From assembly GCA_033809295.1 (NCBI GenBank), contig JAPXLY010000002.1, forward strand, positions 1 to 58,337: a DNA stretch of 58,337 nt. Reading direction: 5' to 3'. The notes under the pieces are model-generated. The model had not been told where the DNA came from, made no database searches, and was given only the letters and a program-made list of their open reading frames with translations. Positions 1-58,337 of the stretch are shown here, piece by piece. The stretch comes from Bacillota bacterium (GTDB lineage Bacteria; Bacillota; SHA-98; UBA4971). The position numbers and the translations under genes were made by a program. Within the stretch, counting starts at the first letter, position 1; every line of letters starts with the position of its first letter.

Positions 1-1
1 A

Positions 2-274
2 ATGGTGACGTCAGTCTATGGCGCTGTCAGGTTCTTCGGAGTAGCACTGGGTCCTCCGGCCTTTGGGTGGCTAATGGAACACGGGCGTTTTGTTGTCTTT
101 GTTCCCCCTGCGGTGCTGGCTGCTGGATCGGCGATATTCGTCATGCTCGCGCTCCAACTCGAGTTGTTGAAACCGCCTGGGGCGGGAGGCGGTGATCCGG
201 CTGCGAAAAACGCTGAAGCGCAGAGCAGCTCCGATCCTGGAGGCCCTCACAATTCTGGAGGCCCTCACAATTGA
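2..274 (+). CDS. 3' fragment of a membrane transporter gene (MFS-like C-terminus); the start lies outside the window
   Basis: The ORF is open to the left edge. It has hydrophobic helices (FFGVALGPPAFGWL, VVFVPPAVLAAGSAIFVMLAL) followed by a hydrophilic tail ending in a duplicated GGPHN unit (18-nt tandem duplication). The family call rests only on the look of the helices. Confidence 0.4.
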   Translation: MVTSVYGAVRFFGVALGPPAFGWLMEHGRFVVFVPPAVLAAGSAIFVMLALQLELLKPPGAGGGDPAAKNAEAQSSSDPGGPHNSGGPHN

Positions 275-406
275 CGAGCCGAATTGCCTAAGTCTTGGTG
301 GGCGCTAAGGCTGACAGTAATCCGTTTTGATTTTCCGGAGGCAAGAATCAAAAAGCGTCATAAGAAGGCGCCTAATAGAAAAGCTTAATAAAAAGCACGA
401 GCGATC

Positions 407-435
407 TTGCCCTCAGGCATTGGATATGCTATATT
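407..435 (+). promoter_or_regulatory. sigma-A type promoter for tRNA-Ser(GCT)
   Basis: TTGCCC (407-412), 17 nt, TATATT (430-435), with TGC immediately upstream of the -10 (extended -10). It lies about 65 nt upstream of the tRNA 5' end. Confidence 0.6.
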
Positions 436-502
436 ATCAAGTGCCGGGGCGAAACCTGGGAACGGGTTTCAGTTCAGCGAAAACAAATAAGTTGACCTAA
501 GC

Positions 503-597
503 GGAGAGATACCCAAGCTGGCTGAAGGGGAAGGTTTGCTAAACCTTTAGGCGGTGCAACAAACCGCGCGGGGGTTCGAATCCCCCTCTCTCCGCCA
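503..597 (+). tRNA. tRNA-Ser (anticodon GCT), CCA encoded
   Basis: Acceptor GGAGAGA/TCTCTCC; anticodon stem AAGGT/ACCTT with loop TTGCTAA; long variable arm; T arm GGGGG-TTCGAAT-CCCCC; discriminator G plus CCA. Confidence 0.9.
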
Positions 598-643
598 TTG
601 CTTTTCCCTCAATCCCACAGGATTAGGAGTCTCTCGTGAAGAA

Positions 644-1834
644 TCACACTTGGATTCTAGGCCGGCATCTTTTTTCGAGTTTTCCTAACAAATCGTGGGG
701 ATTTTTTACTTTACTTAAGAACATCATGGCTGCAATAATATAGGGTTTGAAACTTGCCTGCTTATATAAAGGAATCCTGTACCGATCAAACACAGAAGCT
801 TCGACTTCACCCTCTTTACAGCTCACACCGGAAATATCCGCAGGCAAGCAATGCAAATAAAGTGCTTTACCATCTTCTGTAGTCCTCATCAATTCCTCTG
901 TGCATTCCCAGTCTTTATGATTGGCATTCTGGGCTAAAAGCTCTTTTTCCAGGACTTTTATCCCATCAAAATCATTTTTCTCATAGAGTACAGTCCGTTT
1001 TTTCATAGCTGAGAAAGGCGCCCAGCTCTTTGGATACACAATATCAGCATTCTTAAATGCCTCTGCCATATTATTAGTCTTTGTGAATGTTCCACCTGAT
1101 TCTTTGGCATTCCGGATGGCAATATCTTCGACTTCACTCATTACTTCGTAACCTTCCGGATGAGCTAATACCACTTCCATGCCCATTCTAGTCATTAGAC
1201 CTATGACGCCTTGTGGAACGGAAAGGGGTTTACCGTAAGAAGGCGAATATGCCCAAGTCATCGCTAGTTTCTTGCCCTTCAAGTTTTCTACGCCACCAAA
1301 ATAGTGTATGACGTGCAGCATATCTGCCATTGTCTGAGTGGGATGATCAATATCACACTGTAAATTCACCAGGGTAGGCCTTTGCTCCAGCACCCCCTCT
1401 TTATGTCCTTGCTGCACAGCTTCTGATACTTCACGCATGTAGGCATTGCCTTTTCCGATATACATATCATCCCGAATGCCTATAACATCTGCCATAAATG
1501 AAACCATATTTGCAGTCTCTCTGACTGTCTCACCATGCGCAATTTGGGACTTTCCCTCATCTAGATCCTGTACTTCAAGGCCTAACATATTGCATGCAGA
1601 CGCAAAACTAAAACGCGTGCGGGTGGAAAAATCGCGGAATATAGATACCCCTAAGCCACTGTCAAATATCCTAGCGGAAATATTATTTTCTCTTAAATAG
1701 CGCAAAGCGTCTGCTACAATGAAAACCGCGCCCAGCTCGTCTCTGGTTTTCTCCCAAGTTAGCAAAAAATCATTATTGTAGAGTCCTTCAAAATCAAGTT
1801 GCTCCAGCTTTTTCATGTAATCGTTTAATACCAT
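644..1834 (-). CDS. ygeW: YgeW-type carbamoyltransferase (ATCase/OTCase superfamily)
   Basis: STRTR carbamoyl-phosphate motif (FSTRTRFSFASA) and HCLPA motif. The ~396-aa length and the N-terminus (DFLLTWEKTRDEL...ENISARIFDSGLGVSIFRD) resemble E. coli YgeW rather than ArgF/PyrB. The start is set at ATG 1834 because AAGGAG lies 7 nt upstream; the longer ORF to 1942 has no RBS. Confidence 0.8.
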   Translation of the reverse strand: MVLNDYMKKLEQLDFEGLYNNDFLLTWEKTRDELGAVFIVADALRYLRENNISARIFDSGLGVSIFRDFSTRTRFSFASACNMLGLEVQDLDEGKSQIAHGETVRETANMVSFMADVIGIRDDMYIGKGNAYMREVSEAVQQGHKEGVLEQRPTLVNLQCDIDHPTQTMADMLHVIHYFGGVENLKGKKLAMTWAYSPSYGKPLSVPQGVIGLMTRMGMEVVLAHPEGYEVMSEVEDIAIRNAKESGGTFTKTNNMAEAFKNADIVYPKSWAPFSAMKKRTVLYEKNDFDGIKVLEKELLAQNANHKDWECTEELMRTTEDGKALYLHCLPADISGVSCKEGEVEASVFDRYRIPLYKQASFKPYIIAAMMFLSKVKNPHDLLGKLEKRCRPRIQV

Positions 1835-1962
1835 CAATATTCTCCTTTTCATTGTATTTTTACTATTGTTACACACCAACACCTTTTCACAATTAAAGTC
1901 AAAGATGGCATTTTTCCCCTTATGATTATACGCTATCATCATTTTAAGAGCAAGACAGTGGG

Positions 1963-3030
1963 TCAGTTACAGGCCTTTTTGAGCAGAGAGTATACTTCGC
2001 TATTCTTAACGCGCGGGTTTTCTTCCGCATAATCAAAGGCAGTTTTGCCCTCGTTCGACTTGAGCTTGCCATCAGCCCCGGCATCGAGCAGCACCTCGAC
2101 AACCTCAGGGTTATAACTGCATCTTGCCGCATTCATCAGTGGTGTCAAACCGCCTTCGCCGGTTGTGCCGGATTTCATGCTCTTCGCTATCTCTGCCTTG
2201 ACCTTTTCAAGAGTCAGAAGGTGCATCATGGGATAAACATACATATTCCATTTGCATTCGTGCCTAGCGTTGACATCAGCGCCGGCTGCTATCAATGCCT
2301 TGATAACATCGGGGTCTTGGTTAAATGCTGCAGCACCCATCAGCGGTGTCCAACTGTTATCGTCTCTCGCATTGACTTCAGCGCGTGCTGCCACAAGCGT
2401 CTCAATAATCTCGGCGTTACGGGCAAGTATCGCAGCTATCATCAAAGGTGTCATACCTAGTTCGTTTCTTGAATTGACTTTGGCGCCACCGGCGATCAAC
2501 GCCTCGACAACCGCGGGGGAATCGGAATATGTCACTCCATGATCCAGCGGTGTCCAGCCGTTATTGTCTCTTGCATTCACTTCTGCTTCTGCTGTTATCA
2601 ACGTTGTTATGATCTCGGGGCAGTTATTGGATTTTGCAGCGATCATCAGGGGTGTCGTACCTTCTGAATCTCTCGCATTTACTTTAGCACCTGCTCCTAC
2701 CAGTAAATTGATAATCTCCGGGTTATTAGTGTATAGTGCAGCCATCCTTAGCGGTGCCAGGCCGCGTTCGTCTTTCGCATTCACTTCGGCGCCTGCCTCT
2801 ATTAATATCTTGATGACCTCAAGGTTTGCAAAAGGTGATGCCACTGCGTCTATTAGTGGTGTAAAACCTTCTCTGCTTTCCGCATTGACATCAGCGCCTG
2901 CTGCTATTAGGGCGCGTACCTCGGCTGCGGTCCACCAAGGATTGAAAGGCAGCAAAGAAGGGGCAGCCTCGGCAATCAAACAGGGGAATAGAGCAAGAGC
3001 CAACACGCTTAGAACGAAGATTCTTTTCAT
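1963..3030 (-). CDS. secreted ankyrin-repeat protein (about 8 repeats)
   Basis: N-terminal signal peptide MKRIFVLSVLALALFPCLIAEAAP. Repeated G-x-TPL(M/I)xAA...(L/V)(I/L)xAGAxVNA units (GFTPL, GLAPL, GTTPL, GWTPL, GMTPL, SWTPL, GLTPL, GKTAF). The start at 3030 has better AAGGAG spacing than 3036. Confidence 0.85.
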   Translation of the reverse strand: MKRIFVLSVLALALFPCLIAEAAPSLLPFNPWWTAAEVRALIAAGADVNAESREGFTPLIDAVASPFANLEVIKILIEAGAEVNAKDERGLAPLRMAALYTNNPEIINLLVGAGAKVNARDSEGTTPLMIAAKSNNCPEIITTLITAEAEVNARDNNGWTPLDHGVTYSDSPAVVEALIAGGAKVNSRNELGMTPLMIAAILARNAEIIETLVAARAEVNARDDNSWTPLMGAAAFNQDPDVIKALIAAGADVNARHECKWNMYVYPMMHLLTLEKVKAEIAKSMKSGTTGEGGLTPLMNAARCSYNPEVVEVLLDAGADGKLKSNEGKTAFDYAEENPRVKNSEVYSLLKKACN

Positions 3031-3411
3031 AATCATGTCTCCTTCTCATATAGTGGGATATCTCTTCTTGCTTCTCTGCGATTTCCTGCTGGATTAGATA
3101 TGTGTCTGTGAAATTCGATATGGTCTGTCAATTGATTCCATAGAAACGGCAGGATTCCTTCTTGTTTAAAGGCCACAAAGACAGGTCGTTTCGCTTCAAC
3201 GTTTCTGTTTCACAACGATTGAGGTACATATTTACAGATTGAAATGGGATAGTTCCCGTTCGAGGCATGAATCCAGGGCGAATTCTTTAATGTGAGGTGT
3301 CCTATTCTCGACCACCAAAGGCCCGATGGGTGGTGGAAAACAGGGCAAATCTCTTATGAATTGATCGCTACATCGCAGCCAGGGTTAATTGAGCGTAAAG
3401 CCTTTGAGGCA

Positions 3412-3440
3412 TTGACAGAACCCTGAAGCTCGATTAGAAT
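3412..3440 (+). promoter_or_regulatory. sigma-A type promoter for tRNA-Arg(TCG)
   Basis: TTGACA (3412-3417), 17 nt, TAGAAT (3435-3440), 13 nt before the tRNA. Confidence 0.6.
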
Positions 3441-3453
3441 CAAGTTGCCAAGC

Positions 3454-3529
3454 GCGCCCGTAGCTCAGTGGATAGAGCGTCTGACTTCGGATCAGAAAGC
3501 CGGGGGTTCAAATCCCTCCGGGCGCGCCA
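3454..3529 (+). tRNA. tRNA-Arg (anticodon TCG), CCA encoded
   Basis: Acceptor GCGCCCG/CGGGCGC; D arm GCTC-AGTGGATA-GAGC; anticodon stem TCTGA/TCAGA with loop CTTCGGA; T loop TTCAAAT. Confidence 0.9.
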
Positions 3530-3664
3530 TGTTTTAGCTGGGGTTCTATAGGGTTCCCGGTTTACCCGGAGCCCTATTTTGACTGAGAAGGATGTCTTTA
3601 ATCTGCACTTCTTCCTACAAAGCTGATAAGGTATTGTCTATTCGTCAAAAGAATATGGTTATAT

Positions 3665-4639
3665 CTATGGTTCCTCAAACAGGGTAGGTTGGGGATTGAT
3701 CAAGGTTACACACTCACCCCGCATGATAAGGTCGTAGATTTCCGATGCATGAGCCAAGTCCCTATGATAGAACCGAAAAGCTGACGTAGCAACATAGTTC
3801 AACTCAAGCTCCATTGCAATCCACCTTCTGCCAAGGCTCTCTGCCGCCTCACCGGTGGTATTTGATCCAGCAAAAAAGTCCAGGACTAGGTCGCCCGGGT
3901 CAGTAAGAAACTTGATAAAGAATTCCGGGAGTTCCACTGGGAACCTTGCCGGATGTGCCTTGATTCCAAGTTCTCTGCAACATCGAATATACTGCGAGTT
4001 GCTGTCAGAATTGGAAATGGTCAAAAGATTCGACGGGATAGCTCCACCCTTGTCTACACCAAAATTCAGCGAAATGCTATGACCGGAAGGTCGTTCTTTG
4101 GGCTTATAGAATTTGTCTGGATCGCGTAAGAGTTTCTTCATTCGATCGGAATATGGTACTAGAACTCTTCTTACGTCTGCCTTGGGAAAGTGACTCTTGC
4201 TAAACCACCACACGTGGTTCACGGCATCTTTCGCCCGAATCTTGCGTTTATTGACCCATTCTATTGGTGACGGGAGCTTTGACGGGTTGTACCAAAAGAA
4301 TTCCTCCGCTAAATGATAACCCAAATCTTCGCAGAATCGGATGAGAACCTTATAGGGGTAAAGAGATCGAACAGGCTTTCCTCTCTGGTACGCACCCCCA
4401 ATATCCAGTACGAAGCTACCGTCCTCCGTCAATTTGCTTTTCACCTTAGATGCAAAAACAGAAAGCCAGTCTACGTATTCCGATTGAGGTCTATTACCAT
4501 ATTCTTTCTGGCGCTGAAGAGCAAAAGGAGGAGAGGTTATTGCTAGCTGCACCGATGAGTCTGGCAGCATCTCGATAAGCTCCAGGGAGTTTCCACAATA
4601 TGCCTTCCCGAGCTCTGTAAGATAGTTGGGTTGGTTCAC
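3665..4639 (-). CDS. DNA methyltransferase, beta-class amino-MTase (N4-cytosine or N6-adenine)
   Basis: Motif IV as LAITSPPF lies near the N-terminus and motif I as LVLDFFAGSNTTGEAAE near the C-terminus (beta-class permuted order). GTG start at 4639 with GGGAG upstream. No endonuclease-like ORF lies next to it. Confidence 0.85.
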   Translation of the reverse strand: MNQPNYLTELGKAYCGNSLELIEMLPDSSVQLAITSPPFALQRQKEYGNRPQSEYVDWLSVFASKVKSKLTEDGSFVLDIGGAYQRGKPVRSLYPYKVLIRFCEDLGYHLAEEFFWYNPSKLPSPIEWVNKRKIRAKDAVNHVWWFSKSHFPKADVRRVLVPYSDRMKKLLRDPDKFYKPKERPSGHSISLNFGVDKGGAIPSNLLTISNSDSNSQYIRCCRELGIKAHPARFPVELPEFFIKFLTDPGDLVLDFFAGSNTTGEAAESLGRRWIAMELELNYVATSAFRFYHRDLAHASEIYDLIMRGECVTLINPQPTLFEEP

Positions 4640-4742
4640 CGTGCTCCCGACCTTCTATGCCTGAAATGTGGACAGCGAATAGAATCTCGAGCAAAGTCCA
4701 GACTGCAGATTACTATGTCTGATACGCCCTTAGACCATCTTC

Positions 4743-5951
4743 TCACTCATACCGCAAGGCCTCCACAGGATTTAACCTTGCCGCCCTGCTCGCTGGGTAT
4801 ATACCGAAAAAGAGCCCGACGGCCACGGCAAAGGCAAAAGGAATAAGCACCGAGACCGCAGAGATGGCGCTGGGCCATCCCGCAACCCGGGCTGCGATTT
4901 TCGAACCGGCAATTCCTACGATGATTCCTATCGCCCCTCCTAAGACACTTAGGACAATGGATTCGATAAGAAATTGCAGTAGAATATCGATGATCCGTGC
5001 GCCTACAGATTTTCGCAGTCCGATCTCCCTTGTTCGTTCGGTTACAGACACAAGCATTATGTTCATAACCCCGATCCCGCCGACGAGAAGCGAGACACCG
5101 GCAATTCCGGCAAGGAGCACGGTGAATACGCGAGTGACATCTTGAGCTGCCTCTAATACATCAGCTTGGTTGCTTACGGAGAAGGCTTCAGCCTTGCCTA
5201 ATCGGGTAGTCAAGACTGATACTATTTCATCATTTGCCAAGCTCATGGATTTTGCATTTCGTGCCTGGGCGTATATTGTCCGCACGTACTTCGTTCCCAG
5301 GATGCGCTTTTGGGCAGTTGTTATCGGAACATAGACGGTATCATCTATGTTCATCATCGCGCTTTGGCCTTTCGTTTCCATGATGCCTATGACCGAAAGA
5401 CGAGTCTCACCGATTCTGATTTCTTTTCCTATCAGGCTTTCCTCGGGCGAAAGTTCATCTACAATACCCTGGCCTACAACGGCTACTTTGCTTGCGGAGT
5501 GCACATCCACATTGGCGAAAAACGCGCCTGCGCTAACGTTGAACGCCCTTACTGACAGATACTCAGGTGTCGTAGCGACAAGCTGGGTTTGCATGCTGCC
5601 TGTCCCGTACTTCACTTGTACACGGCTTGAGATTTCCGGAGCGACTGCGAGAACAGAGGGACATTCATCGCGGATGGCTTCTACATCGTCCAGGGTGAGA
5701 ACATCCATGCTTCCGAATGCGCCCATGGTTCGCACACCGGGTTCTCTCATTCTGCCGGGCGTAACAACGAGAAGGTTAGAACCGAGCCTCTGAATCTGCG
5801 ATGAAACCTGGAGATTGGCGCCTTCTCCGATTGCCACCATGATGACAACTGCAGCAACTCCTATGATTACACCCAACATAGTGAGGCCGGACCGCATCTT
5901 ATTGGTTCTAACGCTTATCAGTGCCACGCTGACGCATTCCAGTAAACTCAT
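4743..5951 (-). CDS. ABC transporter permease, MacB/FtsX family
   Basis: N-terminal TM helix, large extracytoplasmic domain, then a C-terminal FtsX-type 3-TM bundle (REIGLRKSVGA motif). ATGA overlap with the upstream ATPase gene. Confidence 0.9.
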   Translation of the reverse strand: MSLLECVSVALISVRTNKMRSGLTMLGVIIGVAAVVIMVAIGEGANLQVSSQIQRLGSNLLVVTPGRMREPGVRTMGAFGSMDVLTLDDVEAIRDECPSVLAVAPEISSRVQVKYGTGSMQTQLVATTPEYLSVRAFNVSAGAFFANVDVHSASKVAVVGQGIVDELSPEESLIGKEIRIGETRLSVIGIMETKGQSAMMNIDDTVYVPITTAQKRILGTKYVRTIYAQARNAKSMSLANDEIVSVLTTRLGKAEAFSVSNQADVLEAAQDVTRVFTVLLAGIAGVSLLVGGIGVMNIMLVSVTERTREIGLRKSVGARIIDILLQFLIESIVLSVLGGAIGIIVGIAGSKIAARVAGWPSAISAVSVLIPFAFAVAVGLFFGIYPASRAARLNPVEALRYE

Positions 5952-6712
5952 CCTGCTTTCACCTCTCCGGAGACCTCTTCTCGGAGACCTGCGATTAGGC
6001 TGTCCAGTGATTCGTCTCTGTCTGCTATTGTCCTGACGGATATAGCCTCGTCCGATACAATGAGTCCGTCCAGGAATCTGACAATTCTCTTGGAGTAATT
6101 GGCAATATCAGCGTTATGGGTGACTATGACCACAGTAATTCCACTGTCATTCAATGCCTGAAAAATAGCCATTATTTCTCTGCCGGCTTTCGTGTCAAGA
6201 TTACCGGTAGGCTCGTCTGCAAGGATAATCTTAGGGTGTGTGACGAGACTCCTTGCTATGGCGACTCGCTGTTGCTGGCCTCCTGAAAGCTCCTGAGGTT
6301 TATGCATGAGCCTTTCTCCGAGCCCTACTGCTTCCAGCGCACTTGCAGCAATAGACCTTCTGTGGCGCCTCGGCACACCTCTGTATATTAACGGCAACTC
6401 CACATTGGCAATGGCATTAAGCCTCGGCAACAGGTTGAAAGTCTGAAAGACAAACCCAACCAGTTGATTTCGTATGCGGGCAAGCGCTCTATCGCCCATT
6501 TCGCTGACTACAATACCGTCCAGGGAGTATGAGCCTTCAGTTGGTTGGTCAAGGCAACCCAGCATGTTCATGAGGGTGGTCTTGCCTGAGCCTGAGGGGC
6601 CCATGACAGCAACAAATTCACCTTTGTCAATATAGAGAGACACTCCTCGTAGGGCAGGAATCTCAATGTCGCCGATTCTGTAGATTTTCGTTAAGCCATC
6701 CACTTCGATCAT
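5948..6712 (-). CDS. ABC transporter ATP-binding protein (MacB/LolD-type)
   Basis: Walker [10 protein letters not shown], signature LSGGQQQR, Walker [13 protein letters not shown]-loop VTHN. Confidence 0.95.
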
Positions 6713-6748
6713 GTTTAAGTCACCCCGCCGAGATGCTGCTTTCCAAGT

Positions 6749-8323
6749 CTATCTTCCACCTGAGAACCCGCTTCTGCCTGACCCAATCGTACGTTGCATC
6801 GCTCCGCCGGGCATGAATTGCATCATTGGGTTTCGCTCTCCTTCTCGGATGCGGGCAGGGACAGTGCCTGCCGTGCCTGTGCCGGAACTGGGTATTGCCA
6901 CCATTTCACCTGCTTCAAGCCCGGAAATGACTTCTGTGAACGTCCCGTCAGATATTCCAAGTTGTACCCGTTTGAAGGAAGGTTCCTTGTTTTCGTCAAG
7001 GACGCGAGCCATGACGAGGCCCCTGAAGCTTTCCAGCGCTGCGTTGGGAATGACGAGCACATTGGATCGTTCATCGACGATAATATCCACATCTGCGGTC
7101 ATGCCTGATTTCAAGGCCCCACTGTCATCGGTGACTTTGACCGTCACTTCAAAGTACACTACGCCGCTGATTACTTTGCCCTGTTCAGCGACACTTTCAA
7201 CAACGCCTCTGAACACCGTTCCCGGAATGGACTCCACCATAACATCTGCCACCTGTCCTGCTTTGATGCTATGGACATCTGTTTCATCAACGTTTGCCAA
7301 AATGTTCAGGTGTTTCAGATCTGTGACGACCGCAAGGGCGTTGGACTGCCCTGCCGTCTGTCCCGGTTGAGCGGAGACTTCGGTTATCGTTCCGTCTATA
7401 GGCGATACGACGTTGGCAAGACTCACGTTGCGTTCTGCTGAGCTGACGGAGTTTCTCGCTTGAGCCACCTGTGCCCGGGCTGTGAGGAGCTGCTGTTCGA
7501 TATTGGTGGATTTTTCATTTGCCTCTGCTACTTTCAGATTTGTCCTTGCCTGGGCTACTGACGCTTCAGCCGCAGCCAGCTCCACCGGGTCAGGGTCTGC
7601 CAGCAGAAGGTCCAGCTTCTGCTCTGCAGCTTTAAGAGATTCAACTGAGGTCAGGAATTTGCTTTCCGCGCTTTCCAGTTGCTGGCGGGTTACCGCTCCT
7701 TGCTCAAATAGGGTTTTATACCGATTATATTCGTTTTCTGCATTATCACAGTTAAGCTGCGCTTGTCTGACTTGTATCTTAGCCTGGTCTATGTCTTGAG
7801 ACTTCGCTCCCTCCTTAAGCTGAGCCAACTTGGCTTCTGCGTTCAGAAGGCTGACTTTTGCCTGCTCTACCTGAAGCTTGGCCTGGGTCGGCGCGAGGCC
7901 GGCTTGATTCTCTACCTCTTGGAGTTTAGCTTCGGCAATGGCAAGGTTATCTCCGGCTTCTTGAAGGCGTTCCAATACGTCTTGTTTGTCAAGAGCAACC
8001 AGCAGTTGCCCCTTTGTTACAACGTCCCCCGTCTTCACAAAGACATGGGTTATTGTCGAGCTAAGCTTAGGCGTAATCTGGTATACTGCCCCTGGCTTTA
8101 CTGTACCGGAAGACGTAATCTTCAGCGTGATGGCGCCGTTTCTCACGGGAACAAGCTGGTACAGGTCACCTGATTCCACGGTTTTTCGGCGTTCTGTGTT
8201 ATTCCTGTACCACGCATATCCCGCCACCGATACCGCGCACAGGACAAGGATGACAAGAGGTGTGCGCCACCGTCCCGTTTTGCGCTTGGTATTTACCGTG
8301 CCTTTGCCTTTCATTTCTTCCAC
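6749..8323 (-). CDS. HlyD/MacA-family periplasmic adaptor with a long coiled-coil hairpin
   Basis: N-terminal TM anchor, lipoyl/barrel segments (GDVVTKGQLLVALD ... SPIDGTITEV) flanking a ~200-aa Q/A/E/L-rich coiled coil. It overlaps the upstream TolC gene. Confidence 0.9.
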   Translation of the reverse strand: MEEMKGKGTVNTKRKTGRWRTPLVILVLCAVSVAGYAWYRNNTERRKTVESGDLYQLVPVRNGAITLKITSSGTVKPGAVYQITPKLSSTITHVFVKTGDVVTKGQLLVALDKQDVLERLQEAGDNLAIAEAKLQEVENQAGLAPTQAKLQVEQAKVSLLNAEAKLAQLKEGAKSQDIDQAKIQVRQAQLNCDNAENEYNRYKTLFEQGAVTRQQLESAESKFLTSVESLKAAEQKLDLLLADPDPVELAAAEASVAQARTNLKVAEANEKSTNIEQQLLTARAQVAQARNSVSSAERNVSLANVVSPIDGTITEVSAQPGQTAGQSNALAVVTDLKHLNILANVDETDVHSIKAGQVADVMVESIPGTVFRGVVESVAEQGKVISGVVYFEVTVKVTDDSGALKSGMTADVDIIVDERSNVLVIPNAALESFRGLVMARVLDENKEPSFKRVQLGISDGTFTEVISGLEAGEMVAIPSSGTGTAGTVPARIREGERNPMMQFMPGGAMQRTIGSGRSGFSGGR

Positions 8324-9858
8324 CCCTCAGTGCCAAGCAGGCCAATGGCCTTTCCGAGGCGCGCTTGGGCCAGATAGTAATCGAATGAGGCTTCAACTAC
8401 CCCGGACTCCGAAGAAGCCAGGGACTGGGCAGCGTCGATAACCTCAGTTGCCACGCCTGCGCCTTTTGCAAACCGGGCTTCTGTTATGCGGAAGGATTCT
8501 TCCGCCTCAAGAACCGCTTGCCCAGCGAGCTGCAGTCTGATGCGGGCTTGCTTCAAAACAGTCGAGGCTGCATATACATCTTCTACTATCGCTTGTTTTT
8601 GACGCTCTCTGGAAGCTTCCTGCATTTTGAGGCTCATCTCTGCCTGCGTGAGTTTCTCCTTTGCCGTTCCTCCGTCCCAGAGGGCAAACGATACGTTAAT
8701 GCCCACGGTGGACGTGGATTTCGGTGATAATCCTTTGTCAGGAGTCTTCTCAGTTGGCGTCTGGTTATCTAATGAGGCCTTCCAAGCGGCATCACCTGAT
8801 GCAAGGTCGAGGGAGGCGGACGCGGAAAAGGAAGTCGTGTCTTGATGTGAATAGTTTGCGAAAAGGTTTACAGAAGGCTTCATAGACCTCTTTGTGGTTT
8901 CCAGTGAGGCTTCCACCTTTAGATACGACAAATCGGCTTGCTTCATTTCAATACGGTTTTCTAAGGCTATTGCTATGAGTTCCTCAAGTTCGTATTCATC
9001 GTGTTCCATCCGAAATACTCCTGACACATCAAAGGAATCAGTGATCTGGAATTGAGTTTCAGGAGGCAACCCTAACATGATGGCTAAAGAACGCATTGCA
9101 CTGCGCGAATCATCTTCGGCTCTCTGTACACTGAATGCGGCTTGATCGAGCTGATTTTGTGCTTTCAAAAGATCTAGTTGAGTGGCCACACCTAAGGCTA
9201 ACTTTCTCTCTACCTCGCCGAGAAGGCGGGCAGCTTTCTCATGAGCGCCATCACTTAGGTTTTTCAACTGCTGCGCTTTGAGCACGTTGAGGTATGCCGC
9301 GATTGTATCCAGCACAACTTTCTGCCTGGTTTTGGCGAGGTCAAGTTCTGCTTCCTGTAAGCTGATCTCACTGAGCTCCACAGGCGAAAGCCCGACGCTG
9401 AACGGTTCCCGCATGACACCTGGCAGAGACTGACTCACGGTGACTGTCAGAGATGAACCACCCGCCAACGTATAAGTCGCTGTAGGCAAGGTGGTCAAAG
9501 TCCCATGGCCTGACCCTTGGAGGGAGATCTTCGGCTTCGTGTTTCCCCGGCTTTCTCTTAGTCTGGAACTTGTGAGTTCCAATGCTTGTTTGGTGGCTGC
9601 AATCTCAGGGTTTTGGAAAGCAGCGAGGTCAAGAGCGTCGGCAAGGGTCAGTGTGGGAATTTCAATGCCGTTGAATGCTTCGAGCGCATGTTGCCATGGG
9701 AAGGCCAGGATAAGCATGCCTAAAAGGACCAGGGCTCTGATGAGTGTCATGACCTGCGATCTGCACATCATTTGTGATCTACTCATGATTTGTGACCTAT
9801 TCGTAATTTCCGATTTGCTCATAATGTGATTCTTGCTCGCAACGTGTGGTTTCCTCAT
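8311..9858 (-). CDS. TolC-family outer-membrane efflux protein (paralog 1)
   Basis: Two OEP-type repeats (LTLADALDLAAFQNPEIAATKQALE..., VATQLDLLKAQNQLDQA, GVATEVIDAAQSLASSE). ATGA overlap with the stop of the upstream TolC gene supports the start at 9858. The true start could instead be the Met at MTLIRALVLLG just before the signal-like helix. Confidence 0.8.
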   Translation of the reverse strand: MRKPHVASKNHIMSKSEITNRSQIMSRSQMMCRSQVMTLIRALVLLGMLILAFPWQHALEAFNGIEIPTLTLADALDLAAFQNPEIAATKQALELTSSRLRESRGNTKPKISLQGSGHGTLTTLPTATYTLAGGSSLTVTVSQSLPGVMREPFSVGLSPVELSEISLQEAELDLAKTRQKVVLDTIAAYLNVLKAQQLKNLSDGAHEKAARLLGEVERKLALGVATQLDLLKAQNQLDQAAFSVQRAEDDSRSAMRSLAIMLGLPPETQFQITDSFDVSGVFRMEHDEYELEELIAIALENRIEMKQADLSYLKVEASLETTKRSMKPSVNLFANYSHQDTTSFSASASLDLASGDAAWKASLDNQTPTEKTPDKGLSPKSTSTVGINVSFALWDGGTAKEKLTQAEMSLKMQEASRERQKQAIVEDVYAASTVLKQARIRLQLAGQAVLEAEESFRITEARFAKGAGVATEVIDAAQSLASSESGVVEASFDYYLAQARLGKAIGLLGTEGWKK

Positions 9859-10994
9859 GGCGTAGGGACACCTCCGGTAAGGCCGGCCGTATCACCTATA
9901 GCGCGCTTAAACTGCGATCTTGTCATGTTATAGTCGTATATGGCCTGAACCGAATCTATCTGACTCTGAGTATACTGGTTTTGCGCAGACAGGACTTCCA
10001 CGTTCGTAGCCATGTCTGCTTCAAATAGAAGCTGGGTTATGCGAAGATTCTCCCGTGCTTCGTTGACTTTGGATTCGGTAAGCTCCACCTTGGCTTCTGC
10101 TTGCTTTAGCGCTACATAAGCCTGGCGGACTGCGAGAGCTATCTTGTTTTGCTGCTCTTTCAACTTGATCCTGGCATCTTCGGCTGCGAGTCTGGCGCGT
10201 TCATATGTAAGTCTCGGCGTAAAACTGTTGTCCGCCAGTTTCACATTCATATCAGCGATTTCCACTGCTGATTGCGCTTGAGAAATCTCAACCCGTTTGG
10301 CAAGCGCGAACTCTATTGAGGCGTCAAGACCCAGGTCTTCTGTCTTCTCATAGAAGAACTCATCGCGCAGAGAGAGAATTGTCTCCGGGGCGAATCCGAT
10401 AGCCTGATTCAGTGAGACCGTTGCAAGGTCCTTGCTGAGAAGGGCACTTGCCAAGCTGTTGCGGGCTGAAGCAGTCTGATTTTCGGCTCTCATGATGTCC
10501 AGCTTTGTGGCCATACCGACGCTTTCCTTAGCCAAAGCTATCTCAAATTGCCTTTCGGAAAGGTCAAGGGCCTGTCCGGAGATGGATACCAGGTGTTCTG
10601 CTCTAAGGAGCGAGTAGTACAACTGATCAGTGCCAAGGACTACGTCCTGCTTAGTTATCTCTAAGTTCTTCCTGGCGGACTCAAGGCTCATCCGAGATTG
10701 GTAAAGTGATGTAGGGGACGGTTTTGTGAGGCTTGTAGCTTCTGTTTGTTCCAATGCCAGCCTGGCGTCGAGCACGGCGTTTTCGGCCAGAAGCACGCTT
10801 GCACTGTGTTCCAGCGCCAAACTGCGACATTCCTCAAGGCTCACTTCCACTACTTGTGGCCCTGACTTCATGCCGCTTGCCGACGCGGAAGCCGGAAACA
10901 CTGCTACAATGGGAAATGCTGTCATGATTGACAGCACAAATGCCGTCATTATCCTGCGTAACCACAGAAAAGTCGGACGTTTCGGCGATGACAT
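9855..10994 (-). CDS. TolC-family outer-membrane efflux protein (paralog 2)
   Basis: OEP repeats (SLEECRSLALEHSASVLLAENAVLDARLALEQ, ATKLDIMRAENQTASARN, MATNVEVLSAQNQYTQSQ). Signal peptide ending ASASA. The start is set at ATG 10994, with GAAGGAGGG 10 nt upstream. Confidence 0.85.
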   Translation of the reverse strand: MSSPKRPTFLWLRRIMTAFVLSIMTAFPIVAVFPASASASGMKSGPQVVEVSLEECRSLALEHSASVLLAENAVLDARLALEQTEATSLTKPSPTSLYQSRMSLESARKNLEITKQDVVLGTDQLYYSLLRAEHLVSISGQALDLSERQFEIALAKESVGMATKLDIMRAENQTASARNSLASALLSKDLATVSLNQAIGFAPETILSLRDEFFYEKTEDLGLDASIEFALAKRVEISQAQSAVEIADMNVKLADNSFTPRLTYERARLAAEDARIKLKEQQNKIALAVRQAYVALKQAEAKVELTESKVNEARENLRITQLLFEADMATNVEVLSAQNQYTQSQIDSVQAIYDYNMTRSQFKRAIGDTAGLTGGVPTP

Positions 10995-11208
10995 CCTGAG
11001 GGATCCCTCCTTCTTCCAAAATGCAACACCCCTAATCAGCGTGGGCTTAATCGTGCGCAAATCTACCGGCGAAGATGTGCGCGGTTAGTCTCCTCGTTTT
11101 AGTCACACTGTTATATATTAACGAAAAGATTGTCAAGAACTTGTGTGGATCAAGTTAGCATTTTGTAAAGGTTTTGGAAGAACGGAAGATTCCGCAGACG
11201 GTTCTTGG

Positions 11209-13932
11209 CTAAAGCGCCACCTCCCGGATGTCGAATCTCTTGCCTGTGATGCCTTGGTACCTGTCTATGTGACAGGTAAGGATCACGATCTGCAGCGTCT
11301 CTGACGCAGTCTCGAGTAGGCGCAGGATCCGTTGCAGCCTGACAGAATCAGTGTTCACAAGAGGATCGTCCAGCACTACGAGCTGCCGTTCTACTTGCCC
11401 GAGTAGGCGTCCCAGCGCTAATCTGACGGACATCATGAGTTGTTCTTGCGTGCCTATGGAGAATTCTCCCGGAGCGCCAATGGTCTCAGAGTCTTCCTCA
11501 CCAACCCGAATACCTGCAAGCGACAGGTTGGATTCGAGTTCGATGGACCGCCCGGGGGAATCCGTGACTTGCCGAAATATCCTGGTCGCCTCGTCCCGGA
11601 TGGGTTCAGTCAGAGCATCAAGCAACTGCTTCTTCCGAGCATGACCCAGGTGGTGGAGAAGTCTTATTGCTTTTGCTTTCTTAAAGGCCAGTCCGTATTC
11701 TCTTCTGGCAATTTCCAGAGCTTCTTCACACTGGACTGCCTCAGTGTACAATCCACGATTACCGGCATCGTCCAATTTCCCTCTGAGGACAGCCCTCTTC
11801 TCACGAACCTCCGGTATCGTCACCGCGTCAAGTTTCTTTATTTCCCGGTCGAGTTTAGCGGCATCCCGCTCCAGTTCAGCAGCGTTTGTCGGGATCAGCT
11901 TTTCCAGGCGCGCCAACTCGTTCTCCTTTTGGGTTTTCTCTTTCTCTTTGTCTGCCAAAACCGATTTCAGTTTGTCTTCGTCATCGCCATAAGGTTCAAG
12001 GCGCCTCTTGAGCTCACCTGAGGAGGCCTCATTCGAAGCCCTGAGCATACCGGTTTCCTGATTCAGTTTGGTGACTTGTTTGGAGAGGTTTCGTTCAAGC
12101 TTATCCAGCTCAGATATTTCTTTGTCCAATTCAACTCGTTGCGTATTCAGGCTGTCGAGACCGCTTTTCAGGATGTCAACGTCAGGCGCTTCTGCCTTAG
12201 CCAGTTCTTCTTGGGCTATACCAAGCTTTCGGCACTGTTCTTGTAGAGCTTCTTCTTCCTTCTTGAGCCGGGATTCGAGAAGCCTCAGAGTATTCCCTGA
12301 GCCCAAGGTGGTTTTGAGATTCTCCCGCAAGGTGTTTAGGTGCGAGTTCTGTTTAAGGCTCCAGTCGTATCGCTCCTTAAGCTCAGATAGAGTGGCTACC
12401 CCATACCTGTCAAGGATTTCTTTGAGCGCTTCTTTTGCCTCCGCAATCTGCCGAAGGAGTTGCTTCACATCAGCAGAGCCTGACCTGATCTCAATTCGTC
12501 CGAGGCCACGGATGTCCAGGGCCATCCTGTCAGCAGATATCAGGGACAAGGGTTCGCCGGGGCGGATTGCGTAAGTCTTCTCTTCATCAGACGTGCTTGC
12601 GGCTATTTCCAAGTCTTTGTAGGCTGTAACATCTATTGTGAGGCCTTGCGCGCGCGCCTCAGCCTCTCTTGCGTCTATGCGGGACTTTGAAGTCTCAGCC
12701 GATTTCACATCTGCAACACCGGGACAAGGTTGTTTGCTTAGTTCTTTCTCGAGATCCCCGATTTTTGTCGTCAGTTCGTGGGCTGACTTGATCTGTGCTG
12801 TTAGGCTTGCCATGGACTCAAGACGGGTCTTGGCTTGTTGCAGCTCACTGGCATTCTGAAATTCCTGGTTGGTCTTCTTAATGTCCTTTTCCAGATCCTT
12901 CTCAGCACCACGACAGGAAGCGAGCTCCTTGGATGCCTTGTCAAGGTCAGCTTTCAGCGGTTCCAGGGCTTTTTCATTCAGCACAATCTTTGCTTCTGCA
13001 TTAGCTATGCCTTTCTTGAGTTCCTCAACTTGCCGACATTCGTTCTTTACTGTCTCCCACGCTTGGACAGTAGTTTTCAACTCAGCCTTCATTGTATTGC
13101 GCTGGGATTCGAGTTCCCGGATACGGTCAATTTGTGTTGCCAGGCTCTTTCTTTCCTGCTTTAGCTTAGCAGAGTCAGCTTCGAGCTGGGCGAGGCGGGA
13201 GTTCTGCAACTTAAGGTCAGCTTCTGCCTCGCGCATTGCTTCCAAGTCACGGACAACACTGTCCAGTCGATCCTCAGTAGCCTTAACTCTCTGCTCGGCA
13301 ATATTCACATCTGAATTCGCCTTTAGACTTCCTGTTTTCGGAGTGAAGAGGTCCGCATATTTCTTGCTAATTGAATCCAATAACTTGTCGTCTTTCTTGC
13401 TAAAGAGTGTAGCCCCCATCGCTTTGCGGAAATAGTCCTGTATGCCCGGCTCGGCAAGAGACAGGTTGCTGAAACGATCTGCGCCTTGCGGCATCCAAAG
13501 GAGGTGTGCCAGGCCCCATTGCGTGTTCTTGGACAACCCCCTTGCTGAAAACTCTGCCTGCATCATCCCGCGAACCTTATCATCAGATTTTTTCCCCTCG
13601 TCAAGACGTTGGTAGGAGCGGCCGTCCCATTCAGAGAGAACGCTCTTTGCATTGTCCAGGAAGCCTTTTTCCAAGCAATACAGCTTGCCCCCACTGGCAA
13701 ATTCAGCACGAATAACCGGGCTGAGAGAAGTCCCCCAAGGACGGAACACCTCTATGGCATCACCGGTCATATCATGGCGATTCAAGAATGCCAATGCCAA
13801 CCCCATGATGAGAGTCGATTTCCCGGACTCGTTCGGTCCGTGGATGATGTTTATGCCCTCACTGAAGTCCCTAAGTTCTATAGGGTTTCTAAAGCAGCGC
13901 AGCCCGGAAAGAGAAAGTGAGTGCAGAATCAT
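11209..13932 (-). CDS. SMC/SbcC-like AAA ATPase with long coiled coils (YhaN/SbcE-like)
   Basis: Walker A GPNESGKST at the N-terminus, ~650 aa of E/K/L-rich coiled coil, C-terminal signature-like FSIGTQEQL and Walker B LVVLDDP. ATGA overlap with the upstream phosphoesterase gene. Confidence 0.85.
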   Translation of the reverse strand: MILHSLSLSGLRCFRNPIELRDFSEGINIIHGPNESGKSTLIMGLALAFLNRHDMTGDAIEVFRPWGTSLSPVIRAEFASGGKLYCLEKGFLDNAKSVLSEWDGRSYQRLDEGKKSDDKVRGMMQAEFSARGLSKNTQWGLAHLLWMPQGADRFSNLSLAEPGIQDYFRKAMGATLFSKKDDKLLDSISKKYADLFTPKTGSLKANSDVNIAEQRVKATEDRLDSVVRDLEAMREAEADLKLQNSRLAQLEADSAKLKQERKSLATQIDRIRELESQRNTMKAELKTTVQAWETVKNECRQVEELKKGIANAEAKIVLNEKALEPLKADLDKASKELASCRGAEKDLEKDIKKTNQEFQNASELQQAKTRLESMASLTAQIKSAHELTTKIGDLEKELSKQPCPGVADVKSAETSKSRIDAREAEARAQGLTIDVTAYKDLEIAASTSDEEKTYAIRPGEPLSLISADRMALDIRGLGRIEIRSGSADVKQLLRQIAEAKEALKEILDRYGVATLSELKERYDWSLKQNSHLNTLRENLKTTLGSGNTLRLLESRLKKEEEALQEQCRKLGIAQEELAKAEAPDVDILKSGLDSLNTQRVELDKEISELDKLERNLSKQVTKLNQETGMLRASNEASSGELKRRLEPYGDDEDKLKSVLADKEKEKTQKENELARLEKLIPTNAAELERDAAKLDREIKKLDAVTIPEVREKRAVLRGKLDDAGNRGLYTEAVQCEEALEIARREYGLAFKKAKAIRLLHHLGHARKKQLLDALTEPIRDEATRIFRQVTDSPGRSIELESNLSLAGIRVGEEDSETIGAPGEFSIGTQEQLMMSVRLALGRLLGQVERQLVVLDDPLVNTDSVRLQRILRLLETASETLQIVILTCHIDRYQGITGKRFDIREVAL

Positions 13933-15170
13933 GACATCACCTCCTCAGCTATGGAGGCCAGTGTTCTGAGGGCTTCCTCTACATCCTCAGCTTCAATCTC
14001 CCACCGGTCGAGGCTATCTTGGAGTGCATCATCTATTGCTGACGAACCTGAACCTCTGGCGCTTATCAGGTCTTCAGGCAAATCCTCTATTGGGTGTCCC
14101 AGAGCGCAAGCGATGTCTGCCAGATCAGATATTATTGACTGCAAGAACGGATTACCGGCTGCAAGCTTCTGCAGCCTTCGCCCGACAGGACGTGTGACAA
14201 AGCGAGTTTTGTCCATTTCAACGTACAGCAAACATGCTCTGAGCCAGACCTCAAGATCCTCCAGCCACTTCAAATCGTCAGACTGGGCATGGCCTTTGAG
14301 CACCACGCGAAGCAGGGTTGCGGACGGGTCCTGCACCTTGCTTACTTCGTGTTTTATGCTGCTGACTACGTGGTCCGGGCCGCCGTCCACGCCAAGCTCA
14401 AGAGTCTGCCAAGAGAGAGCGCCTGTGTCGACTCTTTCGATGTCCGGCAATGATCCTGGGGCACGGATTGTAACATGGGCCAGAGCTGCACTGCTTTGGT
14501 CATCGAAGCCTGTCGGTTCATGGGTCCCCGGATATACGGTCCTCATGTCATTATGCACATAGAAAGAGTGCCAGTGCCCTAACGCGAGGTAATCAAGGTC
14601 GAGTCTTTTCGCGGCATCCAACGGTATGGGAAAATCATTCTCCTGGAACTTGCCTGGTATACGCAGTGAGCCGTGGGCTATTCCGATTACGATGGAATCC
14701 CCTTGCATCTCTTCAGGTATCTGAAACTGCTGAGTGGGGTCATCATACGACTCCTTGGACATAACCGGGGCAGGCAGGAGCACTACCCCCGGTACCGGCA
14801 CGACAGGCTCAGATGTCCGTAAGATATGTACGTTTTGGGGAAGGTAATCGGTGAATGCGGAACGGCTATAGATGGAATCAGCGGTCAGAGGGTCATGATT
14901 GCCCGGGAGGACATAAACGGGTATCGGAGAACATGCGGAAAGAGCGTCAGCCACGCGGTGAGCAGCTTCATTATCCACGAGGTTATTCTCAAAGAGGTCG
15001 CCTGCAATAAGCACAAAATCAACCTGCAGTTGGGAAGCCATGCGCATGAGCTGCCTTGCCGTGTCGATGCGGGCCTTGCGGACATGTGGCGCCACATCCG
15101 CCACGCGACTCGCCTTCATCCCAATTTGCCAATCTGCGGTGTGGAGAAAAGACACCAATGCTATCACCAT
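13929..15170 (-). CDS. metallophosphoesterase, SbcD/Mre11-like nuclease (YhaO/SbcF-like)
   Basis: Calcineurin-like motifs LHTADWQIG, GDLFE, GNHD, GHWH. The start is uncertain: ATG 15170 sits just before the LHTADW motif, and the ORF is open up to 15248. Confidence 0.8.
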   Translation of the reverse strand: MVIALVSFLHTADWQIGMKASRVADVAPHVRKARIDTARQLMRMASQLQVDFVLIAGDLFENNLVDNEAAHRVADALSACSPIPVYVLPGNHDPLTADSIYSRSAFTDYLPQNVHILRTSEPVVPVPGVVLLPAPVMSKESYDDPTQQFQIPEEMQGDSIVIGIAHGSLRIPGKFQENDFPIPLDAAKRLDLDYLALGHWHSFYVHNDMRTVYPGTHEPTGFDDQSSAALAHVTIRAPGSLPDIERVDTGALSWQTLELGVDGGPDHVVSSIKHEVSKVQDPSATLLRVVLKGHAQSDDLKWLEDLEVWLRACLLYVEMDKTRFVTRPVGRRLQKLAAGNPFLQSIISDLADIACALGHPIEDLPEDLISARGSGSSAIDDALQDSLDRWEIEAEDVEEALRTLASIAEEVMS

Positions 15171-15546
15171 CCTAAGTAAATCACCATAAGTGATCACCGG
15201 TTCCAGAAAGTGTACGTACCGTGCGGGGCCACCCAAAACCTCAGACAACGAGCGAAAACTGATGAACTCATACTTGGTTTCACAGGCACTCTTAGCCCAG
15301 GCTTAGTAATGGAAAGCTTAACTTACTGGAATTACATTCTCTATTGGCATTCATATTCCTTCAGTTTCCAACAATGGGGCTTATGCTCAACAAAGCTGCA
15401 CGGCGGCTTCCTTCGTGTCTGATAGTATTGGACTGTCTTGGGAATACTCTTAGAAGATCCAGTTCCTCTGCCATAGAGTGGTAAGCGGCGGAAATGGATC
15501 AGGTACCGAAAACAGGATCAAGCGAAACGAAAGAGAGGCACCAGTA

Positions 15547-15813
15547 ATGACGTTGAAGAGTCTATATGTAGGGAATCTGCCCTACCATGCTACTGAGGAA
15601 GATGTCCGCAGTCTATTCGCAGACTATAGTCCGGCAGGTGTCCGGGTCATTCCCGACAAAGGTTTTGGTTTCGTGGAGGTAGCCGAGGACGCAGCCGACG
15701 ATGCCATTGCCGCATTGAACGGAGTCGATTTCCAGGGAAGAAGCCTGACTGTAAACGAGGCTCGTCCACGGCCGGAGCGGACAGGTGAAGGCGGTCATCA
15801 TCACAGACGGTAA
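15547..15813 (+). CDS. RRM-type RNA-binding protein
   Basis: RNP2 LYVGNL and RNP1 KGFGFVEV motifs, with a short basic/His tail. AGAGAGG lies upstream of ATG 15547. Confidence 0.9.
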   Translation: MTLKSLYVGNLPYHATEEDVRSLFADYSPAGVRVIPDKGFGFVEVAEDAADDAIAALNGVDFQGRSLTVNEARPRPERTGEGGHHHRR

Positions 15814-16043
15814 GTAGCAGGAAAATTCAGTCTTGACGATTGCATCGGGACATGTAGGACTATTTTGCCGATAAAGAGGCCTGCCCGTGTATTATCTCGT
15901 GGCCGGGCCTCCTGTCTTTCTATGCCTTCTTCAGTAACAGAATGTCTTTTATACTTCTGTGTTGATGTCTATTCATACAAGGATTAGAATAGTTGTGAAC
16001 ATATGACGAATACCAGACTGCCTTGACTGTGGAGGTGAAAGCA

Positions 16044-16898
16044 ATGGCAAGCCATGACACCGCTACTGAGACTAAGGTGACTGTCCTGGTTGACAACTTG
16101 GTACGGAGGCAGAAGCTTTGGGGAGAGCATGGGATGTCCCTGCTGGTTGAGGCCGGAGGACGGAGAATACTCTTTGACACCGGACAGTCCGGCGAATTAC
16201 TTGTTCATAACTCAACCGAGCTTGGACTGAACCTCAAAGACATAGACCTTGTAGTGTTGAGCCATGGACACTACGACCATACAGGAGGCCTGCCTTCTCT
16301 GTTGAATGAGGTAAAACATGTTAACCTGTATGCGCATCCGGAAGTGTTTGAGAAGAAGTACGTTAAGAGTGAAGATAATGAGGTTAGGGAAGTGGGGTCT
16401 CCTCTAACGAAGGAGGCGCTGCTTGCCCAAGGAACTAAGCTTCATCTCGATGATGAACCGGTTTGGTTGGAAGACGGCATAGTCGTGTCAGGCGAAATCC
16501 CACGAACCAATGATTTTGAGGACATATCACAAGAGTTTCTCATCAGGCGGGATGGGGATTGGGCGACTGACCTCCTTCCTGATGACAGGTCAATGGGTAT
16601 CAGGACTTCTAAGGGCCTTATCATCATTTTGGGCTGCAGCCATGTCGGGGCAATCAATACCATACAGCATATTCAGGAGTTGACTGAAACCAGAGCGGTG
16701 TATGCCGTAATTGGTGGTATGCACTTAGATAAAGCCGGTGTGAGACGGATTCACCGTACCGTAGAGGTATTCACTGAACTTGGTGTAGAGAAAGTGATCC
16801 CTCTTCACTGTACCGGGTTTCGCGCTTGTGCCGAAATCGCTCGCTTGCTTGGGGAGAAATTCATGCTAGGAAGCGTTGGCTTCTCGTTTGAAGTCTAG
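16044..16898 (+). CDS. MBL-fold metallo-hydrolase
   Basis: HxHxDH motif as SHGHYDHTGG, plus later GCSH and HC(T)G ligand-like positions. GGAGGTG lies 6 nt before ATG 16044. Confidence 0.85.
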   Translation: MASHDTATETKVTVLVDNLVRRQKLWGEHGMSLLVEAGGRRILFDTGQSGELLVHNSTELGLNLKDIDLVVLSHGHYDHTGGLPSLLNEVKHVNLYAHPEVFEKKYVKSEDNEVREVGSPLTKEALLAQGTKLHLDDEPVWLEDGIVVSGEIPRTNDFEDISQEFLIRRDGDWATDLLPDDRSMGIRTSKGLIIILGCSHVGAINTIQHIQELTETRAVYAVIGGMHLDKAGVRRIHRTVEVFTELGVEKVIPLHCTGFRACAEIARLLGEKFMLGSVGFSFEV

Positions 16899-16995
16899 GA
16901 TCCAAATCTTTAGGATCCGAATAGCCGTTTATCTCTTCTTCATATATGATCAAGCAACTCATGTCAGAGGGTTGGAAAGAAGGATGATCTGAAGC

Positions 16996-17394
16996 ATGTT
17001 CTACAATGAGAAAGCCCTTGAGCATTTCTTTGATCCAAAAAACATCGGTGAGATTGAGGATGCGGACGGAATCGGAACAATCGGGGATCCCGAGTGCGGA
17101 GATTGCATAAAGGTGTACATTAAAGTCAAGGACAGGCGGATTGATGACGTCAAGTTCAAGGTTTACGGATGTCCTGCAGCTATCGGAACCGGTAGCATAA
17201 CTACTGAGCTCGCCAAAGGTAAGCCCATTGAAGAAGCTTATCAAATTGGCGAAGAGGATGTTATCCGTGCTCTAGGCGGTCTCCCGGATCAGAAGATCCA
17301 CTGTTCTGTTTTGTGTCCTGCTGCGCTCAGACTGGCTATCCTCGACTACATTCGAAAACTCAAGGCGCAGAAGCTTGAGGCGAAGCAAGCTTGA
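16996..17394 (+). CDS. NifU/IscU-type Fe-S cluster scaffold (N-terminal domain type)
   Basis: Three conserved Cys contexts: GDPECGDCI, YGCPAAIGTGS, KIHCSVL. Confidence 0.9.
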   Translation: MFYNEKALEHFFDPKNIGEIEDADGIGTIGDPECGDCIKVYIKVKDRRIDDVKFKVYGCPAAIGTGSITTELAKGKPIEEAYQIGEEDVIRALGGLPDQKIHCSVLCPAALRLAILDYIRKLKAQKLEAKQA

Positions 17395-17421
17395 GCGCAA
17401 ATGCCCAGGCAATCAATGACT

Positions 17422-17465
17422 AGGCCCGACGCTTGTTTCGCAAGCCGTCGGGCCTCTTTTGTTTG
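17422..17465. terminator. bidirectional stem-loop terminator between convergent nifU-like and LysM genes
   Basis: AGGCCCGACGCTTG / CAAGCCGTCGGGCCT stem (one bulge), followed by CTTTTGTTTG. Confidence 0.6.
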
Positions 17466-17599
17466 CTCATGCGGGACCGCGCTGAGATCAGGACGGATCC
17501 CGTGCATATTCCGTTATTCGCACGTCATGTCGCGTGCCACATTGTGGTCAAGACACCGCTTCGCCGGTTATGCCGTCGCTTTGCCCGCCAAAACACCGC

Positions 17600-18622
17600 T
17601 TACCGCGGGATGGCCAACTTCTGGCCGGCCCAGATAACATTGGCGTCCTTGATCCCGTTAGCGTTCATCAGGGCCTGGAGCGACACTCCGTAGCGAGTTG
17701 CAATCGCCCAAAGTGTGTCCCCGGGTTCCACGATATGAGTCCTGTTTCCGTGGCCGGTTCCTAGTCCCGAAGGGATCGTAGTGCCGCCGGTGACAGGAGT
17801 GGACACCCACGGGTTGTTGTTTTGGATGATTATGACCTGGCCTACCCACAGGGCATCCGCATTTATGTCAGGGTTTAGCTCGGTGAGCCTGTAGACGGTT
17901 ACGCCCTGCCTTACTGAGATTGCCCAGAGGGTGTCCCCGGGGCGCACGTAGTAGACGATGCGTCCTCCCGTTCCTGAGCCCGGATTCTGTGTAACAGGCG
18001 GGCCCGGAATCGGGTAATTGGGCGTAAGGTCATAAGCTGCCACTGTAGGGCCGTTCTGTCCCCAGTATGTGAAGGAGGTCTTAGCCTTCTTCGCGATTGT
18101 AGCAGCGTCTTCAGGCTTGGTGATCTCACGGACACTATTGATTGTCCAAATCATCCGTGCTCCGGAACCGAAGGGTTGGATTAGCTGGACAACATACGCC
18201 CGTCTTCCATGCTGCACAAGGACCTTCGCTTCGCCGGTTCCTGAATACTTGCCCACTTCCACCTTGCTAAACAGGGTGAAAGTGTCGGTTGAAGGATTCA
18301 GGCCAAGGTCTTGCCCCTCAAGTCGGGCAACCTCCACCGGGTCAAGCCGCCACAGGTGATAACCTTGATTTACCTGCAACTGTATCCCGTACAGAGTCTG
18401 CCAATCGATGGTCACAGGCCCTGTGGTGACTGCTGATTCAGATGAAGTGTTTCCGGTGTAGTACACTTGCCCGTTTTGCCCTGCCCTAAAGGACGGGTGA
18501 ACCGGCAATCCGTTTGTGGATCTCTGTGCACTTGCATCTTCAGCCAGAGCCGTCACTGCCATCGATGCAACCATGGTGACCACAAGTATCAAAGTAACCA
18601 GATACTTCTTCAGATGATACAA
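17600..18622 (-). CDS. secreted protein with two C-terminal LysM domains
   Basis: LysM repeats YYVRPGDTLWAISVRQGVTVYRLTELNP and HIVEPGDTLWAIATRYGVSLQALMNANG. A TTG start at 18622 is preceded by GGGGAG (7-nt spacing) and gives a canonical signal peptide (KKYLVTLILVVTMVASMAVTALA). The 84 extra codons up to 18874 look non-coding. Confidence 0.8.
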   Translation of the reverse strand: MYHLKKYLVTLILVVTMVASMAVTALAEDASAQRSTNGLPVHPSFRAGQNGQVYYTGNTSSESAVTTGPVTIDWQTLYGIQLQVNQGYHLWRLDPVEVARLEGQDLGLNPSTDTFTLFSKVEVGKYSGTGEAKVLVQHGRRAYVVQLIQPFGSGARMIWTINSVREITKPEDAATIAKKAKTSFTYWGQNGPTVAAYDLTPNYPIPGPPVTQNPGSGTGGRIVYYVRPGDTLWAISVRQGVTVYRLTELNPDINADALWVGQVIIIQNNNPWVSTPVTGGTTIPSGLGTGHGNRTHIVEPGDTLWAIATRYGVSLQALMNANGIKDANVIWAGQKLAIPR

Positions 18623-18927
18623 ACAACATCTCCCCTTCTGCGGCAGAAGCCGCCAGGTAAAGTATGGTATTAAGGGTGTTGTCACCCTCCCGGCTATGAT
18701 ATCTATCCAGCCTTGGGCTGTCACCCCACAAATGATTCCACAATATGAAAAGAGCGGAACCGGGATGGATTTTGCCTGACTCACATAAGATTCTTGGGAA
18801 GGGATTTGAGAATTTTCAGCGAATTTGTGTGTTAGCCAATTCTCATGTCGTAGAAAACAGTAATGATTATCCAAAGCTCATTATTGGCCACGGAGAGCAT
18901 GGATAGTCCCTAGAAAGGGAGACTAAT

Positions 18928-20445
18928 GTGTCAACAATACTTATCAACGGCGGGACTCTTACTTATGAGGATGTCGTAGGGGTTGCGCGCTATCATAAAC
19001 ATGTGGGAATTGCCGGTGATGTGCGGGAGAAGGTTGACAGGAGCTGCCAGGCAGTAGAGTCTATCTTAACCCAGGACAGAGTAATCTATGGAGTCAACAC
19101 CGGCTTCGGACATCTTGCCTGCGTTAGAATCTCTCGTGATGAGCTCTGTAAGTTGCAGGAGAACCTTATCATGAGCCATGCGTCAGGGACAGGCGCTCCT
19201 TTTCCTGATGAAGTGGTAAGGGCCATGATTCTTTTGCGTGCCAACTCCCTTGCTAAAGGCCTGTCCGGGGTTAGATACGAACTAATCGAGACTTTAGTGG
19301 CTCTGGTCAACCATGATATTTGCCCGATTGTCCCTGAGCAAGGTTCCCTTGGTGCTTCAGGCGATCTTGCTCCCCTCGCGCACCTGGCCCTTGGCGTCCT
19401 CGGGAAAGGGAAGGCCAGGATGGGCGGTGTGCTGATGGACGCGGACGAGGCTCTGCGGAGAGCCGGAATTTCATCTCTCAAGCTTATGCCCAAAGAAGGC
19501 TTGGGCCTCATAAACGGCACACAAGCCATGACTGCTTTGGGTGCCATTGCACTCTACGACGCCTTAGTGATGGCTGTGACTGCTGATGCTGTTGCGTGCC
19601 TATCCATGGAAGCTTTGAGAGGAATTCCCGATGCTTTCCGCGCGTGTCTTCACCAAGCCAGACCTCATCCTGGCCAGACGGAATGTGCAGAGCTCCTTAG
19701 CCGGTTGCTGCAAGGAAGCCGGCTTGTGAGTGCTCCGGGCGAGCTGCGAGTGCAGGATGCATATTCACTCAGGTGTATACCTCAAGTTCATGGTGCCACC
19801 AGGGATGTCCTGGGATATGTAAGCAAAGTAATCAATACTGAGATAAACTCGGCCAGCGATAATCCCTTGGTTTTCCCTGACGGCAGCGTGATATCAGCAG
19901 GCAATTTCCATGGCCAGCCTGTGGCGTTCGCCATGGATTTCCTATCAATCGCCGTTGCCGAGCTTGGAAACGTATCCGAGAGGAGAATCGAGCGGTTACT
20001 GAACCCGACTCTATCGCAGCTTCCGGCTTTTCTCACTGCGCACAGCGGTATCAACAGCGGCTTCATGATTCCCCATTACACTGCTGCATCCTTAGTATCT
20101 GAGAATAAGGTCCTTTGTACGCCTGCGAGCATAGACTCTATTCCGGTATCCGCATCCCAGGAAGACCACGTTAGTATGGGGACTACCGCTGCGCGCAAGG
20201 CCAGGGCAGTCGTGGGGAATGTTGCCCGTGTGCTTGCTATTGAACTCATGTGCGCTTGTCAGGCGGTAGAGTTTAGGGGGCCTGAAAAATTAGCCTCTCT
20301 GACTCGCAAGATCTACGACTTGGTTAGGGACGTCGTGCCTCCTCTTGAAGATGATCGCTGGCTATATCCTGACATTGAAGCAATCACTGAGTTGGTTGTA
20401 AAAGGCGAAATAGCACAAGCGGTCAAACCTGCCAACCGTCGCTGA
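18928..20445 (+). CDS. hutH: histidine ammonia-lyase
   Basis: MIO-forming GASGDLAPLAH triad context, NTGFG, QDAYSLRC, and Ser-His at the position of the HAL specificity pair (NLIMSHASG, compare LVLSHAAG in Pseudomonas HAL). GTG start with AAAGGGAG upstream. Confidence 0.93.
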   Translation: MSTILINGGTLTYEDVVGVARYHKHVGIAGDVREKVDRSCQAVESILTQDRVIYGVNTGFGHLACVRISRDELCKLQENLIMSHASGTGAPFPDEVVRAMILLRANSLAKGLSGVRYELIETLVALVNHDICPIVPEQGSLGASGDLAPLAHLALGVLGKGKARMGGVLMDADEALRRAGISSLKLMPKEGLGLINGTQAMTALGAIALYDALVMAVTADAVACLSMEALRGIPDAFRACLHQARPHPGQTECAELLSRLLQGSRLVSAPGELRVQDAYSLRCIPQVHGATRDVLGYVSKVINTEINSASDNPLVFPDGSVISAGNFHGQPVAFAMDFLSIAVAELGNVSERRIERLLNPTLSQLPAFLTAHSGINSGFMIPHYTAASLVSENKVLCTPASIDSIPVSASQEDHVSMGTTAARKARAVVGNVARVLAIELMCACQAVEFRGPEKLASLTRKIYDLVRDVVPPLEDDRWLYPDIEAITELVVKGEIAQAVKPANRR

Positions 20446-20582
20446 GGAATGTGCTAGACTTGTCCAGGTAACATGCCGGGCTCATCCAGCCGTTGTATCA
20501 GCCGGTCCACCGGTTTGGCTTTGGCTAATGTGCCGGCTTTGTTTCTGTATTGCAGCGCCAGGATAGTGGGAGGGTGGTTAGG

Positions 20583-21548
20583 ATGAGGCTAAGGTTTGCA
20601 AAGCTCAACCCGGCGGGTAATATCACCATACTTGTCCTGGATCCGGTCCACGAGTCTATCCATGCAAAGGTGGCAGCGGATCTGATGAACCCTGCTGTCC
20701 TTGGCGGAGAGCAGGTGGGCTTTGTTACGCTTATGTCAGAGGGCCCGGTCGCAGCCTCCATGCGAATGATGGGTGGTGAGTTCTGCGGTAATGCAGTCAG
20801 ATCCCTTGGAGCCTATCTGGCGTCAATAAGGCATCCGGCAATGGGAGTGACGAAAGGCAATACCAACCTATTGCAAGGACTTATCCAAGTACAAGGCCTG
20901 GATGAGCCTATCCTCGTCGAGGCTGAACTGGACCAAGAGGAGCTGCCGCATTGGGCATCATGTGCGTTTCCCGGCGTGCCTGAGGTCGAGTTCTATTTCG
21001 TGGAAGCTCTCTCATGGACTGCAGGCGGGCTTGACAAAAACATTCGCATCCTGCCGTGTCTCAGCCCTAAAGATGTGCTCGAATCATGGCTGGGAGAGGT
21101 TTCCCTGAGGCTGCGGCCGACTGTTGTGGCACTGGTCAGATTGGAGAGAATCACACACATAGTTGTGGATGCAAGGGACTATCGTATGGAAGAGGATGTT
21201 CTCTTGGAGCTGTGCGATACTTTAGGGCTGGAAGATGAGGCATGTGTCGGGGTCATGTTCCGCCAGGGATTTGATGAGATAGTGCCTCTGGTATATGTAG
21301 AAGCCACTGATACGTTTGTTTGGGAGTCAAGTTGTGCCTCGGGCAGTGTCGCTGTTGCCCTGGCCTATGCAACCGCGCGCGGAGAACCGGGGAGCTACAG
21401 CTTTAAGCAGCCTGGTGGGACTCTATCCGTCACTGTTACGCCACCCAATACGGGCGGGGCTCATTCAGCTCCTTATGCTACGGTCAGTGGAGAGGTGAGA
21501 CTGGTAGCTGAAGGCACTGTTTTCATTGACACTGTCTTCATACATTGA
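20583..21548 (+). CDS. DapF-fold (PLP-independent) racemase/epimerase-like protein, substrate unknown
   Basis: Two half-domains, each with a Cys in the DapF-type context (GGEFCGNAVRSLG and WESSCASGSVAVALA). GGAGGGTGG lies upstream of ATG 20583. Confidence 0.65.
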   Translation: MRLRFAKLNPAGNITILVLDPVHESIHAKVAADLMNPAVLGGEQVGFVTLMSEGPVAASMRMMGGEFCGNAVRSLGAYLASIRHPAMGVTKGNTNLLQGLIQVQGLDEPILVEAELDQEELPHWASCAFPGVPEVEFYFVEALSWTAGGLDKNIRILPCLSPKDVLESWLGEVSLRLRPTVVALVRLERITHIVVDARDYRMEEDVLLELCDTLGLEDEACVGVMFRQGFDEIVPLVYVEATDTFVWESSCASGSVAVALAYATARGEPGSYSFKQPGGTLSVTVTPPNTGGAHSAPYATVSGEVRLVAEGTVFIDTVFIH

Positions 21549-21559
21549 CACTTCTTGCT

Positions 21560-22133
21560 GGAATTCCGCAAGGCATAGAGCGTAACATGTAGTCAACTAA
21601 CGTTATTGCTGCAAGGGAGCAATTGGAACTGGCTGTTGGATATTGGAAAATGGTGTCATCACACTGTAATGAGTTACATGATTGTGACAAGGGATCAATT
21701 ACCACAGCATACCATCTTCGGACCGGCTCACTGGGTGGGCCAAGCAACCGCATGGGAGTCATTAAATCTGCTTGAATGGCCCACTGGATGGGCCACTCAA
21801 CTACACCGAAGTCATCGGATCCCCTAAGATGGCTCACTGGGTGGGCCACACTCCCTGCGGAAGCCCTTAGATCCCCTTGAGTGGCTCCCCTGCATGGGCC
21901 ATTCAACTACACGAAAGCCATCGGATCCGCTTGACTGGCTCTCAGGGAGAGCCAATCGACCGTCTGGACGCTTTCAAACTCCCCTGAATGGCTCTTTTGC
22001 TGAGCCACGTTGAAGTAGGATACCCTATAAGGGAGCTTTGATATGCTCCATGCGACATCACCCTGATGGCAAGGACAGGATAGGCTCTCTTAAAAGTCAG
22101 CGGGGTGATTCGGGATAAGACAAAGAGCATATA
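21560..22133 (+). repeat. copy 1 of a two-copy modular element (5' block, six 53-nt hairpin modules, 3' block); candidate structured RNA
   Basis: Alignable by eye with 38238-38730. Hairpins TGGCYC..GRGCCA start at 21724, 21777, 21830, 21882, 21936 and 21989. U.G pairs are valid only on the + strand. See findings. Confidence 0.9.
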
Positions 22134-22304
22134 AGGGGATATCCTTCAGAAAACGCTTAATTTGGGGGAAAGGGGGCTTTATATGCTCTTTCATAGATGG
22201 GTAGGACTCCCATCTAACCTGACGGCTACAACCAGAGTGCCAGTTGAAACGCATACCCAGGGGAAACGGCGTTTGCGGAATTTCTGATTAGGCCGGCAGG
22301 CATC

Positions 22305-22333
22305 TTGCAGTCTGCTGACAAATAGTGTAGTAT
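22305..22333 (+). promoter_or_regulatory. candidate sigma-A promoter of the FMN riboswitch-ribU transcript
   Basis: TTGCAG (22305-22310), 17 nt, TAGTAT (22328-22333), about 25 nt before the riboswitch P1. Confidence 0.5.
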
Positions 22334-22354
22334 TTAGATAAAACCAATAGCCGA

Positions 22355-22500
22355 CAGTAGATCTTCGGGGCAGGGTGAGGCTGGAGGCTCCAGCCAATTC
22401 CCGACCGGTGGTGAAGCCGAAAGGCAAGTCCACGAGCCGCAAATGCGGTTGAGCCGGTGTAAAACCGGTACCGACGGTAAAGTCCGGATGGGAGAAGGTC
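22355..22500 (+). promoter_or_regulatory. FMN riboswitch (RFN element) aptamer
   Basis: Matches the RFN core as I remember it from the B. subtilis ribD leader: ATCTTCGGGGCAGGGTGA...AATTCCCGACCGGTGGT...AGCCGGTGTAAAACCGGTACCGACGGTAAAGTCCGGATGGGAGAAGG. Confidence 0.85.
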
Positions 22501-22548
22501 GCAAGCTGACGCAACGTGCTTGCCATGACTTGAAACTCTCTGAAAGAG

Positions 22549-22590
22549 CAGCCCTGAGGTCTAGTGCCCAGGGCTCTGTTGTTTCTTTCA
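22549..22590 (+). terminator. riboswitch expression-platform terminator
   Basis: CAGCCCTG ... CAGGGCT stem followed by CTGTTGTTTCTTTC. Confidence 0.65.
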
Positions 22591-22624
22591 GGCAGCACAC
22601 ATTGCTCAGGCGGTATGCCGGAGC

Positions 22625-22758
22625 GCTATGCCGGGCAAAGCCGGGGCGCTGCGCCAGGTAAGACCAGGGTGCTATGCCAGTTAGACCAGGGTGCTTTGCC
22701 AGTTAGACCGGAGTGCTATGCCAGTTAGACCGGAGTGCTATGCCGGGTAAGACAAGAG
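22625..22758 (+). repeat. about six tandem copies of a 22-nt unit (TGCTATGCCAGTTAGACCRGRG) in the ribU leader
   Basis: Units read directly: gctatgccgggcaaagccgggg / cgctgcgccaggtaagaccaggg / tgctatgccagttagaccaggg / tgctttgccagttagaccggag / tgctatgccagttagaccggag / tgctatgccgggtaagacaagag. Confidence 0.9.
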
Positions 22759-22804
22759 GCCGGAGCCCGGGCAACCAAGGCTGTAAAGGAGGTTGCCTTC
22801 ACTT

Positions 22805-23401
22805 ATGAACAGGAGAACCAGAACACTTGTAACATTAGGTGTACTTGCGTCTATAGCAGTGCTTTTGTCCCTTGTCAACTGGCCGCTATTTCCATCAGCT
22901 CCGCATTTGCGCTTCGAGACGGCTGACGTGCCTGTGTTAATTGCAGGATTCGCTTTTGGGCCGGGCGCGGGATTGATGGTGACTTTCATTATGGCGGTCT
23001 TGATGGCTGCCATCACAGGCCTTGACGGGGCAGTCGGAGCCTTGATGCATTTCCTGAGCACAGGCAGCCTGGTGCTGGCTGCAAGCTTTGTGTACAGACG
23101 ATATCATACGCTTGGCGGTGCTATAGCAGGTCTCATAGCAGGCACTATCGCACAGACTCTGGTAATGCCTCTTGTGAATCTGGCAATAATCCCCTTAATC
23201 TACGGATTCTCCAGACAGCAAATAGTAGCCATGCTCCCTATACTGTTTGCCTTTAATGCTGTCAAAGCCGGGCTCAGTTCGATTCTCACGTTTCTTGTAT
23301 ACAAGCGCGTATCATGGTTGCTCAAGGGTTTGGTTCGAGACAGCGAAGATGCCGGGATTATCACGGCCAGGCAGTGCCCGGCAAGGCAAACCCGGCGCTA
23401 G
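22805..23401 (+). CDS. ribU: ECF-transporter S component, probably the riboflavin-specific RibU
   Basis: ~198-aa, six-helix hydrophobic protein (ETADVPVLIAGFAFGPGAGL). The substrate is inferred from the FMN riboswitch upstream. AAGGAGG lies 12 nt before ATG 22805. Confidence 0.75.
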   Translation: MNRRTRTLVTLGVLASIAVLLSLVNWPLFPSAPHLRFETADVPVLIAGFAFGPGAGLMVTFIMAVLMAAITGLDGAVGALMHFLSTGSLVLAASFVYRRYHTLGGAIAGLIAGTIAQTLVMPLVNLAIIPLIYGFSRQQIVAMLPILFAFNAVKAGLSSILTFLVYKRVSWLLKGLVRDSEDAGIITARQCPARQTRR

Positions 23402-23775
23402 TGGCAACATCTATGCGGGGCCGGGGATGGGGGGGACGACCCCCCATCCCATGATAATCGTTAAGTAACGATTAGGGCGTCCTCCGCTCACTGTAGAGGG
23501 CGTCCTAATCACTGCATAATCACTGCAAAAGAACGCCCAATTGGTGCCAAGGCGCGAAGCTTCCAGGGTTCCACAAATATCCGTTGCTTTCTAGCAGGAC
23601 TATTAACAAGCAGTATCGAATGTTTATTGATACCTAGTGCTCTATAGGAGTAAATTTACTCTGAGAGGCTGAAAAATGGCTTTGGGGGTGATAATCCGGT
23701 ATCACAATTGAGCTGAACACAGCGTTTCTTAAGAATCTATGACTTATTAAGTAGATTAGGAAGGGGAGTAGGATA

Positions 23776-24897
23776 ATGAAGAGGTTCGTTATTTGCTTAT
23801 TGGTTTTGACGTTTCTAATTGGCGCGATAGGTGTTGTCGGGACTGCAGCTCCTGCGTACAAGATTGGCCTTGTAACAGGAACAGTGTCCCAAGGTGAGGA
23901 CGAGTATCGAGCTGCCGAGAAGATGAAGGGTAAGTATGGTGACATGATAAAGCACGTCACCTATCCTGACAACTTCATGCAGGAGCAGGAGACCACGATA
24001 GCCCAAATCACCGGCCTTGCCGCGGATAAAGACGTCAAAGCCATCGTAGTCAACCAGGCAGTTCCGGGCACAGTTGCCGCTATCAGGCAAGTTAGGGATT
24101 TGCGTCCGGATATCATTTTCCTCCTGGGCGTTCCCCATGAGGATCCTCCTCTAGTAGCCGTCACTGCAGACCTTGCATTCGAGACCGACCAAGAAGCGCG
24201 AGGCGTGACAATTGTCAACCTTTCAAAGCAACTAGGCGCCAAGAAGTTCCTCCACTATTCCTTCCCAAGACATATGTCCATGGAGCTTCTGGCGAAGCGC
24301 CGTGACATCATGAAAGCTGAATGTGACAAGATCGGATTGGAGTTTGTTTTCGTGACCGCTCCGGACCCAATGGGCGAGTCAGGCATACCCGGCGCTCAGC
24401 AGTTCATTCTTGAAGATGTTCCTAGGCAAGTTGAGAGGCACGGGAAGGATATCGCTTTGTTTAGTACCAACTGCGGTATGCAGGAGCCTCTTATCATTTC
24501 AGCGCTGAACACCGGCGCGATCTTCCCTGAGCAGTGCTGCCCGAGCCCGACTCACGGTTACCCGAATGCCCTCGGCCTTGAGATCACTGACGAGTTGAAA
24601 GGCAATATCCCTGGGATCCTAAAGGCGATCAACGATGCTATTGTCGCAAAAGGAGGGGCAGGACGATTTGCCACATGGCCAATTCCCACAAACTACCTTC
24701 TTGTCGAAGCTTGTGTAGAAATAGCCCGTGACACAGTTGAAGGCAAGATGGACCTTAACGATATGAACGCGGTTAAGGAAAGATTAGAAACTGCGGCCGG
24801 CGTTTCTATGGGAATCCGCAAGCTTCCCGAGCATGAAAAGGAGAATTTCTATCTCATAACAAGCGCCTCCGTCATTTTCGGGAAAGACGAATTCTAA
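23776..24897 (+). CDS. ABC-transporter substrate-binding protein (periplasmic-binding-protein type I, DUF3798-like)
   Basis: Signal peptide MKRFVICLLVLTFLIGAIGVVG. YKIGLVTGTVSQGEDEY start typical of this SBP group. Strong RBS GGAAGGGGAG. Followed by a CUT2-type ATPase and two permeases. Confidence 0.8.
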   Translation: MKRFVICLLVLTFLIGAIGVVGTAAPAYKIGLVTGTVSQGEDEYRAAEKMKGKYGDMIKHVTYPDNFMQEQETTIAQITGLAADKDVKAIVVNQAVPGTVAAIRQVRDLRPDIIFLLGVPHEDPPLVAVTADLAFETDQEARGVTIVNLSKQLGAKKFLHYSFPRHMSMELLAKRRDIMKAECDKIGLEFVFVTAPDPMGESGIPGAQQFILEDVPRQVERHGKDIALFSTNCGMQEPLIISALNTGAIFPEQCCPSPTHGYPNALGLEITDELKGNIPGILKAINDAIVAKGGAGRFATWPIPTNYLLVEACVEIARDTVEGKMDLNDMNAVKERLETAAGVSMGIRKLPEHEKENFYLITSASVIFGKDEF

Positions 24898-24929
24898 CGA
24901 GAAATAAGCAATTCACAATGTGAGGTAGA

Positions 24930-24960
24930 GGGGTGCCGGGTAATCCACACCCGGCGCCCC
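24930..24960 (+). other. GC-rich intercistronic stem-loop after the SBP gene
   Basis: GGGGTGCCGGGT - aatccac - ACCCGGCGCCCC (12 bp, one U.G), with no clear U tract. This is the usual place for a processing or attenuation hairpin that sets the SBP excess. Confidence 0.5.
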
Positions 24961-25061
24961 GCCTCTTTAGGCGGCGGGAATAGCGCAGGCCTGAACAAAG
25001 TTAGAGTTCGCCTCTGGTTTTGCCGGTGGATCTTGTACTGTGAGAAGGGAAGAACAAGAAC

Positions 25062-26672
25062 ATGGAACGAACACAACGAGTCCTGGAAATGAAGGGTATC
25101 ACAAAACAGTACTTTGGCAATGTCGTCCTAAACGATGTTTCTATTGACCTTTATCCCGGTGAAATCCACGCTCTTGTTGGTGAGAATGGGGCGGGTAAGT
25201 CAACTCTCATGAATATCCTTTTCGGCATGCCTGTGATTCATAGCACAGGCGGCTTTTCCGGTGAGGTCCTCATTGACGGAAAAAAAGTGGGATTTATGTC
25301 GCCCGCTGAAGCCATGCAAGCGGGAATCGGCATGGTTCACCAGGAGTTCATGTTGTTGCCGGGATTCACTATTACGGAAAACATTAAACTGAACCGTGAA
25401 ACAACACGCAAGAATGCCCTTAGCAGACTGCTGAAATCTGAATTTCTAGACTATCTTGACGTTCCGGCTATGCGTAGGGACGCTAGGATCGCTCTAGACC
25501 GTCTTGACCTGTCTATTGACGAATGGCTGCCGGTAGCAGGCCTGCCTGTGGGATACATGCAGTTCATTGAGATTGCCAGAGAGGTTGACAAAAGGGAAGT
25601 CAAAATCCTGGTGTTCGATGAGCCTACGGCTGTCCTGACTGAAACAGAGGCTGACCGCCTTCTAGGCTCATTGCGTAGGCTGGCTGCGGACGGAATCGCC
25701 ATTTTGTTCATCACACACCGTCTGGATGAAGTCATGGCTGTGGCAGACAGAATCACAGTCCTTCGCGACGGCGAGACCGTGGCAAAGCTGAATCGGGACG
25801 AAGCAGTCGTTGAGCGAATCGCTGAGTTGATGGTAGGAAGGAAAGTGGAAAAAGTCGAGCTTCCTCCCAGAAAAAAGGAGCCCAGTGACGAAGACATAGC
25901 TCTTACCATAGATAACCTCATGGTGGATATGCCGGGTGAAATGGTTCGCGGCTTATCCTTGACCGTCCGGCGCGGCGAGATCCTGGGTATCGGGGGACTG
26001 GCCGGCCATGGAAAGCTAGGTATCGCCAATGGAATAATGGGCCTCTATTCTGCCGCAGGCAGGGCAAGCAAGAATGGGGATAATATCACGTTGAATTCTC
26101 CTGAGCAGGTGCTGCTGAAGGGGCTCGCATTTGTGTCTGAAGATAGGCGCGGCGTCGGCCTGCTGCTTGATGAGCCTATTGATCGAAACATTGGGGTCAC
26201 TGCAATGCAGGCGCAGCAGAAGTTCCTTCGGCCCTGGCCCCATTTCTTGCCTGCACTGAGGTTAGAGAACCGGGGGGAACTCAGGGCTTACGCAGAGGAA
26301 ATGATACGTAAGCTGGATATAAGATGTCTCGGATCTAGTCAACTTGTTCGGAGTCTTTCCGGCGGCAACCAGCAGAAGGTATGCGTAGCCAAGGCGCTTG
26401 CGCTTGATCCGGAGATTCTGTTTGTTTCTGAGCCGACCCGGGGTATTGACGTCGGCGCCAAGAGACTTGTCCTCGATCTTCTGGTCCGTCTCAATAGAGA
26501 GCATAATGTGACCATAATAATGACTTCCAGTGAACTCGGGGAACTACGCAAGATATGCGACAGGGTCGCTATTGTGTACCGTGGCAGGCTCGCCGGGATC
26601 TTGCCGCCTGATGCCTCCGACGCCGACTTTGGATTGATGATGGCAGGCAGAGTCAGGAAGGAGGCCATCTAG
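25062..26672 (+). CDS. ABC transporter ATP-binding protein with two fused ATPase domains (CUT2 sugar/nucleoside type)
   Basis: Walker A GENGAGKST. Degenerate second P-loop GLAGHGKLG. Signature LSGGNQQK. Walker B ILVFDEPTA and ILFVSEPTRGID. Confidence 0.95.
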   Translation: MERTQRVLEMKGITKQYFGNVVLNDVSIDLYPGEIHALVGENGAGKSTLMNILFGMPVIHSTGGFSGEVLIDGKKVGFMSPAEAMQAGIGMVHQEFMLLPGFTITENIKLNRETTRKNALSRLLKSEFLDYLDVPAMRRDARIALDRLDLSIDEWLPVAGLPVGYMQFIEIAREVDKREVKILVFDEPTAVLTETEADRLLGSLRRLAADGIAILFITHRLDEVMAVADRITVLRDGETVAKLNRDEAVVERIAELMVGRKVEKVELPPRKKEPSDEDIALTIDNLMVDMPGEMVRGLSLTVRRGEILGIGGLAGHGKLGIANGIMGLYSAAGRASKNGDNITLNSPEQVLLKGLAFVSEDRRGVGLLLDEPIDRNIGVTAMQAQQKFLRPWPHFLPALRLENRGELRAYAEEMIRKLDIRCLGSSQLVRSLSGGNQQKVCVAKALALDPEILFVSEPTRGIDVGAKRLVLDLLVRLNREHNVTIIMTSSELGELRKICDRVAIVYRGRLAGILPPDASDADFGLMMAGRVRKEAI

Positions 26673-26674
26673 AC

Positions 26675-27715
26675 ATGATGCAGACACTTAAACGAACTGT
26701 TGAACATATAGGGGTGCCACGGCTCATTATTGCCGGGTTCCTTGTCATCATATTCATCATAGCATACCTAACTGACATGTCAGTGCCTCAACTCATTACC
26801 GACTCTCTTGTCAGAGTCGGGATGAACGGCATACTTGTCCTGGCAATGGTTCCGACGATAAGTTGCGGAGTAGGCCTCAATTTCGGCCTGCCGCTGGGCG
26901 TGCTAAGCGGTCTTGTAGGCGCACTCATTAGTATGGAGAGGGGCCTTACAGGCTTTTCCGGACTGTTCGCAGCTATTGCATTTGCTGTTCCCATAGCAGT
27001 AGTCGTAGGATACCTTTATGCATTGCTCTTGGAAAGCGTGAAGGGCCAGGAGATGATGGTGGGGACTTACGTAGGATTCTCCAGCGTGGCAGTTATGTGT
27101 GTCTTCTGGCTGATGGCACCGTTTAAGAACCCGGAACTCATATGGGCAATCGGGGGGAAGGGGCTAAGGTTTACTTTGACCCTGGGAAACCATTTCGGCA
27201 GGGTTCTCAATAATTTCGTAGTATTCCAATTGTTCGGGGTTAAGATATCCGCAGGACTCCTCGGCTTCTTCTTGTTATTTTGCCTGCTTATCTACTTGTT
27301 TTACAGGACCAAACTCGGTATAGCTATGTTAGCTGCAGGAGCCAATCCCGTATTTGCCAGGTCTGCAGGTATAGACGTGCGCAGAATGAAGGCGGTAGGG
27401 GTTGTTCTGTCGACTGTTCTGGCGGCCATAGGTATAATCGTGTATGCGCAAAGCTATGGATTTCTTCAGCTTTACATGGCGCCTCTGATGATGGCGTTCC
27501 CTGCAGTAGCTGCGATCCTAATAGGCGGAGCCAGCTTGCAGAGAGCGACTATATTCAATGTCATCATCGGCACGGTGCTGTTCCAAACCCTGTTGACCAC
27601 TGCCCTACCTGTTACGAGCAGAGTGATCCAGGGTGACATTTCAGAGGTAGCCAGGCTGATTATTTCCAACGGCATGATTCTTTACGCATTGACACGTTCG
27701 ACAGGGGGTAAGTAG
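26675..27715 (+). CDS. ABC transporter permease (BPD_transp_2 type)
   Basis: Polytopic membrane protein directly after the ATPase. GGAAGGAGG upstream. Confidence 0.9.
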   Translation: MMQTLKRTVEHIGVPRLIIAGFLVIIFIIAYLTDMSVPQLITDSLVRVGMNGILVLAMVPTISCGVGLNFGLPLGVLSGLVGALISMERGLTGFSGLFAAIAFAVPIAVVVGYLYALLLESVKGQEMMVGTYVGFSSVAVMCVFWLMAPFKNPELIWAIGGKGLRFTLTLGNHFGRVLNNFVVFQLFGVKISAGLLGFFLLFCLLIYLFYRTKLGIAMLAAGANPVFARSAGIDVRRMKAVGVVLSTVLAAIGIIVYAQSYGFLQLYMAPLMMAFPAVAAILIGGASLQRATIFNVIIGTVLFQTLLTTALPVTSRVIQGDISEVARLIISNGMILYALTRSTGGK

Positions 27716-27718
27716 CAA

Positions 27719-28849
27719 ATGACACAGAGTTCGGAGCCGAAAACAGTCGAGTCAGGCCGACATGCCGGCTTGGATATACGCCACATAATCCTGACTAACG
27801 GTGTGCCCATATTGTTCCTTGCGCTCTCTATCACGATGGCGATGGTTGCAGGGCTCAATTTCACGTTTCTCCTCAATGAGGTGCTAACCCGGCTTGCCCG
27901 CAACTCTCTCTTGGTGTTATCACTCTTGATTCCGGTTACAGCAGGAATGGGACTGAACTTCGGTATAGTAATCGGCGCAATGGCAGGACAGGCTTCGGTA
28001 ATTGCCGTGACCTACTGGGGCATTACAGGCGTTCGCGGATTCCTGTTAGCTTGCTTGCTCGCCACGCCTATTGCGGCAATCACAGGATGGCTTGCAGGAC
28101 TGGTGCTGAACCGGGCAAAAGGACGCGAGATGATTACCAGTATGATACTGGGCTTTTTCGCCAACGGTATCTATCAGCTAATCTTCCTTTTCCTTGTCGG
28201 GCCGATAATTCCGCTTAAGAATCCGGCAATGCTGCTGCCTCAAGGGATTGGAGTGCGGAATACGGTTGACCTCATTAATATGGCCCAGTCTCTCGACAAG
28301 ATCTGGAGGCCTGTCGTGGGCGGAGTGCGTATCCCCGTTGTCACGCTACTTGTCTCTTCAGGGATGTGCGTGGTTATCGGCTTCCTGATGAAGACCAAAA
28401 TGGGCCAGAACCTGCGCGCAGTCGGTCAGGACATGCACATAGCCGAGGTAATGGGTATCAAGGTGGATAAGACCAGGATCATTGCGATGATTCTTTCCAC
28501 GGTTATTGCAGGCTGGGGACAATTGGTGTTCTTGCAGAATATCGGCACGCTTAACACCTACAACAGCCATGAGCAGGTAGGCATGTTCTCAATAGCAGCT
28601 CTTCTCGTGGGAGGGGCGTCAACCAGGCGTGCTACGATCTTCCAAGCCATAGTGGGTGTTGTCCTATTCCACACTCTCTTTGTGGTCTCGCCCCTGGCAG
28701 GACAGAGGCTTTTCGGAGTGCCGCAAATCGGCGAGTACTTCCGCGTGTTTGTGGCTTACGGGATTATCGCTATTGCGCTGGCTCTCCACGCCTGGCAGGG
28801 ACGGCAGGTTCGGCGGGAGGCTATTCGCGAGGCTATGCTTACGGAATAG
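27719..28849 (+). CDS. ABC transporter permease (second subunit)
   Basis: Polytopic membrane protein, paralogous in layout to 26675-27715 (LVGGASTRRATIFQAIVG versus LIGGASLQRATIFNVIIG). Confidence 0.9.
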   Translation: MTQSSEPKTVESGRHAGLDIRHIILTNGVPILFLALSITMAMVAGLNFTFLLNEVLTRLARNSLLVLSLLIPVTAGMGLNFGIVIGAMAGQASVIAVTYWGITGVRGFLLACLLATPIAAITGWLAGLVLNRAKGREMITSMILGFFANGIYQLIFLFLVGPIIPLKNPAMLLPQGIGVRNTVDLINMAQSLDKIWRPVVGGVRIPVVTLLVSSGMCVVIGFLMKTKMGQNLRAVGQDMHIAEVMGIKVDKTRIIAMILSTVIAGWGQLVFLQNIGTLNTYNSHEQVGMFSIAALLVGGASTRRATIFQAIVGVVLFHTLFVVSPLAGQRLFGVPQIGEYFRVFVAYGIIAIALALHAWQGRQVRREAIREAMLTE

Positions 28850-28970
28850 GCTTATTCGGCAGTGCTGTCCGACAAGGCTGACAGACCCGGACCAATTCAA
28901 TTATGTGGAGTTGTGATTCAGGACGCTCTGCTTCGTGCTGAATGAAGCAGGGCGTTTCCTGTTTCGCTTC

Positions 28971-29783
28971 CTATCCTGAGCCGCGACGAGCGTGCTCCCG
29001 CCTGGAAAGCTCATTTCCAATTATCGCAGCCCCGTATGCCCCTGCGAATTGAGACGCGTCAGGGACCACGACCTTGAGCGAGAGTTTCTTCTCAAGAGAA
29101 AGCCTGACACCTTCGTTCTTACTGACCCCGCCGGTCAAAACAACATCAGGGGTAAGCCCGACTCTGTGAACCATCCCAAGCAGACGGTCGGCTACTGCAT
29201 CGCATAAGCCACGGATTATCGCATCAGGCGCTGTTCCCTTGGACAAAAGGCTGATTACCTCGGATTCGGCGAATACCGTACAAGTGCTGGATATATTGAC
29301 CGGCTTCCTCGCAGCTTTCCACATGCTTCCGAAGTCCAAAAGGGACGTCCCTAACCTTTCTGCCATCACCTCGAGAAATCTTCCTGTGCCTGCAGCGCAT
29401 TTGTCGTTCATAACGAAATCGGCTACCATCCCCTCCTCATCAAGGCGGATGACTTTGGAGTCCTGGCCACCGATGTCAATCACGAGTCCTGCCCGAGCGG
29501 ATAGGGCCTTCGCTCCTCTACCATGACACGTGATTTCCGTTATTGTCCTGTCTGCCGTTTCGACCCGGGCACGGCCATAGCCTGTTGAGACCGTATACAG
29601 AATATCCTTTTCAGTCAGTCCTTTATCACTGAGCAGGCGTTTTATGCACTCTCCTGCCGCAACATTCAGATCGGTTCCGGTGGGCAGCATGAAAGTGGAT
29701 AGGATCTGCCCGTCCAGAAGGAGGACTCCCTTGGTTGCGGAGGATCCCACGTCAATTCCTATGATACATGAGCCTGGTTTCAA
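28971..29783 (-). CDS. BcrAD/BadFG/HgdC-type ATPase (archerase/activator of 2-hydroxyacyl-CoA-dehydratase-like enzymes)
   Basis: ASKHA-fold motifs GIDVGSSATKGV, IDIGGQDSKVI, CAAGTGRFLE, LTGGVSKN. Confidence 0.9.
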   Translation of the reverse strand: MKPGSCIIGIDVGSSATKGVLLLDGQILSTFMLPTGTDLNVAAGECIKRLLSDKGLTEKDILYTVSTGYGRARVETADRTITEITCHGRGAKALSARAGLVIDIGGQDSKVIRLDEEGMVADFVMNDKCAAGTGRFLEVMAERLGTSLLDFGSMWKAARKPVNISSTCTVFAESEVISLLSKGTAPDAIIRGLCDAVADRLLGMVHRVGLTPDVVLTGGVSKNEGVRLSLEKKLSLKVVVPDASQFAGAYGAAIIGNELSRREHARRGSG

Positions 29784-29792
29784 TGTACTGAC

Positions 29793-31106
29793 TCACCTCG
29801 AGTTTCTGATGTTTCGCGCCTCCATAAGCTCGACAAAGGCGCCAAGCCTTGTTAAGGATTGGGCTTCGCCGCTGTTCCTTGCGTCCACCCCGTCTCCGTC
29901 GAGATTCAGGAAGGGGATCCCTTGCTTTCCTAGGTGGTCTGAAAGAATGGAGGCTGCGCCGTTGTATTGCCTGCATCCCCATTGTGCAAATTGCACTACA
30001 CCGTCGATGGAGAACTCCCGTACTATTCGGTTGATAACTTCCAGCCTGCGCTCTATCGGCCCCCATCCGGGATTCGCCATGATCTTTTTGGCCAGGCTTA
30101 CATATGGCTCCCTGGCATCCAGAGGATCCCAGTACATATAGCTGAATTCCTCAAAAGCAATGGAAACCCCACACTCGTCCTCAAGGTAGTCAAAGAGCCT
30201 GGGACTGTAGTAGGGCTTTAAGTTGGACCAGGCAATCCTGAACCGTTCACCCCTTACGGGATACTTACCTGATCTGACAATGTCCCCGGCATGTTCGGCA
30301 AGAGCCTGATAGAACTTGGGAAGCCACCGGCTTCCCCATGACCAGAGAAACAACACTACGTAGCTCAATGCTTCCCGCCCTCGCCATGGAGACGGGATGT
30401 TGGCCCGTAGATTACAGAGATCGAGATAGTGGCTACGAGCAGCGTTTGAGTATGTGACAGCCTTGTCCATGTGATCCCCGGATAGGCCCGGCACCTCATG
30501 TTCCAAGCTACGCGCGACCTCCTCTATCTGTCTCGCCAACCTGTCCAGCGACTGAAGAGAATTCGTATAGGGTACGTCCAGAATGTAGAAAGGACAATCG
30601 TGATACCGGCTTATCTGATATAAGGATCGTTTGCCCCCGTCGCAAAGATGTGATGATACGACTACCGCAGCAGGCTTAGGTGCGAGTCCGAGGACTGAAA
30701 CTCCCACTCCTGCCCTGTGGAAGCTACAGAGATCCGGGGAATACCATAGAGATTCACATGCTGCAAGGCTTTCGCCGGCAAATCCGAAACTCGCTGCGAA
30801 TCCTGATGCAGCCTCAGGCAGAAAAGGCACCCCTCCCAGGCCGTAGATGAGTTCGTTCGGGACAAACGCGCTTGTGAAGATGCAGGGTTTTTCCCTCAGG
30901 TACGCGTGCTTGAAATCGTCTGCAAAGGACCGGATGGCATCAATCTGATGAGGCGCCCCACCTCGCCTTTCCATACGGTTAATTACCAGTCTGGCTGCGC
31001 TGTGAACCCAGCTCTTCCGTGCAAGCGTCCGGATGGTCTTGATACGCCGGGTTTCGCCCGCTATTTTCAGGTGTGATTTCCCTCTCCTGACTTCTCCCGG
31101 TGCCAT
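29793..31106 (-). CDS. 2-hydroxyacyl-CoA dehydratase family protein (BcrC/BadD/HgdB-like subunit)
   Basis: Family-typical length and Cys-containing segments (FTSAFVPNELIYGLGG, DLCSFHRAG, HLCDGGKRS, FAQWGCRQY). The start is not verified. Confidence 0.75.
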   Translation of the reverse strand: MAPGEVRRGKSHLKIAGETRRIKTIRTLARKSWVHSAARLVINRMERRGGAPHQIDAIRSFADDFKHAYLREKPCIFTSAFVPNELIYGLGGVPFLPEAASGFAASFGFAGESLAACESLWYSPDLCSFHRAGVGVSVLGLAPKPAAVVVSSHLCDGGKRSLYQISRYHDCPFYILDVPYTNSLQSLDRLARQIEEVARSLEHEVPGLSGDHMDKAVTYSNAARSHYLDLCNLRANIPSPWRGREALSYVVLFLWSWGSRWLPKFYQALAEHAGDIVRSGKYPVRGERFRIAWSNLKPYYSPRLFDYLEDECGVSIAFEEFSYMYWDPLDAREPYVSLAKKIMANPGWGPIERRLEVINRIVREFSIDGVVQFAQWGCRQYNGAASILSDHLGKQGIPFLNLDGDGVDARNSGEAQSLTRLGAFVELMEARNIRNSR

Positions 31107-31112
31107 CCGTCG

Positions 31113-32219
31113 CTACCTGCCTTCAAGCATTTCTCTAAACGCTTCTATCCGTGTCAGGGCCTGGCCTGTCTTTCCCACTCCATATTGACCTTCAAGGAGA
31201 AGAGCAGGGAGCCTGCCTAGAGTTTTAAGGCCGTGTTTTATCTCTATGAAATCGTAGTATGCCTGGTCACAGAATTTCGGAGCGAAGTATATGAGTCCTT
31301 CGGCACCGTGATCTGATGCAAGCTCATAGACGCGTTCGATCCGCTCTCTTCCTTGAAACATTCGTGGACAGGGTGTTTTACCGAGGTAGGCTTCAGCCAA
31401 TGCATAGAAGGGCCGAGATGTGATCTTGCTGTCTACAACGAAGTCGTACGTCCTTGAGGGGAGGCATGAATCAATAAAGACTACATCTAACCCGGCGTTT
31501 TCGATACAGTCTATCAGTGATAAATCCAGCAAACAGGTTCCGCTGACTCCCACAGGAATCCTGCCTTTCTCGCGGCTGAGGGGAGTGGATTCAGATACTG
31601 TCTGACTTATCATCTCCTCGATTTTCCCAATGAGAGTACAAAACATTCCGGGCTCAAAATCCTGCGTGAAGCAGGGCATGGCTTCAGGGGAATCTTCGGC
31701 GGACCCAAAGCCGGCCAGGATCTGATTGACGCCTATGGCAACTTCAATCCCTCTGACAGCCGAAAGCTGTCTTCGGGACACTAAATCAAAGACATTAGAA
31801 AGCTCCGTGCGGATTTGGTTCATGCAGTTGATAGCGAGCACGAGTTTCTGGGAAAACTCACGGCAGTCGTGAATCTCTCTGTGGAGAAGCCGGGAGGCGA
31901 GGTTTTTCAATTCCTCTGCGTAAAACAAGATTGCATTCGGGTCACGTGTACGTGGAACATCCACAAAATAGACGGTGCGAGCCAGATTCCAGTATCTCAG
32001 CACGTCATAGGCCCTGCGCATTGCATCACAGGACTCAGCGATTGCAACTACGTCGTTATCTTTGTATTGCCGGACAAATGCCCTGGCATACGCGCAAAAA
32101 TCCCGGGGCAGGTACCCCTCCATCGATGGGAGCGGTCCTTCGAATACGACTCTTGCAGCAGGTATCCCGGCTGCCAGAGGTATTTCATATGGTATGTAAC
32201 TGCATGCCAAGTGGACCAC
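31113..32219 (-). CDS. 2-hydroxyacyl-CoA dehydratase family protein (second subunit)
   Basis: ACSYIPYEIPLAAGI start, DFCAYARAF, ESCDAMRR and PKFCDQAYYD segments typical of the family. GTG start with GGCGGAGGTG upstream. Confidence 0.75.
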   Translation of the reverse strand: MVHLACSYIPYEIPLAAGIPAARVVFEGPLPSMEGYLPRDFCAYARAFVRQYKDNDVVAIAESCDAMRRAYDVLRYWNLARTVYFVDVPRTRDPNAILFYAEELKNLASRLLHREIHDCREFSQKLVLAINCMNQIRTELSNVFDLVSRRQLSAVRGIEVAIGVNQILAGFGSAEDSPEAMPCFTQDFEPGMFCTLIGKIEEMISQTVSESTPLSREKGRIPVGVSGTCLLDLSLIDCIENAGLDVVFIDSCLPSRTYDFVVDSKITSRPFYALAEAYLGKTPCPRMFQGRERIERVYELASDHGAEGLIYFAPKFCDQAYYDFIEIKHGLKTLGRLPALLLEGQYGVGKTGQALTRIEAFREMLEGR

Positions 32220-32288
32220 GATAGCACCTCCGCCTACGGTTGTTCGGCCTCAGCGCTTGTTTTGCCAAAGCACCCATTCCCCTTCAGA

Positions 32289-34520
32289 TCATCTCATTGG
32301 ATCGAACCTGCGCAATCTGAGAGAATTCGCAACTACAGATACAGATGAGAAGGACATAGCCGCACCTGCAATCACCGGCGACAACAACCCCAAGGCTGCT
32401 ATAGGTATCCCGATGATGTTATAGATGAATGCCCAGAACAAATTCTGGCGGATAATGGCTATAGTTTGACGGCTCAGCCTGATTGCAGCCGCAATCTGTC
32501 TTAAGTCATTTCGAACCAGGGTAATGTCAGACGCCTCTATTGCGATGTCAGTTCCTGCGCCCATGGCGATACCTACGTCTGCCGCGGCAAGCGCAGGTGC
32601 ATCGTTGATTCCGTCTCCGACCATGGCTACTACCCGTCCTTCACTGCGGAGCCTTTCCACTTCCTTTGCCTTGTCTTCCGGGAGGACTTCTGCCAAGACC
32701 TTTTTGATCCCTGCTTGTTTTGCGATGAAATCAGCCGTGCGGCGATTATCGCCTGTCAGCATCACAACATCGATTCCAAGCTCAAGGAGGTCCAGAATCG
32801 CGTCCTTGGACGTCTCCTTTAGAGTGTCTGCTACACCGACGATGCCCACTGTGCTCCCGTCTACTGCAACGATCATGGCAGTCTTTCCCTGGGACTCCAG
32901 GATGCTTAGATTATCTCTGACACTGCCGGTGTCTATTCCTTGATCTGCCATTAGGCGGACAGTGCCTACCAGTACTTCTTTTGCGTGGACCTGTGCTTTC
33001 ACTCCTTTACCGGGAATCGCCTGAAAACTTGACGGTTCCGCCGGGTTTAATCCCAGGGCTTTGGCATGTCTGACGATAGCCGTCCCCAACGGGTGCTCTG
33101 AACGGAGTTCGGCTGAGGCAGCAAGTGTAAGCATTTCGTCAATTGACGGTTCTTCGTCATCTGATGCGCTGATCGCAACTACACTTACTACTGAAGGCTC
33201 CCCCTTTGTCAGGGTTCCGGTCTTGTCCAGAACAACGGTATCGATTTTGTGAGCCCTTTCCAAATGCTCCGCCCCTCTGATCAGAATGCCTGACTCAGCA
33301 CCTCTCCCGGTTCCCACCATGATGGCTGTAGGAGTGGCAAGTCCGAGAGAACAAGGGCAAGCAATTACAAGAACTGCCGTAAAGGCAAGGACTGCCCGGC
33401 CCGGATCTCCTGTAGTGATAAGCCATGCGGCGAGCGTCACCAGCGCTACAATGAGCACAGCAGGGACGAAGTATCCGGCTACTATGTCAGCTACGCGTTG
33501 TATCGGGGCTTTTGATCCCTGGGCTTCCTCAACCAGGTTGACTATCTGAGCCAGAACAGTGTCTCGCCCGACTTTTGAGGCCCGGAACTTGAGAGCGCCG
33601 TGCTTGTTGACAGTGCCACCTACGACATGGGCGCCCGGTAATTTTTCCACAGGTATGCTCTCACCTGTCAGCATAGATTCATCTACAATGGACGTCCCTT
33701 CGACGACTATGCCGTCAACAGGTATACGCTCTCCGGGCAGCACAACCACAATGTCCCCTTGGACGACTTCCACGGTATCCACTTGGATTTCAGTTCCTTC
33801 TCGAATGACACGGGTTCTTTGAGGGGTGAGTTGTATTAGTCTTCTTATGGCTTCGCCTGTCTTTCCTTTGGCGCGGGCCTCAAAATAGCGTCCTAAGAGG
33901 ACCAGGGTGATGATGACAGCAGATGACTCGTAATACACGTGGCCCGGAGAGACAAAGGTGTGATATACGCTGAAAGCGTAGGCTGCTGTAGTACCCATGG
34001 CGATGAGGGTGTCCATAGTAGCTGTTTTGGCGACGAGCGCGGAAAACGCTCCCCGGTAGAACTGCCATCCTGCGCCGAATTGGATAGGTGTAGCGAGAGC
34101 AAACTGAAAGTATGGGTTTTCCAGCCAGGTGGGGACATGGACTCCGAATAAGTGGGACAGCATTAACGACATGAGCGGCAGGGAGAATACGGCAGAGATA
34201 AGGAAACTACGGAAATGACTCCTCATCTCTTGATGATGTTCTCTCTCAAGCCTGTCCGGTTCGCTTCTTCCATCTTTGGCCGTGTCTATCGCTTCAGCTT
34301 CATATCCTGTATCCCTTATTGTCTGTATTATGCGTGCGACCGAGGTGTCATTAGGGGCATAAGTGACTGTAGCTCGTCCGGTTGCCAGGTTTACAGTTGC
34401 ACTGACAACTCCGGGTGTGTTTTCAAGTGCCTGCTCCACGCGACGGACGCATGAGGCGCAGTGCATGCCGGTAATCCTGAATACCTGCTCTTTTTTATGC
34501 TCATTATTTGCAGGCCCCAT
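32289..34520 (-). CDS. copA: copper-translocating P1B-type ATPase
   Basis: HMA domain GMHCASC, TGES, CPC motif ([11 protein letters not shown]), [15 protein letters not shown]. Confidence 0.95.
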
Positions 34521-34535
34521 ATCTACACCCCCGAA

Positions 34536-34805
34536 TTACTTCGCAAACTTAGTGAGGACGTCCATGAGTTCTTCTATAGCTTGTTCATGGTGTTCTTCTC
34601 TTATCGCGGAAATTACGCAACCGCGCATATGCGATTTTAGGAGAGCCATTCCTACCTTACTGAGAGCAGCCCTTGCAGCGATTATTTGGTTCAATATGTC
34701 AATGCAATATCTCTCTTCGTCAATCATCCGGTAGATGCCTCTGACTTGTCCTTCGATTCGCTTCAAGCGCTTTTCCAGATCTTCCTTATTACGCTCTTCG
34801 TACAC
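34536..34805 (-). CDS. csoR: CsoR-family metal-sensing repressor
   Basis: RIEGQVRGIYRMIDEERYCIDILNQI with the C/H/C ligand pattern. GTG start 6 nt after AAGGAGG. Directly upstream of copA. Confidence 0.9.
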   Translation of the reverse strand: MYEERNKEDLEKRLKRIEGQVRGIYRMIDEERYCIDILNQIIAARAALSKVGMALLKSHMRGCVISAIREEHHEQAIEELMDVLTKFAK

Positions 34806-35107
34806 TGTCTATAGCCTCCTTGTTTCGCTCTTCGAACACTGTCCATAGCCTTCTTGTTTGGTTCTTCGTGCTCTTTCCTTATCCTCTCTCATCGCACTCC
34901 TCGAACACTCACCGTTGCCTCATCCATTATGTTCTTCGGAGACTACCTGCAGAATCTTATATTGCGCTGTCCGCGCGCTTTTCAGCTCCTCCCCTTCATG
35001 GCCCGGTAAAGGACGGAACATACTCTCATGCCCTGTTGAAGGGCAAGGGATACTGCCATGAGGTTTAGAGGGCAGCGTAAACTGTCATAATGTGTTGGAT
35101 ACATACA

Positions 35108-35161
35108 ATACCAAGGTAGGGTATCCACCATAAGCATATACTATACCCATAAGAAGGTCAA
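35108..35161 (-). promoter_or_regulatory. candidate csoR-copA promoter with a CsoR-type operator
   Basis: On the - strand: TTGACC (35161-35156), 17 nt, TATGCT (35138-35133), then the inverted repeat ATACC-N7-GGTAT (35124-35108). This resembles the G/C-tract-centred ATACC..GGTAT CsoR boxes I recall. Confidence 0.5.
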
Positions 35162-35251
35162 TCCCCCAGCCGGATGATGTATTACTCGGCACCGTACTCT
35201 CAACCCCCATTGTGTTACTCAGTTGCCTGCTATTGCCGCGGCAAGGCTGAT

Positions 35252-35282
35252 GAAAAAAGCCGATCCTCAATGAGGATCGGCT
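35252..35282 (-). terminator. rho-independent terminator of the 35348-36523 gene
   Basis: Perfect 11-bp stem AGCCGATCCTC/GAGGATCGGCT with a 3-nt loop, followed on the - strand by TTTTTT. Confidence 0.8.
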
Positions 35283-35347
35283 GGAACGTGACTGTTTCGC
35301 TATATATGCCTTAGTATATCGGTATCAACAAGCTGAAGGACATATTG

Positions 35348-36523
35348 TTATAGAATGCCTTTAACAAGCACAATAGGCGTGGCTGCATCTGCAGAACCGC
35401 TGACTAGGTCTGCCAGGCTTGCGATAACGTCCTCGATTCTCCTCGGGGTAGTGCCTTCCGTAGCATCTGATTGCTTATCTATAGGTTCATTTGCCTTAGC
35501 CTTCAGAGCGTTTTCTATGTCAGAGATTCCTGTTCCTTGATACCACATTTCATCAACGATGTATTTGTACTTCAGCCCTTCACGGTATCTTCCGGCAAGG
35601 CCCGGTGTCATCCCGAAGGTGGGCTTCGGGTCAGCTAATTCATATATGCCGGTAGACGGATCGCGGTAAGCGCCGTCCCCGAAGATCAGTACTTCTATGT
35701 CTTTGCCCAGGTCCTTGGCGACCCTGGCTTGTATATTCTGTGCGACTTCATCTGAATTGCGCGGAGCAAGTTTCAGCCTGTCTCCGGAAGACATATTGCT
35801 CCCGAGAAGCCCCCATTCAGACCAAGCGCCCGGAGGTGTGTTACAGAGGCTCTGAAGAGTTATGCACTTCTCTATTACCGGTTGAAGGACAGCCTTTGTC
35901 TCTTCCCGGTTATGGACATTTGCTACGACAACTGCATCAGGATTAGCTTCGCCAATCCTGGCAGGATCGTTGGAGAAATAAAGCGTGGCCTTGGCGCCTT
36001 GCTCGGTGATTGTAGCAGTGTAAAGGTCAACATAGTCAACTGCAGTTATCGGATGCCTTAGCCTGTCTGAGCCTGCTTCTTCCAGAGTAATGATATCACT
36101 GTCGGCTTTCCCAAGCTTCTTTGCGAGGTCGGGACGGAGGATCGGGTTGCCCACTTCATCAGTGGGATGGGACAACTGCACTATAACCTCACCTTGCGAG
36201 ACAGCTCTGGCAAGCCCCTTAAGTACCAGCCAAAACCTGTTACGGCTCAAAATGGGGAATACAACCCCGAGTCTTGCGGAGGGTCGGATTTTCAGTTGTC
36301 TGCGTGCTTCTTCAGCAATATCATCGACAGTGACGTAGTTGTCCTGTGCTCGTGCCACTACTGACTCAGTAACGCAAACAGTGTCCCCCGAAGACAGCAG
36401 GCCGTCCTTGTGGCACTTGGCCAGTGCATCGAAAGTCATCTGAACTATATCAGATCCCGGGACGACTACTCCTATCTTGATGCCGAATGCCGATACCCCT
36501 GTGTACTCAGGTAATCTTGTCAC
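35348..36523 (-). CDS. CofE-like (F420-0:gamma-glutamyl ligase family) protein; function uncertain
   Basis: N-terminal region (GIKIGVVVPGSDIVQMTFDAL...SGDTVCVTESVVARAQDNYVTVDDI) resembles the CofE pattern PGDDL...GD.lvv..K.vSKaEGr. It is longer (391 aa) than canonical CofE. Confidence 0.45.
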   Translation of the reverse strand: MTRLPEYTGVSAFGIKIGVVVPGSDIVQMTFDALAKCHKDGLLSSGDTVCVTESVVARAQDNYVTVDDIAEEARRQLKIRPSARLGVVFPILSRNRFWLVLKGLARAVSQGEVIVQLSHPTDEVGNPILRPDLAKKLGKADSDIITLEEAGSDRLRHPITAVDYVDLYTATITEQGAKATLYFSNDPARIGEANPDAVVVANVHNREETKAVLQPVIEKCITLQSLCNTPPGAWSEWGLLGSNMSSGDRLKLAPRNSDEVAQNIQARVAKDLGKDIEVLIFGDGAYRDPSTGIYELADPKPTFGMTPGLAGRYREGLKYKYIVDEMWYQGTGISDIENALKAKANEPIDKQSDATEGTTPRRIEDVIASLADLVSGSADAATPIVLVKGIL

Positions 36524-36701
36524 TTTTCAACATTCCTTTTCTCCGTGAAGTTTAGCATATGAGTCCGCTCATAGAATATACCTGAAATGTCTCACTTTAG
36601 CAACGTTAGTGCTCTACGCTGCGAGTCCGCGTTTTTCGATTGCAGAAGAGCGGGGGAGAATATAGTCAGAATCTTGTGCAGCTCTGCGTTGGGAGGTTAG
36701 G

Positions 36702-36736
36702 CGAAAAAATTAGGATTTTGCCAGAAGGCAAAACCC
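36702..36736 (-). terminator. terminator after tRNA-Arg(ACG)
   Basis: - strand: GGGTTTTGCC-TTCT-GGCAAAATCC followed by TAATTTTTTC. Confidence 0.75.
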
Positions 36737-36746
36737 GTATCAAAAA

Positions 36747-36823
36747 TGGCGCGCCCGGCAGGATTCGAACCTGCGGCCTTCTGATCCGTAGTCAGACGCT
36801 CTAATCCACTGAGCTACGGGCGC
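36747..36823 (-). tRNA. tRNA-Arg (anticodon ACG), CCA encoded
   Basis: The reverse complement reads GCGCCCG TA GCTC AGTGGATTA GAGC G TCTGA CTACGGA TCAGA AGGCC GCAGG TTCGAAT CCTGC CGGGCGC G CCA. Confidence 0.9.
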
Positions 36824-36897
36824 GCGAAAACAGTCGTTAGCAAAGACCCTCTTTTGTGCAGCTTGAATTGTCATTTCTGAGCTACTTCCCATTTGCT

Positions 36898-36926
36898 ATA
36901 ATAGCATAACTCACAGGGGCGTTCAA
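36898..36926 (-). promoter_or_regulatory. sigma-A type promoter for tRNA-Arg(ACG)
   Basis: - strand: TTGAAC, 17 nt, TATTAT, with TGC immediately upstream of the -10. Confidence 0.55.
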
Positions 36927-37050
36927 GAGTCACAAAGGCCTCACAAAATCGCCAAGATCTCACGAAAGCCTCACATAAATGGGAAGTTGATGGGTCTTGC
37001 GGACAAAGGGACTGAGGACCAACCGCTTCACCTGGGTTCGCACTCGCCTT

Positions 37051-37356
37051 TTATTGCACAAATAGCTGTATAAGATAGACAGTCACGATTGCGCCTACAG
37101 CGACTTCCAACAGGCCTTTTTCAAAGAAAGCCAAAGTAATTGCAGCTATCATTCCGATCAAGGCTGAAGTCATATCTCCGGTAGAACACAATATTCCCGG
37201 GAAAGTCATAGCCCCCAAGGCAGCAAACGGCACATAATACAAAAAAGAACGTAAGAAGCGGGATTTTGAACGTTCTTTGACAAAGAGCATTGGCAATACC
37301 CGCGGAATATACGTAACAGTTGCCATTAGAATTACTGCAATAATCGTTTTCTGCAT
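37051..37356 (-). CDS. azlD: branched-chain amino acid exporter small subunit AzlD
   Basis: ~100-aa, 3-4 TM protein directly after azlC. The ATG at 37356 sits 1 nt from the azlC stop. The longer ORF to 37422 would overlap azlC. Confidence 0.75.
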   Translation of the reverse strand: MQKTIIAVILMATVTYIPRVLPMLFVKERSKSRFLRSFLYYVPFAALGAMTFPGILCSTGDMTSALIGMIAAITLAFFEKGLLEVAVGAIVTVYLIQLFVQ

Positions 37357-37357
37357 C

Positions 37358-38125
37358 CTAGAGATCCTCCCTGGGGAAAAGGATTGCTCCAATAAGGCAA
37401 GCGGCAATGGTTGCAATAACAATGCTCCATCCGGATGAAATCTGCTTGAGGTAGGGAGCCCAAGTAAATAGACAACTGATAGCTATTGCGACCATAGTAA
37501 TGATCATGGTGGCTTTGGACTTCTTAGAGCTCGGAACGATTAAAGCAATAAACATTGCATATAAAGCAATACCCATTGAATTCTGTATCCTGGCAGGAAG
37601 AACAGAACAAATAGTCGCGCCCATCGCTGTCCCCAAGGCCCATCCCCAGTAGGGACAGACGACAAGGCCTAGCATATACGTGAACGAAATGTCTCGTCTT
37701 TCCAGTGAAGCGACGGTAAATGTCTCATCTGTGATGCCGAATGACATAATACATCTTTCAAGTAACGACGTCTCCGGAGCAATTCTCTGTGAGAGAGAAA
37801 GAGACATTAATAAGTATCTGATATTAATCACAAAAGTAGTTAATGCAATTTCAAACAGAGGCTTGCCGGAGATAATAAGGTTTGTGCCTGCGAATTGCCC
37901 GGCAGAGGTGAGGTTGGTTAAGGAAATGAGAATAGCGACCCAAACAGGAATACCGCCGCTTACAGCCATAAGGCCGAAAGTAAAGGAAACCGGAACATAA
38001 CCTAATGCAATGGGGATGCCTTGTTTTAGTCCGTATCCAAAATCATCAAGTTGACGCGTAAAAGCAGTGTCACTTCTTCGATCAATAGCTAATTTCAACT
38101 GAGAGGCCTCCATACCAAGGTGCAA
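37358..38125 (-). CDS. azlC: AzlC-family branched-chain amino acid exporter subunit
   Basis: GIPIALGYVPVSFTFGLMAV and LTNLTSAGQFAG segments typical of AzlC; polytopic. Confidence 0.8.
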   Translation of the reverse strand: MHLGMEASQLKLAIDRRSDTAFTRQLDDFGYGLKQGIPIALGYVPVSFTFGLMAVSGGIPVWVAILISLTNLTSAGQFAGTNLIISGKPLFEIALTTFVINIRYLLMSLSLSQRIAPETSLLERCIMSFGITDETFTVASLERRDISFTYMLGLVVCPYWGWALGTAMGATICSVLPARIQNSMGIALYAMFIALIVPSSKKSKATMIITMVAIAISCLFTWAPYLKQISSGWSIVIATIAACLIGAILFPREDL

Positions 38126-38237
38126 CTGCTATCCCGTAAGAAAATACTGTAAAGTATGAAACGCATAATGTCAAGCCATTCGACAGACTAGTCGACAAGC
38201 CAGTCGACAAGCAGTTGCCTGCTGTAACCCTGCGAGC

Positions 38238-38730
38238 GGAAATTCCGCAAGTCATAGAGCGCAATATGTGCTGAGCCGGCGTAAATACTCAAAGGGAGCA
38301 ACTGGAAGAGGGGAGCAACCGGAAGAGGCTATTGGATTTTCGGAAATACTATCATGGCATTGTAATGAGTTGTCTGACTCGGACAAAGGATCGATTACCA
38401 AGGCATTCCATCTTCGGAGTGGCTCACTGGATGGGCCAATCGGTAGCCGAAAGGACCTCAAATCCGCGTGAGTGGCTCTCGGGACGAGCCACTCGGCGAT
38501 GGATCCGCTGTGAAGTCTACTTGACTGGCTCTCAGGGAGAGTCGGTCGGCAGTTGGAAGCACATTAGAACTGCTTAAGTGGCTCTTCTGCCGAGCCACGT
38601 TGGACTAAGATACCTATTACCTATTAAGGGAGCTTTGGTATGATCCGTACGACGTCACCCTGATGGCAAGGACAAGATAGGCTTTTTTGAAAGTCGATGG
38701 GGTGATTCGGGGTAAGACAGAAAGCATATA
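38238..38730 (+). repeat. copy 2 of the modular element (5' block with an internal 17-nt duplication, four 53-nt hairpin modules, 3' block); candidate structured RNA
   Basis: Alignable with 21560-22133. Hairpins start at 38420, 38473, 38526 and 38579 (exact 53-nt period). See findings. Confidence 0.9.
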
Positions 38731-39169
38731 TTGGTTTATGTCATTGCCGCAGGGGATGTGTTATTATATGGATAAGGCCGGCTGGAGAGCAGGATCAGAT
38801 GGATGTACGTTCATATCAGGAGCCACGAACGTAGTGCTGTTTTGAATCTACCGAACAGGCTCCGGATAGCTAGCGCGGATTCCGGCATTTCGTGAGGCAT
38901 GGTTACGACAGGGGCTTCATATGAGATCGAATGCAAGGACTGATGCAGGGACTGATGGAAGACCTTCCCAGAGTCATTATGTTGTTCAAGGAGGACACCG
39001 AGGCTTTCCTGGACGCACTGACCCGGATGATCCGTATGATTCGTGAGATTGAGGAATGACAGACTGATCATCCTGAGAAGGAATCCGCGGCCTGAGGGAG
39101 AACTAAAGTAAATGGCAACAATGACAGCCCCATGAAGGGGCGACTTCCGAACTGCATAGGAGGCCTGCC

Positions 39170-39592
39170 GTGAAGATCGCTGTTGTGGACGGACAAGGCG
39201 GCGGGATTGGCAAGAGCATCATTGAGAAACTGAGAAAGGAACTCAGCGCCGAACAAGCCGCGAAGGTGACAATAATAGCCCTTGGCACAAATGCACTGGC
39301 AACAGGCTCAATGCTTAAGGCAGGAGCGGATGAAGGAGCTACAGGCGAGAACGCCATTGTAGTGACAGTTGAAACTGTAGACGTTATCCTTGGACCTCTG
39401 GGGATAGTGCTTGCAAACTCTATACTCGGTGAGCTGACTCCTAAAATGGCAAGCGCCATAGCCTCATGTAAAGCACATAAGGTCCTGATTCCCATGACTC
39501 GTTGCGGGGTCGAGATCGTAGGCGCCAGGATAGAGCCATTGCCTCGCCAGATTGATGCCTTGGTAGAGAAGGCCATTGAGCTCCTGGATTGA
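39170..39592 (+). CDS. DUF3842-family protein
   Basis: MKIAVVDGQGGGIGKSIIEKLRKEL start and ~140-aa size are as in DUF3842 proteins of Clostridia. GTG start 6 nt after AGGAGG. Confidence 0.7.
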   Translation: MKIAVVDGQGGGIGKSIIEKLRKELSAEQAAKVTIIALGTNALATGSMLKAGADEGATGENAIVVTVETVDVILGPLGIVLANSILGELTPKMASAIASCKAHKVLIPMTRCGVEIVGARIEPLPRQIDALVEKAIELLD

Positions 39593-39683
39593 ATGGGAGC
39601 AACCGCCACCCTGTGAATAGCGGCGGATAATGGTGAATAGCTAAGCATAAACCGCTGGATAAATAGTGTATGACCAAGAAGGT

Positions 39684-39731
39684 CTGCGTTCTTTGTCAGT
39701 AGACGAAGATAGTACGCAGGCTTTTTCTTTG
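39684..39731 (+). terminator. stem-loop with U tract after the DUF3842 gene
   Basis: CTGCGTTCTTTGTC-agta-GACGAAGAtagtACGCAG followed by GCTTTTTCTTTG. Confidence 0.6.
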
Positions 39732-39951
39732 TCCCAAGGCATTCACTGCAAGGAGGGGCCGGTAGCCGGAAGGGCCGCGGGCAAGAGAGAGCTGAAGGCC
39801 GGAAAGGGCTGTCGGTAAAAAGGAGCTGCCGACAAGAGGGAGTCGCAGGCAAGAAAAAGCTGTCGGCTGGAAGAGGTTGTGACACGGTTTTCCCAGGCAG
39901 GGCATAAGAAACATTCGTGCGAAAGCATTCATATGGAAAGGGGTATCGACT

Positions 39952-40500
39952 ATGAGGGACGGCAATATTAGGAATCTGATTTTAGGTGGACTGTTCGTGG
40001 CACTGGGAATTATTGTGCCAATTGCATTTCATTCCATTGGCGCAGGCCCTGTATTTCTTCCCATGCATATTCCAGTTTTACTCGCAGGATTCATAACCGG
40101 GCCTGCCATTGGAGGCCTGGTCGGGGCTGTGACCCCTATCTTGAGTTCTCTCTTGACAGGGATGCCTCCCCTTATGCCTCCTAAGGCCCAGATGATGGTG
40201 GCGGAGCTCGCCGTGTACGGCCTGCTTTCCGGATTTGCTTACAGAACCCGGAGGCTTCATGTGATCTTGTCATTGATTATCGCTATGTTCGGTGGACGGA
40301 TTGTTTACGGGATTCTCGCAGCCTACGTTTTGCCGTTATTCGGATTCAGCCCGGTTCCGGTTCTCTATCCGATAACAGCGGGACTCGTTACGAGTGTTCC
40401 GGGAATAGTAATTCAACTGCTGCTTATCCCGTCTGTTGTATGGCTCCTTGAAAAGCAGCTTAAGGCGGACAAACCTGCCCGCAACACCTCGCGTAAGTAG
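39952..40500 (+). CDS. ECF-transporter S component, substrate unknown
   Basis: 182-aa, 5-6 TM protein (LFVALGIIVPIAFHSIGAGPVFLPMHIPVLLAGFITGP). GGAAAGGGG lies 8 nt before the ATG. No EcfA/T genes are nearby. Confidence 0.75.
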   Translation: MRDGNIRNLILGGLFVALGIIVPIAFHSIGAGPVFLPMHIPVLLAGFITGPAIGGLVGAVTPILSSLLTGMPPLMPPKAQMMVAELAVYGLLSGFAYRTRRLHVILSLIIAMFGGRIVYGILAAYVLPLFGFSPVPVLYPITAGLVTSVPGIVIQLLLIPSVVWLLEKQLKADKPARNTSRK

Positions 40501-40763
40501 GAACCGGCGGTCAAGGATTTGCGGGAGCTTGAGGAGGTCACCCAACACCTCGCGCAAGTAGGACAGAGACGCTGCGAGAAGGATAACAGAGCGGCTCATA
40601 AGGAGACGTAAAGGATCCACCAGGGTTTACGAAGCCAAGTGAGAGGCCGGCCGCGCGCGACCCACGAGGCTTGGCCACCGGCTACATAGATACGAGCGGC
40701 CGGCTTCCGCCTTTTGGGGTAGGCCATTCCAGGCAGTGCCCGCTTCAGGCCACTGTTTCGTCG

Positions 40764-40970
40764 GTGCTGTGCCGCGGTGCGGCACCACCGTGCTATATCA
40801 CAGTGCTGTATCATGGCGCTGTACCATGGCGGGGCGTACCACAGCGTTGTATCGCGGCACTACATCACATCACTGTGCCGTCGTGCTGCATTACAGTACT
40901 GCACACGATACTGTACTACAAGGCTGTATCATAGCACTGTTCTGTGGCGCTGCATTACAATGCTCTGCCC
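40764..40970 (+). repeat. degenerate ~13-nt tandem repeat tract (GYGCTGYAYYAYR, about 16 units)
   Basis: Read directly: gtgctgtgccgcg gtgcggcaccacc gtgctatatcaca gtgctgtatcatg gcgctgtaccatg ... gcgctgcattaca atgctctgccc. Confidence 0.85.
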
Positions 40971-41106
40971 TAAGTATGAGTTCATGAGACCGTTGTTCTC
41001 TCCCACATGGTGTTAACGCAGCTTGCTTGAATCGCAAAACCGGTCGCCGTCTTCGGCGAAACCGGCAGCTATTGGAGAAGTTCAACGGCCTCATGGCGAC
41101 CTACTT

Positions 41107-41194
41107 AGTGCTATGCTACGGTGCTATGCTACGGTAGCTGTGCTGTGTTACGGCGTGGGTTACGGCACCGCACTACGTGTGCTACTGTACCATG
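41107..41194 (+). repeat. second block of ~13-nt repeats (GTGCTATGCTACG type)
   Basis: agtgctatgctacg gtgctatgctacg gtagctgtgctgtgttacg gcgtgggttacg gcaccgcactacg tgtgctactgtaccatg. Confidence 0.8.
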
Positions 41195-41214
41195 CCCAAA
41201 TTGGCGGTTGTCTC

Positions 41215-42255
41215 TTACGGCACGCTTACAGTAACTTCGTTGCTCCTTGAGCTTTCATTCCCGCATGCGTCAACAGCAGTCACAATGTAGGAGTATGTAA
41301 CACCCGTTTTCGTGCCGGTGTCTGTGAAGGTTTGCTGTCCCGTGTCCTGTGAATGCCGGACTTCGGCGATGACTTTGAATCCCTCAAAAGGCGGTTGTCG
41401 CCTGTAAACGTTATACCCTATAAGATCAGAGTCTCGGGATTCATTCCACGTAAGGACAACTCCGTCTTCAGAGAGAGCGACTGCAAGGCCGGTCGGGGGA
41501 GACGGTGGTTCATTGAAGTCGATGATAATTGATACTTCGCCGGGTGAGAGATCCCAACCAACCGTCGTTATCCTGCCAGGGAGTATTTGGATTTCTTCCC
41601 AGAGACTTTCATAGACAAGATCTCCGTTCTCGTCGAGGAGTTTAATCATCATATAGTAAGTCTTCGGCTGTAAGCCCGAGACTGTGGCGACAAGCACATC
41701 CTCTCCCGGCTCGCGGTTTACGTTCGTCTGGCTCCTGAGATTGTTTGAATCCTTATACAGCCTCAGTCTTTGGACCCTTTCATGATCCGGGATTCCTGTA
41801 AGGTCTACGCTAAGCTCGAGTGTCCCAAGGGCAGGCTGCAGCACGACGCTTGCCTCGGCCGTTTCGTCTGCAGTAATCGCAGTCCTGCATGATCCCTCAT
41901 AAGCAACGTTGCCCTCAGCGTCTTTTAGCCGGACAATTACGGTCCAAGGCCCTACCACCACGTCGGAGAACATAATCTCCGCTTGGCCGTTTTCCAGTGT
42001 AACACTGCGGGATAGAACTGTTGTCCCGTTGGTCAGCGAGACTTCAGCTTGTGTGAGAGGCATTCCTCCCGAGTACGGCTGAACGCTACTTAAGCTCCGG
42101 GCCGATCCCATCGTGACAGCTTCCGGGATCACGATGGAAATCTTGACCGAACCGGTTTCTTCCTGATTGGCTAAAGGCCTGCCTCCAAAGCAGCCTGCGG
42201 GTCCTATGCCAACTACTACCAGTATGAGACATACTACAAGGCCACGCCTGGTCAT
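41215..42255 (-). CDS. exported protein with a C-terminal fibronectin type III domain (possible lipoprotein)
   Basis: Signal peptide LVVCLILVVVGIGPAGC. FN3-like end PPSPPTGLAVALSEDGVVLTWNES...YNVYRR...YSYIVTAVDACGNES. GGAGGG lies 5 nt before the ATG. Confidence 0.75.
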   Translation of the reverse strand: MTRRGLVVCLILVVVGIGPAGCFGGRPLANQEETGSVKISIVIPEAVTMGSARSLSSVQPYSGGMPLTQAEVSLTNGTTVLSRSVTLENGQAEIMFSDVVVGPWTVIVRLKDAEGNVAYEGSCRTAITADETAEASVVLQPALGTLELSVDLTGIPDHERVQRLRLYKDSNNLRSQTNVNREPGEDVLVATVSGLQPKTYYMMIKLLDENGDLVYESLWEEIQILPGRITTVGWDLSPGEVSIIIDFNEPPSPPTGLAVALSEDGVVLTWNESRDSDLIGYNVYRRQPPFEGFKVIAEVRHSQDTGQQTFTDTGTKTGVTYSYIVTAVDACGNESSRSNEVTVSVP

Positions 42256-42911
42256 GTCTTCCCTCCTTTCATGTCATGGTGCGCTATGATTGCTGCGATT
42301 TACAACAACCTTCCATTATTCTGAACAACTTTTGCCCCTACGCCTGAGTATGAATTCATTAGTTTTCGCTCGTTTTCCGAGTTCTTGGGGTGCCGGTGAT
42401 TGCAACGACGGGCGTCAAGATTCGGCCACCGGCATACGGGCCGGATTTTGTCAAGGCAACCCGCCAGGGGAGCCGTCCCCTTAGTGCAACATCGGCCTCA
42501 GAAAACGTACATACCTTGCGGGGCCACCCCACACGGTACGGACATTTTCCAGAGCCAGCGATTACTTATGGCGGAGACTGTTGAACTTGTCCTGTAACTG
42601 CCAATTTTGTCGAAGACGGCAACCGATTTCTGCGATTCAAGCGAACTGCGGTGACATAATATGGGAGACATCAACAATCTTATGGCGATCTGCTTAGATT
42701 CTACCTTGCTTGGATGTCGTGTTCTACCATATTCAGGAATTTCACTCCAATAATCGTCCCAAGGTAGGATTGCGAAGAACAAAGGGTGCTGAAAATAATC
42801 TTCTGTTCCGGGTGAAGGACTTTTCATTGGTGCACCGAAGATACAATATATCACGTTTATTATGCAGAAAATAATTTTCAGCCCCGTGGGTTGGCGGTGC
42901 GGAGGTATACA

Positions 42912-43757
42912 GTGGCAAGTTCCACATTAGGTAAGATTAGAGACGGGAAACTGACATTTAGGGAATCAGAGCAGACGGTCGCTGAATATGTGCTTGCCCA
43001 TCCCAGGGAAGTGGTAAATCTCCCCATTACTGAACTGGCCGAAAGGATCGGGGTCAGTGAAGCCACAATCGTGCGTATGTGCAAGCAAATTGGATTCCGA
43101 GGCTTCCAGGAACTCAAGATCAACCTGGCCCTAGAGATAGTCAGTCCTCTCCAGGCGGTTCATGAAGAGATTAAGGAAGGCGATGACGCGGATACAATCC
43201 TAAAGAAAGTAGTACGCGCTAATGTGCAGGCCCTGGACACTACTACTAATGTGCTGTCCACGAATGAGCTGAGTCGTGCAATACGAGCCCTCTTCGAAGC
43301 GAAGCGGATTTACTTCTACGGAGTAGGCGGTTCAGCCCCTATTGCTATGGATGCTGCTCATAAGTTCACAAAAACGGGAAAGCCTGTGATCGCATATAAT
43401 GACCCGCATATGCAGACAGTAGCTGCAGTTCTCCTGGGCCCCGGCGATGTGGTTGTTGGAATTTCTCATTCAGGTAGCAACCGAGATACTATTGAGGCTT
43501 TGGAAGTGGCAAAATCCCGAGGCGCCACCACAGTCGGGATAACGCATTACGCCAAATCCCCCATTGACAGGGTTCTCGACATAAAACTCGGGGTGTATTC
43601 CAGCGAGACTCTCTACAGAATTGAGAGCGCATCATCTCGCATAGCTCAACTCACCATTATTGACGCGCTATTTGTAGGTGTATGCCTCTGTGAGCCGGAA
43701 AAGGCAATTGACAACATTAGACTGACCAGGGAAGTCATAGTGCCTAAGAGATTCTAG
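42912..43757 (+). CDS. RpiR-family transcriptional regulator (HTH + SIS domain)
   Basis: HTH_6 region ITELAERIGVSEATIVRMCKQIGFRGFQELK and SIS region YFYGVGGSAPIA...GISHSGSN. GTG 42912 lies 6 nt after GGAGG. Confidence 0.9.
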   Translation: MASSTLGKIRDGKLTFRESEQTVAEYVLAHPREVVNLPITELAERIGVSEATIVRMCKQIGFRGFQELKINLALEIVSPLQAVHEEIKEGDDADTILKKVVRANVQALDTTTNVLSTNELSRAIRALFEAKRIYFYGVGGSAPIAMDAAHKFTKTGKPVIAYNDPHMQTVAAVLLGPGDVVVGISHSGSNRDTIEALEVAKSRGATTVGITHYAKSPIDRVLDIKLGVYSSETLYRIESASSRIAQLTIIDALFVGVCLCEPEKAIDNIRLTREVIVPKRF

Positions 43758-43841
43758 GCTTGGGCGTCGCTCAAGCCCGGAAGATCGTGCTTTTTGAGTA
43801 TGAAAACATCATATAACCTGATTATGATTGGAGGCAAGGCA

Positions 43842-45086
43842 ATGGCAGTCATTAGTGAACTCCTACCTGAAACAGTTGGGATGAGCGTTGCTGCGGCAGG
43901 CATTGTTGATGTCCATACACATTTGTATCCCGGTTCCTTCGGAGATCTGCTTCTCCGCGGCATTGATGACCTACTGACCTATCACTACTTAGTTGCGGAA
44001 ACCCTACGCTGTTTGCCCCTTAAGCCCCAGGTCTTCTACGCCATGAGCAAGCAAGAGCAAGCGGATTTGATTTGGAAGACCCTGTTCTTGGAGCGGTCTC
44101 CCATAAGTGAAGCATGCCGCGGTGTTGTGACTACCTTGCAGGAATTCGGGTTGGACACAGCATCGAGAGATCTCAATAGCTATCGCGCTTTCTTCTCAAA
44201 CCTTACGATTCAAGAACACATAGACATAGCATTCAGGAAAGCCAATTTGGAAGCTATTGTTATGACAAACGATCCCTTTGACCCAGAGGAATACAAGTAC
44301 TGGGAAGAGGGCTTCGACGGAGATCCTCGTTTCAAAGCAGCCCTTAGGCTTGACCCTCTACTCAATACATGGGCTTCTGCAGTACCCGTTCTACAGGGCA
44401 AGGGCTATCAGGTAGCGAAAGACGTGTCAGAGAGGACAATCTCTGAAGTCCTGCGTTTTCTTGAGGACTGCAGCAAGAAGATGCCGCCTTTGTATCTGGC
44501 CGTGTCTTTGCCCCCTGACTTCGCCTACCCTGACGCATCGCCCCGAGGGAAGCTCATTGAAGACGCAGTCTTGCCCTTCTGCAGGGAAGCCGGACTTCCT
44601 TTCGCTCTTATGATAGGCGTTAAGAAACTGGCCAACCCTGCACTGGGTGTAGCCGGCGACAGTGTAGGTAAAGCTTCTATCGAGGCAGTGGAGCGCTTGT
44701 GTCTGAGGAACCCTGAGATTCGCTTCCTCGTTTCAATGCTGTCAAGGGAAAATCAACATGAACTGTGCGTAGCAGCGCGAAAGTTCTCCAACCTCAGGCT
44801 TTTCGGATGCTGGTGGTTCTTGAACAATCCAAGCCTCGTAGAGGAGATAACCGCTATGCGCTTAGAGTTGTTGGGCACAAGCTTCATTCCTCAACACTCT
44901 GATGCCAGGGTGCTGGATCAGCTCATCTACAAGTGGAAACACAACAAAGAGACTATTACGAAAGCATTGGTCAGGAAGTATCAGGATCTTATGGACACAG
45001 GATGGGTGTTAGAAGAAGACGAAATCAAGCGAGACGTAGACAGCCTGTTTCGTGGTAATGTCAAGGAGGCGCTGAATCTCGCGTGA
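43842..45086 (+). CDS. uxaC: glucuronate (uronate) isomerase
   Basis: Blocks that align with Thermotoga UxaC as I recall it: VDVHTHL (VDPHNHL), TYHYLVAETLR (TDHYVWELMRR), GCWWFLNNPSLVEE (GAPWWFNDSPFGME), HSDARVLDQL (VTDSRKLLSF). GGAGG lies 7 nt before ATG 43842. Confidence 0.8.
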   Translation: MAVISELLPETVGMSVAAAGIVDVHTHLYPGSFGDLLLRGIDDLLTYHYLVAETLRCLPLKPQVFYAMSKQEQADLIWKTLFLERSPISEACRGVVTTLQEFGLDTASRDLNSYRAFFSNLTIQEHIDIAFRKANLEAIVMTNDPFDPEEYKYWEEGFDGDPRFKAALRLDPLLNTWASAVPVLQGKGYQVAKDVSERTISEVLRFLEDCSKKMPPLYLAVSLPPDFAYPDASPRGKLIEDAVLPFCREAGLPFALMIGVKKLANPALGVAGDSVGKASIEAVERLCLRNPEIRFLVSMLSRENQHELCVAARKFSNLRLFGCWWFLNNPSLVEEITAMRLELLGTSFIPQHSDARVLDQLIYKWKHNKETITKALVRKYQDLMDTGWVLEEDEIKRDVDSLFRGNVKEALNLA

Positions 45087-45095
45087 TTGCCCGAG

Positions 45096-45201
45096 GATGA
45101 CAGGCGGTAGGCAGGCCTTGATGACGGTAGGGATTAATGGCCTAGGCAAGCTCTGATGACGATAGGGATTAAAGGCCAGGCAGGCCTTGCTGACGGAGCT
45201 T
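45096..45201 (+). repeat. intergenic tandem repeat (~34-nt unit GATGACGRTAGGGATTAAWGGCC.AGGCA.GC.CT, 2 full and 2 partial copies)
   Basis: Read directly between uxaC and the SDR gene. The units contain small palindromes (AAGGCC..GGCCTT, GCCTAGGC). Confidence 0.85.
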
Positions 45202-45279
45202 GATGATAACTGCAACCCAAGACAATCGGAAAACAAGGGAAAACTAATGAACTCATACTTAGAAGGAGGTACAAATGAC

Positions 45280-46098
45280 ATGGATGAGCTTTTTGACATT
45301 ACAGGAAAAGTATCAGTGATTACAGGAGGCGCAGGGATTCTGTGCAGCGAAATGGCGAAGGCTCTCGGAAAGAGAGGGTCAAAAATCGCGATTCTGGACC
45401 TTAATGAGGAGCAAGCCAAGGCGGTGGCAAAGGAAATTGGCTCCCAGGGCGGGACTGCCATTGCAGTGAAGACTGATGTCTTAGATAAGAGCTCACTGGA
45501 GAAGGCAAGGGACGTGGTCTTAGAGACATACGGTAAAGTCGATATCCTCATTAACGGGGCAGGGGGAAACAAGAAAGAAGCTACTACCACAGATACGTTT
45601 GAGTTTTTCGATATACCCCCTGAGGCAATCCAGTGGGTTTTCAACCTGAACCTTCTCGGGACTGTCCTTACCACTCAGGCCTTCGGTAAAGTAATGGCAA
45701 AACAAGGAGAAGGCATAGTCATTAACATTTCCTCCATGGCCTCTCTAAGGCCTTTGACCAGGGTAATAGGGTATTCCACAGCCAAGGCTGCCATAAATAA
45801 CTTCACTGCATGGATGGCTGTTCACTTCAACCTGAATTATTCTAAGAATATCCGTGTAAATGCGCTCGCGCCCGGGTTTTTCCTGACGAATCAGAACCGC
45901 TTCCTCCTTACAGATGAAGCTACCGGAGAACCGACCGAGCGAGGCAGACAGATAATTGCTCATACACCTATGGGGCGTTACGGTGTCCCCGAAGATCTTA
46001 TCGGGACACTTATTTGGCTGGTTTCTGACGCCTCCCAATTCGTAAACGGCATAGTGGTGCCGATTGACGGTGGGTTTGCCGCCTACAGCGGTGTTTGA
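45280..46098 (+). CDS. SDR-family oxidoreductase (UxuB/gluconate-5-dehydrogenase-like)
   Basis: TGGAGILC cofactor motif, NGAGGN, S...YSTAKAA catalytic triad context. The ATG at 45280 follows GAAGGAGG. Confidence 0.9.
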   Translation: MDELFDITGKVSVITGGAGILCSEMAKALGKRGSKIAILDLNEEQAKAVAKEIGSQGGTAIAVKTDVLDKSSLEKARDVVLETYGKVDILINGAGGNKKEATTTDTFEFFDIPPEAIQWVFNLNLLGTVLTTQAFGKVMAKQGEGIVINISSMASLRPLTRVIGYSTAKAAINNFTAWMAVHFNLNYSKNIRVNALAPGFFLTNQNRFLLTDEATGEPTERGRQIIAHTPMGRYGVPEDLIGTLIWLVSDASQFVNGIVVPIDGGFAAYSGV

Positions 46099-46153
46099 TC
46101 CCATCGTTCCACCAAGAGCAGGACACACAAATAAACACACTGTGGTGAGAAGC

Positions 46154-47617
46154 ATGAAAGCTATAGGCTTAGAGGTCAGCACCTCATCTGCGAAATCCAT
46201 CATGTTCTGTCCGAAGAAAGGGGTCATAGCCGAGGCTACTCTGCCTTTCCCTAAAGATATAGCCGACGGCCCCACTCAGCATGCAGACGGGATTGTGGCT
46301 ACTGCGATTAGCGTCCTTAAAGAAGTAGTCATCTCTTCCGGAGTTGACGTGAAGTCTATCGGGGCTATCGGCTTGAGCGGGACCTGGCATAGCCTGCTAT
46401 TCTTAGATCGTGACTTACGGCCTTTGGATAGGATTAGGACATGGGCGGACTTAAGCGCTGTACCGACTGTTGCCCCTCTCCGTAAGGACGAGGCAGCCGT
46501 AGGCGAGTTCTACCATAAGACAGGATGCATGGTTCATGCTCTTTACCCTGTATGGAAGTGGATGCATCTGGCTCGGACTCAGCCGGAAATCACCCGGAAG
46601 ACCGCCTACCTTTCATCCCAGCTTGAATACGTCTATCAGGCGTTGACATCTGAGAGATCCATATCCAAGTGTGCAGCTTCAGGCACAGGCTTAATGAACA
46701 TCAACTCCTTGGACTGGGATGACGAAATACTGAAATTCGCAGGGATAGATCGGAGCCAATTAGGTGAACTTGTGGAAGCGTTCCATACAGCGCCTCTCTT
46801 ATCGTCTGTTGCAAGTGAGGTGGGCCTGCCGTCAGGGCTTCCTGTGACGGTGGGTGCATCTGACGGTGCCATGAACCAGGTGGGGATTGGAGGGGTGGCT
46901 GAAGGAATCATGTCCATGTCTGTGGGGACTTCAGGTGCGCTAAGGGTGGCGCATAAGGAACCGAAGATTCCTGATAAGCCGTCTACATGGTGTTACTATC
47001 TCTTTGGCGGCAAGAGGTTAGCAGGCGCTGCCATCAACGGAGCAACAAACTGCGTGGACTGGTATCTTGATTGTGTCAGTGGCAGAGAAACCGGTCATCG
47101 TGATTACCGGGGGTTCACAGAAGGAGCGTCCGGGGTTTGCCCGGAGGAAGCCCCCTATTTTCTACCGTTTCTTTTCGGTGAAAGGTGTCCCGGCTGGCAC
47201 GAAGAAAAGACAGGCAGCTTCTGTAAGCTAAAAGGGTCACACAGCGAGTTTGATCTTTACTACTCCATCCTTGAGGGAGTCCTTTTTAATATGTATCAGT
47301 GTTATCTGATTCTTGTTGAAATCGGCGGCACGCCTCATGATGTCCTAATGTCAGGGGGCATACTGAATTCCCCGCTATGGTCGCAGATGGCAGCAGATAT
47401 TTTCCAACGCGAGCTTCTGGCTACAGGTGCAGCAAATGACTCAACGGTGGGCGCAGCGCTTGTAGCATTGGAGTCTTGTGGCGGCATTGATTCAGTTCGG
47501 GACTATCAGCCCGATGTTACCATGGTGTTTACGCCGCGAGACGATGAGACGCGGATCTATGAAAGGAGATTCAGAACCTATCTGGACCTATACGCTGAGC
47601 CGAGGCAGACTTCATAG
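46154..47617 (+). CDS. FGGY-family carbohydrate kinase (gluconokinase-like)
   Basis: GLSGTWHSLL, VGASDGAMNQVG and SGGILNSPLWSQMAADIF motifs of FGGY kinases. ~487 aa, like Bacillus GntK. Confidence 0.85.
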   Translation: MKAIGLEVSTSSAKSIMFCPKKGVIAEATLPFPKDIADGPTQHADGIVATAISVLKEVVISSGVDVKSIGAIGLSGTWHSLLFLDRDLRPLDRIRTWADLSAVPTVAPLRKDEAAVGEFYHKTGCMVHALYPVWKWMHLARTQPEITRKTAYLSSQLEYVYQALTSERSISKCAASGTGLMNINSLDWDDEILKFAGIDRSQLGELVEAFHTAPLLSSVASEVGLPSGLPVTVGASDGAMNQVGIGGVAEGIMSMSVGTSGALRVAHKEPKIPDKPSTWCYYLFGGKRLAGAAINGATNCVDWYLDCVSGRETGHRDYRGFTEGASGVCPEEAPYFLPFLFGERCPGWHEEKTGSFCKLKGSHSEFDLYYSILEGVLFNMYQCYLILVEIGGTPHDVLMSGGILNSPLWSQMAADIFQRELLATGAANDSTVGAALVALESCGGIDSVRDYQPDVTMVFTPRDDETRIYERRFRTYLDLYAEPRQTS

Positions 47618-47691
47618 ATGAAACAAGCGTCCCGGTTCACGACGGTCCAAGGTCTTTGGTAATTTGTGTTTTATGGAGGCTGGGGTCAATG

Positions 47692-48966
47692 AAGGAAGTG
47701 AGAATAGTAGGAGAAGACATAACGCGCAAGGAGATAGAGGAGGCTCTTACCACATGGCTTGAAAGTTTCGGGCACATACCCGGAAAAGTGCTGCTTCTAC
47801 CACCTGACTATACTCGCAGTCTTTCTCAGGCAGGACTCATCACAGAGATACTGTATGAGAAGCTCTCTCCCGATACTCAGGTGGACATAATGCCTGCCTT
47901 AGGAACTCATGTCCCGGTATCAGACGAAGAGAGGCTTAAGATGTTCAGTCCGGACATCCCGAAGGAGCGGTTCATCGTCCACAACTGGCGTGACGATGTG
48001 GAGGAAATCGGCACGATTCCTGATTCATATGTAAGGGAAATCTCACAAGGCCTCGTTGACTTTTCCATTTCCGTCCAGGTTAACAAGAGGCTTTTTGACA
48101 GGAGTTATGACTTGATCATCTCCATTGGCCAGGTAGTTCCCCATGAAGTAGTCGGTATGGCGAATTACACTAAGAATATCCTCGTAGGTTGCGGGGGTAA
48201 AGAAATAATCGATAAGTCCCATTTCCTCGGTGCCGTATATGGCTTGGAGAATCTTATGGGCAAGGATCATTCCCCTGTGCGCAAGGCTTTTGATTACGCT
48301 GAGGCAAACTTCCTTCAAGACATCCCGCTTCAGTATATCCTTACAGTCACCACAACAGATGATGAGGAAACGAAGGTTCGCGGGCTTTGGGCAGGCAGGC
48401 GCCGGGAGTCTTTTGAGGAGGCTGTGGTCCTCAGTCAGGAACTCAATTTCACCTTGCTGGATGAGCCCCTTGAGACAGTGGTCGTTTACCTTGATCCTGA
48501 GCACTATAAGAGCACGTGGTTGGGAAACAAGGCAGTGTACCGCACAAGGATGGCAATTGCCGATGACGGAGAGCTTATCATTATAGCGCCCGGTGTCAAG
48601 CAGTTCGGTGAGGACAAGGCTATTGACGCCTTGATACGAAAATATGGTTACTCGGGCACCCCGCGTATTCTCGAGCTGACAAATAAGGAAGACGATCTGA
48701 AGGATAACCTTTCTGCAGCCGCTCACCTTATCCACGGCTCTTCTGAGGGAAGATTCCGAATAACCTACGCCCCGGGACATCTCACCCGTGAGGAGATTGA
48801 AAGAGTAAACTTCGAGTACATGTCCTTATCGCAAGCGGTGAAGCTGTATGAACCTGATACGCTGCGTGAGGGATATAACACTGTGGACGGCAAGGAAGTC
48901 TTTTTCATCGGTAATCCGGGTAAAGGCCTTTGGGCATTAAGGAGCAGATTCTCTAACGAGGGCTAG
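47692..48966 (+). CDS. LarA-like (DUF2088, nickel-pincer-nucleotide dependent) 2-hydroxyacid racemase/epimerase family protein
   Basis: LarA-type positions seem present: PPDYTRS (D-x-T-R), ALGTH, VVPHEVVG...YTK, KSH. ~424 aa. GGAGG lies 9 nt before ATG 47692. Confidence 0.7.
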   Translation, partial: KEVRIVGEDITRKEIEEALTTWLESFGHIPGKVLLLPPDYTRSLSQAGLITEILYEKLSPDTQVDIMPALGTHVPVSDEERLKMFSPDIPKERFIVHNWRDDVEEIGTIPDSYVREISQGLVDFSISVQVNKRLFDRSYDLIISIGQVVPHEVVGMANYTKNILVGCGGKEIIDKSHFLGAVYGLENLMGKDHSPVRKAFDYAEANFLQDIPLQYILTVTTTDDEETKVRGLWAGRRRESFEEAVVLSQELNFTLLDEPLETVVVYLDPEHYKSTWLGNKAVYRTRMAIADDGELIIIAPGVKQFGEDKAIDALIRKYGYSGTPRILELTNKEDDLKDNLSAAAHLIHGSSEGRFRITYAPGHLTREEIERVNFEYMSLSQAVKLYEPDTLREGYNTVDGKEVFFIGNPGKGLWALRSRFSNEG

Positions 48967-48980
48967 GCAGGTGAAGGCGT

Positions 48981-50429
48981 GTGAAATCAGATATCGGCTT
49001 AATAGGGTTGGGCGTAATGGGACAAAACCTTGTCCTGAATATGGCAAATCATGGTTACTCCGTCTCGGTCTTTAATCGTACTTTGCGTGTGGTAGATGAG
49101 TTTATTGCTGGTAAAGCCGAAGGCTACGAGACTATCCGGGGCACACACTCGATTTCGGAGCTTGTTGAATCACTGGCAAAACCACGGCGGATAATGCTCA
49201 TGGTGAAAGCCGGCCGGGCTGTGGACGCAGTGATTGAGCAGCTCATCCCATATTTGAGTCCCGGCGATATAATCATTGACTGCGGGAACTCCTATTTCAA
49301 GGATACCATCAGACGCAGCAAGGCCTTGGAGGAAGAGGGATTCTTGTACTTAGGCGTCGGGGTTTCCGGTGGAGAGGAAGGCGCTCTGAAAGGGCCGAGT
49401 ATTATGCCGGGAGGCTCAAAGGCTGCATGGAAACATGTAGAAAGGATTTTTACTGACATAGCCGCCAGGGCCGGTTCAGGTGAACCATGTTGTAGATATC
49501 TTGGGCCTGATGGGGCAGGCCACTTCGTCAAGATGGTGCATAATGGCATTGAATATGCTGATATGGAGCTTATTGCCGAAGCCTACGCCATCATGAGGAA
49601 TCTATTTGGCATGAGCGCGGAAGAGATGGAAGCTACCTTTGCCGACTGGAGCGAAGGGGAGCTCAGTTCATACCTTATTGAGATTACCCGGGATATTCTC
49701 GGTAAAAAGGACAAGGACACAGGACTGCCGATAGTAGATGTGATTAAAGATGCAGCCGGACAAAAGGGCACAGGTAAGTGGACGTCCCAAGAAGCGTTGG
49801 ATTTGGGCGTTCCTGCTCCAACCCTGGTCCATGCCGTGTTTGCACGTTGTATGTCTGCGCTGAAAGACGAGCGGGTATCTGCATCTGCTATGCTCAAAGG
49901 GCCGGCAAAGGCCGAATTCGCACATGACCGGGCTCTTGGCGTATCTCACTTGAGAGCTGCGCTTTACGCTTCGAAAATCTGCGCGTACGCAGAAGGGTTT
50001 GCCCTCATGAAAGAGGCATCGAAAGAGTACGGATGGGATCTTGATCTAGGCGGAGTTGCTCTCCTGTGGAGAGGCGGATGTATCATCAGGGCTCAGTTTT
50101 TGGAGAGGATAACTGACGCGTTCAAGAATAATCCTAATCTGACTAACTTAATATTGGATCCATATTTTAAGGATGTTATTATTTCTTCACAAAACAGTTG
50201 GCGCCTCGTGGCAGGCTGGGCAATTCAGCATGGAATACCCGTTCCTGCCTTCGCTTCAGCTCTTTCATATTACGATTCCTACCGCGCGCCAAAACTGCCT
50301 GCAAATCTCATACAGGCTCAACGTGATTACTTCGGTGCTCATACATATGAAAGGCTGGATAGGCCGGGGACTTATCATACCGAATGGCTTGAACTCGGGG
50401 ATATTGCGGAGAGCTTGGAGAGCAAATAG
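48981..50429 (+). CDS. gnd: 6-phosphogluconate dehydrogenase, decarboxylating
   Basis: GLIGLGVMGQNL Rossmann start, GVSGGEEGA, HFVKMVHNGIEYADM, AQRDYFGAHTYER. Confidence 0.95.
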   Translation: MKSDIGLIGLGVMGQNLVLNMANHGYSVSVFNRTLRVVDEFIAGKAEGYETIRGTHSISELVESLAKPRRIMLMVKAGRAVDAVIEQLIPYLSPGDIIIDCGNSYFKDTIRRSKALEEEGFLYLGVGVSGGEEGALKGPSIMPGGSKAAWKHVERIFTDIAARAGSGEPCCRYLGPDGAGHFVKMVHNGIEYADMELIAEAYAIMRNLFGMSAEEMEATFADWSEGELSSYLIEITRDILGKKDKDTGLPIVDVIKDAAGQKGTGKWTSQEALDLGVPAPTLVHAVFARCMSALKDERVSASAMLKGPAKAEFAHDRALGVSHLRAALYASKICAYAEGFALMKEASKEYGWDLDLGGVALLWRGGCIIRAQFLERITDAFKNNPNLTNLILDPYFKDVIISSQNSWRLVAGWAIQHGIPVPAFASALSYYDSYRAPKLPANLIQAQRDYFGAHTYERLDRPGTYHTEWLELGDIAESLESK

Positions 50430-50548
50430 GGACGGCGTTGATGCGGTAACGGTGATTGGGTGAAGGTCCGGGATGTGGCTGAACGCATTCATGAGTTAAT
50501 TGGAGACAGGCAAAGCAAAGAAATGAGACGGATGACGGAAAGGAAGAG

Positions 50549-52048
50549 ATGATATTGAACATAGGATGCGCGTATCCAAATTCTCTTCACGAGAAAGACG
50601 GGTCAGTCCTTTTCCTCATCAAGGGGGAACGGGAAAAGAGATTGGTAGCAATAGGCGACGGCTCTGCGGTTTTTAGGGAACTCGAAGGCACTGTCAGTTC
50701 CAATGACGGCCTTAGGATGAAAACCTGTGACTTGTCAACTGCAAACAGCCATGTAATAAGAAAACACTTTCCGCATACGCGCCCGGTCTCGTTGCGGAAG
50801 TTTAAAACCACTTTGGGCCTGGGTGACAGGCTGGGAGTGGCATCACCGGGACACATAGAGTTGATAAAGGGCTATGACGTAGGCCCGGTCCTCGCTCAGC
50901 AGTCAATCAGGGAGCTTACGCTCACAGGAAGGACCTTTGAGGATGTGCTGTCAGATGCGGTTTGGGCAGTATTTCAAGAAGGCTACCGCGGTGGATTCGG
51001 TGCGGACGGGGATCACTTGAAGTCAGAGGAAGAAGTGAAGCTTGCCTTAGATACCGGTTACACCATGATAACCCTGGATTGCTCCGCGTATATCAAGAAC
51101 ACTACAGGTTTATCCAAAGACGATGTAGATCGTATGTATATGGAAATTGACAGAGAGACGCGGGAAAGACTGGAGACGCGGTTCCTATCCGGAGAATTCA
51201 AGCTCGAATCAGGCCTTAAACTGATGTTCAGTCCGGAGACGCTTAGGCTGAACGCTGTAATCTATCAGAAAGCCATAGATTTTGCGATAGATATCTTTTG
51301 CGAAATGATCAAGCCATGTCCAAGAGAATTGGATTTTGAGATGTCGATTGATGAGACAGTGACGCCTACGGATCCCCTGGCTCACTTCTTCGTAGCTCTG
51401 CAGCTTAGGGAGGCAGGTGTAGACTTATACAGCGTCGCTCCGCGTTTTTGCGGTGAATTCCAAAAGGGTATAGATTACATTGGCGATCTTTCGCAGTTCC
51501 GGAGAGAACTCCAGGCGCATCAGGCAATCGCATCACACTTCCGCTACAAGCTGAGTGTCCACTCAGGCAGTGATAAGTTCAGTGTGTTCCCGATTATCGG
51601 CGAAGAAACCCGGGGACATGTCCATGTGAAGACTGCAGGCACAAACTGGCTTGAAGCCGTCAGGGTAATCATCCACAGAGACCCGGGGCTTTATCGGGAG
51701 TTGCATGTGTTTGCCCTGGAGCATCTCTCTGAGGCAAGGCGTTACTATCATGTTACATTGGATACCGGCAGAATTCCAGATGTGGTTTCCCTGAGAGACG
51801 ATGAACTCGACGGATTAATGAACCATGACGATGCCAGACAATTGATTCACATCACCTATGGCTTAATCCTCCAGGAAAAGGATGAGTCAGGAGCATATCG
51901 TTTTCGCGACAGGATCTACAGATGTCTCTATGAGAATGAGACGCTTTATAGTGAGTTCCTCAGGAGGCACATTGGGAATCACCTGAAAGCCCTCGGGTTG
52001 CAAACCGGCGGACAAACCGGCGGTAAACAGGCGGTAAACCGGCTGTAA
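50549..52048 (+). CDS. tagaturonate/fructuronate epimerase (UxaE)-like TIM-barrel protein
   Basis: ~499 aa. Metal-site-like DGDHLK, HSGSDKF, HVKTAGTNWLEA. The assignment comes from size, these motifs and cluster context, and is not verified. Confidence 0.5.
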   Translation: MILNIGCAYPNSLHEKDGSVLFLIKGEREKRLVAIGDGSAVFRELEGTVSSNDGLRMKTCDLSTANSHVIRKHFPHTRPVSLRKFKTTLGLGDRLGVASPGHIELIKGYDVGPVLAQQSIRELTLTGRTFEDVLSDAVWAVFQEGYRGGFGADGDHLKSEEEVKLALDTGYTMITLDCSAYIKNTTGLSKDDVDRMYMEIDRETRERLETRFLSGEFKLESGLKLMFSPETLRLNAVIYQKAIDFAIDIFCEMIKPCPRELDFEMSIDETVTPTDPLAHFFVALQLREAGVDLYSVAPRFCGEFQKGIDYIGDLSQFRRELQAHQAIASHFRYKLSVHSGSDKFSVFPIIGEETRGHVHVKTAGTNWLEAVRVIIHRDPGLYRELHVFALEHLSEARRYYHVTLDTGRIPDVVSLRDDELDGLMNHDDARQLIHITYGLILQEKDESGAYRFRDRIYRCLYENETLYSEFLRRHIGNHLKALGLQTGGQTGGKQAVNRL

Positions 52049-52054
52049 ACCGGA

Positions 52055-52083
52055 TTGACAGAGGATGCGCATTATGCTATATA
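52055..52083 (+). promoter_or_regulatory. sigma-A type promoter for tRNA-Arg(CCT)
   Basis: TTGACA (52055-52060), 17 nt, TATATA (52078-52083), with TGC just upstream of the -10. Confidence 0.6.
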
Positions 52084-52117
52084 ATAGTTAAGCTAATATT
52101 TTTGCTTAAGTCTTGGT

Positions 52118-52193
52118 GGCCCCGTAGCTCAGTGGATAGAGCAGCGGTTTCCTAAACCGCGTGTCGGACGTTCGATTCGTCTCGGGGCTACCA
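52118..52193 (+). tRNA. tRNA-Arg (anticodon CCT), CCA encoded
   Basis: GGCCCCG TA GCTC AGTGGATA GAGC A GCGGT TTCCTAA ACCGC GTGTC GGACG TTCGATT CGTCT CGGGGCT A CCA. Confidence 0.9.
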
Positions 52194-52490
52194 GTTTTGT
52201 TTTTATCCCAGGACTATGTGTATGTGCAGGCACGTCTGGGTGTTCAGGTATGTTATGATGCTCGGGTTTAATTGGGATGCAATTTGCCCTGATTCTGCGC
52301 CATGCCTCAGGCAGGCTCATGGCCTTCGCCGGACATTCTTTCCGGGAGCAAAGTCAAGCTTCACGGCGAAGTCCAGCAGGTCTTGCCCCGAACTCTTTGT
52401 AATGTTATTATAAGAACGAACGTGGCATAGGCTTTCGGTAAGGAATCCTCGTTGATAAGCAAAGCGAATCGGCGGGGGATGTTAAGAACT

Positions 52491-52961
52491 ATGTTGTATG
52501 AGCAAAACATGAATGATGAAACGTTCATGCACAGAGCCCTTCTGGAAGCGAAGAAGGCGTACCTGAAGGGTGAAGTTCCTGTAGGCGCTGTCCTTACCCT
52601 TGACGGACAGGTGATTGCCAGGGCACACAACCGTAGAGAGGAATTGCAGGATCCCACTGCTCACGCAGAGATGCTGGCAATAAGAGAGGCTTCAGCCAAA
52701 CTGCGTTCATGGCGTCTTGTAGGCGCAACTCTCTATGTGACATTGGAACCGTGTTCTATGTGCGCCGGCGCTCTGGTGCTGGCAAGGGTTACGCGTCTGG
52801 TATACGGGGCGCCGGATCCTAAGTCAGGGGCTGTAGGGTCAATCATGAACTTGGCGGAACATGAGGCCTTAAACCATAGGGTGGCTGTAACCGGCGGAAT
52901 CCTCCAGGATGAGTGTTCTGCCATCCTTAAGCAGTTTTTCTCGGAGTTACGTGATGACTGA
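52491..52961 (+). CDS. tadA: tRNA adenosine(34) deaminase
   Basis: HAEMLAIREA and PCSMCAGAL zinc motifs. The start is uncertain among in-frame Mets at 52479, 52491 and 52509. Confidence 0.9.
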   Translation: MLYEQNMNDETFMHRALLEAKKAYLKGEVPVGAVLTLDGQVIARAHNRREELQDPTAHAEMLAIREASAKLRSWRLVGATLYVTLEPCSMCAGALVLARVTRLVYGAPDPKSGAVGSIMNLAEHEALNHRVAVTGGILQDECSAILKQFFSELRDD

Positions 52962-53048
52962 CTTAGCCCGGACCGGTTAGGGCTGTGTCAGGCAAGGGAA
53001 ATCAGGGTCGAAACTGAATAAGTGCTACAGACGAAATGTAGACCAAGC

Positions 53049-53141
53049 GGAGAGATGGCTGAGTGGTCGAAAGCGCTCGCCTCGAAAGCGAGTGGGCGGG
53101 TAGCCCCTGCCCCGTGAGTTCGAATCTCACTCTCTCCGCCA
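53049..53141 (+). tRNA. tRNA-Ser (anticodon CGA), CCA encoded
   Basis: Acceptor GGAGAGA/TCTCTCC, anticodon stem CTCGC/GCGAG with loop CTCGAAA, long variable arm, T loop TTCGAAT. Confidence 0.9.
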
Positions 53142-53156
53142 CCATTGACTTTTTGC

Positions 53157-53250
53157 GGAGAGGTGGCTGAGTTGGTTGAAGGCGCCCGCCTGGAAAGTGG
53201 GTAGGCAGAAGCTCTCTGTCTCGCGGGTTCGAATCCCGCCCTCTCCGCCA
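53157..53250 (+). tRNA. tRNA-Ser (anticodon GGA), CCA encoded
   Basis: Acceptor GGAGAGG/CCTCTCC, anticodon stem CCCGC/GTGGG with loop CTGGAAA, long variable arm, T arm GCGGG-TTCGAAT-CCCGC. Confidence 0.9.
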
Positions 53251-53284
53251 TATTTTTCTAAGTCTGTTTCCTTTGTGAAGGTTT

Positions 53285-53553
53285 GGTCGTGCTAGACGGG
53301 GAGGTAGCGGTGCCCTGAACCCGCAACCCGCTATAGCGGGGTTGAATTCCCGCCCGAGGCCGACCCTTCGTGGGGCCTGGCCCTGTTAAGTGGCGAAGAA
53401 GACTGGGTCCTGCGCAACAGAAGTCTGTGAACCCCGTCAGGACCGGGAGGTAGCAGCGGTAAGCGGAATGTTCTGTGTGCCGCAGGGGCGCCTGGCCGGA
53501 GCAGGCTGGCAGGTTACCGCCTGGGGAGGGCGTTCGAAGGTGGGTGCACGACC
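53285..53553 (+). ncRNA. ffs: signal recognition particle RNA, long Bacillus type with Alu domain
   Basis: GGTCGTGCTAGACGGGGAGGTAGCGGTGCCCTG... at the 5' end, GTCAGGACCGGGAGGTAGCAGCGGTAAG...GTGCCGCAGGG (domain IV) and ...GAAGGTGGGTGCACGACC at the 3' end. These parallel B. subtilis scRNA as I remember it. Confidence 0.9.
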
Positions 53554-53561
53554 ATTACTTG

Positions 53562-53600
53562 ACCGGCCCTGTCCTGGAACTGCAGAGGCCGGTTTTTTCT
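53562..53600 (+). terminator. terminator after the SRP RNA
   Basis: ACCGGCC ... GGCCGGT stem followed by TTTTTT. Confidence 0.7.
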
Positions 53601-53728
53601 TCTCCTGCTTCATGTTTGGGACATAATAGGTTCTTGCTGAACTGAATTTACGAGCCATGGCAGTGTCCCCTGCAGGAATTGAAAGGTGGAGCCAGAAGTC
53701 CATACGTCGGGGTAAGGGGGAACCATAA

Positions 53729-55582
53729 GTGACATATGTCTCGCTGTATCGCCGCTTCAGACCGCAGACATTCACCGAAGTCGTGGGACAGGATCATGTC
53801 ACGCGCACTCTGCGTAATGCTATAGCAGCAGGCCGCACGTCCCATGCATACCTTTTCTGTGGCCCGCGAGGGACAGGCAAGACTACAGTCGCGAAGGTGC
53901 TGGCAAAGGCCTTGAACTGTGGGGCGGGCCCGACACCTGATCCTTGTGGCCGGTGTGAAGCGTGTATCAGGATTCAAGAAGGCCGCTCCATGGACGTTAT
54001 AGAGATTGACGCTGCGTCCAATCGTGGGATAGACGAAATCCGCGATCTTCGGGAAAAGGTCAAATTCGCTCCTGTGGAAGAGAGATACAAGGTCTACATT
54101 ATTGATGAGGTCCACATGCTGACCCAGGAAGCCTTCAATGCCTTATTGAAGACCTTGGAAGAGCCTCCCCAGCGCGTAGTGTTTATTCTTGCGACAACTG
54201 AACCTCATAGAGTGCTTCCTACGATCCTGTCCAGGTGCCAAAGGTTTGATTTTAGGCGTCTCACTGTGAGCGAACTTTCCGGACAAGTCTTGCGGGTCGC
54301 AGAGGCTGAGGGGATTGAGCTTGACAAAGACGCGGTGAGGCTTATCGCCATCGGGGCGCAGGGTGCTGCCAGGGACGCTCTCGGGCTCCTTGAACAGTGC
54401 GCTGCATATACCGGAGGGAGTATTACTTATGAGCACGCTGTGGCTGCTCTTGGAGTTGCAGGATTCCGCAATGTAGTTGAGTTTTGTGACGCAATGATCC
54501 GAGGGGACTTGGCAGGTGCTCTCACCCTCTTAAGGGAGCTTATTGATTCGGGACATGATCCTGCCATGTTCCTCAGGGACGTGCTTGAGCATTTCAGGAA
54601 CCTGCTGGTTTTGCAGACATGCGGATTTGAGCCGGACTTGATTGATGTTCCTGAAACCTCTGTTGATGATTTGAAGAGGCAGGCTGAGGCCATCCCCGGC
54701 GCGTTAGTCCTTGAGGCAATAGACATCCTAAGTGATGCAGACGCTGAAATGAAATACTCTGCATCACCTCAACTCACGGCAGAGGTAATCACGATTAAGC
54801 TGGTGCATTTGAACCCTTCGCTTGCCGAGGACAGTCAAGCAAGGGCATCGCATAGCAAGTCAACGGCAGGCCCAACAGCAGCAGGCCCAACCGCAGCCGA
54901 TCCAACCGTAGCAGGCCCAACCGCAGGCATCCCGGCTGTGGGTGCCCCATCAACAACCGATCCGGTAGCAAGTGACCCGACAGCAATTGACTTTGCCGCC
55001 GATGGTTCTGCCAGGACCGTGATTCGTGTAAGTCTTGAGCAGATACAGGCCAACTGGAATCGGGTAATAGAAGCATTGAAGCAGGGTATTGAGAAAACCC
55101 TGTATTGTGAAGACGGAATCCCGGTGGAACTTAATAAGGAGAATGAACTAGTAATATCGTTCCATGATGATGTAAGAAAAGAGCTGGCTTCTGAGCGGCG
55201 GCGGAAGAAAAGCATACAGAATGCTCTCGAAAAGGTCTTTGGAGTTAAGTTTGCCATCAGTTTCGTTCTGACTAAGGAGCCAAACAATGTCGAGTTTCAA
55301 TTGGAACCCGGTGATGACTTGCCCAAGGAAGAAGAGACATCCTTGGCAAGTCCTCCTGCAGATACAGAATACTCACAGGAAATCATAGGTGATATCAAAG
55401 ACGAAGGTTTCCAAGAACCGGAGCAGGGTGTCGTCCCAGGAGACAATGGGTCCGGCCCTGAAAGCCATGAGGAAGAATTGGCGGAGAACCTTAGACGGAC
55501 CAGAGAAGCGGTCAGGGAGCATCCTACTGTAAAGACTGCCCTTTCAATGTTTAAGGGTCGGGTGTTCAAGATCGACGTATGA
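53729..55582 (+). CDS. dnaX: DNA polymerase III subunits gamma/tau
   Basis: GPRGTGKTT Walker A, zinc module CGRCEAC, IIDEVHML, SRCQRF. GTG start 7 nt after AAGGGGGA. Low-complexity AGPTA-repeat linker. Confidence 0.95.
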   Translation: MTYVSLYRRFRPQTFTEVVGQDHVTRTLRNAIAAGRTSHAYLFCGPRGTGKTTVAKVLAKALNCGAGPTPDPCGRCEACIRIQEGRSMDVIEIDAASNRGIDEIRDLREKVKFAPVEERYKVYIIDEVHMLTQEAFNALLKTLEEPPQRVVFILATTEPHRVLPTILSRCQRFDFRRLTVSELSGQVLRVAEAEGIELDKDAVRLIAIGAQGAARDALGLLEQCAAYTGGSITYEHAVAALGVAGFRNVVEFCDAMIRGDLAGALTLLRELIDSGHDPAMFLRDVLEHFRNLLVLQTCGFEPDLIDVPETSVDDLKRQAEAIPGALVLEAIDILSDADAEMKYSASPQLTAEVITIKLVHLNPSLAEDSQARASHSKSTAGPTAAGPTAADPTVAGPTAGIPAVGAPSTTDPVASDPTAIDFAADGSARTVIRVSLEQIQANWNRVIEALKQGIEKTLYCEDGIPVELNKENELVISFHDDVRKELASERRRKKSIQNALEKVFGVKFAISFVLTKEPNNVEFQLEPGDDLPKEEETSLASPPADTEYSQEIIGDIKDEGFQEPEQGVVPGDNGSGPESHEEELAENLRRTREAVREHPTVKTALSMFKGRVFKIDV

Positions 55583-55611
55583 ATGAGTGAAGACATCCAG
55601 GAGGCGGGCGT

Positions 55612-55935
55612 ATGGCAAACAACATGGGTAGAATGATGAAACAAGTCCAGAAAATGCAAGCGGACCTGGCGCGTATCCAGGAAGAATTGAAAGAGAAGAC
55701 TGCGGAAGGGACAGCAGGTGGCGGCGTAGTAAAGGTCACTGTTAACGGCCATCAAGAAATACTGGCAGTGCAAATAGCGCCTGAGGCTGTGGACCCGGAT
55801 GACGTGGAAATGCTACAGGATCTTATTATCGCTGCTGTCAATGATGCGCTTCGCAAGTGCCAGGATATGGTATCCAAAGAGATGGGAAGGGTCACAGGCG
55901 GACTTAACATTCCCGGGCTGCCTCCGATGTTTTAG
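55612..55935 (+). CDS. ybaB: YbaB/EbfC nucleoid-associated protein
   Basis: [19 protein letters not shown] ... [11 protein letters not shown] ... [20 protein letters not shown]. Conserved position between dnaX and recR. Confidence 0.95.
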
Positions 55936-55989
55936 CCAAGATAGGCCCTTTATGGGTTCCGTGTCCGGGTGATAAGGAGAGAGGAAGTT

Positions 55990-56589
55990 ATGTCTCGCTA
56001 TGCAGAGCCTATGGCTAACCTTATTGAACAGCTTATGCGCTTACCGAGTATAGGGCCGAAGACTGCGCAGCGCCTGGCGTTCCACATACTGAAGACTCCC
56101 AGGGAGAACGTGGCCAGGCTCGCAGAAGCATTAATCGACGCTAAGGACAAGATTGTGCCTTGCTCGGTGTGTGGGAACATCACTGAACAGGATCCATGTT
56201 CTATCTGCACAGACAATCAACGCGACAAGACATTGATTGCCGTTGTGGAGGAGTCCAAAGATGTGATGGCTCTGGAGCGAACCGGTGAATTCCATGGGTT
56301 ATATCATGTTTTAGGTGGCGCAATCTCGCCTATGGACGGTATAGGGCCTGACGACATCAGTGTCAAGGAGCTGTTGGAGCGTCTGAAGAACCACACTGTA
56401 AGAGAGGTTATTCTCGCAACAGATCCAAATATTGAGGGTGAAGCGACATCCATGTACCTGGCGAAGCTTATCAAACCCATAGGTGTTAAGGTGACCAGGA
56501 TTGCTCATGGGCTTCCTGTCGGGGGCGACCTGGAATATGCCGACGAGGTGACGCTTGCAAGGGCGCTTGAGGGGCGCAGGGAGGTATAA
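55990..56589 (+). CDS. recR: recombination protein RecR
   Basis: [15 protein letters not shown] HhH motif, C4 zinc finger CSVCGN...CSIC, Toprim [24 protein letters not shown] upstream of ATG 55990. Confidence 0.95.
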
Positions 56590-56649
56590 TATTCCTCCCC
56601 TCGCACATACTGTACCTTGACTGTATTAACTCATTATTGGGAGGACAGT

Positions 56650-57165
56650 ATGGTGGCAGGCGCGCATAGGCGAACCTCGAAGGAATCCGGCGCCGGGGAC
56701 CAGGCGATGTCACGTTCTTGCAGGCAGGGGATATTTGACCGGGCGCGAAGCACTGCAGACGACAGTATGGTAAACGGTACATGTGAGCAGGTCTCTGAGT
56801 TATTCGGGGCTAAGGCAATATTCGGGATTCGTTGGGAGAGAACAGTTGACACCCTGCTGAACACTGCATTCCAAGGGATACGTGGGGCCTTTCGTGCAGC
56901 GCGAAACAGGGAGGGGCATGTTCGAAACGGAGAACTCTCTAACTATGAAGCCGCACAAATCGCCAAACAGGAATGGCTGTCTGCTGTTGAGTACTTCCAT
57001 GAGGTGTCTGAACCGGATCTTGTGGATTATGCTGTTTATTCACTTCACGCGGCTGAGAGAAAGTACATGTATCTTCTTGACAAGGCTCGCAAGCACTATA
57101 CCTCACTTTCGTATGAAAGGTGTCCGGTTGGCGATCACACATTGCAGAACCGTGTTCGAAAATAG
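56650..57165 (+). CDS. yaaL: DUF2508 (YaaL-like) protein with a long N-terminal extension
   Basis: The C-terminal part AKQEWLSAVEYFHEVSEPDLVDYAVYSLHAAERKYMYLLDKARK fits the DUF2508 pattern. The position after recR matches Bacillus. The start was chosen at ATG 56650 (GGGAGGA 5 nt upstream) but could be internal. Confidence 0.65.
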   Translation: MVAGAHRRTSKESGAGDQAMSRSCRQGIFDRARSTADDSMVNGTCEQVSELFGAKAIFGIRWERTVDTLLNTAFQGIRGAFRAARNREGHVRNGELSNYEAAQIAKQEWLSAVEYFHEVSEPDLVDYAVYSLHAAERKYMYLLDKARKHYTSLSYERCPVGDHTLQNRVRK

Positions 57166-57499
57166 AACACGGTTTCCAGAAAAACTCCCGCAGCGGCAAA
57201 ATGTACACCATATTTTGGAGAATCGGCTGAAAAGGCCTGAATTCCCTAGGCACGGTGATCGAATTTCGCACACTTGAGCCAGTTGGTGTGGTCGAATTAC
57301 TGCAAGTCCAAAGTTCGCTTCTGGACATGTTATCGAACATCCGGCACAGAATCTAAGACAGAATCTAAGAATGCGGTCGAGGGTCGACCCCTTTATAGGA
57401 TCTGTGGGCAAAAACATGTGACATCAGCATATACAAGCACATAGTGACATATATAGACTGTAGGAATGTCCATAAAAACTTGCCTCAGGGGGTGAGGCC

Positions 57500-57772
57500 G
57501 TGGATACGCCGCTCATAATGGTGTACACCTTCGGTTTGTTCATGGTATATGTCCTGGCTTACATTCTATATGTTCCTCTGCAATATGCGATGAAGTTGCT
57601 TACCGGTATCCTCTTGGGAGGAGCCCTTCTCTGGATTACAAATATCCTCGGAAGCAGATTCGGATTCTCTGTTGCTATTAATCCTGTTACGGCCTTTATC
57701 TCAGGTACACTGGGGATTCCAGGCGTAGTCCTACTCATCGCTCTCAAAAGCCTTGTCTTGAAGCACATGTAA
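57500..57772 (+). CDS. bofA: BofA-family pro-sigma-K processing inhibitor (sporulation)
   Basis: ~90-aa, two/three-TM protein ending AINPVTAFISGTLGIPGVVLLIALK. Position between yaaL and rrn as in B. subtilis. GTG start after GGGGGTGAGG. Confidence 0.8.
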   Translation: MDTPLIMVYTFGLFMVYVLAYILYVPLQYAMKLLTGILLGGALLWITNILGSRFGFSVAINPVTAFISGTLGIPGVVLLIALKSLVLKHM

Positions 57773-58113
57773 GCAACGGACGGAGATTGACCGGGTGGCT
57801 TTCTGCAAGGGCCGGGTGGACGCTGACTAGATAGCTTCCTATGAGAGTCGGATTAAGATATCTTGAGAATACCGATGAATCGATAATGGCAAAATAAGAC
57901 GCAACAAGAAAGCTGTAAGAAAGATTCATTTAACACCTCAATGCATATACTTAGTATGGTGTGAAAGTCGCAAAAACCAATGGGTAATCCGGTGGTTTCT
58001 GTGACGTAAGCGGTAATCAAGTGATTTCATGAGCATTACTACAATATTGCGAGAGACATAGCGAAATATCGGGGAATATGCCGATATGTGGAGGTATTCG
58101 CAAAAGTTAACAG

Positions 58114-58142
58114 TTGCAATGCCAGGCGCAAGCTGCTATATT
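58114..58142 (+). promoter_or_regulatory. rRNA operon promoter
   Basis: TTGCAA (58114-58119), 17 nt, TATATT (58137-58142), with TGC directly upstream of the -10. About 180 nt before the 16S 5' end, with a CCTTGAAAACTAAACAG leader motif downstream. Confidence 0.65.
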
Positions 58143-58321
58143 AGACTTCGCCGCTTGAAACAGGCGGCTTTCATTGAGAGAAAACCAATTGACCACGGGC
58201 TTTGCCCGGGGATTGTTCCTTGAAAACTAAACAGTGGAGCATGCGCAAGATTGAGGTAGATTTTGGAGCTAGATAAAGCTTGTGCAAAATAGCATGAGTT
58301 AGGGTTAACACCCTTTAGATT

Positions 58322-58337
58322 TTATCTGGAGAGTTTG
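58322..58337 (+). rRNA. rrs: 5' end of a 16S rRNA gene (continues beyond the window)
   Basis: The window ends in ...TATCTGGAGAGTTTG, the start of the universal AGAGTTTGATCMTGGCTCAG site. Position after bofA and the rrn-type promoter. Only about 16 nt are visible. Confidence 0.6.

What the first reader, a model, noticed from the sequence alone, without database searches (positions are those of the whole stretch)
21560..22191. Copy 1 of a ~0.5-kb modular hairpin-array element inside a 1.25-kb gene-free interval
There is no credible ORF between the DapF-like gene (ends 21548) and ribU (starts 22805). Positions 21560-22133 have a three-part layout. (i) A ~165-nt 5' block (GGAATTCCGCAAGGCATAGAGCG ... 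CACTGTAATGAGTT ... GACAAGGGATCAATTACCA ... CCATCTTCGGA). (ii) Six tandem modules starting at 21724, 21777, 21830, 21882, 21936 and 21989 (period 52-54 nt). Each module opens with a 6-8 bp hairpin of the form TGGCYC-loop-GRGCCA, followed by a ~33-nt linker ending in CTTGA/CTGAA. (iii) A ~125-nt 3' block (CGTTGAAGTAGGATACC ... AAGGGAGCTTTGATATGCTCC ... TCACCCTGATGGCAAGGACAGGATAGG ... GGGGTGATTCGGG ... AGAGCATATA). The 3' block is closed by a 13-bp stem, AAAGAGCATATAA (22122-22134) with TTATATGCTCTTT (22179-22191). The inner stem bases differ between modules yet stay complementary (TGGCCCA/TGGGCCA, TGGCTCTC/GAGAGCCA, TGGCTC/GAGCCA). Three hairpins (21724, 21830, 21882) contain a T.G pair that is a legal U.G only if the + strand is the RNA. 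I cannot match this to tRNA, rRNA, tmRNA, RNase P, 6S, T-box, or any riboswitch or large ncRNA (OLE, GOLLD, ROOL, HEARO, raiA) that I can recall, although my recall of those consensus sequences is limited.
Basis: seen in the sequence. Interest (0 to 1): 0.85.

Follow-up and report, generated by a model that had tools for sequence, protein, structure and literature searches.

The report
Transposase-less insertion-sequence relic with hairpin array
The "hairpin-array element" is real, but it is most likely not an RNA gene: it is a decayed, transposase-less copy of an insertion sequence whose gene has been replaced by a variable tandem array of palindromic 53-bp units, a known kind of bacterial repeat.

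Summary
There are six ~53-nt hairpin modules between conserved 5' and 3' blocks, a second copy lies at 38237-38739, and Rfam gives no hit.

The interpretation as a novel structured RNA does not hold. Copy 1 is longer than reported (21558-22286). It ends in 14-15-bp terminal inverted repeats: CTGGAATTCCGCAAG on the left and TTGCGGAATTTCTG on the right.

In metagenomic relatives, the same ends and the same 5' and 3' blocks flank a 425-aa DDE transposase gene (Pfam DDE_Tnp_1). Together they form a 1.7-kb insertion sequence (L045 136-1837). A subfamily with 57% transposase identity keeps the same inverted repeats.

The window copies are internal-deletion derivatives. They keep about 75 nt of the transposase interior and its last codons and stop. 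One short relative (L039) is flanked by a 9/10 matching 10-bp direct repeat.

Module number varies from 3 to at least 12 between copies. The module stems are 13-bp palindromes with compensatory changes, but G.T and A.C pairs are equally common, so no strand is favoured. The 5' block shows almost no RNA covariation.

The closest analogues are pneumococcal BOX elements and the BrickBuilt MITE. I rate this a new member of a known kind, of low interest. The origin and any role of the array remain open.

The parts
21558..21572 (+). Copy 1 left terminal inverted repeat, CTGGAATTCCGCAAG (family consensus CAGGAATTCCGCAAG)
   Evidence: Coordinates. The same repeat ends the full insertion sequences L045, L048 and L049.
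21560..21707 (+). Copy 1 left end.
   Evidence: blastn 80% over 148 nt to L045 136-1837; 12-sequence alignment A2.
21708..21719 (+). Start of the relic-specific junction ACAGCATACCATCTTCGGA, which runs on a few bases into module 1. It is shared by the short relics (W1, W2, L039, L042a, L043) and absent from full-length insertion sequences.
   Evidence: Alignment A2.
21720..22029 (+). Six tandem ~53-bp modules. Each has a ~13-bp imperfect palindrome with a 3-nt loop and a ~23-nt linker carrying GGAAGCC..TCAGATCC.
   Evidence: nhmmer hits; hairpin table; pair counts; TRF.
22000..22075 (+). Remnant of the transposase gene interior (reference nt 592-667, around the DGTE motif). It overlaps the last, degenerate module.
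   Evidence: Local alignment; reference sequence L045 727-802.
22066..22286 (+). Copy 1 right end (reference nt 1479-1699). It comprises the last transposase codons and stop (..CAAGGACAGGATAG) followed by about 205 nt of non-coding right end. The deletion joint lies at a shared CAAGGA.
   Evidence: blastn 85% over 221 nt.
22122..22191 (+). Local 13-bp inverted repeat inside the right end (AAAGAGCATATAA / TTATATGCTCTTT). It is only partly kept in L045, is poor in L042b, and its 5' arm is deleted in L039, L043 and L040.
22273..22286 (+). Copy 1 right terminal inverted repeat, TTGCGGAATTTCTG
38237..38251 (+). Copy 2 left terminal inverted repeat, CGGAAATTCCGCAAG
38241..38400 (+). Copy 2 left end (reference nt 5-147), with a 17-nt internal duplication at 38294-38328.
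38416..38619 (+). Copy 2 array of four modules, the second of them partial.
38592..38672 (+). Copy 2 remnant of the transposase interior (reference nt 594-667).
38663..38739 (+). Copy 2 right-end fragment. Alignment to the reference stops at nt 1546 (38730), and similarity to copy 1 fades by about 38739. The rest of the right end and the right inverted repeat are missing, so this copy is truncated and presumably immobile.
   Evidence: No significant similarity beyond this point against shuffles. No right-repeat match nearby.

Best explanation
Both copies are non-autonomous relics (MITE-like internal-deletion derivatives) of a ~1.7-kb insertion sequence that encodes a 425-aa DDE transposase of the IS4-like superfamily.

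Shown:
- The lost coding region is replaced by a tandem array of ~53-bp units. Each unit carries a ~13-bp palindrome.
- Copy 2 has lost its right end.

Inferred:
- Copies with two intact ends can be moved in trans by a transposase from a full-length copy elsewhere in the genome, which recognises the 15-17-bp inverted repeats.
- The array grows and shrinks by slipped-strand mispairing or unequal recombination. This explains the 3 to at least 12 units in different copies and the runs of identical neighbouring units.
- Copy 1 is an old insertion inherited at the racemase-ribU spacer. I expect the element to have no function of its own beyond incidental effects on neighbouring transcription.
For: CTTGCGGAATTCCTG.

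(2) L042 carries a DDE_Tnp_1 fragment (PF01609, E=5.5e-11) between the 5' block and the 3' block.

(3) Full-length 425-aa homologues (83-87% identical) sit between the same blocks in L044 and L045. L045 136-1837 is a complete 1702-bp insertion sequence with perfect 17-bp inverted repeats, which are the only long-range inverted repeat spanning the gene.

(4) Copy 1 aligns to reference nt 3-150, 592-667 and 1479-1699. Copy 2 aligns to nt 5-147, 594-667 and 1479-1546.

(5) A subfamily with 57% transposase identity (P0130; L046-L055), seen at several different genomic sites, keeps the same inverted repeats and is 1727 bp long.

(6) Copies lie at unrelated loci: racemase-ribU, azlC-DUF3842, upstream of a tRNA, upstream of an ArsR-like gene, and upstream of an amidohydrolase-like gene. 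A relative with 74% racemase identity (L038) lacks the element at the syntenic site.

(7) The 472-bp relic in L039 is flanked by TGTGAAAAGT and TGTGAAGAGT, a 9/10 match. L040's flanks share CAGGCCG.

(8) There is no Rfam hit and almost no covariation in the 5' block. G.T (27) and A.C (32) pairs in module stems are equally common.

(9) The window has no transposase gene (tblastn E>0.5). The copies are therefore non-autonomous.
Against: - Flanking direct repeats are clear only in L039 and partial in L040. L042b, L043, L045, L048, L049 and copy 1 show none. The duplication length, and even whether one is regularly made, is not established.
- The modules have no detectable homologue in the full-length insertion sequence (nhmmer found none), so their origin is unexplained.
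- Module palindromes keep complementarity through compensatory changes at two positions. This hints at some selection or homogenising process that a purely neutral relic does not require.
- At 729 bp, copy 1 is larger than a typical MITE.
- Transposase family placement is weak: NCBIfam IS4 42 bits against a cutoff of 115.
- Nothing here tests transcription or mobility directly.
Confidence: 0.88

Rival explanations
1. The element is a novel large structured non-coding RNA gene on the + strand. The 5' and 3' ends would pair into a closing helix, and the hairpin array would be a variable domain.
For: - The single-sequence folds are more stable than shuffles: z = -4.9 for copy 1 and -3.7 for copy 2.
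- The module stems keep pairing through compensatory changes.
- The 5' and 3' termini are complementary, with a G.U-compatible change in copy 1 and in L040.
- All copies seen are co-oriented with the downstream gene.
Against: - The same ends and blocks flank a transposase gene in full-length copies at unrelated loci and in a 57%-diverged subfamily. The terminal complementarity is therefore a transposon inverted repeat.
- Part of the '3' block' is transposase coding sequence including its stop codon.
- The consensus fold of the 5' block is -5.6 kcal/mol with a covariation term of -0.06.
- There is no G.T over A.C asymmetry.
- No promoter or terminator was found at the ends, and there is no Rfam match.
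- Copy 2 lacks the whole 3' terminus.
Confidence: 0.04
2. The element is an exapted relic. It is IS-derived, but the hairpin array has been co-opted. It could act as RNA (3'-UTR stabiliser, insulator or attenuator between the racemase operon and ribU, or a protein-binding decoy) or as DNA (an array of sites for a dimeric DNA-binding or nucleoid protein).
For: - The element is retained at the same racemase-ribU spacer in at least three lineages with 83-87% racemase identity: the window, L037 and L032/L040.
- Palindromes are maintained by compensatory changes. At module columns 11-21, T-A is replaced by C-G in 7 modules. At columns 13-19, A-T is replaced by T-A in 7 modules. None of 500 shuffles reached the observed pairing or covariation score.
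- The conserved linker motif GGAAGCC..TCAGATCC recurs in most modules.
- BOX modules are reported to influence expression of neighbouring genes (PMC3049150).
Against: - Module number is unconstrained, from 3 to at least 12, and adjacent units are often identical. This is typical of neutral minisatellite turnover.
- Modules are paralogues, so the compensatory counts are not independent events.
- Loop sequences are not conserved: TGG, AGG, GGG or CAC, and loops without GGA throughout L042a. This argues against a CsrA-type decoy.
- The hairpins are not followed by U-runs.
- L038 does without the element.
Confidence: 0.07
3. The element is a degenerate CRISPR-like or other spacer-repeat array.
For: It has regular ~53-nt spacing of a palindromic repeat.
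Against: - The 'spacers' (linkers) are homologous to one another.
- The repeats themselves diverge.
- No cas genes were seen among the flanking genes scanned.
- The array sits inside insertion-sequence ends.
Confidence: 0.01

Closest known systems
BOX elements of Streptococcus pneumoniae and S. suis (boxA - boxB(n) - boxC; PMC3049150)
   Same: - Same architecture: a conserved 5' module, a variable-number tandem array of a ~45-55-bp unit that folds on its own, and a conserved 3' module.
- Terminal inverted repeats resemble those of a resident insertion sequence.
- Intergenic location, with length variation driven by gain and loss of the middle module.
   Different: - The end modules here are much larger (150 and ~220-290 bp, against 59 and 50 bp), and they can be traced directly to a full-length insertion sequence, including scraps of its transposase gene.
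- The host is different (uncultured Bacillota known only from metagenome assemblies).
- I did not test sequence similarity to BOX.
- Genome-wide copy number is unknown; only two copies are seen in 58 kb.
BrickBuilt MITE of Porphyromonas gingivalis (minisatellite inside a MITE; PMC4596501)
   Same: A minisatellite embedded between 'leader' and 'tail' units that carry small inverted-repeat ends. It is intergenic and present in multiple copies.
   Different: - The BrickBuilt unit is 23 nt without spacers. Here the unit is 53 bp with a 13-bp palindrome plus linker.
- The parent insertion sequence is identified here.
IS4-superfamily insertion sequences (Pfam DDE_Tnp_1) and their deletion derivatives
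   Same: - DDE_Tnp_1 transposase with DGT, CADA.Y and RRWDIEN motifs.
- A single ORF between short terminal inverted repeats, with a total length of ~1.7 kb.
- A candidate 10-bp flanking duplication in one copy, within the 9-12 bp I recall for IS4 (from memory, not checked here).
- A hairpin (TCCCCGCG...CGCGGGGA) overlies the ribosome-binding site just upstream of the ATG. I recall the same device from IS10 and IS50 (from memory, not checked here).
   Different: - The transposase scores far below NCBIfam cutoffs for IS4, IS701, ISAs1 and IS1182.
- It has no relative of solved structure by sequence.
- The untranslated ends are unusually long (~215 and ~205 bp).
Large structured bacterial RNAs (OLE, GOLLD, ROOL, HEARO, raiA)
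   Same: Size (0.5-0.7 kb), intergenic location, many predicted hairpins.
   Different: No covariance-model match, no covariation in the conserved blocks, and the blocks are transposon ends.

Membership tests
MITE / non-autonomous IS derivative | Terminal inverted repeats that match those of an autonomous insertion sequence | tested here: met
   Copy 1 has CTGGAATTCCGCAAG and TTGCGGAATTTCTG. L045 has CCAGGAATTCCGCAAGC and GCTTGCGGAATTCCTGG. L049 has GCAGGAATTCCGCAA and TTGCGGAAATCCTGC.
MITE / non-autonomous IS derivative | Subterminal sequence homologous to the parent insertion sequence, with the transposase gene missing | tested here: met
   blastn of L045 136-1837 against the window gives nt 3-150 and 1479-1699 in copy 1. 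tblastn with the transposase finds nothing (E>0.5).
MITE / non-autonomous IS derivative | Target-site duplication flanking the element | tested here: inconclusive
   L039 has a 9/10 match over 10 bp and L040 has 7/10. Copy 1, L042b, L043, L045, L048 and L049 show none.
MITE / non-autonomous IS derivative | Several copies per genome, at unrelated, mostly intergenic sites, with presence/absence differences between relatives | tested here: met
   Two copies in 58 kb, five distinct loci among the fetched contigs, and the element is absent from the syntenic spacer of L038. A whole-genome count was not possible.
MITE / non-autonomous IS derivative | Small size (usually under ~600 bp) | tested here: inconclusive
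   L039 is 472 bp, L043 ~580 bp, copy 2 ~503 bp (truncated), copy 1 729 bp and L040 ~960 bp. The larger copies exceed the usual range because of the array and inserts.
IS4 family (transposase) | DDE_Tnp_1 catalytic domain | tested here: met
   PF01609 E=5.5e-11, 43 bits against a cutoff of 23. The precomputed annotation gives PF01609 on all homologues.
IS4 family (transposase) | Score above the curated NCBIfam IS4 equivalog cutoff | tested here: not met
   NF033592 scores 42 bits (P0124) and 56 bits (P0130) against a cutoff of 115. IS701, ISAs1 and IS1182 models are also far below their cutoffs.
BOX element (Streptococcus) | A - B(n) - C modular layout with a variable tandem middle module and inverted-repeat ends | tested here: met
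   Module counts are 6, 4, 3, 5, 5, 6 and at least 12 between conserved end blocks. This is a match of architecture only.
BOX element (Streptococcus) | Sequence homology to boxA, boxB and boxC | not tested
   No BOX models were available in the tools. The different size and host make membership unlikely.
Known structured RNA families (Rfam 15, including OLE, GOLLD, ROOL, HEARO, raiA) | Covariance-model match | tested here: not met
   No match at gathering scores over the window, and none at E<=10 over 21450-22360.
CRISPR array | Conserved repeats separated by unrelated spacers | tested here: not met
   The linkers are mutually homologous (alignment A3, mean column identity 77%).
CsrB/RsmZ-type CsrA decoy RNA | GGA motif conserved in the hairpin loops | tested here: not met
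   The 3-nt loops are TGG, AGG, GGG or CAC. All five L042a modules and some modules of L043 and L037 have loops without GGA (CAC or CAG).

The most novel reading that the evidence does not exclude
The tandem palindrome array is not junk inside a dead transposon but a selected module. The relic would have been exapted at the racemase-ribU spacer and elsewhere. The 13-bp hairpins plus the conserved GGAAGCC..TCAGATCC linker would act as a repeated binding platform for a host protein, as RNA or as DNA. This would explain why complementarity is restored by compensatory changes, and why arrays are found in every transposase-less copy but in no full-length insertion sequence.
Probability: 0.08. Interest if true: 0.5.

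Novelty: new member of a known kind. Interest (0 to 1): 0.2.

Why it matters
Mainly as a correction. A region that looks like a large, ornate, multi-hairpin RNA, and that Rfam cannot name, turns out to be a transposon relic. It should be masked or annotated as a mobile-element remnant rather than pursued as a new RNA class.

It also documents an apparently unnamed IS4-like insertion sequence with unusually long ends, in uncultured Bacillota known only from metagenome assemblies. It adds another example, besides BOX and BrickBuilt, of a minisatellite housed inside a MITE. These arrays break short-read assemblies: several contigs here end inside one. They could also serve as strain-typing markers.

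Tried and rejected
- **Rfam.** Gathering thresholds over the whole window and E<=10 over 21450-22360 gave nothing for the element.
- **Genome scan with a 3' block pattern.** TGATGGCAAGG N{20,40} GTGATTCGG returned 31 loci. None showed any blastn similarity to the element, so they are taken as chance matches. The cause is that this stretch is the transposase stop region and is deleted in many relics.
- **Viral contig scans.** Patterns for the 5' and 3' ends found 0 hits.
- **Exact-sequence lookup of the racemase-like protein.** No record, because I used the wrong start codon.
- **CsrA-decoy idea.** I proposed this from the GGA/GGG loops and dropped it because loop sequence is not conserved.
- **Strand inference from G.T pairs.** Rejected: 27 G.T against 32 A.C.
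- **Conserved RNA structure in the 5' block.** RNAalifold gave only 18 weak pairs and a covariation term of -0.06.
- **Origin of the modules from the insertion sequence.** nhmmer with the module profile found nothing in L045. Only the last, degenerate module merges into the transposase remnant.
- **Right end of copy 2.** No significant similarity beyond 38730-38739. The apparent MAFFT alignment there is noise.
- **Solved structures.** phmmer of the transposase against PDB sequences found no relative.
- **Plasmid collection.** tblastn found only 33-36% matches annotated 'transposase' in Clostridium.
- **Literature search for the inverted-repeat sequence.** Only unrelated primers matched.
- **Promoter and terminator scans.** Nothing convincing at either end of either copy or in L045.

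Full report
**1. The observation**

Reading 21400-22900 confirms the quoted blocks.
- Tandem Repeats Finder reports a 53-nt period over 21766-21941.
- A profile built from the modules finds six units at 21720-22029.
- The 13-bp inverted repeat lies at exactly 22122-22134 and 22179-22191.
- Repeat finding and a pairwise alignment show a second copy at about 38237-38739. It is ~78% identical and about 100 nt shorter in the array; the module profile finds four units there.
- No ORF in the interval is credible.
- Rfam gives nothing for the element at gathering scores, or at E<=10 over 21450-22360.
- Rfam does find an FMN riboswitch at 22357-22503 in front of ribU, in the same 'gene-free' interval.
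- Single-sequence folds are more stable than shuffles, z = -4.9 and -3.7.

The described features are real and non-random.

**2. Finding relatives**

A first pattern taken from the most conserved stretch of the 3' block returned 31 loci from the genome collection. None showed any blastn similarity to the element, so I take them as chance matches.

The upstream 'DapF-like' gene is a CntK_N/histidine-racemase-like protein (PF26317) next to an aromatic amino acid ammonia-lyase. Its close homologues (72-87% identity) come only from short metagenomic contigs.
- Contigs for P0002 and P0003 carry the same 5' block right after the racemase gene. Long module arrays follow and run to the contig ends.
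- The 74%-identical relative L038 has the syntenic racemase - FMN riboswitch - ribU spacer but not the element.

A 5' block pattern informed by four sequences then pulled out L039, L040, L042 and L043 from the metagenome collection.

**3. The element is longer and ends in inverted repeats**

It runs through GGGGGAARGGGGGCCCTATATGCTCTTTCATAGATGGGCAAGACTCCCATCTAA... to CTTGCGGAATTCCTG. That terminus is the exact reverse complement of the 5' terminus CAGGAATTCCGCAAG. Copy 1 therefore spans 21558-22286.

The stretch I had used as a search pattern (TGATGGCAAGG...GGGGTGATTCGGG) is absent from L039, L040 and L043. This explains the failed genome scan.

**4. The blocks are the ends of an insertion sequence**

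In L042 a 253-aa ORF lies between the 5' block and the 3' block. It is a DDE_Tnp_1 transposase fragment (PF01609, E=5.5e-11). Full-length 425-aa homologues exist (P0122-P0125 at 83-87% identity, P0130 at 57%).

Their contigs show the transposase gene preceded by the 5' block and followed by the 3' block.
- L044 9783-11330 aligns to the reference at 87% over 1548 nt.
- L045 136-1837 is a complete 1702-bp element with perfect 17-bp terminal inverted repeats. These are the only long-range inverted repeat spanning the gene.
- The P0130 subfamily, seen at several different genomic sites, keeps the same terminal repeat (GCAGGAATTCCGCAA / TTGCGGAAATCCTGC), 1727 bp end to end. It also keeps several leader motifs.

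An RNA gene that happened to be hit by a transposon would not travel with the transposase like this. The blocks are the transposon's own ends.

**5. Anatomy of the window copies**

Coordinates below are relative to L045 136-1837.

Copy 1 consists of:
- reference nt 3-150 (21560-21707);
- a short relic-specific junction;
- six modules (21720-22029);
- reference nt 592-667 (22000-22075), a scrap of the transposase interior around its DGTE motif;
- reference nt 1479-1699 (22066-22286), which is the last codons, the stop and ~205 nt of non-coding right end.

The joint between the last two pieces lies at a shared CAAGGA.

Copy 2 has the same joints. The two copies therefore descend from one deletion derivative. 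Copy 2 stops aligning at reference nt 1546, and nothing significant follows. It has lost its right end.

L039, L043 and L040 carry a larger right-hand deletion. L037 and L040 keep the ribosome-binding-site hairpin, and L037 also keeps the first 43 nt of the ORF. There is no transposase gene anywhere in the window.

**6. Mobility signatures**

Copies occur at five unrelated loci, and the element is absent from L038's syntenic spacer.

The 472-bp relic in L039 has perfect 15-bp ends flanked by TGTGAAAAGT and TGTGAAGAGT, a 9/10 match. L040's flanks share CAGGCCG. The other copies show no flanking duplication. The duplication is therefore suggestive, not established.

**7. The modules**

A linker with GGAAGCC..TCAGATCC follows.

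On 25 distinct modules:
- 83% of cells are paired, against 24-42% when the partner is slid;
- two positions show compensatory replacement, each in 7 modules (T-A replaced by C-G; A-T replaced by T-A);
- none of 500 shuffles reached the observed pairing or covariation score.

The modules are paralogues, so these are not independent events.

G.T pairs (27) are no more common than A.C pairs (32), so the palindromes do not favour the + strand as RNA. Loop sequences vary (TGG, AGG, GGG, CAC), which removes my passing idea of a CsrA decoy.

Unit number is 6, 4, 3, 5, 5, 6 and at least 12 in different copies. Runs of identical neighbours occur in L037, and a 106-bp dimer repeat occurs in L032/L040. 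This is classic minisatellite turnover.

No module is detectable in the full-length insertion sequence. Only the last, degenerate unit merges into the transposase remnant. The origin of the array is open.

**8. Test of the RNA reading**

A 12-sequence alignment of the 5' block, including both insertion-sequence subfamilies, gives a consensus fold of only -5.6 kcal/mol with a covariation term of -0.06. Conservation is in primary sequence, as expected for transposase-binding and regulatory DNA. Promoter and terminator scans find nothing convincing at the element's ends.

**9. Comparison with what is known**

The architecture matches pneumococcal BOX elements: boxA, a variable number of boxB units, boxC, and inverted-repeat ends resembling a resident insertion sequence (PMC3049150). 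It also matches the BrickBuilt MITE of Porphyromonas gingivalis, a minisatellite between leader and tail units with small inverted-repeat ends (PMC4596501).

It differs in three ways. The end blocks are much larger. The parent insertion sequence is demonstrable. The unit is a 53-bp palindrome plus linker.

The transposase belongs to the DDE_Tnp_1 (IS4-like) superfamily. It scores far below every curated NCBIfam cutoff and has no relative of solved structure by sequence. The insertion sequence may be unnamed, but ISfinder could not be queried.

**10. Verdict**

The finding is a real, correctly described repeat. It is a transposase-less insertion-sequence relic with an internal palindromic minisatellite, not a new structured RNA. 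I rate it a new member of a known kind, of low interest.

The residual open point is why every transposase-less copy, and no full-length copy, carries the array, and why its palindromes stay complementary. I give about 8% to an exapted function.

Noticed in passing
window 22357-22760: An FMN riboswitch (100.6 bits) lies at 22357-22503. A tandem array of a 22-nt unit (GCCAGTTAGACCAGAGTGCTAT, 4-5 copies) follows at 22610-22760, between the riboswitch and the ribU ribosome-binding site. L040 has a different 11-12-nt tandem array (GGAGCAGTATGC-like) at the same position.
   Followed up: partly
L038 1440-2060; L040 3560-3770 (- strand); window 57154-57170: A second, unrelated repeat family. About 12 copies of a ~20-nt palindromic motif (GTGCTCGAAAATAGAGCAC / GTGGTCGAAA...), in both orientations, fill the racemase-ribU spacer of L038, which lacks the IS relic. 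The same motif occurs inside the 330-nt insert of L040/L032. One 2-mismatch match is in the window, which is not above chance.
   Followed up: partly
window 40780-41150: Another stretch without long ORFs, downstream of the second ECF S-component gene. It has 13-nt tandem repeats (GTGCTATGCTACG; CACAGTGCTATAT) and a 37-nt repeat family. The GTGCTATGC core resembles the 22-nt repeat upstream of ribU.
   Followed up: no
window 2239-2822: Six direct repeats with an exact 102-nt period (61-74% identical). This is probably a 34-residue protein repeat in a coding region.
   Followed up: no
window 20550-21548 and 18928-20445: The 'DapF-like' gene is a CntK_N / histidine-racemase-like protein (PF26317 in the precomputed annotation; it scores below threshold for DAP_epimerase). 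It is adjacent to an aromatic amino acid (histidine-type) ammonia-lyase. The pair is conserved in all close relatives.
   Followed up: partly
window copies 1 and 2; L039, L042, L043, L044, L045, L046, L048, L049: Every relic or full insertion sequence whose neighbours I examined (ten copies) has the same orientation as the gene immediately downstream. Upstream genes are on either strand. This could reflect target or orientation bias, or selection.
   Followed up: no
L042 1-1737: A partial relic (left end plus 5 modules, no right end) directly abuts a second copy. The second copy's transposase gene has lost about 380 nt just after its start, leaving a 253-aa ORF. This is a nested or tandem arrangement of two decayed copies.
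   Followed up: partly
L045 296-353; L044 9945-10000; L037 4540-4600: A hairpin (GAGTCCCCGCGCC...GGAGCGGGGAAC) ends just before the transposase ATG and covers the likely ribosome-binding site. I think it damps translation from read-through transcripts.
   Followed up: no
window 53047-53551: Two adjacent long-arm tRNA genes (78% identical, 109-nt period) lie immediately upstream of a large SRP RNA (198.9 bits). A large-type SRP RNA fits a Bacillota host (my inference from memory, not tested).
   Followed up: no

What the first reader, a model, noticed from the sequence alone, without database searches (positions are those of the whole stretch)
38238..38772. Copy 2 of the element: comparing the two copies shows RNA-type rather than protein-type conservation, with module copy-number variation
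Positions 38238-38730 align with copy 1 through the same 5' and 3' blocks, at roughly 75-85% identity by eye. The middle differs. There are four modules instead of six, at an exact 53-nt spacing (38420, 38473, 38526, 38579). There is also a 17-nt internal duplication in the 5' block (GGGAGCAACYGGAAGAG twice, 38294-38327). Hairpin 38526-38544 (TGGCTCTC/GAGAGTCG) keeps all eight pairs only through one G.U and one U.G on the + strand; on the - strand these would be C.A and A.C mismatches. Hairpins 38472-38492 and 38578-38598 (GTGGCTC/GAGCCAC) have one more base pair than their copy-1 counterparts. ORFs overlap both copies in the same frame (21606..21827 and 38332..38577), but in the best-conserved stretch the aligned codon differences fall on first or second positions (agg/aag, caa/cga, cag/agg, acc/tcc, ccg/gtg, gtg/atg). 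I saw no purely synonymous third-position change there. This argues against protein coding and for nucleotide- or structure-level selection. Two copies that are diverged, yet preserved in blocks and variable in module number, resemble either paralogous structured RNAs or a BOX-like (boxA-boxB(n)-boxC) dispersed repeat of the kind known in Streptococcus pneumoniae.
Basis: seen in the sequence. Interest (0 to 1): 0.8.

Follow-up and report, generated by a model that had tools for sequence, protein, structure and literature searches.

The report
BOX-like mobile repeat with hairpin modules
The region is one of two diverged copies of a non-coding insertion element from an uncultured biogas-reactor bacterium, built from inverted-repeat ends and a variable run of 53-base hairpin units, so it resembles a modular "junk" repeat such as the pneumococcal BOX element more than a dedicated RNA gene.

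Summary
Copy 2 (about 38231-38775) and copy 1 (about 21556-22287) align at 77% identity. They carry 4 and 6 modules of 53 nt, each with a conserved hairpin, and a 17-nt duplication lies in copy 2. No reading frame shows a coding signal, and nothing matches Rfam.

Comparison with related metagenome genomes changes the interpretation. At both loci, close relatives have clean empty sites. Where the element is present it is bounded by inverted termini (TGCAGGAATTCCGCAAGC ... GCTTGCGGAATTCCTGCA). In one species these are flanked by a 7-bp direct repeat (CAGGCCG) that occurs once in the empty site. Module number ranges from 6 to 14 among strains of one species. Fragments and further copies occur in at least two more contexts shown by DNA or protein evidence, with two more suggested.

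The module hairpin keeps its pairing through compensatory changes and mildly favours the + strand. The 5' block and the tail show no covariation. The "3' block" is specific to this species.

Best reading: a MITE-like composite (A-Bn-C, BOX-type) non-autonomous mobile element. An RNA-level role for the hairpin array (loops CWGGR, CsrB-like CAGGAAG in one species) is possible but untested. Interest is modest.

The parts
38231..38251 (+). Copy 2 left terminus, TGCGAGCGGAAATTCCGCAAG (palindromic GGAA(A)TTCC core).
   Evidence: Read. Homologous to the left termini of copy 1, L151 and L238.
38252..38412 (+). Copy 2 5' block, including the 17-nt tandem duplication at 38294-38328.
   Evidence: The nhmmer 5'-block profile hits 38229-38404. 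There is no covariation and no coding signal.
38413..38624 (+). Copy 2 array of four 53-nt modules. Hairpins lie at 38420-38438, 38473-38491, 38526-38544 and 38579-38597.
38618..38739 (+). Copy 2 species-specific 3' block (TAAGGGAGC ... TCACCCTGATGGCAAGGACA ... GGGGTGATTCGGG).
   Evidence: 82% identical to 22021-22142 (family D4). Shortened in species B and in L249.
38740..38775 (+). Copy 2 degenerate remnant of the tail and right terminus. It is followed by AAGGCCGGCTGG (38776-38787), which resembles the right flank of copy 1.
   Evidence: Read. This is inference.
21556..21572 (+). Copy 1 left terminus, TGCTGGAATTCCGCAAG.
21573..21716 (+). Copy 1 5' block.
21717..22034 (+). Copy 1 array of six 53-nt modules.
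22021..22142 (+). Copy 1 3' block.
   Evidence: family D4.
22143..22273 (+). Copy 1 tail, including the hairpin AGATGGG-N7-CCCATCT. It is conserved in species B and in L249.
   Evidence: (78% identity to L238 4370 onward).
22274..22287 (+). Copy 1 right terminus, TGCGGAATTTCTGA, the inverted counterpart of the left terminus.

Best explanation
The region is one copy of a non-coding, non-autonomous mobile element: a MITE-like composite repeat with the A-B(n)-C layout known from pneumococcal BOX elements. The host is an uncultured Bacillota lineage from anaerobic digesters.

**Anatomy (shown).**
- The termini are inverted repeats starting 5'-TG and ending CA-3' around a GGAATTCC core.
- A roughly 160-nt 5' block follows the left terminus.
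- Next comes a tandem array of 53-nt modules. Each holds a 7-bp GC-rich hairpin (UGGCYCN/NGRGCCA, loop CWGGR), often extended by UUGA/UCRR.
- A variable 3' block and a conserved tail precede the right terminus.

**History (shown).** The element is present or absent at the same sites among close relatives, and the module number changes quickly.

**Mechanism (inferred).**
- A DDE-type transposase encoded elsewhere moved it in trans into intergenic spacers next to NAGGCCG-like sequences.
- The array grows and shrinks by slippage or unequal recombination, and copies exchange modules.
- Any effect on neighbouring genes comes from hairpins formed in read-through + strand transcripts. Such an effect would be a by-product of the insertion, not the reason the element exists.
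For: **Empty sites.**
- At locus 2, a sister species with 82% identical flanks has unrelated or highly diverged sequence of much smaller size in place of window 38200 to about 38840: 226 nt between the BLAST homology blocks, about 75 nt by eye from the MAFFT alignment.
- At locus 1, species C (cntK-like gene 86% identical) has 40 nt and species A has 64 nt in place of window 21550-22301.

**Termini.**
- In L238, GCAGGAATTCCGCA (3101-3114) and TGCGGAATTCCTGC (4478-4491) are a perfect 14-nt inverted repeat.
- The L151 left end matches the reverse complement of the L238 right end at 18 of 18 positions.
- Copy 1 matches at 12 of 16 positions.

**Target-site duplication.** CAGGCCG flanks both ends in species B (3094-3100 and 4493-4499). 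The empty site of species C has a single TAAGCCCG. The right flanks of both window copies are also NAGGCCG.

**Module number.** The counts are 14, 12, 9 and 6 in four strains that share an identical RibU protein, 6 and 4 in the window, and at least 10 in L151. The strain in L014 has swapped one module plus linker for a copy-1-type unit.

**Other contexts.** A truncated copy lies in L246-248. Spurious ORFs P0215, P0218 and P0220 read through further copies with different flanks.

**No coding signal**. **No Rfam family**.

**Published parallel.** BOX elements are described as modular, with TIRs and TSDs and a strain-variable boxB number. S. suis variants have 115-133-nt end modules (PMC3049150).
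Against: - Copy number looks low. There are two copies in 58 kb and no extra copies in about 2 Mb of fetched DNA, only a minority of it from related genomes. The whole genome could not be searched.
- The duplication is clear only in species B. Copy 1 and copy 2 lack a left-hand copy, and copy 2 has no recognisable right terminus.
- No transposase with matching ends was found. There is none in the window.
- The element has the genome's GC content (about 50%), unlike typical AT-rich MITEs, and it is long (0.55-1.4 kb).
- The locus-1 insertions in three species look orthologous, so they count as one event.
- The conserved loop sequence and the + strand wobble bias hint at selection on a transcript.
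Confidence: 0.6

Rival explanations
1. The element is a lineage-specific structured non-coding RNA gene whose hairpin array titrates an RNA-binding protein, in the manner of a CsrB/RsmZ sponge for CsrA. It would be carried on, or derived from, a mobile cassette.
For: - The module hairpin is paired in 86% of cells, against 25-41% for slid controls. Compensatory U-A/C-G exchanges occur at three positions.
- Wobble pairs favour the + strand, 37 cells against 16.
- Loops are CWGGR in 29 of 36 modules. In species B, 12 of the 14 modules carry CAGGAAG, the CsrB-type CAGGA(U/C/A)G repeat (the consensus is from my own knowledge).
- GGA is 2-4 times commoner than TCC on the + strand and 1.5-2 sd above shuffles.
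- A group II intron sits in the array in the same orientation.
Against: - Close relatives lack the element at both loci.
- About half of the loops in the window and in L151 read GGG or lack GG, which would not fit CsrA.
- No promoter or terminator was found by the consensus scans, which also cover flanking sequence.
- The 5' block and tail lack covariation.
- Cells in the wobble count are not independent.
- Whether the genome has csrA is unknown.
Confidence: 0.2
2. The element is a palindrome-associated element of the IS200/IS605 (PATE) or REP/RAYT type. A single-strand Y1 transposase would recognise the GGAATTCC hairpins at each end and insert next to a fixed target sequence without duplicating it.
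For: - Each terminus can itself fold as a hairpin, GC(N)GGAATTCC(N)GC.
- The right flanks share NAGGCCG.
- The empty sites are seamless.
- Copies 1 and 2 have no duplication.
Against: - The ends form a true inverted repeat, and a 7-bp duplication is present in species B.
- The module motif is confined to the two copies rather than scattered as REPs are.
- All modules point the same way, unlike BIMEs.
- No TnpA, RAYT or TnpB gene was seen, and there is no HEARO/omega RNA match.
Confidence: 0.1
3. The element works at the DNA level as a phased array of palindromic protein-binding sites, like the sopC centromere of plasmid F or an iteron array.
For: - The period is strictly 52-54 bp, about five helical turns.
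- Each unit has a 7-bp inverted repeat with a conserved centre.
- sopC of plasmid F is 12 units of 43 bp, each with 7-bp inverted repeats (my own knowledge).
Against: - The locus is chromosomal (tadA, SRP RNA, dnaX, recR nearby), with no partition or replication genes close by.
- Wobble-type imperfections are biased to one strand, which double-stranded recognition would not produce.
- Inheritance by tandem duplication explains the fixed period.
Confidence: 0.04

Closest known systems
BOX elements of Streptococcus pneumoniae, and the boxE/boxF-flanked variants of S. suis
   Same: - The layout is composite: a conserved 5' module, a tandem array of a short hairpin-forming module in variable number, and a conserved 3' module.
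- Both have terminal inverted repeats and a target-site duplication.
- Both lie between genes.
- Array length differs between strains, and more so for longer arrays.
- The middle module folds on its own, so its number can change (PMC3049150).
   Different: - No sequence relationship was tested or is expected.
- The module is 53 nt here, against 45 nt for boxB (my own knowledge).
- The end blocks are larger (about 160 nt and 130-270 nt).
- The host is a different lineage, an uncultured and probably diderm Bacillota.
- Copy number looks low, whereas a pneumococcal genome holds over 100 BOX copies.
- The hairpin loop is conserved (CWGGR).
Bacterial MITEs in general (Correia/NEMIS, RUP, Nezha, ERIC)
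   Same: - Non-coding.
- Terminal inverted repeats.
- Insertion polymorphism with empty sites.
- Strong predicted secondary structure.
- Located between genes.
   Different: - Longer than most MITEs.
- Not AT-rich.
- Contains an internal variable-number tandem repeat.
- The partner transposase is unknown.
CsrB/RsmZ-type protein-sponge RNAs
   Same: Many repeated hairpins present GG(A) in the loop. The species B modules carry CAGGAAG.
   Different: - The element is not conserved among close relatives.
- No promoter or terminator was found.
- Many loops lack GGA.
- It has transposon-like ends.

Membership tests
MITE (non-autonomous DDE-type element) | Terminal inverted repeats | tested here: met
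   L238 3101-3114 against 4478-4491 gives 14 of 14. The L151 left end against the reverse complement of the L238 right end gives 18 of 18. Copy 1 gives 12 of 16. Copy 2 has lost its right end.
MITE (non-autonomous DDE-type element) | Target-site duplication | tested here: inconclusive
   A 7-bp CAGGCCG lies on both sides in species B, and the empty site of species C holds one copy. Copies 1 and 2 lack it on the left side.
MITE (non-autonomous DDE-type element) | Presence/absence polymorphism with intact empty sites in relatives | tested here: met
   Locus 2. Locus 1.
MITE (non-autonomous DDE-type element) | No coding capacity | tested here: met
   Codon-position and synonymous-fraction test in six frames. 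The 53-nt period and the 17-nt duplication break any frame. The only protein 'homologues' are spurious ORFs.
MITE (non-autonomous DDE-type element) | Many dispersed copies per genome | tested here: inconclusive
   There are two copies in 58 kb. DNA or protein evidence shows at least two further contexts (L246; P0215), and P0218 and P0220 suggest more. No extra copy turned up in 2 Mb of fetched DNA. The whole genome was not available.
MITE (non-autonomous DDE-type element) | A cognate insertion sequence or transposase with the same ends | not testable with these tools
   The window has no transposase.
BOX element (Streptococcus) | A-B(n)-C modular layout with a variable number of the middle module | tested here: met
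   Between 4 and 14 modules lie between conserved end blocks.
BOX element (Streptococcus) | Sequence homology to boxA, boxB and boxC (boxB about 45 nt) | not tested
   No reference BOX sequence was compared. The module is 53 nt long and the host lineage differs, so this is an analogue, not a member.
Structured non-coding RNA gene | Conserved secondary structure supported by covariation over the whole molecule | tested here: not met
   Only the module hairpin is supported. The 5' block has 0 compensatory pairs out of 22 and the tail has 1 out of 38. The sets are small, with 3-5 sequences.
Structured non-coding RNA gene | Conserved at the orthologous position in related genomes | tested here: not met
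   Absent in species A and C and in L157. Present in species B and in L151.
Structured non-coding RNA gene | Match to a curated RNA family | tested here: not met
   No Rfam hit at the gathering threshold, and none of significance at E up to 10.
CsrB/RsmZ-type sponge | GGA motifs in most hairpin loops | tested here: inconclusive
   Species B has CAGGA in 12 of its 14 modules. The window has GGA in 5 of 10 module loops, and L151 mostly has CUGGG.
CsrB/RsmZ-type sponge | CsrA encoded in the same genome | not testable with these tools
   Only 58 kb of the genome is available.
REP/BIME | High-copy dispersed palindromes, alternating orientation within clusters | tested here: not met
   The motif occurs only inside the two copies, and all modules are direct repeats.
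CRISPR array | Near-identical repeats separated by unique spacers, with cas genes | tested here: not met
   The whole 53-nt unit repeats, linker included. No cas genes are nearby.
Type III toxin-antitoxin (ToxI-like repeat RNA) | Repeat array directly upstream of a toxin gene | tested here: not met
   An FMN riboswitch and ribU follow copy 1. A leader and a DUF3842 gene follow copy 2.

The most novel reading that the evidence does not exclude
The hairpin array may be the working part of a mobile, fast-evolving RNA decoy. When transcribed on the + strand, the 4-14 phased hairpins with CWGGR loops (CAGGAAG in one species) would soak up a CsrA-like or other RNA-binding protein. Strains would then tune the dose by changing the module number. 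That would make it a CsrB-type sponge carried on a transposable cassette in Bacillota, where I know of no RNA antagonist of CsrA.
Probability: 0.08. Interest if true: 0.7.

Novelty: new member of a known kind. Interest (0 to 1): 0.3.

Why it matters
This adds a BOX-type composite repeat family from an uncultured digester Bacillota lineage, far from streptococci. The A-B(n)-C modular design therefore seems to recur among bacterial non-autonomous elements.

On the practical side, the arrays break short-read assemblies: several contigs end inside them. They could also serve as variable-number tandem-repeat markers for telling strains apart.

The conserved hairpin loop, and a group II intron lodged just after one hairpin, give concrete handles for asking whether such repeats act as RNA. 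As it stands, this is a routine genome-annotation result.

Tried and rejected
- **Rfam.** Gathering and permissive thresholds on both copies and on related loci gave nothing relevant.
- **Genome-collection scan.** The 18-mer ACCCTGATGGCAAGGACA gave 12 hits in unrelated taxa, none with the second block. The window's species is not in that collection.
- **Metagenome scan.** This scan was wasted.
- **Viral contigs, phage records and plasmids.** Nothing real.
- **Protein coding, + strand or - strand.** A - strand frame stays open over the 5' block in several copies, but the substitutions show no codon bias. Rejected.
- **Consensus RNA folds.** The 5' block and the tail show no covariation. Single-sequence fold z-scores do not separate the strands.
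- **Other kinds considered and rejected.** These were a CRISPR array, a type III antitoxin repeat, REP/BIME, an ORF-less group II intron and a leader for the downstream ECF transporter gene. The ribU and azlC promoters lie outside the insertion and are conserved at the empty sites.
- **The TCACCC...GGGTGA 3' block as the functional core.** It is not conserved in species B or in L249. Rejected.

Full report
**1. What is at the coordinates**

Window 38227-38739 aligns with 21548-22142 at 77% mean identity (MAFFT). Ungapped blocks are 73-86% identical (families D3, D4, D8, D14). Both copies hold a run of 53-nt units. TRF reports the copy-1 array (21766-21941, period 53) and the 17-nt duplication at 38294-38328.

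The hairpin motif TGGCYC-N5-9-GRGCC occurs 17 times in the window, counting both strands. All matches fall inside the two copies, and shuffles give 1.06. Copy 1 has six modules.

Nothing in Rfam matches either copy, at the gathering threshold or at E up to 10.

**2. Genomic setting**

The window is chromosomal DNA of an uncultured Bacillota bacterium from anaerobic digesters. Identical DNA occurs in MAGs GCA_012512055.1 and GCA_036836215.1 and in digester metagenomes. Sources name relatives "Bacillota bacterium".

Copy 1 lies between a CntK_N (histidine-racemase-like) gene and an FMN riboswitch followed by ribU. Copy 2 lies between a divergent azlC and a leader followed by a DUF3842 gene and an ECF S-component gene. 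The window contains no transposase.

**3. Comparison with relatives**

*Locus 2.*
- The DUF3842 protein of a sister species is 91% identical, and its locus is syntenic and about 82% identical in DNA.
- The homology breaks at window 38199 and resumes by BLAST at 39098. The MAFFT alignment, read by eye, suggests weaker similarity from about 38840. In between, the sister has unrelated or highly diverged sequence (226 nt between the BLAST blocks) and no trace of the element.

*Locus 1.*
- Species C has a cntK-like gene 86% identical in DNA. It carries 40 nt where the window has 21550-22301.
- Species A carries 64 nt there.
- Species B and the L151 organism do carry the element at this site.
- A more distant relative, L157, has other repeats there instead.

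The element is thus present or absent at the same position among close relatives, with clean empty sites.

**4. Ends**

In species B (L238), the element runs from 3101 to 4492.
- Its left end, GCAGGAATTCCGCA, and its right end, TGCGGAATTCCTGC, are a perfect 14-nt inverted repeat.
- The left end in L151 (TGCAGGAATTCCGCAAGC) equals the reverse complement of the L238 right end at 18 of 18 positions.
- Copy 1 of the window has TGCTGGAATTCCGCAAG (21556-21572) and TGCGGAATTTCTGA (22274-22287).
- Copy 2 keeps the left end (38231-38251) but has lost most of the tail and the right end.

In species B, the 7-mer CAGGCCG lies directly outside both ends (3094-3100 and 4493-4499). The empty site of species C has one TAAGCCCG at that place. 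This is the pattern of a target-site duplication. The right flanks of the two window copies are TAGGCCG and AAGGCCG, which hints at a preferred target. Their left flanks show no second copy, and copy 1 has a 24-nt deletion there. I therefore rate the duplication as seen once, not as established.

Ends of the form 5'-TG...CA-3' with a 5-7-bp duplication are typical of several DDE transposase families (my own knowledge).

**5. Internal variability**

Four strains of species B that encode the same RibU protein have 14, 12, 9 and 6 modules. L151 has at least 10. Several contigs end inside arrays.

A strain whose copy 2 is 93.6% identical (L014) has replaced one module and linker with a copy-1-type unit. 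Species B and L151 carry an extra 260-330-nt insert after the 5' block. The TCACCC...GGGTGATTCGGG 3' block occurs only in the two window copies, while the tail (22160-22287) is shared with species B and L249.

The element is therefore a mosaic: end block, optional insert, array, optional block, tail.

**6. Other contexts**

I searched 1.84 billion representative proteins with the spurious - strand ORF 21538-21906. This returned five short "proteins" that are read-throughs of further copies.
- P0217 is a truncated copy in L246-248. It lacks the left 65 nt and the array.
- P0215 covers a left end with a different flank.
- P0218 and P0220 are module arrays. P0218 is flanked on both sides by sequence unlike the 5' block or tail. 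P0220 shares its tail-side sequence with P0219/L249, and whether its genomic context differs was not determined.
- P0219 is L249. Its right flank resembles locus 1 but is followed by a tRNA gene, and a group II intron sits inside the array.

**7. Coding or not**

Across four or five homologues of the 5' block, differences fall evenly on the three codon positions in every frame. An example is 81/68/95 in the most open frame. The synonymous fraction never exceeds 0.31. The 53-nt period and the 17-nt duplication also break frames.

**8. RNA structure**

An alignment of 36 distinct modules supports one hairpin.
- 86.4% of cells pair, against 25-41% when partners are slid.
- Compensatory U-A/C-G exchange occurs at three positions.
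- Only 1 of 500 shuffles reaches the observed covariation score.
- Wobble pairs that work only on the + strand outnumber those that would work only on the - strand, 37 to 16. These cells are not independent, so this is a mild lean to the + strand.
- Loops read CWGGR in 29 of 36 modules.

The 5' block gives a weak consensus fold (-7 kcal/mol, 0 of 22 pairs compensatory). The tail is conserved in sequence but has 1 compensatory pair out of 38. Whole-copy fold z-scores do not separate the strands: -2.7 and -3.2 for the + strand, -1.1 and -4.5 for the - strand. The consensus scans, which also cover flanking sequence, found no terminator in the element on the + strand and only weak promoter-like matches.

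**9. Interpretation**

The best-supported reading is a non-autonomous, MITE-like composite repeat of the BOX type. The points in its favour are:
- inverted termini;
- one clear duplication;
- clean empty sites at two loci;
- a fast-changing internal array with exchange between copies;
- fragments elsewhere;
- no coding capacity.

Published descriptions of BOX elements list the same set of traits, and S. suis variants have 115-133-nt end modules (PMC3049150).

The points against are the apparently low copy number, the missing duplications at the window copies, the unknown transposase, the length and the ordinary GC content.

The main rival is a functional RNA whose hairpins bind a protein. The conserved loop, the CsrB-like CAGGAAG loops of species B, the GGA excess on the + strand and the strand bias keep it alive. 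The absence from close relatives and the many GGG or GG-less loops weigh against it. The two readings are not exclusive, because BOX elements are themselves transcribed and affect neighbouring genes.

A single-strand (IS200/IS605 or REP-type) mechanism and a DNA-level binding array are less likely, for the reasons given under the rival explanations.

**10. Verdict**

This is a new family of a known kind of element, in an uncultured lineage. It is of modest interest unless the hairpin array proves to act as an RNA decoy.

Noticed in passing
L249:645-2461 (- strand of the locus, which is the + strand of the element): A complete group II intron sits inside a 53-nt module array. It has Rfam D1-D4 and domain V/VI matches and a 471-aa RT/maturase ORF. 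It starts 6 nt after a module hairpin (...TGGCCCACTGGATGGGCCAATCGGC|GTGCGCC) and lies in the same orientation as the element. Insertion just after a GC-rich hairpin is what class C introns do at terminators (my own knowledge). The intron class was not determined.
   Followed up: partly
window:22610-22760: A 22-nt tandem repeat (GCCAGTTAGACCAGAGTGCTAT, about 4 copies) lies between the FMN riboswitch aptamer and the ribU start codon. Short GTGCTAT-containing tandem repeats also occur at 40786-40831 and 41108-41144, downstream of the second ECF S-component gene.
   Followed up: no
L157:1400-2060 and L238:3300-3540: A different repeat family of the TTCGAAAATAGAGCAC / GTGCTC...GAGCAC type fills the cntK-ribU spacer in a more distant relative. 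It also occurs inside the extra insert of the species B element.
   Followed up: no
window:38845-39169: A leader upstream of the DUF3842 gene and ECF S-component operon is conserved with the sister species. It holds a 42-aa ORF (38931-39059; no Pfam match, truncated in the sister) and a GC hairpin, GCCCCATGAAGGGGC (39127-39141), just before the ribosome-binding site. There is no Rfam match. It could be an uncharacterised attenuator or riboswitch.
   Followed up: partly
window:38172-38212: A 12-nt tandem repeat (CAAGCCAGTCGA, 3.4 copies) lies directly left of copy 2. A degenerate version is present at the empty site of the sister species, so it belongs to the flank and not to the element.
   Followed up: partly
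window:21556-22287 and 38231-38775: Both window copies lie upstream of, and on the same strand as, an ECF transporter S-component gene (ribU at 22793-23401; the unnamed gene at 39952-40500, only 25% identical to ribU). With two cases this may be coincidence. In L249 the downstream gene is a tRNA.
   Followed up: partly
window:8311-11060 and 1963-3036 and 15478-15813: The window holds two TolC-like outer-membrane efflux genes (OEP) next to MacB/HlyD-type pump genes, which suggests a diderm Bacillota lineage. It also holds a bacterial ankyrin-repeat protein (102-nt DNA periodicity) and an RRM_1 RNA-binding protein.
   Followed up: no
window:34783-34869 and 45108-45196: Two unrelated tandem repeats of 34-35 nt (2.6 copies each, 80-84% matches) were reported by TRF and not examined.
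   Followed up: no

What the first reader, a model, noticed from the sequence alone, without database searches (positions are those of the whole stretch)
42912..52048. Hexuronate cluster lacking uxuA/kdgK/kdgA but containing LarA-like, FGGY kinase and gnd genes: a possible mannonate-to-gluconate epimerase bypass into the pentose-phosphate pathway
The co-directional genes are rpiR, uxaC (uronate isomerase), an SDR (UxuB-like fructuronate/mannonate oxidoreductase or 5-keto-gluconate reductase), an FGGY kinase (GntK-like), a LarA-like protein, gnd and a UxaE-like epimerase. The classical route is uronate, then fructuronate/tagaturonate, then mannonate/altronate, then KDG, then KDPG. That route needs a dehydratase (UxuA/UxaA), KdgK and KdgA, none of which is in the cluster. 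LarA homologs are nickel-pincer 2-hydroxyacid racemases/epimerases. From memory, a D-gluconate 2-epimerase (gluconate/mannonate) activity has been described within that superfamily. The gene set therefore fits this route: galacturonate/glucuronate to fructuronate (UxaC, UxaE), to mannonate (SDR), to gluconate (LarA-like), to 6-phosphogluconate (FGGY kinase), to ribulose-5-P (Gnd). To my knowledge this is not the textbook pathway. No transporter and no larBCE genes are in the window.
Basis: inference. Interest (0 to 1): 0.6.

Follow-up and report, generated by a model that had tools for sequence, protein, structure and literature searches.

The report
Known uronate-to-pentose bypass; cofactor genes missing
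This seven-gene operon encodes an already proposed shortcut that feeds pectin-derived uronic acids into the pentose-phosphate pathway through a nickel-cofactor epimerase, but this genus, like about half of all carriers of that epimerase, has no genes for making the cofactor.

Summary
Seven co-directional genes encode RpiR, a BH0493-type uronate isomerase, a UxuB-type SDR, an FGGY kinase, a LarA homologue, Gnd and UxaE.

The reading (mannonate to gluconate or 6-phosphogluconate, then Gnd) is well supported but not new:
- The same gene set (gnd-uxaRED-gntEK) was proposed for Thermotoga in 2012.
- GntE activity was shown in 2020.
- This LarA homologue belongs to the still untested LarAH group 18. 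NCBIfam NF052594 already names it "putative hexonate epimerase".
- This scan has met the same module in many other genomes.

The twist concerns the cofactor. larB, larC and larE were not found in this genome or in four 91-94% complete congeners. They were also missing from 27 of 50 other LarAH18-carrying species. Yet every catalytic and cofactor-binding residue is invariant, and dN/dS is about 0.04-0.10.

A NiaX-like ECF S-component lies just upstream. It occurs in 27/27 carriers without lar genes and in only 3/23 carriers with them. Cofactor salvage is a speculative explanation for this.

The order of the kinase and epimerase steps remains open.

The parts
42912..43757 (+). RpiR/MurR-family regulator (HTH_6 + SIS); likely senses a phosphorylated sugar acid of the pathway
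   Evidence: Pfam PF01418 and PF01380. The GTG at 42912 follows a GGAGG. The gene is 91% identical in congeners and leads the same operon there.
43842..45086 (+). BH0493-type uronate isomerase (amidohydrolase superfamily, not the PF02614 UxaC family): galacturonate to tagaturonate, glucuronate to fructuronate
   Evidence: No Pfam or NCBIfam hit. PDB 2Q08/2PNK/2QEE 'BH0493 / uronate isomerase' at E 2e-149 over 401 residues. Present at this position in G002 and G003, absent from it in G005, G006 and G041.
45280..46098 (+). SDR-type fructuronate reductase / D-mannonate oxidoreductase (UxuB/UxaD analogue)
   Evidence: NF006132, 386 bits against a cut-off of 281. An AGGAGG precedes the ATG at 45280. 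A homologue was matched beside LarAH18 in about 30 of 80 loci.
46154..47617 (+). FGGY-family hexonate 6-kinase (gluconate or mannonate kinase; specificity untested)
   Evidence: PF00370 + PF02782. TIGR01314 gntK_FGGY scores 255 bits, far below its cut-off of 648. The best PDB match is 3GBT 'gluconate kinase', E 4e-50. In most other LarAH18 loci a PfkB KDG-kinase-like gene takes this place.
47689..48966 (+). LarA homologue of group 18 (NF052594): putative NPN-dependent hexonate 2-epimerase acting on D-mannonate/D-gluconate or their 6-phosphates
   Evidence: NF052594, 630 bits against a cut-off of 500. PDB 4NAR (T. maritima GntE2) at E 1e-35. D40, R43, H74, H152, K162, H178 and K281 are invariant in all rows covering them of the 81 aligned sequences. 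dN/dS is 0.04-0.10 within the genus.
48981..50429 (+). Decarboxylating 6-phosphogluconate dehydrogenase (Gnd), dedicated to this operon
   Evidence: TIGR00873, 719 bits. It is the only 6PGD match in G000, G003, G005 and G006. G001, which lacks the operon, has none, and no G6PD was found in any of the five. Gnd lies within 10 kb of LarAH18 in most of 80 loci.
50549..52048 (+). UxaE tagaturonate-fructuronate 3-epimerase
   Evidence: PF16257, 646 bits, full length. A tRNA at 52118-52190 ends the unit.
39170..39592 (+). DUF3842 protein, a small Rossmann-like domain with a conserved GQGGGIG motif; tentative association only
   Evidence: PF12953, 177 bits. It lies next to the S-component in 7 of 33 loci. 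The AF2 model has pLDDT 86, but only weak generic nucleotide-binding fold matches were found.
39952..40500 (+). ECF transporter S-component, NiaX-like; its distribution complements larBCE among LarA-homologue carriers; tentative association only
   Evidence: PF12822. JGI names some homologues 'niacin transporter'. Found in 27/27 LarAH18 genomes without lar genes and in 3/23 with them. Lies within 10 kb of LarAH18 in three lineages.

Best explanation
The operon encodes a non-dehydratase 'GntE-type' bypass for hexuronates.

Proposed steps:
1. The BH0493-type isomerase converts D-galacturonate to D-tagaturonate and D-glucuronate to D-fructuronate.
2. UxaE epimerises tagaturonate to fructuronate.
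3. The SDR reduces fructuronate to D-mannonate.
4. The LarA homologue (group 18) inverts C2, and the FGGY kinase phosphorylates C6. Together they yield 6-phosphogluconate.
5. Gnd oxidatively decarboxylates 6-phosphogluconate to ribulose-5-phosphate.
6. RpiR controls the unit, probably by sensing a phosphorylated intermediate.

I commit to epimerase first (mannonate to gluconate, then gluconate kinase) as the more likely order, at about 55:35 over kinase first.

What is shown: gene identities, intact catalytic residues, conservation of the module, its purifying selection, and that Gnd has no other source of substrate in this genus. What is inferred: the substrates of the epimerase and the kinase, and the regulator's effector.

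The epimerase should need the nickel-pincer nucleotide cofactor. The genus has no recognisable genes to make it, so the cofactor's origin is unexplained.
For: -
- T. maritima has the same gene content in one UxaR-regulated operon (gnd-uxaRED-gntEK), which is induced on pectin (PMC3750489).
- G2E activity has been demonstrated for LarAH19 and LarAH20 (PMC7583248) and for LarAH15 (PMC11770544). Group 18 shares their EV / W / A signature.
- LarAH18 is neighboured by Gnd in most of 80 species' loci. A kinase (PfkB or FGGY), a UxuB-type SDR, UxaC or the BH0493-type isomerase, and UxaE recur around it.
- In the genus, UxuA was found in 0/8 genomes and UxaA in 1/8.
- gnd is single-copy and lies inside the operon. 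It is missing from the one congener that lacks the operon. G6PD was found in 0/5.
- dN/dS is 0.04-0.10 for LarAH18, the same as for Gnd.
Against: - No member of LarAH group 18 has been assayed.
- larB, larC and larE were not found in G000 (80% complete) or in G002, G003, G005 and G006 (91-94% complete).
- The FGGY kinase scores far below the gluconokinase cut-off.
- The only in vivo biochemistry of such a bypass, in L. suebicus, found no mannonate-to-gluconate activity. It found a mannonate kinase plus a 6-phosphomannonate 2-epimerase instead (PMC6978723).
- No uronate transporter is in the window.
- The genome is an incomplete MAG.
Confidence: 0.72

Rival explanations
1. Same pathway, opposite order. 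The kinase is a mannonate 6-kinase and LarAH18 is the so far unidentified 6-phosphomannonate 2-epimerase, as measured in Lactobacillus suebicus extracts.
For: - PMC6978723: extracts made no gluconate from mannonate alone. With ATP they made 6-phosphomannonate and then 6-phosphogluconate. The genes were not identified, and the epimerase candidate the authors examined was an aldose-1-epimerase-like homologue of 'TM0042', not a LarA homologue.
- Kinases beside LarAH18 are not orthologues of known gluconokinases. They are a sub-threshold FGGY or a KDG-kinase-like PfkB.
- The assayed GntE enzymes have high Km values for free mannonate, 9-120 mM (PMC7583248, PMC11770544).
- R101, H349 and R355 are invariant basic residues in LarAH18. 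They differ from the T. maritima GntE2 residues aligned with them.
Against: - All three assayed GntE-branch relatives (LarAH15, 19 and 20) epimerise free mannonate.
- The kinase's nearest family and nearest structure are gluconokinases.
- Whether L. suebicus carries a group-18 gene could not be checked here.
- The positions of the basic residues relative to the active site were not modelled.
Confidence: 0.3
2. LarAH18 acts on another 2-hydroxy sugar acid, such as a different hexonate or an aldarate, and its link to Gnd is indirect.
For: - Group 18 is unassayed.
- Desguin et al. suspected that group 19's native substrate is not mannonate (PMC7583248).
- Some loci carry Eda-type aldolase, 2-hydroxyacid dehydrogenase or Fe-ADH genes instead of Gnd.
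Against: - Of the C2-epimer pairs I considered (from general knowledge, not tested here), only mannonate/gluconate or their 6-phosphates lead to Gnd's substrate.
- Gnd is the most constant neighbour.
- Gnd has no other source of substrate in this genus.
- A mannonate-forming SDR sits in the same operon.
Confidence: 0.08
3. Without larBCE the epimerase is an inactive apoprotein in this genus, and the operon is a decaying or incomplete remnant.
For: larB, larC and larE were not found in five genomes of the genus. The reactions assayed for LarA homologues all required NPN (PMC7583248).
Against: - dN/dS is 0.04-0.10, equal to that of Gnd.
- All catalytic and NPN-binding residues are invariant in 27 lar-less carriers.
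- The whole operon is conserved across the species of the genus.
- Lar-less carriers are scattered over the LarAH18 tree, with at least 13 state changes.
Confidence: 0.06

Closest known systems
Thermotoga maritima UxaR-regulated operon aldH-pelB-gnd-uxaRED-gntEK, with GntE2 = LarAH20 (TM0442, PDB 4NAR)
   Same: It has the same enzyme set in one operon: Gnd, UxaE, an SDR reductase, a LarA-family epimerase and an FGGY kinase. The proposed logic is the same, mannonate to gluconate to 6-phosphogluconate to ribulose-5-P. The catalytic and NPN-binding residues are conserved (PMC7583248).
   Different: - The epimerase belongs to sister group 18, not group 20. It matches 4NAR at only E 1e-35 and is unassayed.
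- The regulator is RpiR, not GntR-type UxaR.
- The isomerase is BH0493-type.
- The control search found LarB, LarC and LarE in T. maritima, whereas none was found in this genus.
- T. maritima also keeps kdgAK-uxuBA, whereas no UxuA was found in this genus.
Lactobacillus (Paucilactobacillus) suebicus galacturonate-phosphoketolase hybrid pathway (Valk et al. 2020, PMC6978723)
   Same: The upper isomerase steps (UxaC, UxaE, UxuB) are joined to 6-phosphogluconate dehydrogenase, and UxuA/KdgK/KdgA are not used.
   Different: The order there was measured as kinase first, then 6-phosphomannonate 2-epimerase. The genes for both steps are unidentified. Whether that organism has a LarA homologue could not be tested here.
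LarAH group 18 / NCBIfam NF052594 'nickel-dependent putative hexonate epimerase' (Desguin et al. 2020, PMC7583248)
   Same: The window's protein is a full-length member scoring above the curated cut-off, and it has the group's signature residues.
   Different: Nothing differs in sequence.
BH0493 uronate isomerase of Bacillus halodurans (PDB 2Q08, 3HK5-3HKA)
   Same: The match is E 2e-149 over 401 aligned residues and essentially full length.
   Different: It is a different organism. The neighbourhood of the B. halodurans gene was not examined here.

Membership tests
LarA superfamily (NPN-dependent 2-hydroxyacid racemases/epimerases) | Lar_N domain and overall homology to solved LarA / GntE2 structures | tested here: met
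   PF09861 at E 8e-14. PDB 4NAR at E 1e-35, and 2YJG/5HUQ/6C1W at E 1e-5 to 1e-6.
LarA superfamily (NPN-dependent 2-hydroxyacid racemases/epimerases) | Catalytic Asp, two His and Lys (LarA D72, H108, H174, K298), and NPN-binding Arg, Lys and His (R75, K184, H200) | tested here: met
   D40, H74, H152, K281 and R43, K162, H178 align with the GntE2 residues named in PMC7583248. They are invariant in all rows covering them of the 81 aligned LarAH18 sequences.
LarA superfamily (NPN-dependent 2-hydroxyacid racemases/epimerases) | NPN biosynthesis genes larB, larC and larE in the same genome | tested here: not met
   No match above cut-off in G000 (80% complete) or in G002, G003, G005 and G006 (91-94%). 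The models detect all three in T. maritima and several other control genomes. A NadD control was found in 47/50 comparable MAGs.
LarA superfamily (NPN-dependent 2-hydroxyacid racemases/epimerases) | Nickel/NPN-dependent activity | not testable with these tools
   Needs purified protein loaded with the cofactor.
LarAH group 18 / NF052594 | Score above the curated equivalog cut-off over the full length | tested here: met
   629.6 bits against a cut-off of 500, model positions 3-410 of 411.
LarAH group 18 / NF052594 | Signature shared by groups 18-20: E-V/S after the second catalytic His, and W in helix alpha-11 | tested here: met
   H152-E153-V154 and W277 are invariant across the aligned sequences. 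The signature is described in PMC7583248.
D-gluconate 2-epimerase GntE (function) | Interconversion of D-mannonate and D-gluconate | not testable with these tools
   Shown only for LarAH19, LarAH20 (PMC7583248) and LarAH15 (PMC11770544). Context supports it here.
FGGY gluconokinase GntK (TIGR01314) | Score above the equivalog cut-off | tested here: not met
   255.5 bits against a cut-off of 648.55. It is an FGGY kinase but not a GntK equivalog, so the substrate remains open.
UxaC glucuronate isomerase family (PF02614) | Match to PF02614 / NF002794 | tested here: not met
   No Pfam or NCBIfam hit. The protein belongs instead to the BH0493 uronate isomerase family.
UxaE tagaturonate epimerase (PF16257) | Full-length match above the gathering score | tested here: met
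   646.5 bits, profile positions 1-475 of 475.
Decarboxylating 6-phosphogluconate dehydrogenase (TIGR00873) | Score above the equivalog cut-off | tested here: met
   718.6 bits against a cut-off of 426.7.

The most novel reading that the evidence does not exclude
In this genus and in about half of all species that carry LarAH18, a fully intact and strongly selected nickel-pincer-type epimerase works without any endogenous larB, larC or larE. Either the cofactor, or a nucleoside form of it, is taken up from the community, or the enzyme uses another cofactor. The candidate importer is the NiaX-like ECF S-component that sits upstream of this operon. It often travels with a uridine-kinase-like kinase or DUF3842, and its distribution complements larBCE.
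Probability: 0.4. Interest if true: 0.75.

Novelty: new member of a known kind. Interest (0 to 1): 0.42.

Why it matters
The pathway itself is a redox-neutral way to turn pectin-derived uronates into pentose phosphates. It interests people engineering pectin fermentation. This window adds a clean natural example in which the bypass appears to be the only route: no UxuA was found, and Gnd is dedicated to the operon. The window also points to LarAH18 and its partner kinases as candidates for the two 'missing' L. suebicus enzymes.

The more consequential point is the cofactor. The papers read here describe larBCE without LarA, not the reverse. Here LarA homologues occur without larBCE in many genomes, including one closed genome. 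If confirmed, that would mean either cross-feeding of the nickel-pincer nucleotide in anaerobic communities or a second way to arm this enzyme family.

Tried and rejected
- **MAG incompleteness as the cause of missing larBCE: rejected.** The three genes are all-or-none across the 50 genomes. NadD is found in 47/50. Four congeners are 91-94% complete. A one-contig genome with 10 Lar_N hits has none of the three.
- **Relaxed active site in lar-less carriers: rejected.** The residues are invariant.
- **Loss of the LarB substrate NaAD in lar-less genomes: rejected.** NadD is present in 26/27 of them.
- **Genome size as the confounder for the S-component pattern: not sufficient.** Among genomes of 2.8 Mb or less the counts are 25/25 against 1/13.
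- **Riboswitch upstream of the S-component:** none at gathering scores.
- **Other conserved neighbours of the S-component:** none beyond a uridine-kinase-like kinase and DUF3842. No further LarA genes lie within 5 kb of it.
- **Contexts of three more homologues:** uninformative, except for one NadB-like neighbour.
- **DUF3842 fold search:** only generic Rossmann-like matches.
- **Independent-contrast test of larBCE against the S-component:** only 4 well-supported pairs, all or nearly all in the expected direction, p about 0.125.
- **Could not be done:** the Rodionova 2012 paper is not held. Whether L. suebicus carries LarAH18 could not be checked.


Full report
**What is there.** Between 42.9 and 52.05 kb, seven + strand genes follow each other with gaps of at most about 190 bases (most under 120). 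Most have Shine-Dalgarno-like sequences. A tRNA at 52118-52190 closes the unit.
- The first gene is an RpiR regulator (HTH_6 + SIS).
- The second matches no Pfam or NCBIfam model. It is a close relative of the structurally and enzymatically characterised BH0493 uronate isomerase (E 2e-149).
- The SDR exceeds the cut-off of the D-mannonate oxidoreductase subfamily NF006132.
- The FGGY kinase resembles gluconokinase most, but scores far below the equivalog cut-off (255 against 648 bits). Its best structure match is 3GBT.
- Gnd and UxaE are unambiguous.
- The LarA-like protein scores 630 bits (cut-off 500) against NF052594, 'nickel-dependent putative hexonate epimerase'. Its nearest structure is T. 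maritima GntE2 (4NAR, E 1e-35).

**What is known.** The papers read here state the following.
- Rodionova et al. (2012) proposed, from the T. maritima operon gnd-uxaRED-gntEK, that a GntE epimerase converts mannonate to gluconate, followed by GntK and Gnd.
- Desguin et al. (2020) showed this activity for LarAH20 (T. maritima) and LarAH19 (C. glutamicum). They predicted that the untested group 18 also epimerises a hexonate.
- A third GntE (LarAH15) followed in 2024.
- Valk et al. (2020) showed in L. suebicus that the bypass operates in vivo. There the order is mannonate kinase first, then a 6-phosphomannonate 2-epimerase, and neither gene was identified.

Earlier notes of this scan report the same LarA-gnd-kinase module in many other genomes.

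**Support gained here.**
- In the 80 best loci, Gnd is the most constant neighbour. A kinase is usually present. In most loci it is a KDG-kinase-like PfkB protein, and in a minority it is the FGGY type seen here.
- A UxuB-type SDR, UxaE and either canonical UxaC or the BH0493-type isomerase recur in those loci.
- Within the window's genus the operon is conserved at 75-91% protein identity.
- LarAH18 evolves with dN/dS 0.04-0.10, like Gnd.
- UxuA was found in none of 8 genomes of the genus, and UxaA in one. An Eda-type aldolase was found in five relatives but not in this assembly.
- The operon's gnd is the only 6PGD gene in G000, G003, G005 and G006. G001, the congener without the operon, has no gnd. 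No glucose-6-phosphate dehydrogenase was found in any of the five.

Gnd therefore appears to have no substrate source other than this operon, which is strong contextual evidence that the operon's product is 6-phosphogluconate.

**Order of steps.** This is not resolved.
- For epimerase first: all three assayed GntE-branch relatives (LarAH15, 19 and 20) act on free mannonate, and the kinase's nearest family is gluconokinase.
- For kinase first: the L. suebicus biochemistry; the fact that partner kinases are not orthologues of known gluconokinases; the high Km values of assayed GntEs for mannonate; and invariant basic residues in LarAH18 (R101, H349, R355) that differ from the GntE2 residues aligned with them.

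I favour epimerase first at about 55:35.

**The cofactor problem.**
- LarB, LarC and LarE models found nothing above cut-off in this assembly (80% complete) or in four congeners of 91-94% completeness that carry the operon. The same models detect LarB and LarC in six control genomes and LarE in five, T. maritima among them.
- Among 50 further LarAH18-carrying species the three genes are all-or-none. 20 have all three, 3 have one or two, and 27 have none.
- A NadD control was found in 47 of the 50, including 26 of the 27 lar-less genomes. Incompleteness therefore does not explain the pattern, and the LarB substrate NaAD should be available.
- The lar-less state is scattered over the LarAH18 tree, with at least 13 changes.
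- The seven catalytic and NPN-binding residues are invariant in both groups.
- In the relatives' sample, LarC was found in none of the 7 other g1 genomes or the 9 g2 genomes of the window's family, although every one of them carries a Lar_N protein. A one-contig, 100% complete genome (G039) has ten Lar_N matches and no LarB, LarC or LarE.
- The papers I could read describe the converse (larBCE without LarA). They do not describe this.

**A lead.** About 2.4 kb upstream of rpiR lie a DUF3842 gene (39170-39592) and an ECF S-component gene (39952-40500).
- Orthologues of the S-component occur in 27 of 27 lar-less LarAH18 carriers. One of those matches is weak and contains a stop codon, and another also contains stop codons.
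- They occur in only 3 of 23 carriers with any lar biosynthesis gene (Fisher p 4e-11). Among genomes of 2.8 Mb or less the counts are 25/25 against 1/13.
- The S-component lies within 10 kb of LarAH18 in three lineages: this genus; L057, where it is adjacent; and the Acutalibacteraceae.
- In the 41 relatives it is present in 21 of 23 genomes that have Lar_N but no LarC, in 3 of 12 with LarC, and in 3 of 7 without Lar_N.
- Its recurrent neighbours are a uridine-kinase-like P-loop kinase (about 11 of 33 loci) and DUF3842 (7 of 33). DUF3842 is a small Rossmann-like domain.

Caveats apply.
- JGI labels some homologues 'niacin transporter', and one homologue sits next to a NadB-like gene. The sober reading is therefore a NiaX-type niacin or niacin-riboside importer.
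- The genomes are related to one another, and the strict independent-pair test had only four pairs.
- Salvage of the niacin-derived nickel-pincer cofactor, or of its riboside, by this system is a testable speculation and not a finding.

**Verdict.** The unexplained absence of cofactor biosynthesis, and its complementary transporter, are what deserve follow-up.

Noticed in passing
window 39170-40500: A DUF3842 gene and a NiaX-like ECF S-component gene lie upstream of the operon. The S-component's presence complements larBCE among LarAH18 carriers (27/27 against 3/23).
   Followed up: yes
G039 (one-contig genome of the same phylum); G008-G017 (sister genus): LarA-family (Lar_N) genes occur without LarC in many relatives. 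LarB and LarE were also checked and not found in G008, G018, G019, G036 and G039. G039 is a closed genome with ten Lar_N matches.
   Followed up: partly
L106:12699-13775, L107:11280-12359 and most of L031-L110: In most LarAH18 loci the partner kinase is a PfkB, KDG-kinase-like protein that matches no NCBIfam model above cut-off, rather than the FGGY kinase seen here. This looks like non-orthologous displacement of the hexonate kinase.
   Followed up: partly
L131-L134, L031 (same genus): The BH0493-type isomerase gene is present between rpiR and the SDR gene in G000, and sits directly upstream of the SDR gene in G002 and G003 (no rpiR match was seen there). It is absent from that position in G005, G006 and G041.
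   Followed up: partly
window 4743-11060 (- strand): A MacAB-like ABC exporter, a membrane-fusion protein and two TolC-like OEP genes are present. This implies an outer membrane in a MAG lineage labelled Bacillota.
   Followed up: no
window 22357-22503: An FMN riboswitch (101 bits) lies upstream of a 202-aa ORF at 22793-23401.
   Followed up: no
window 28971-32219 (- strand): Two HGD-D (2-hydroxyglutaryl-CoA dehydratase-like) subunit genes and a BcrAD/BadFG activator ATPase gene are present. An aromatic amino acid ammonia-lyase gene (18928-20445) and a weak histidine-racemase-like gene (20550-21548) lie nearby.
   Followed up: no
window 644-1942 (- strand): A knotted carbamoyltransferase YgeW gene (771 bits).
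   Followed up: no
window 52118-55582: A housekeeping block follows the operon: tRNAs, tadA, SRP RNA (53287-53551) and dnaX.
   Followed up: no
L026, L037, L135 (Limnochordia-like MAGs): A variant cluster reads RpiR, 2-hydroxyacid dehydrogenase, BH0493-type isomerase, Eda-type aldolase, SDR, FGGY and LarAH18, with an Fe-ADH gene 0.1-3.4 kb further on. No Gnd was matched in these loci, which hints at a second outlet for the epimerase product.
   Followed up: no
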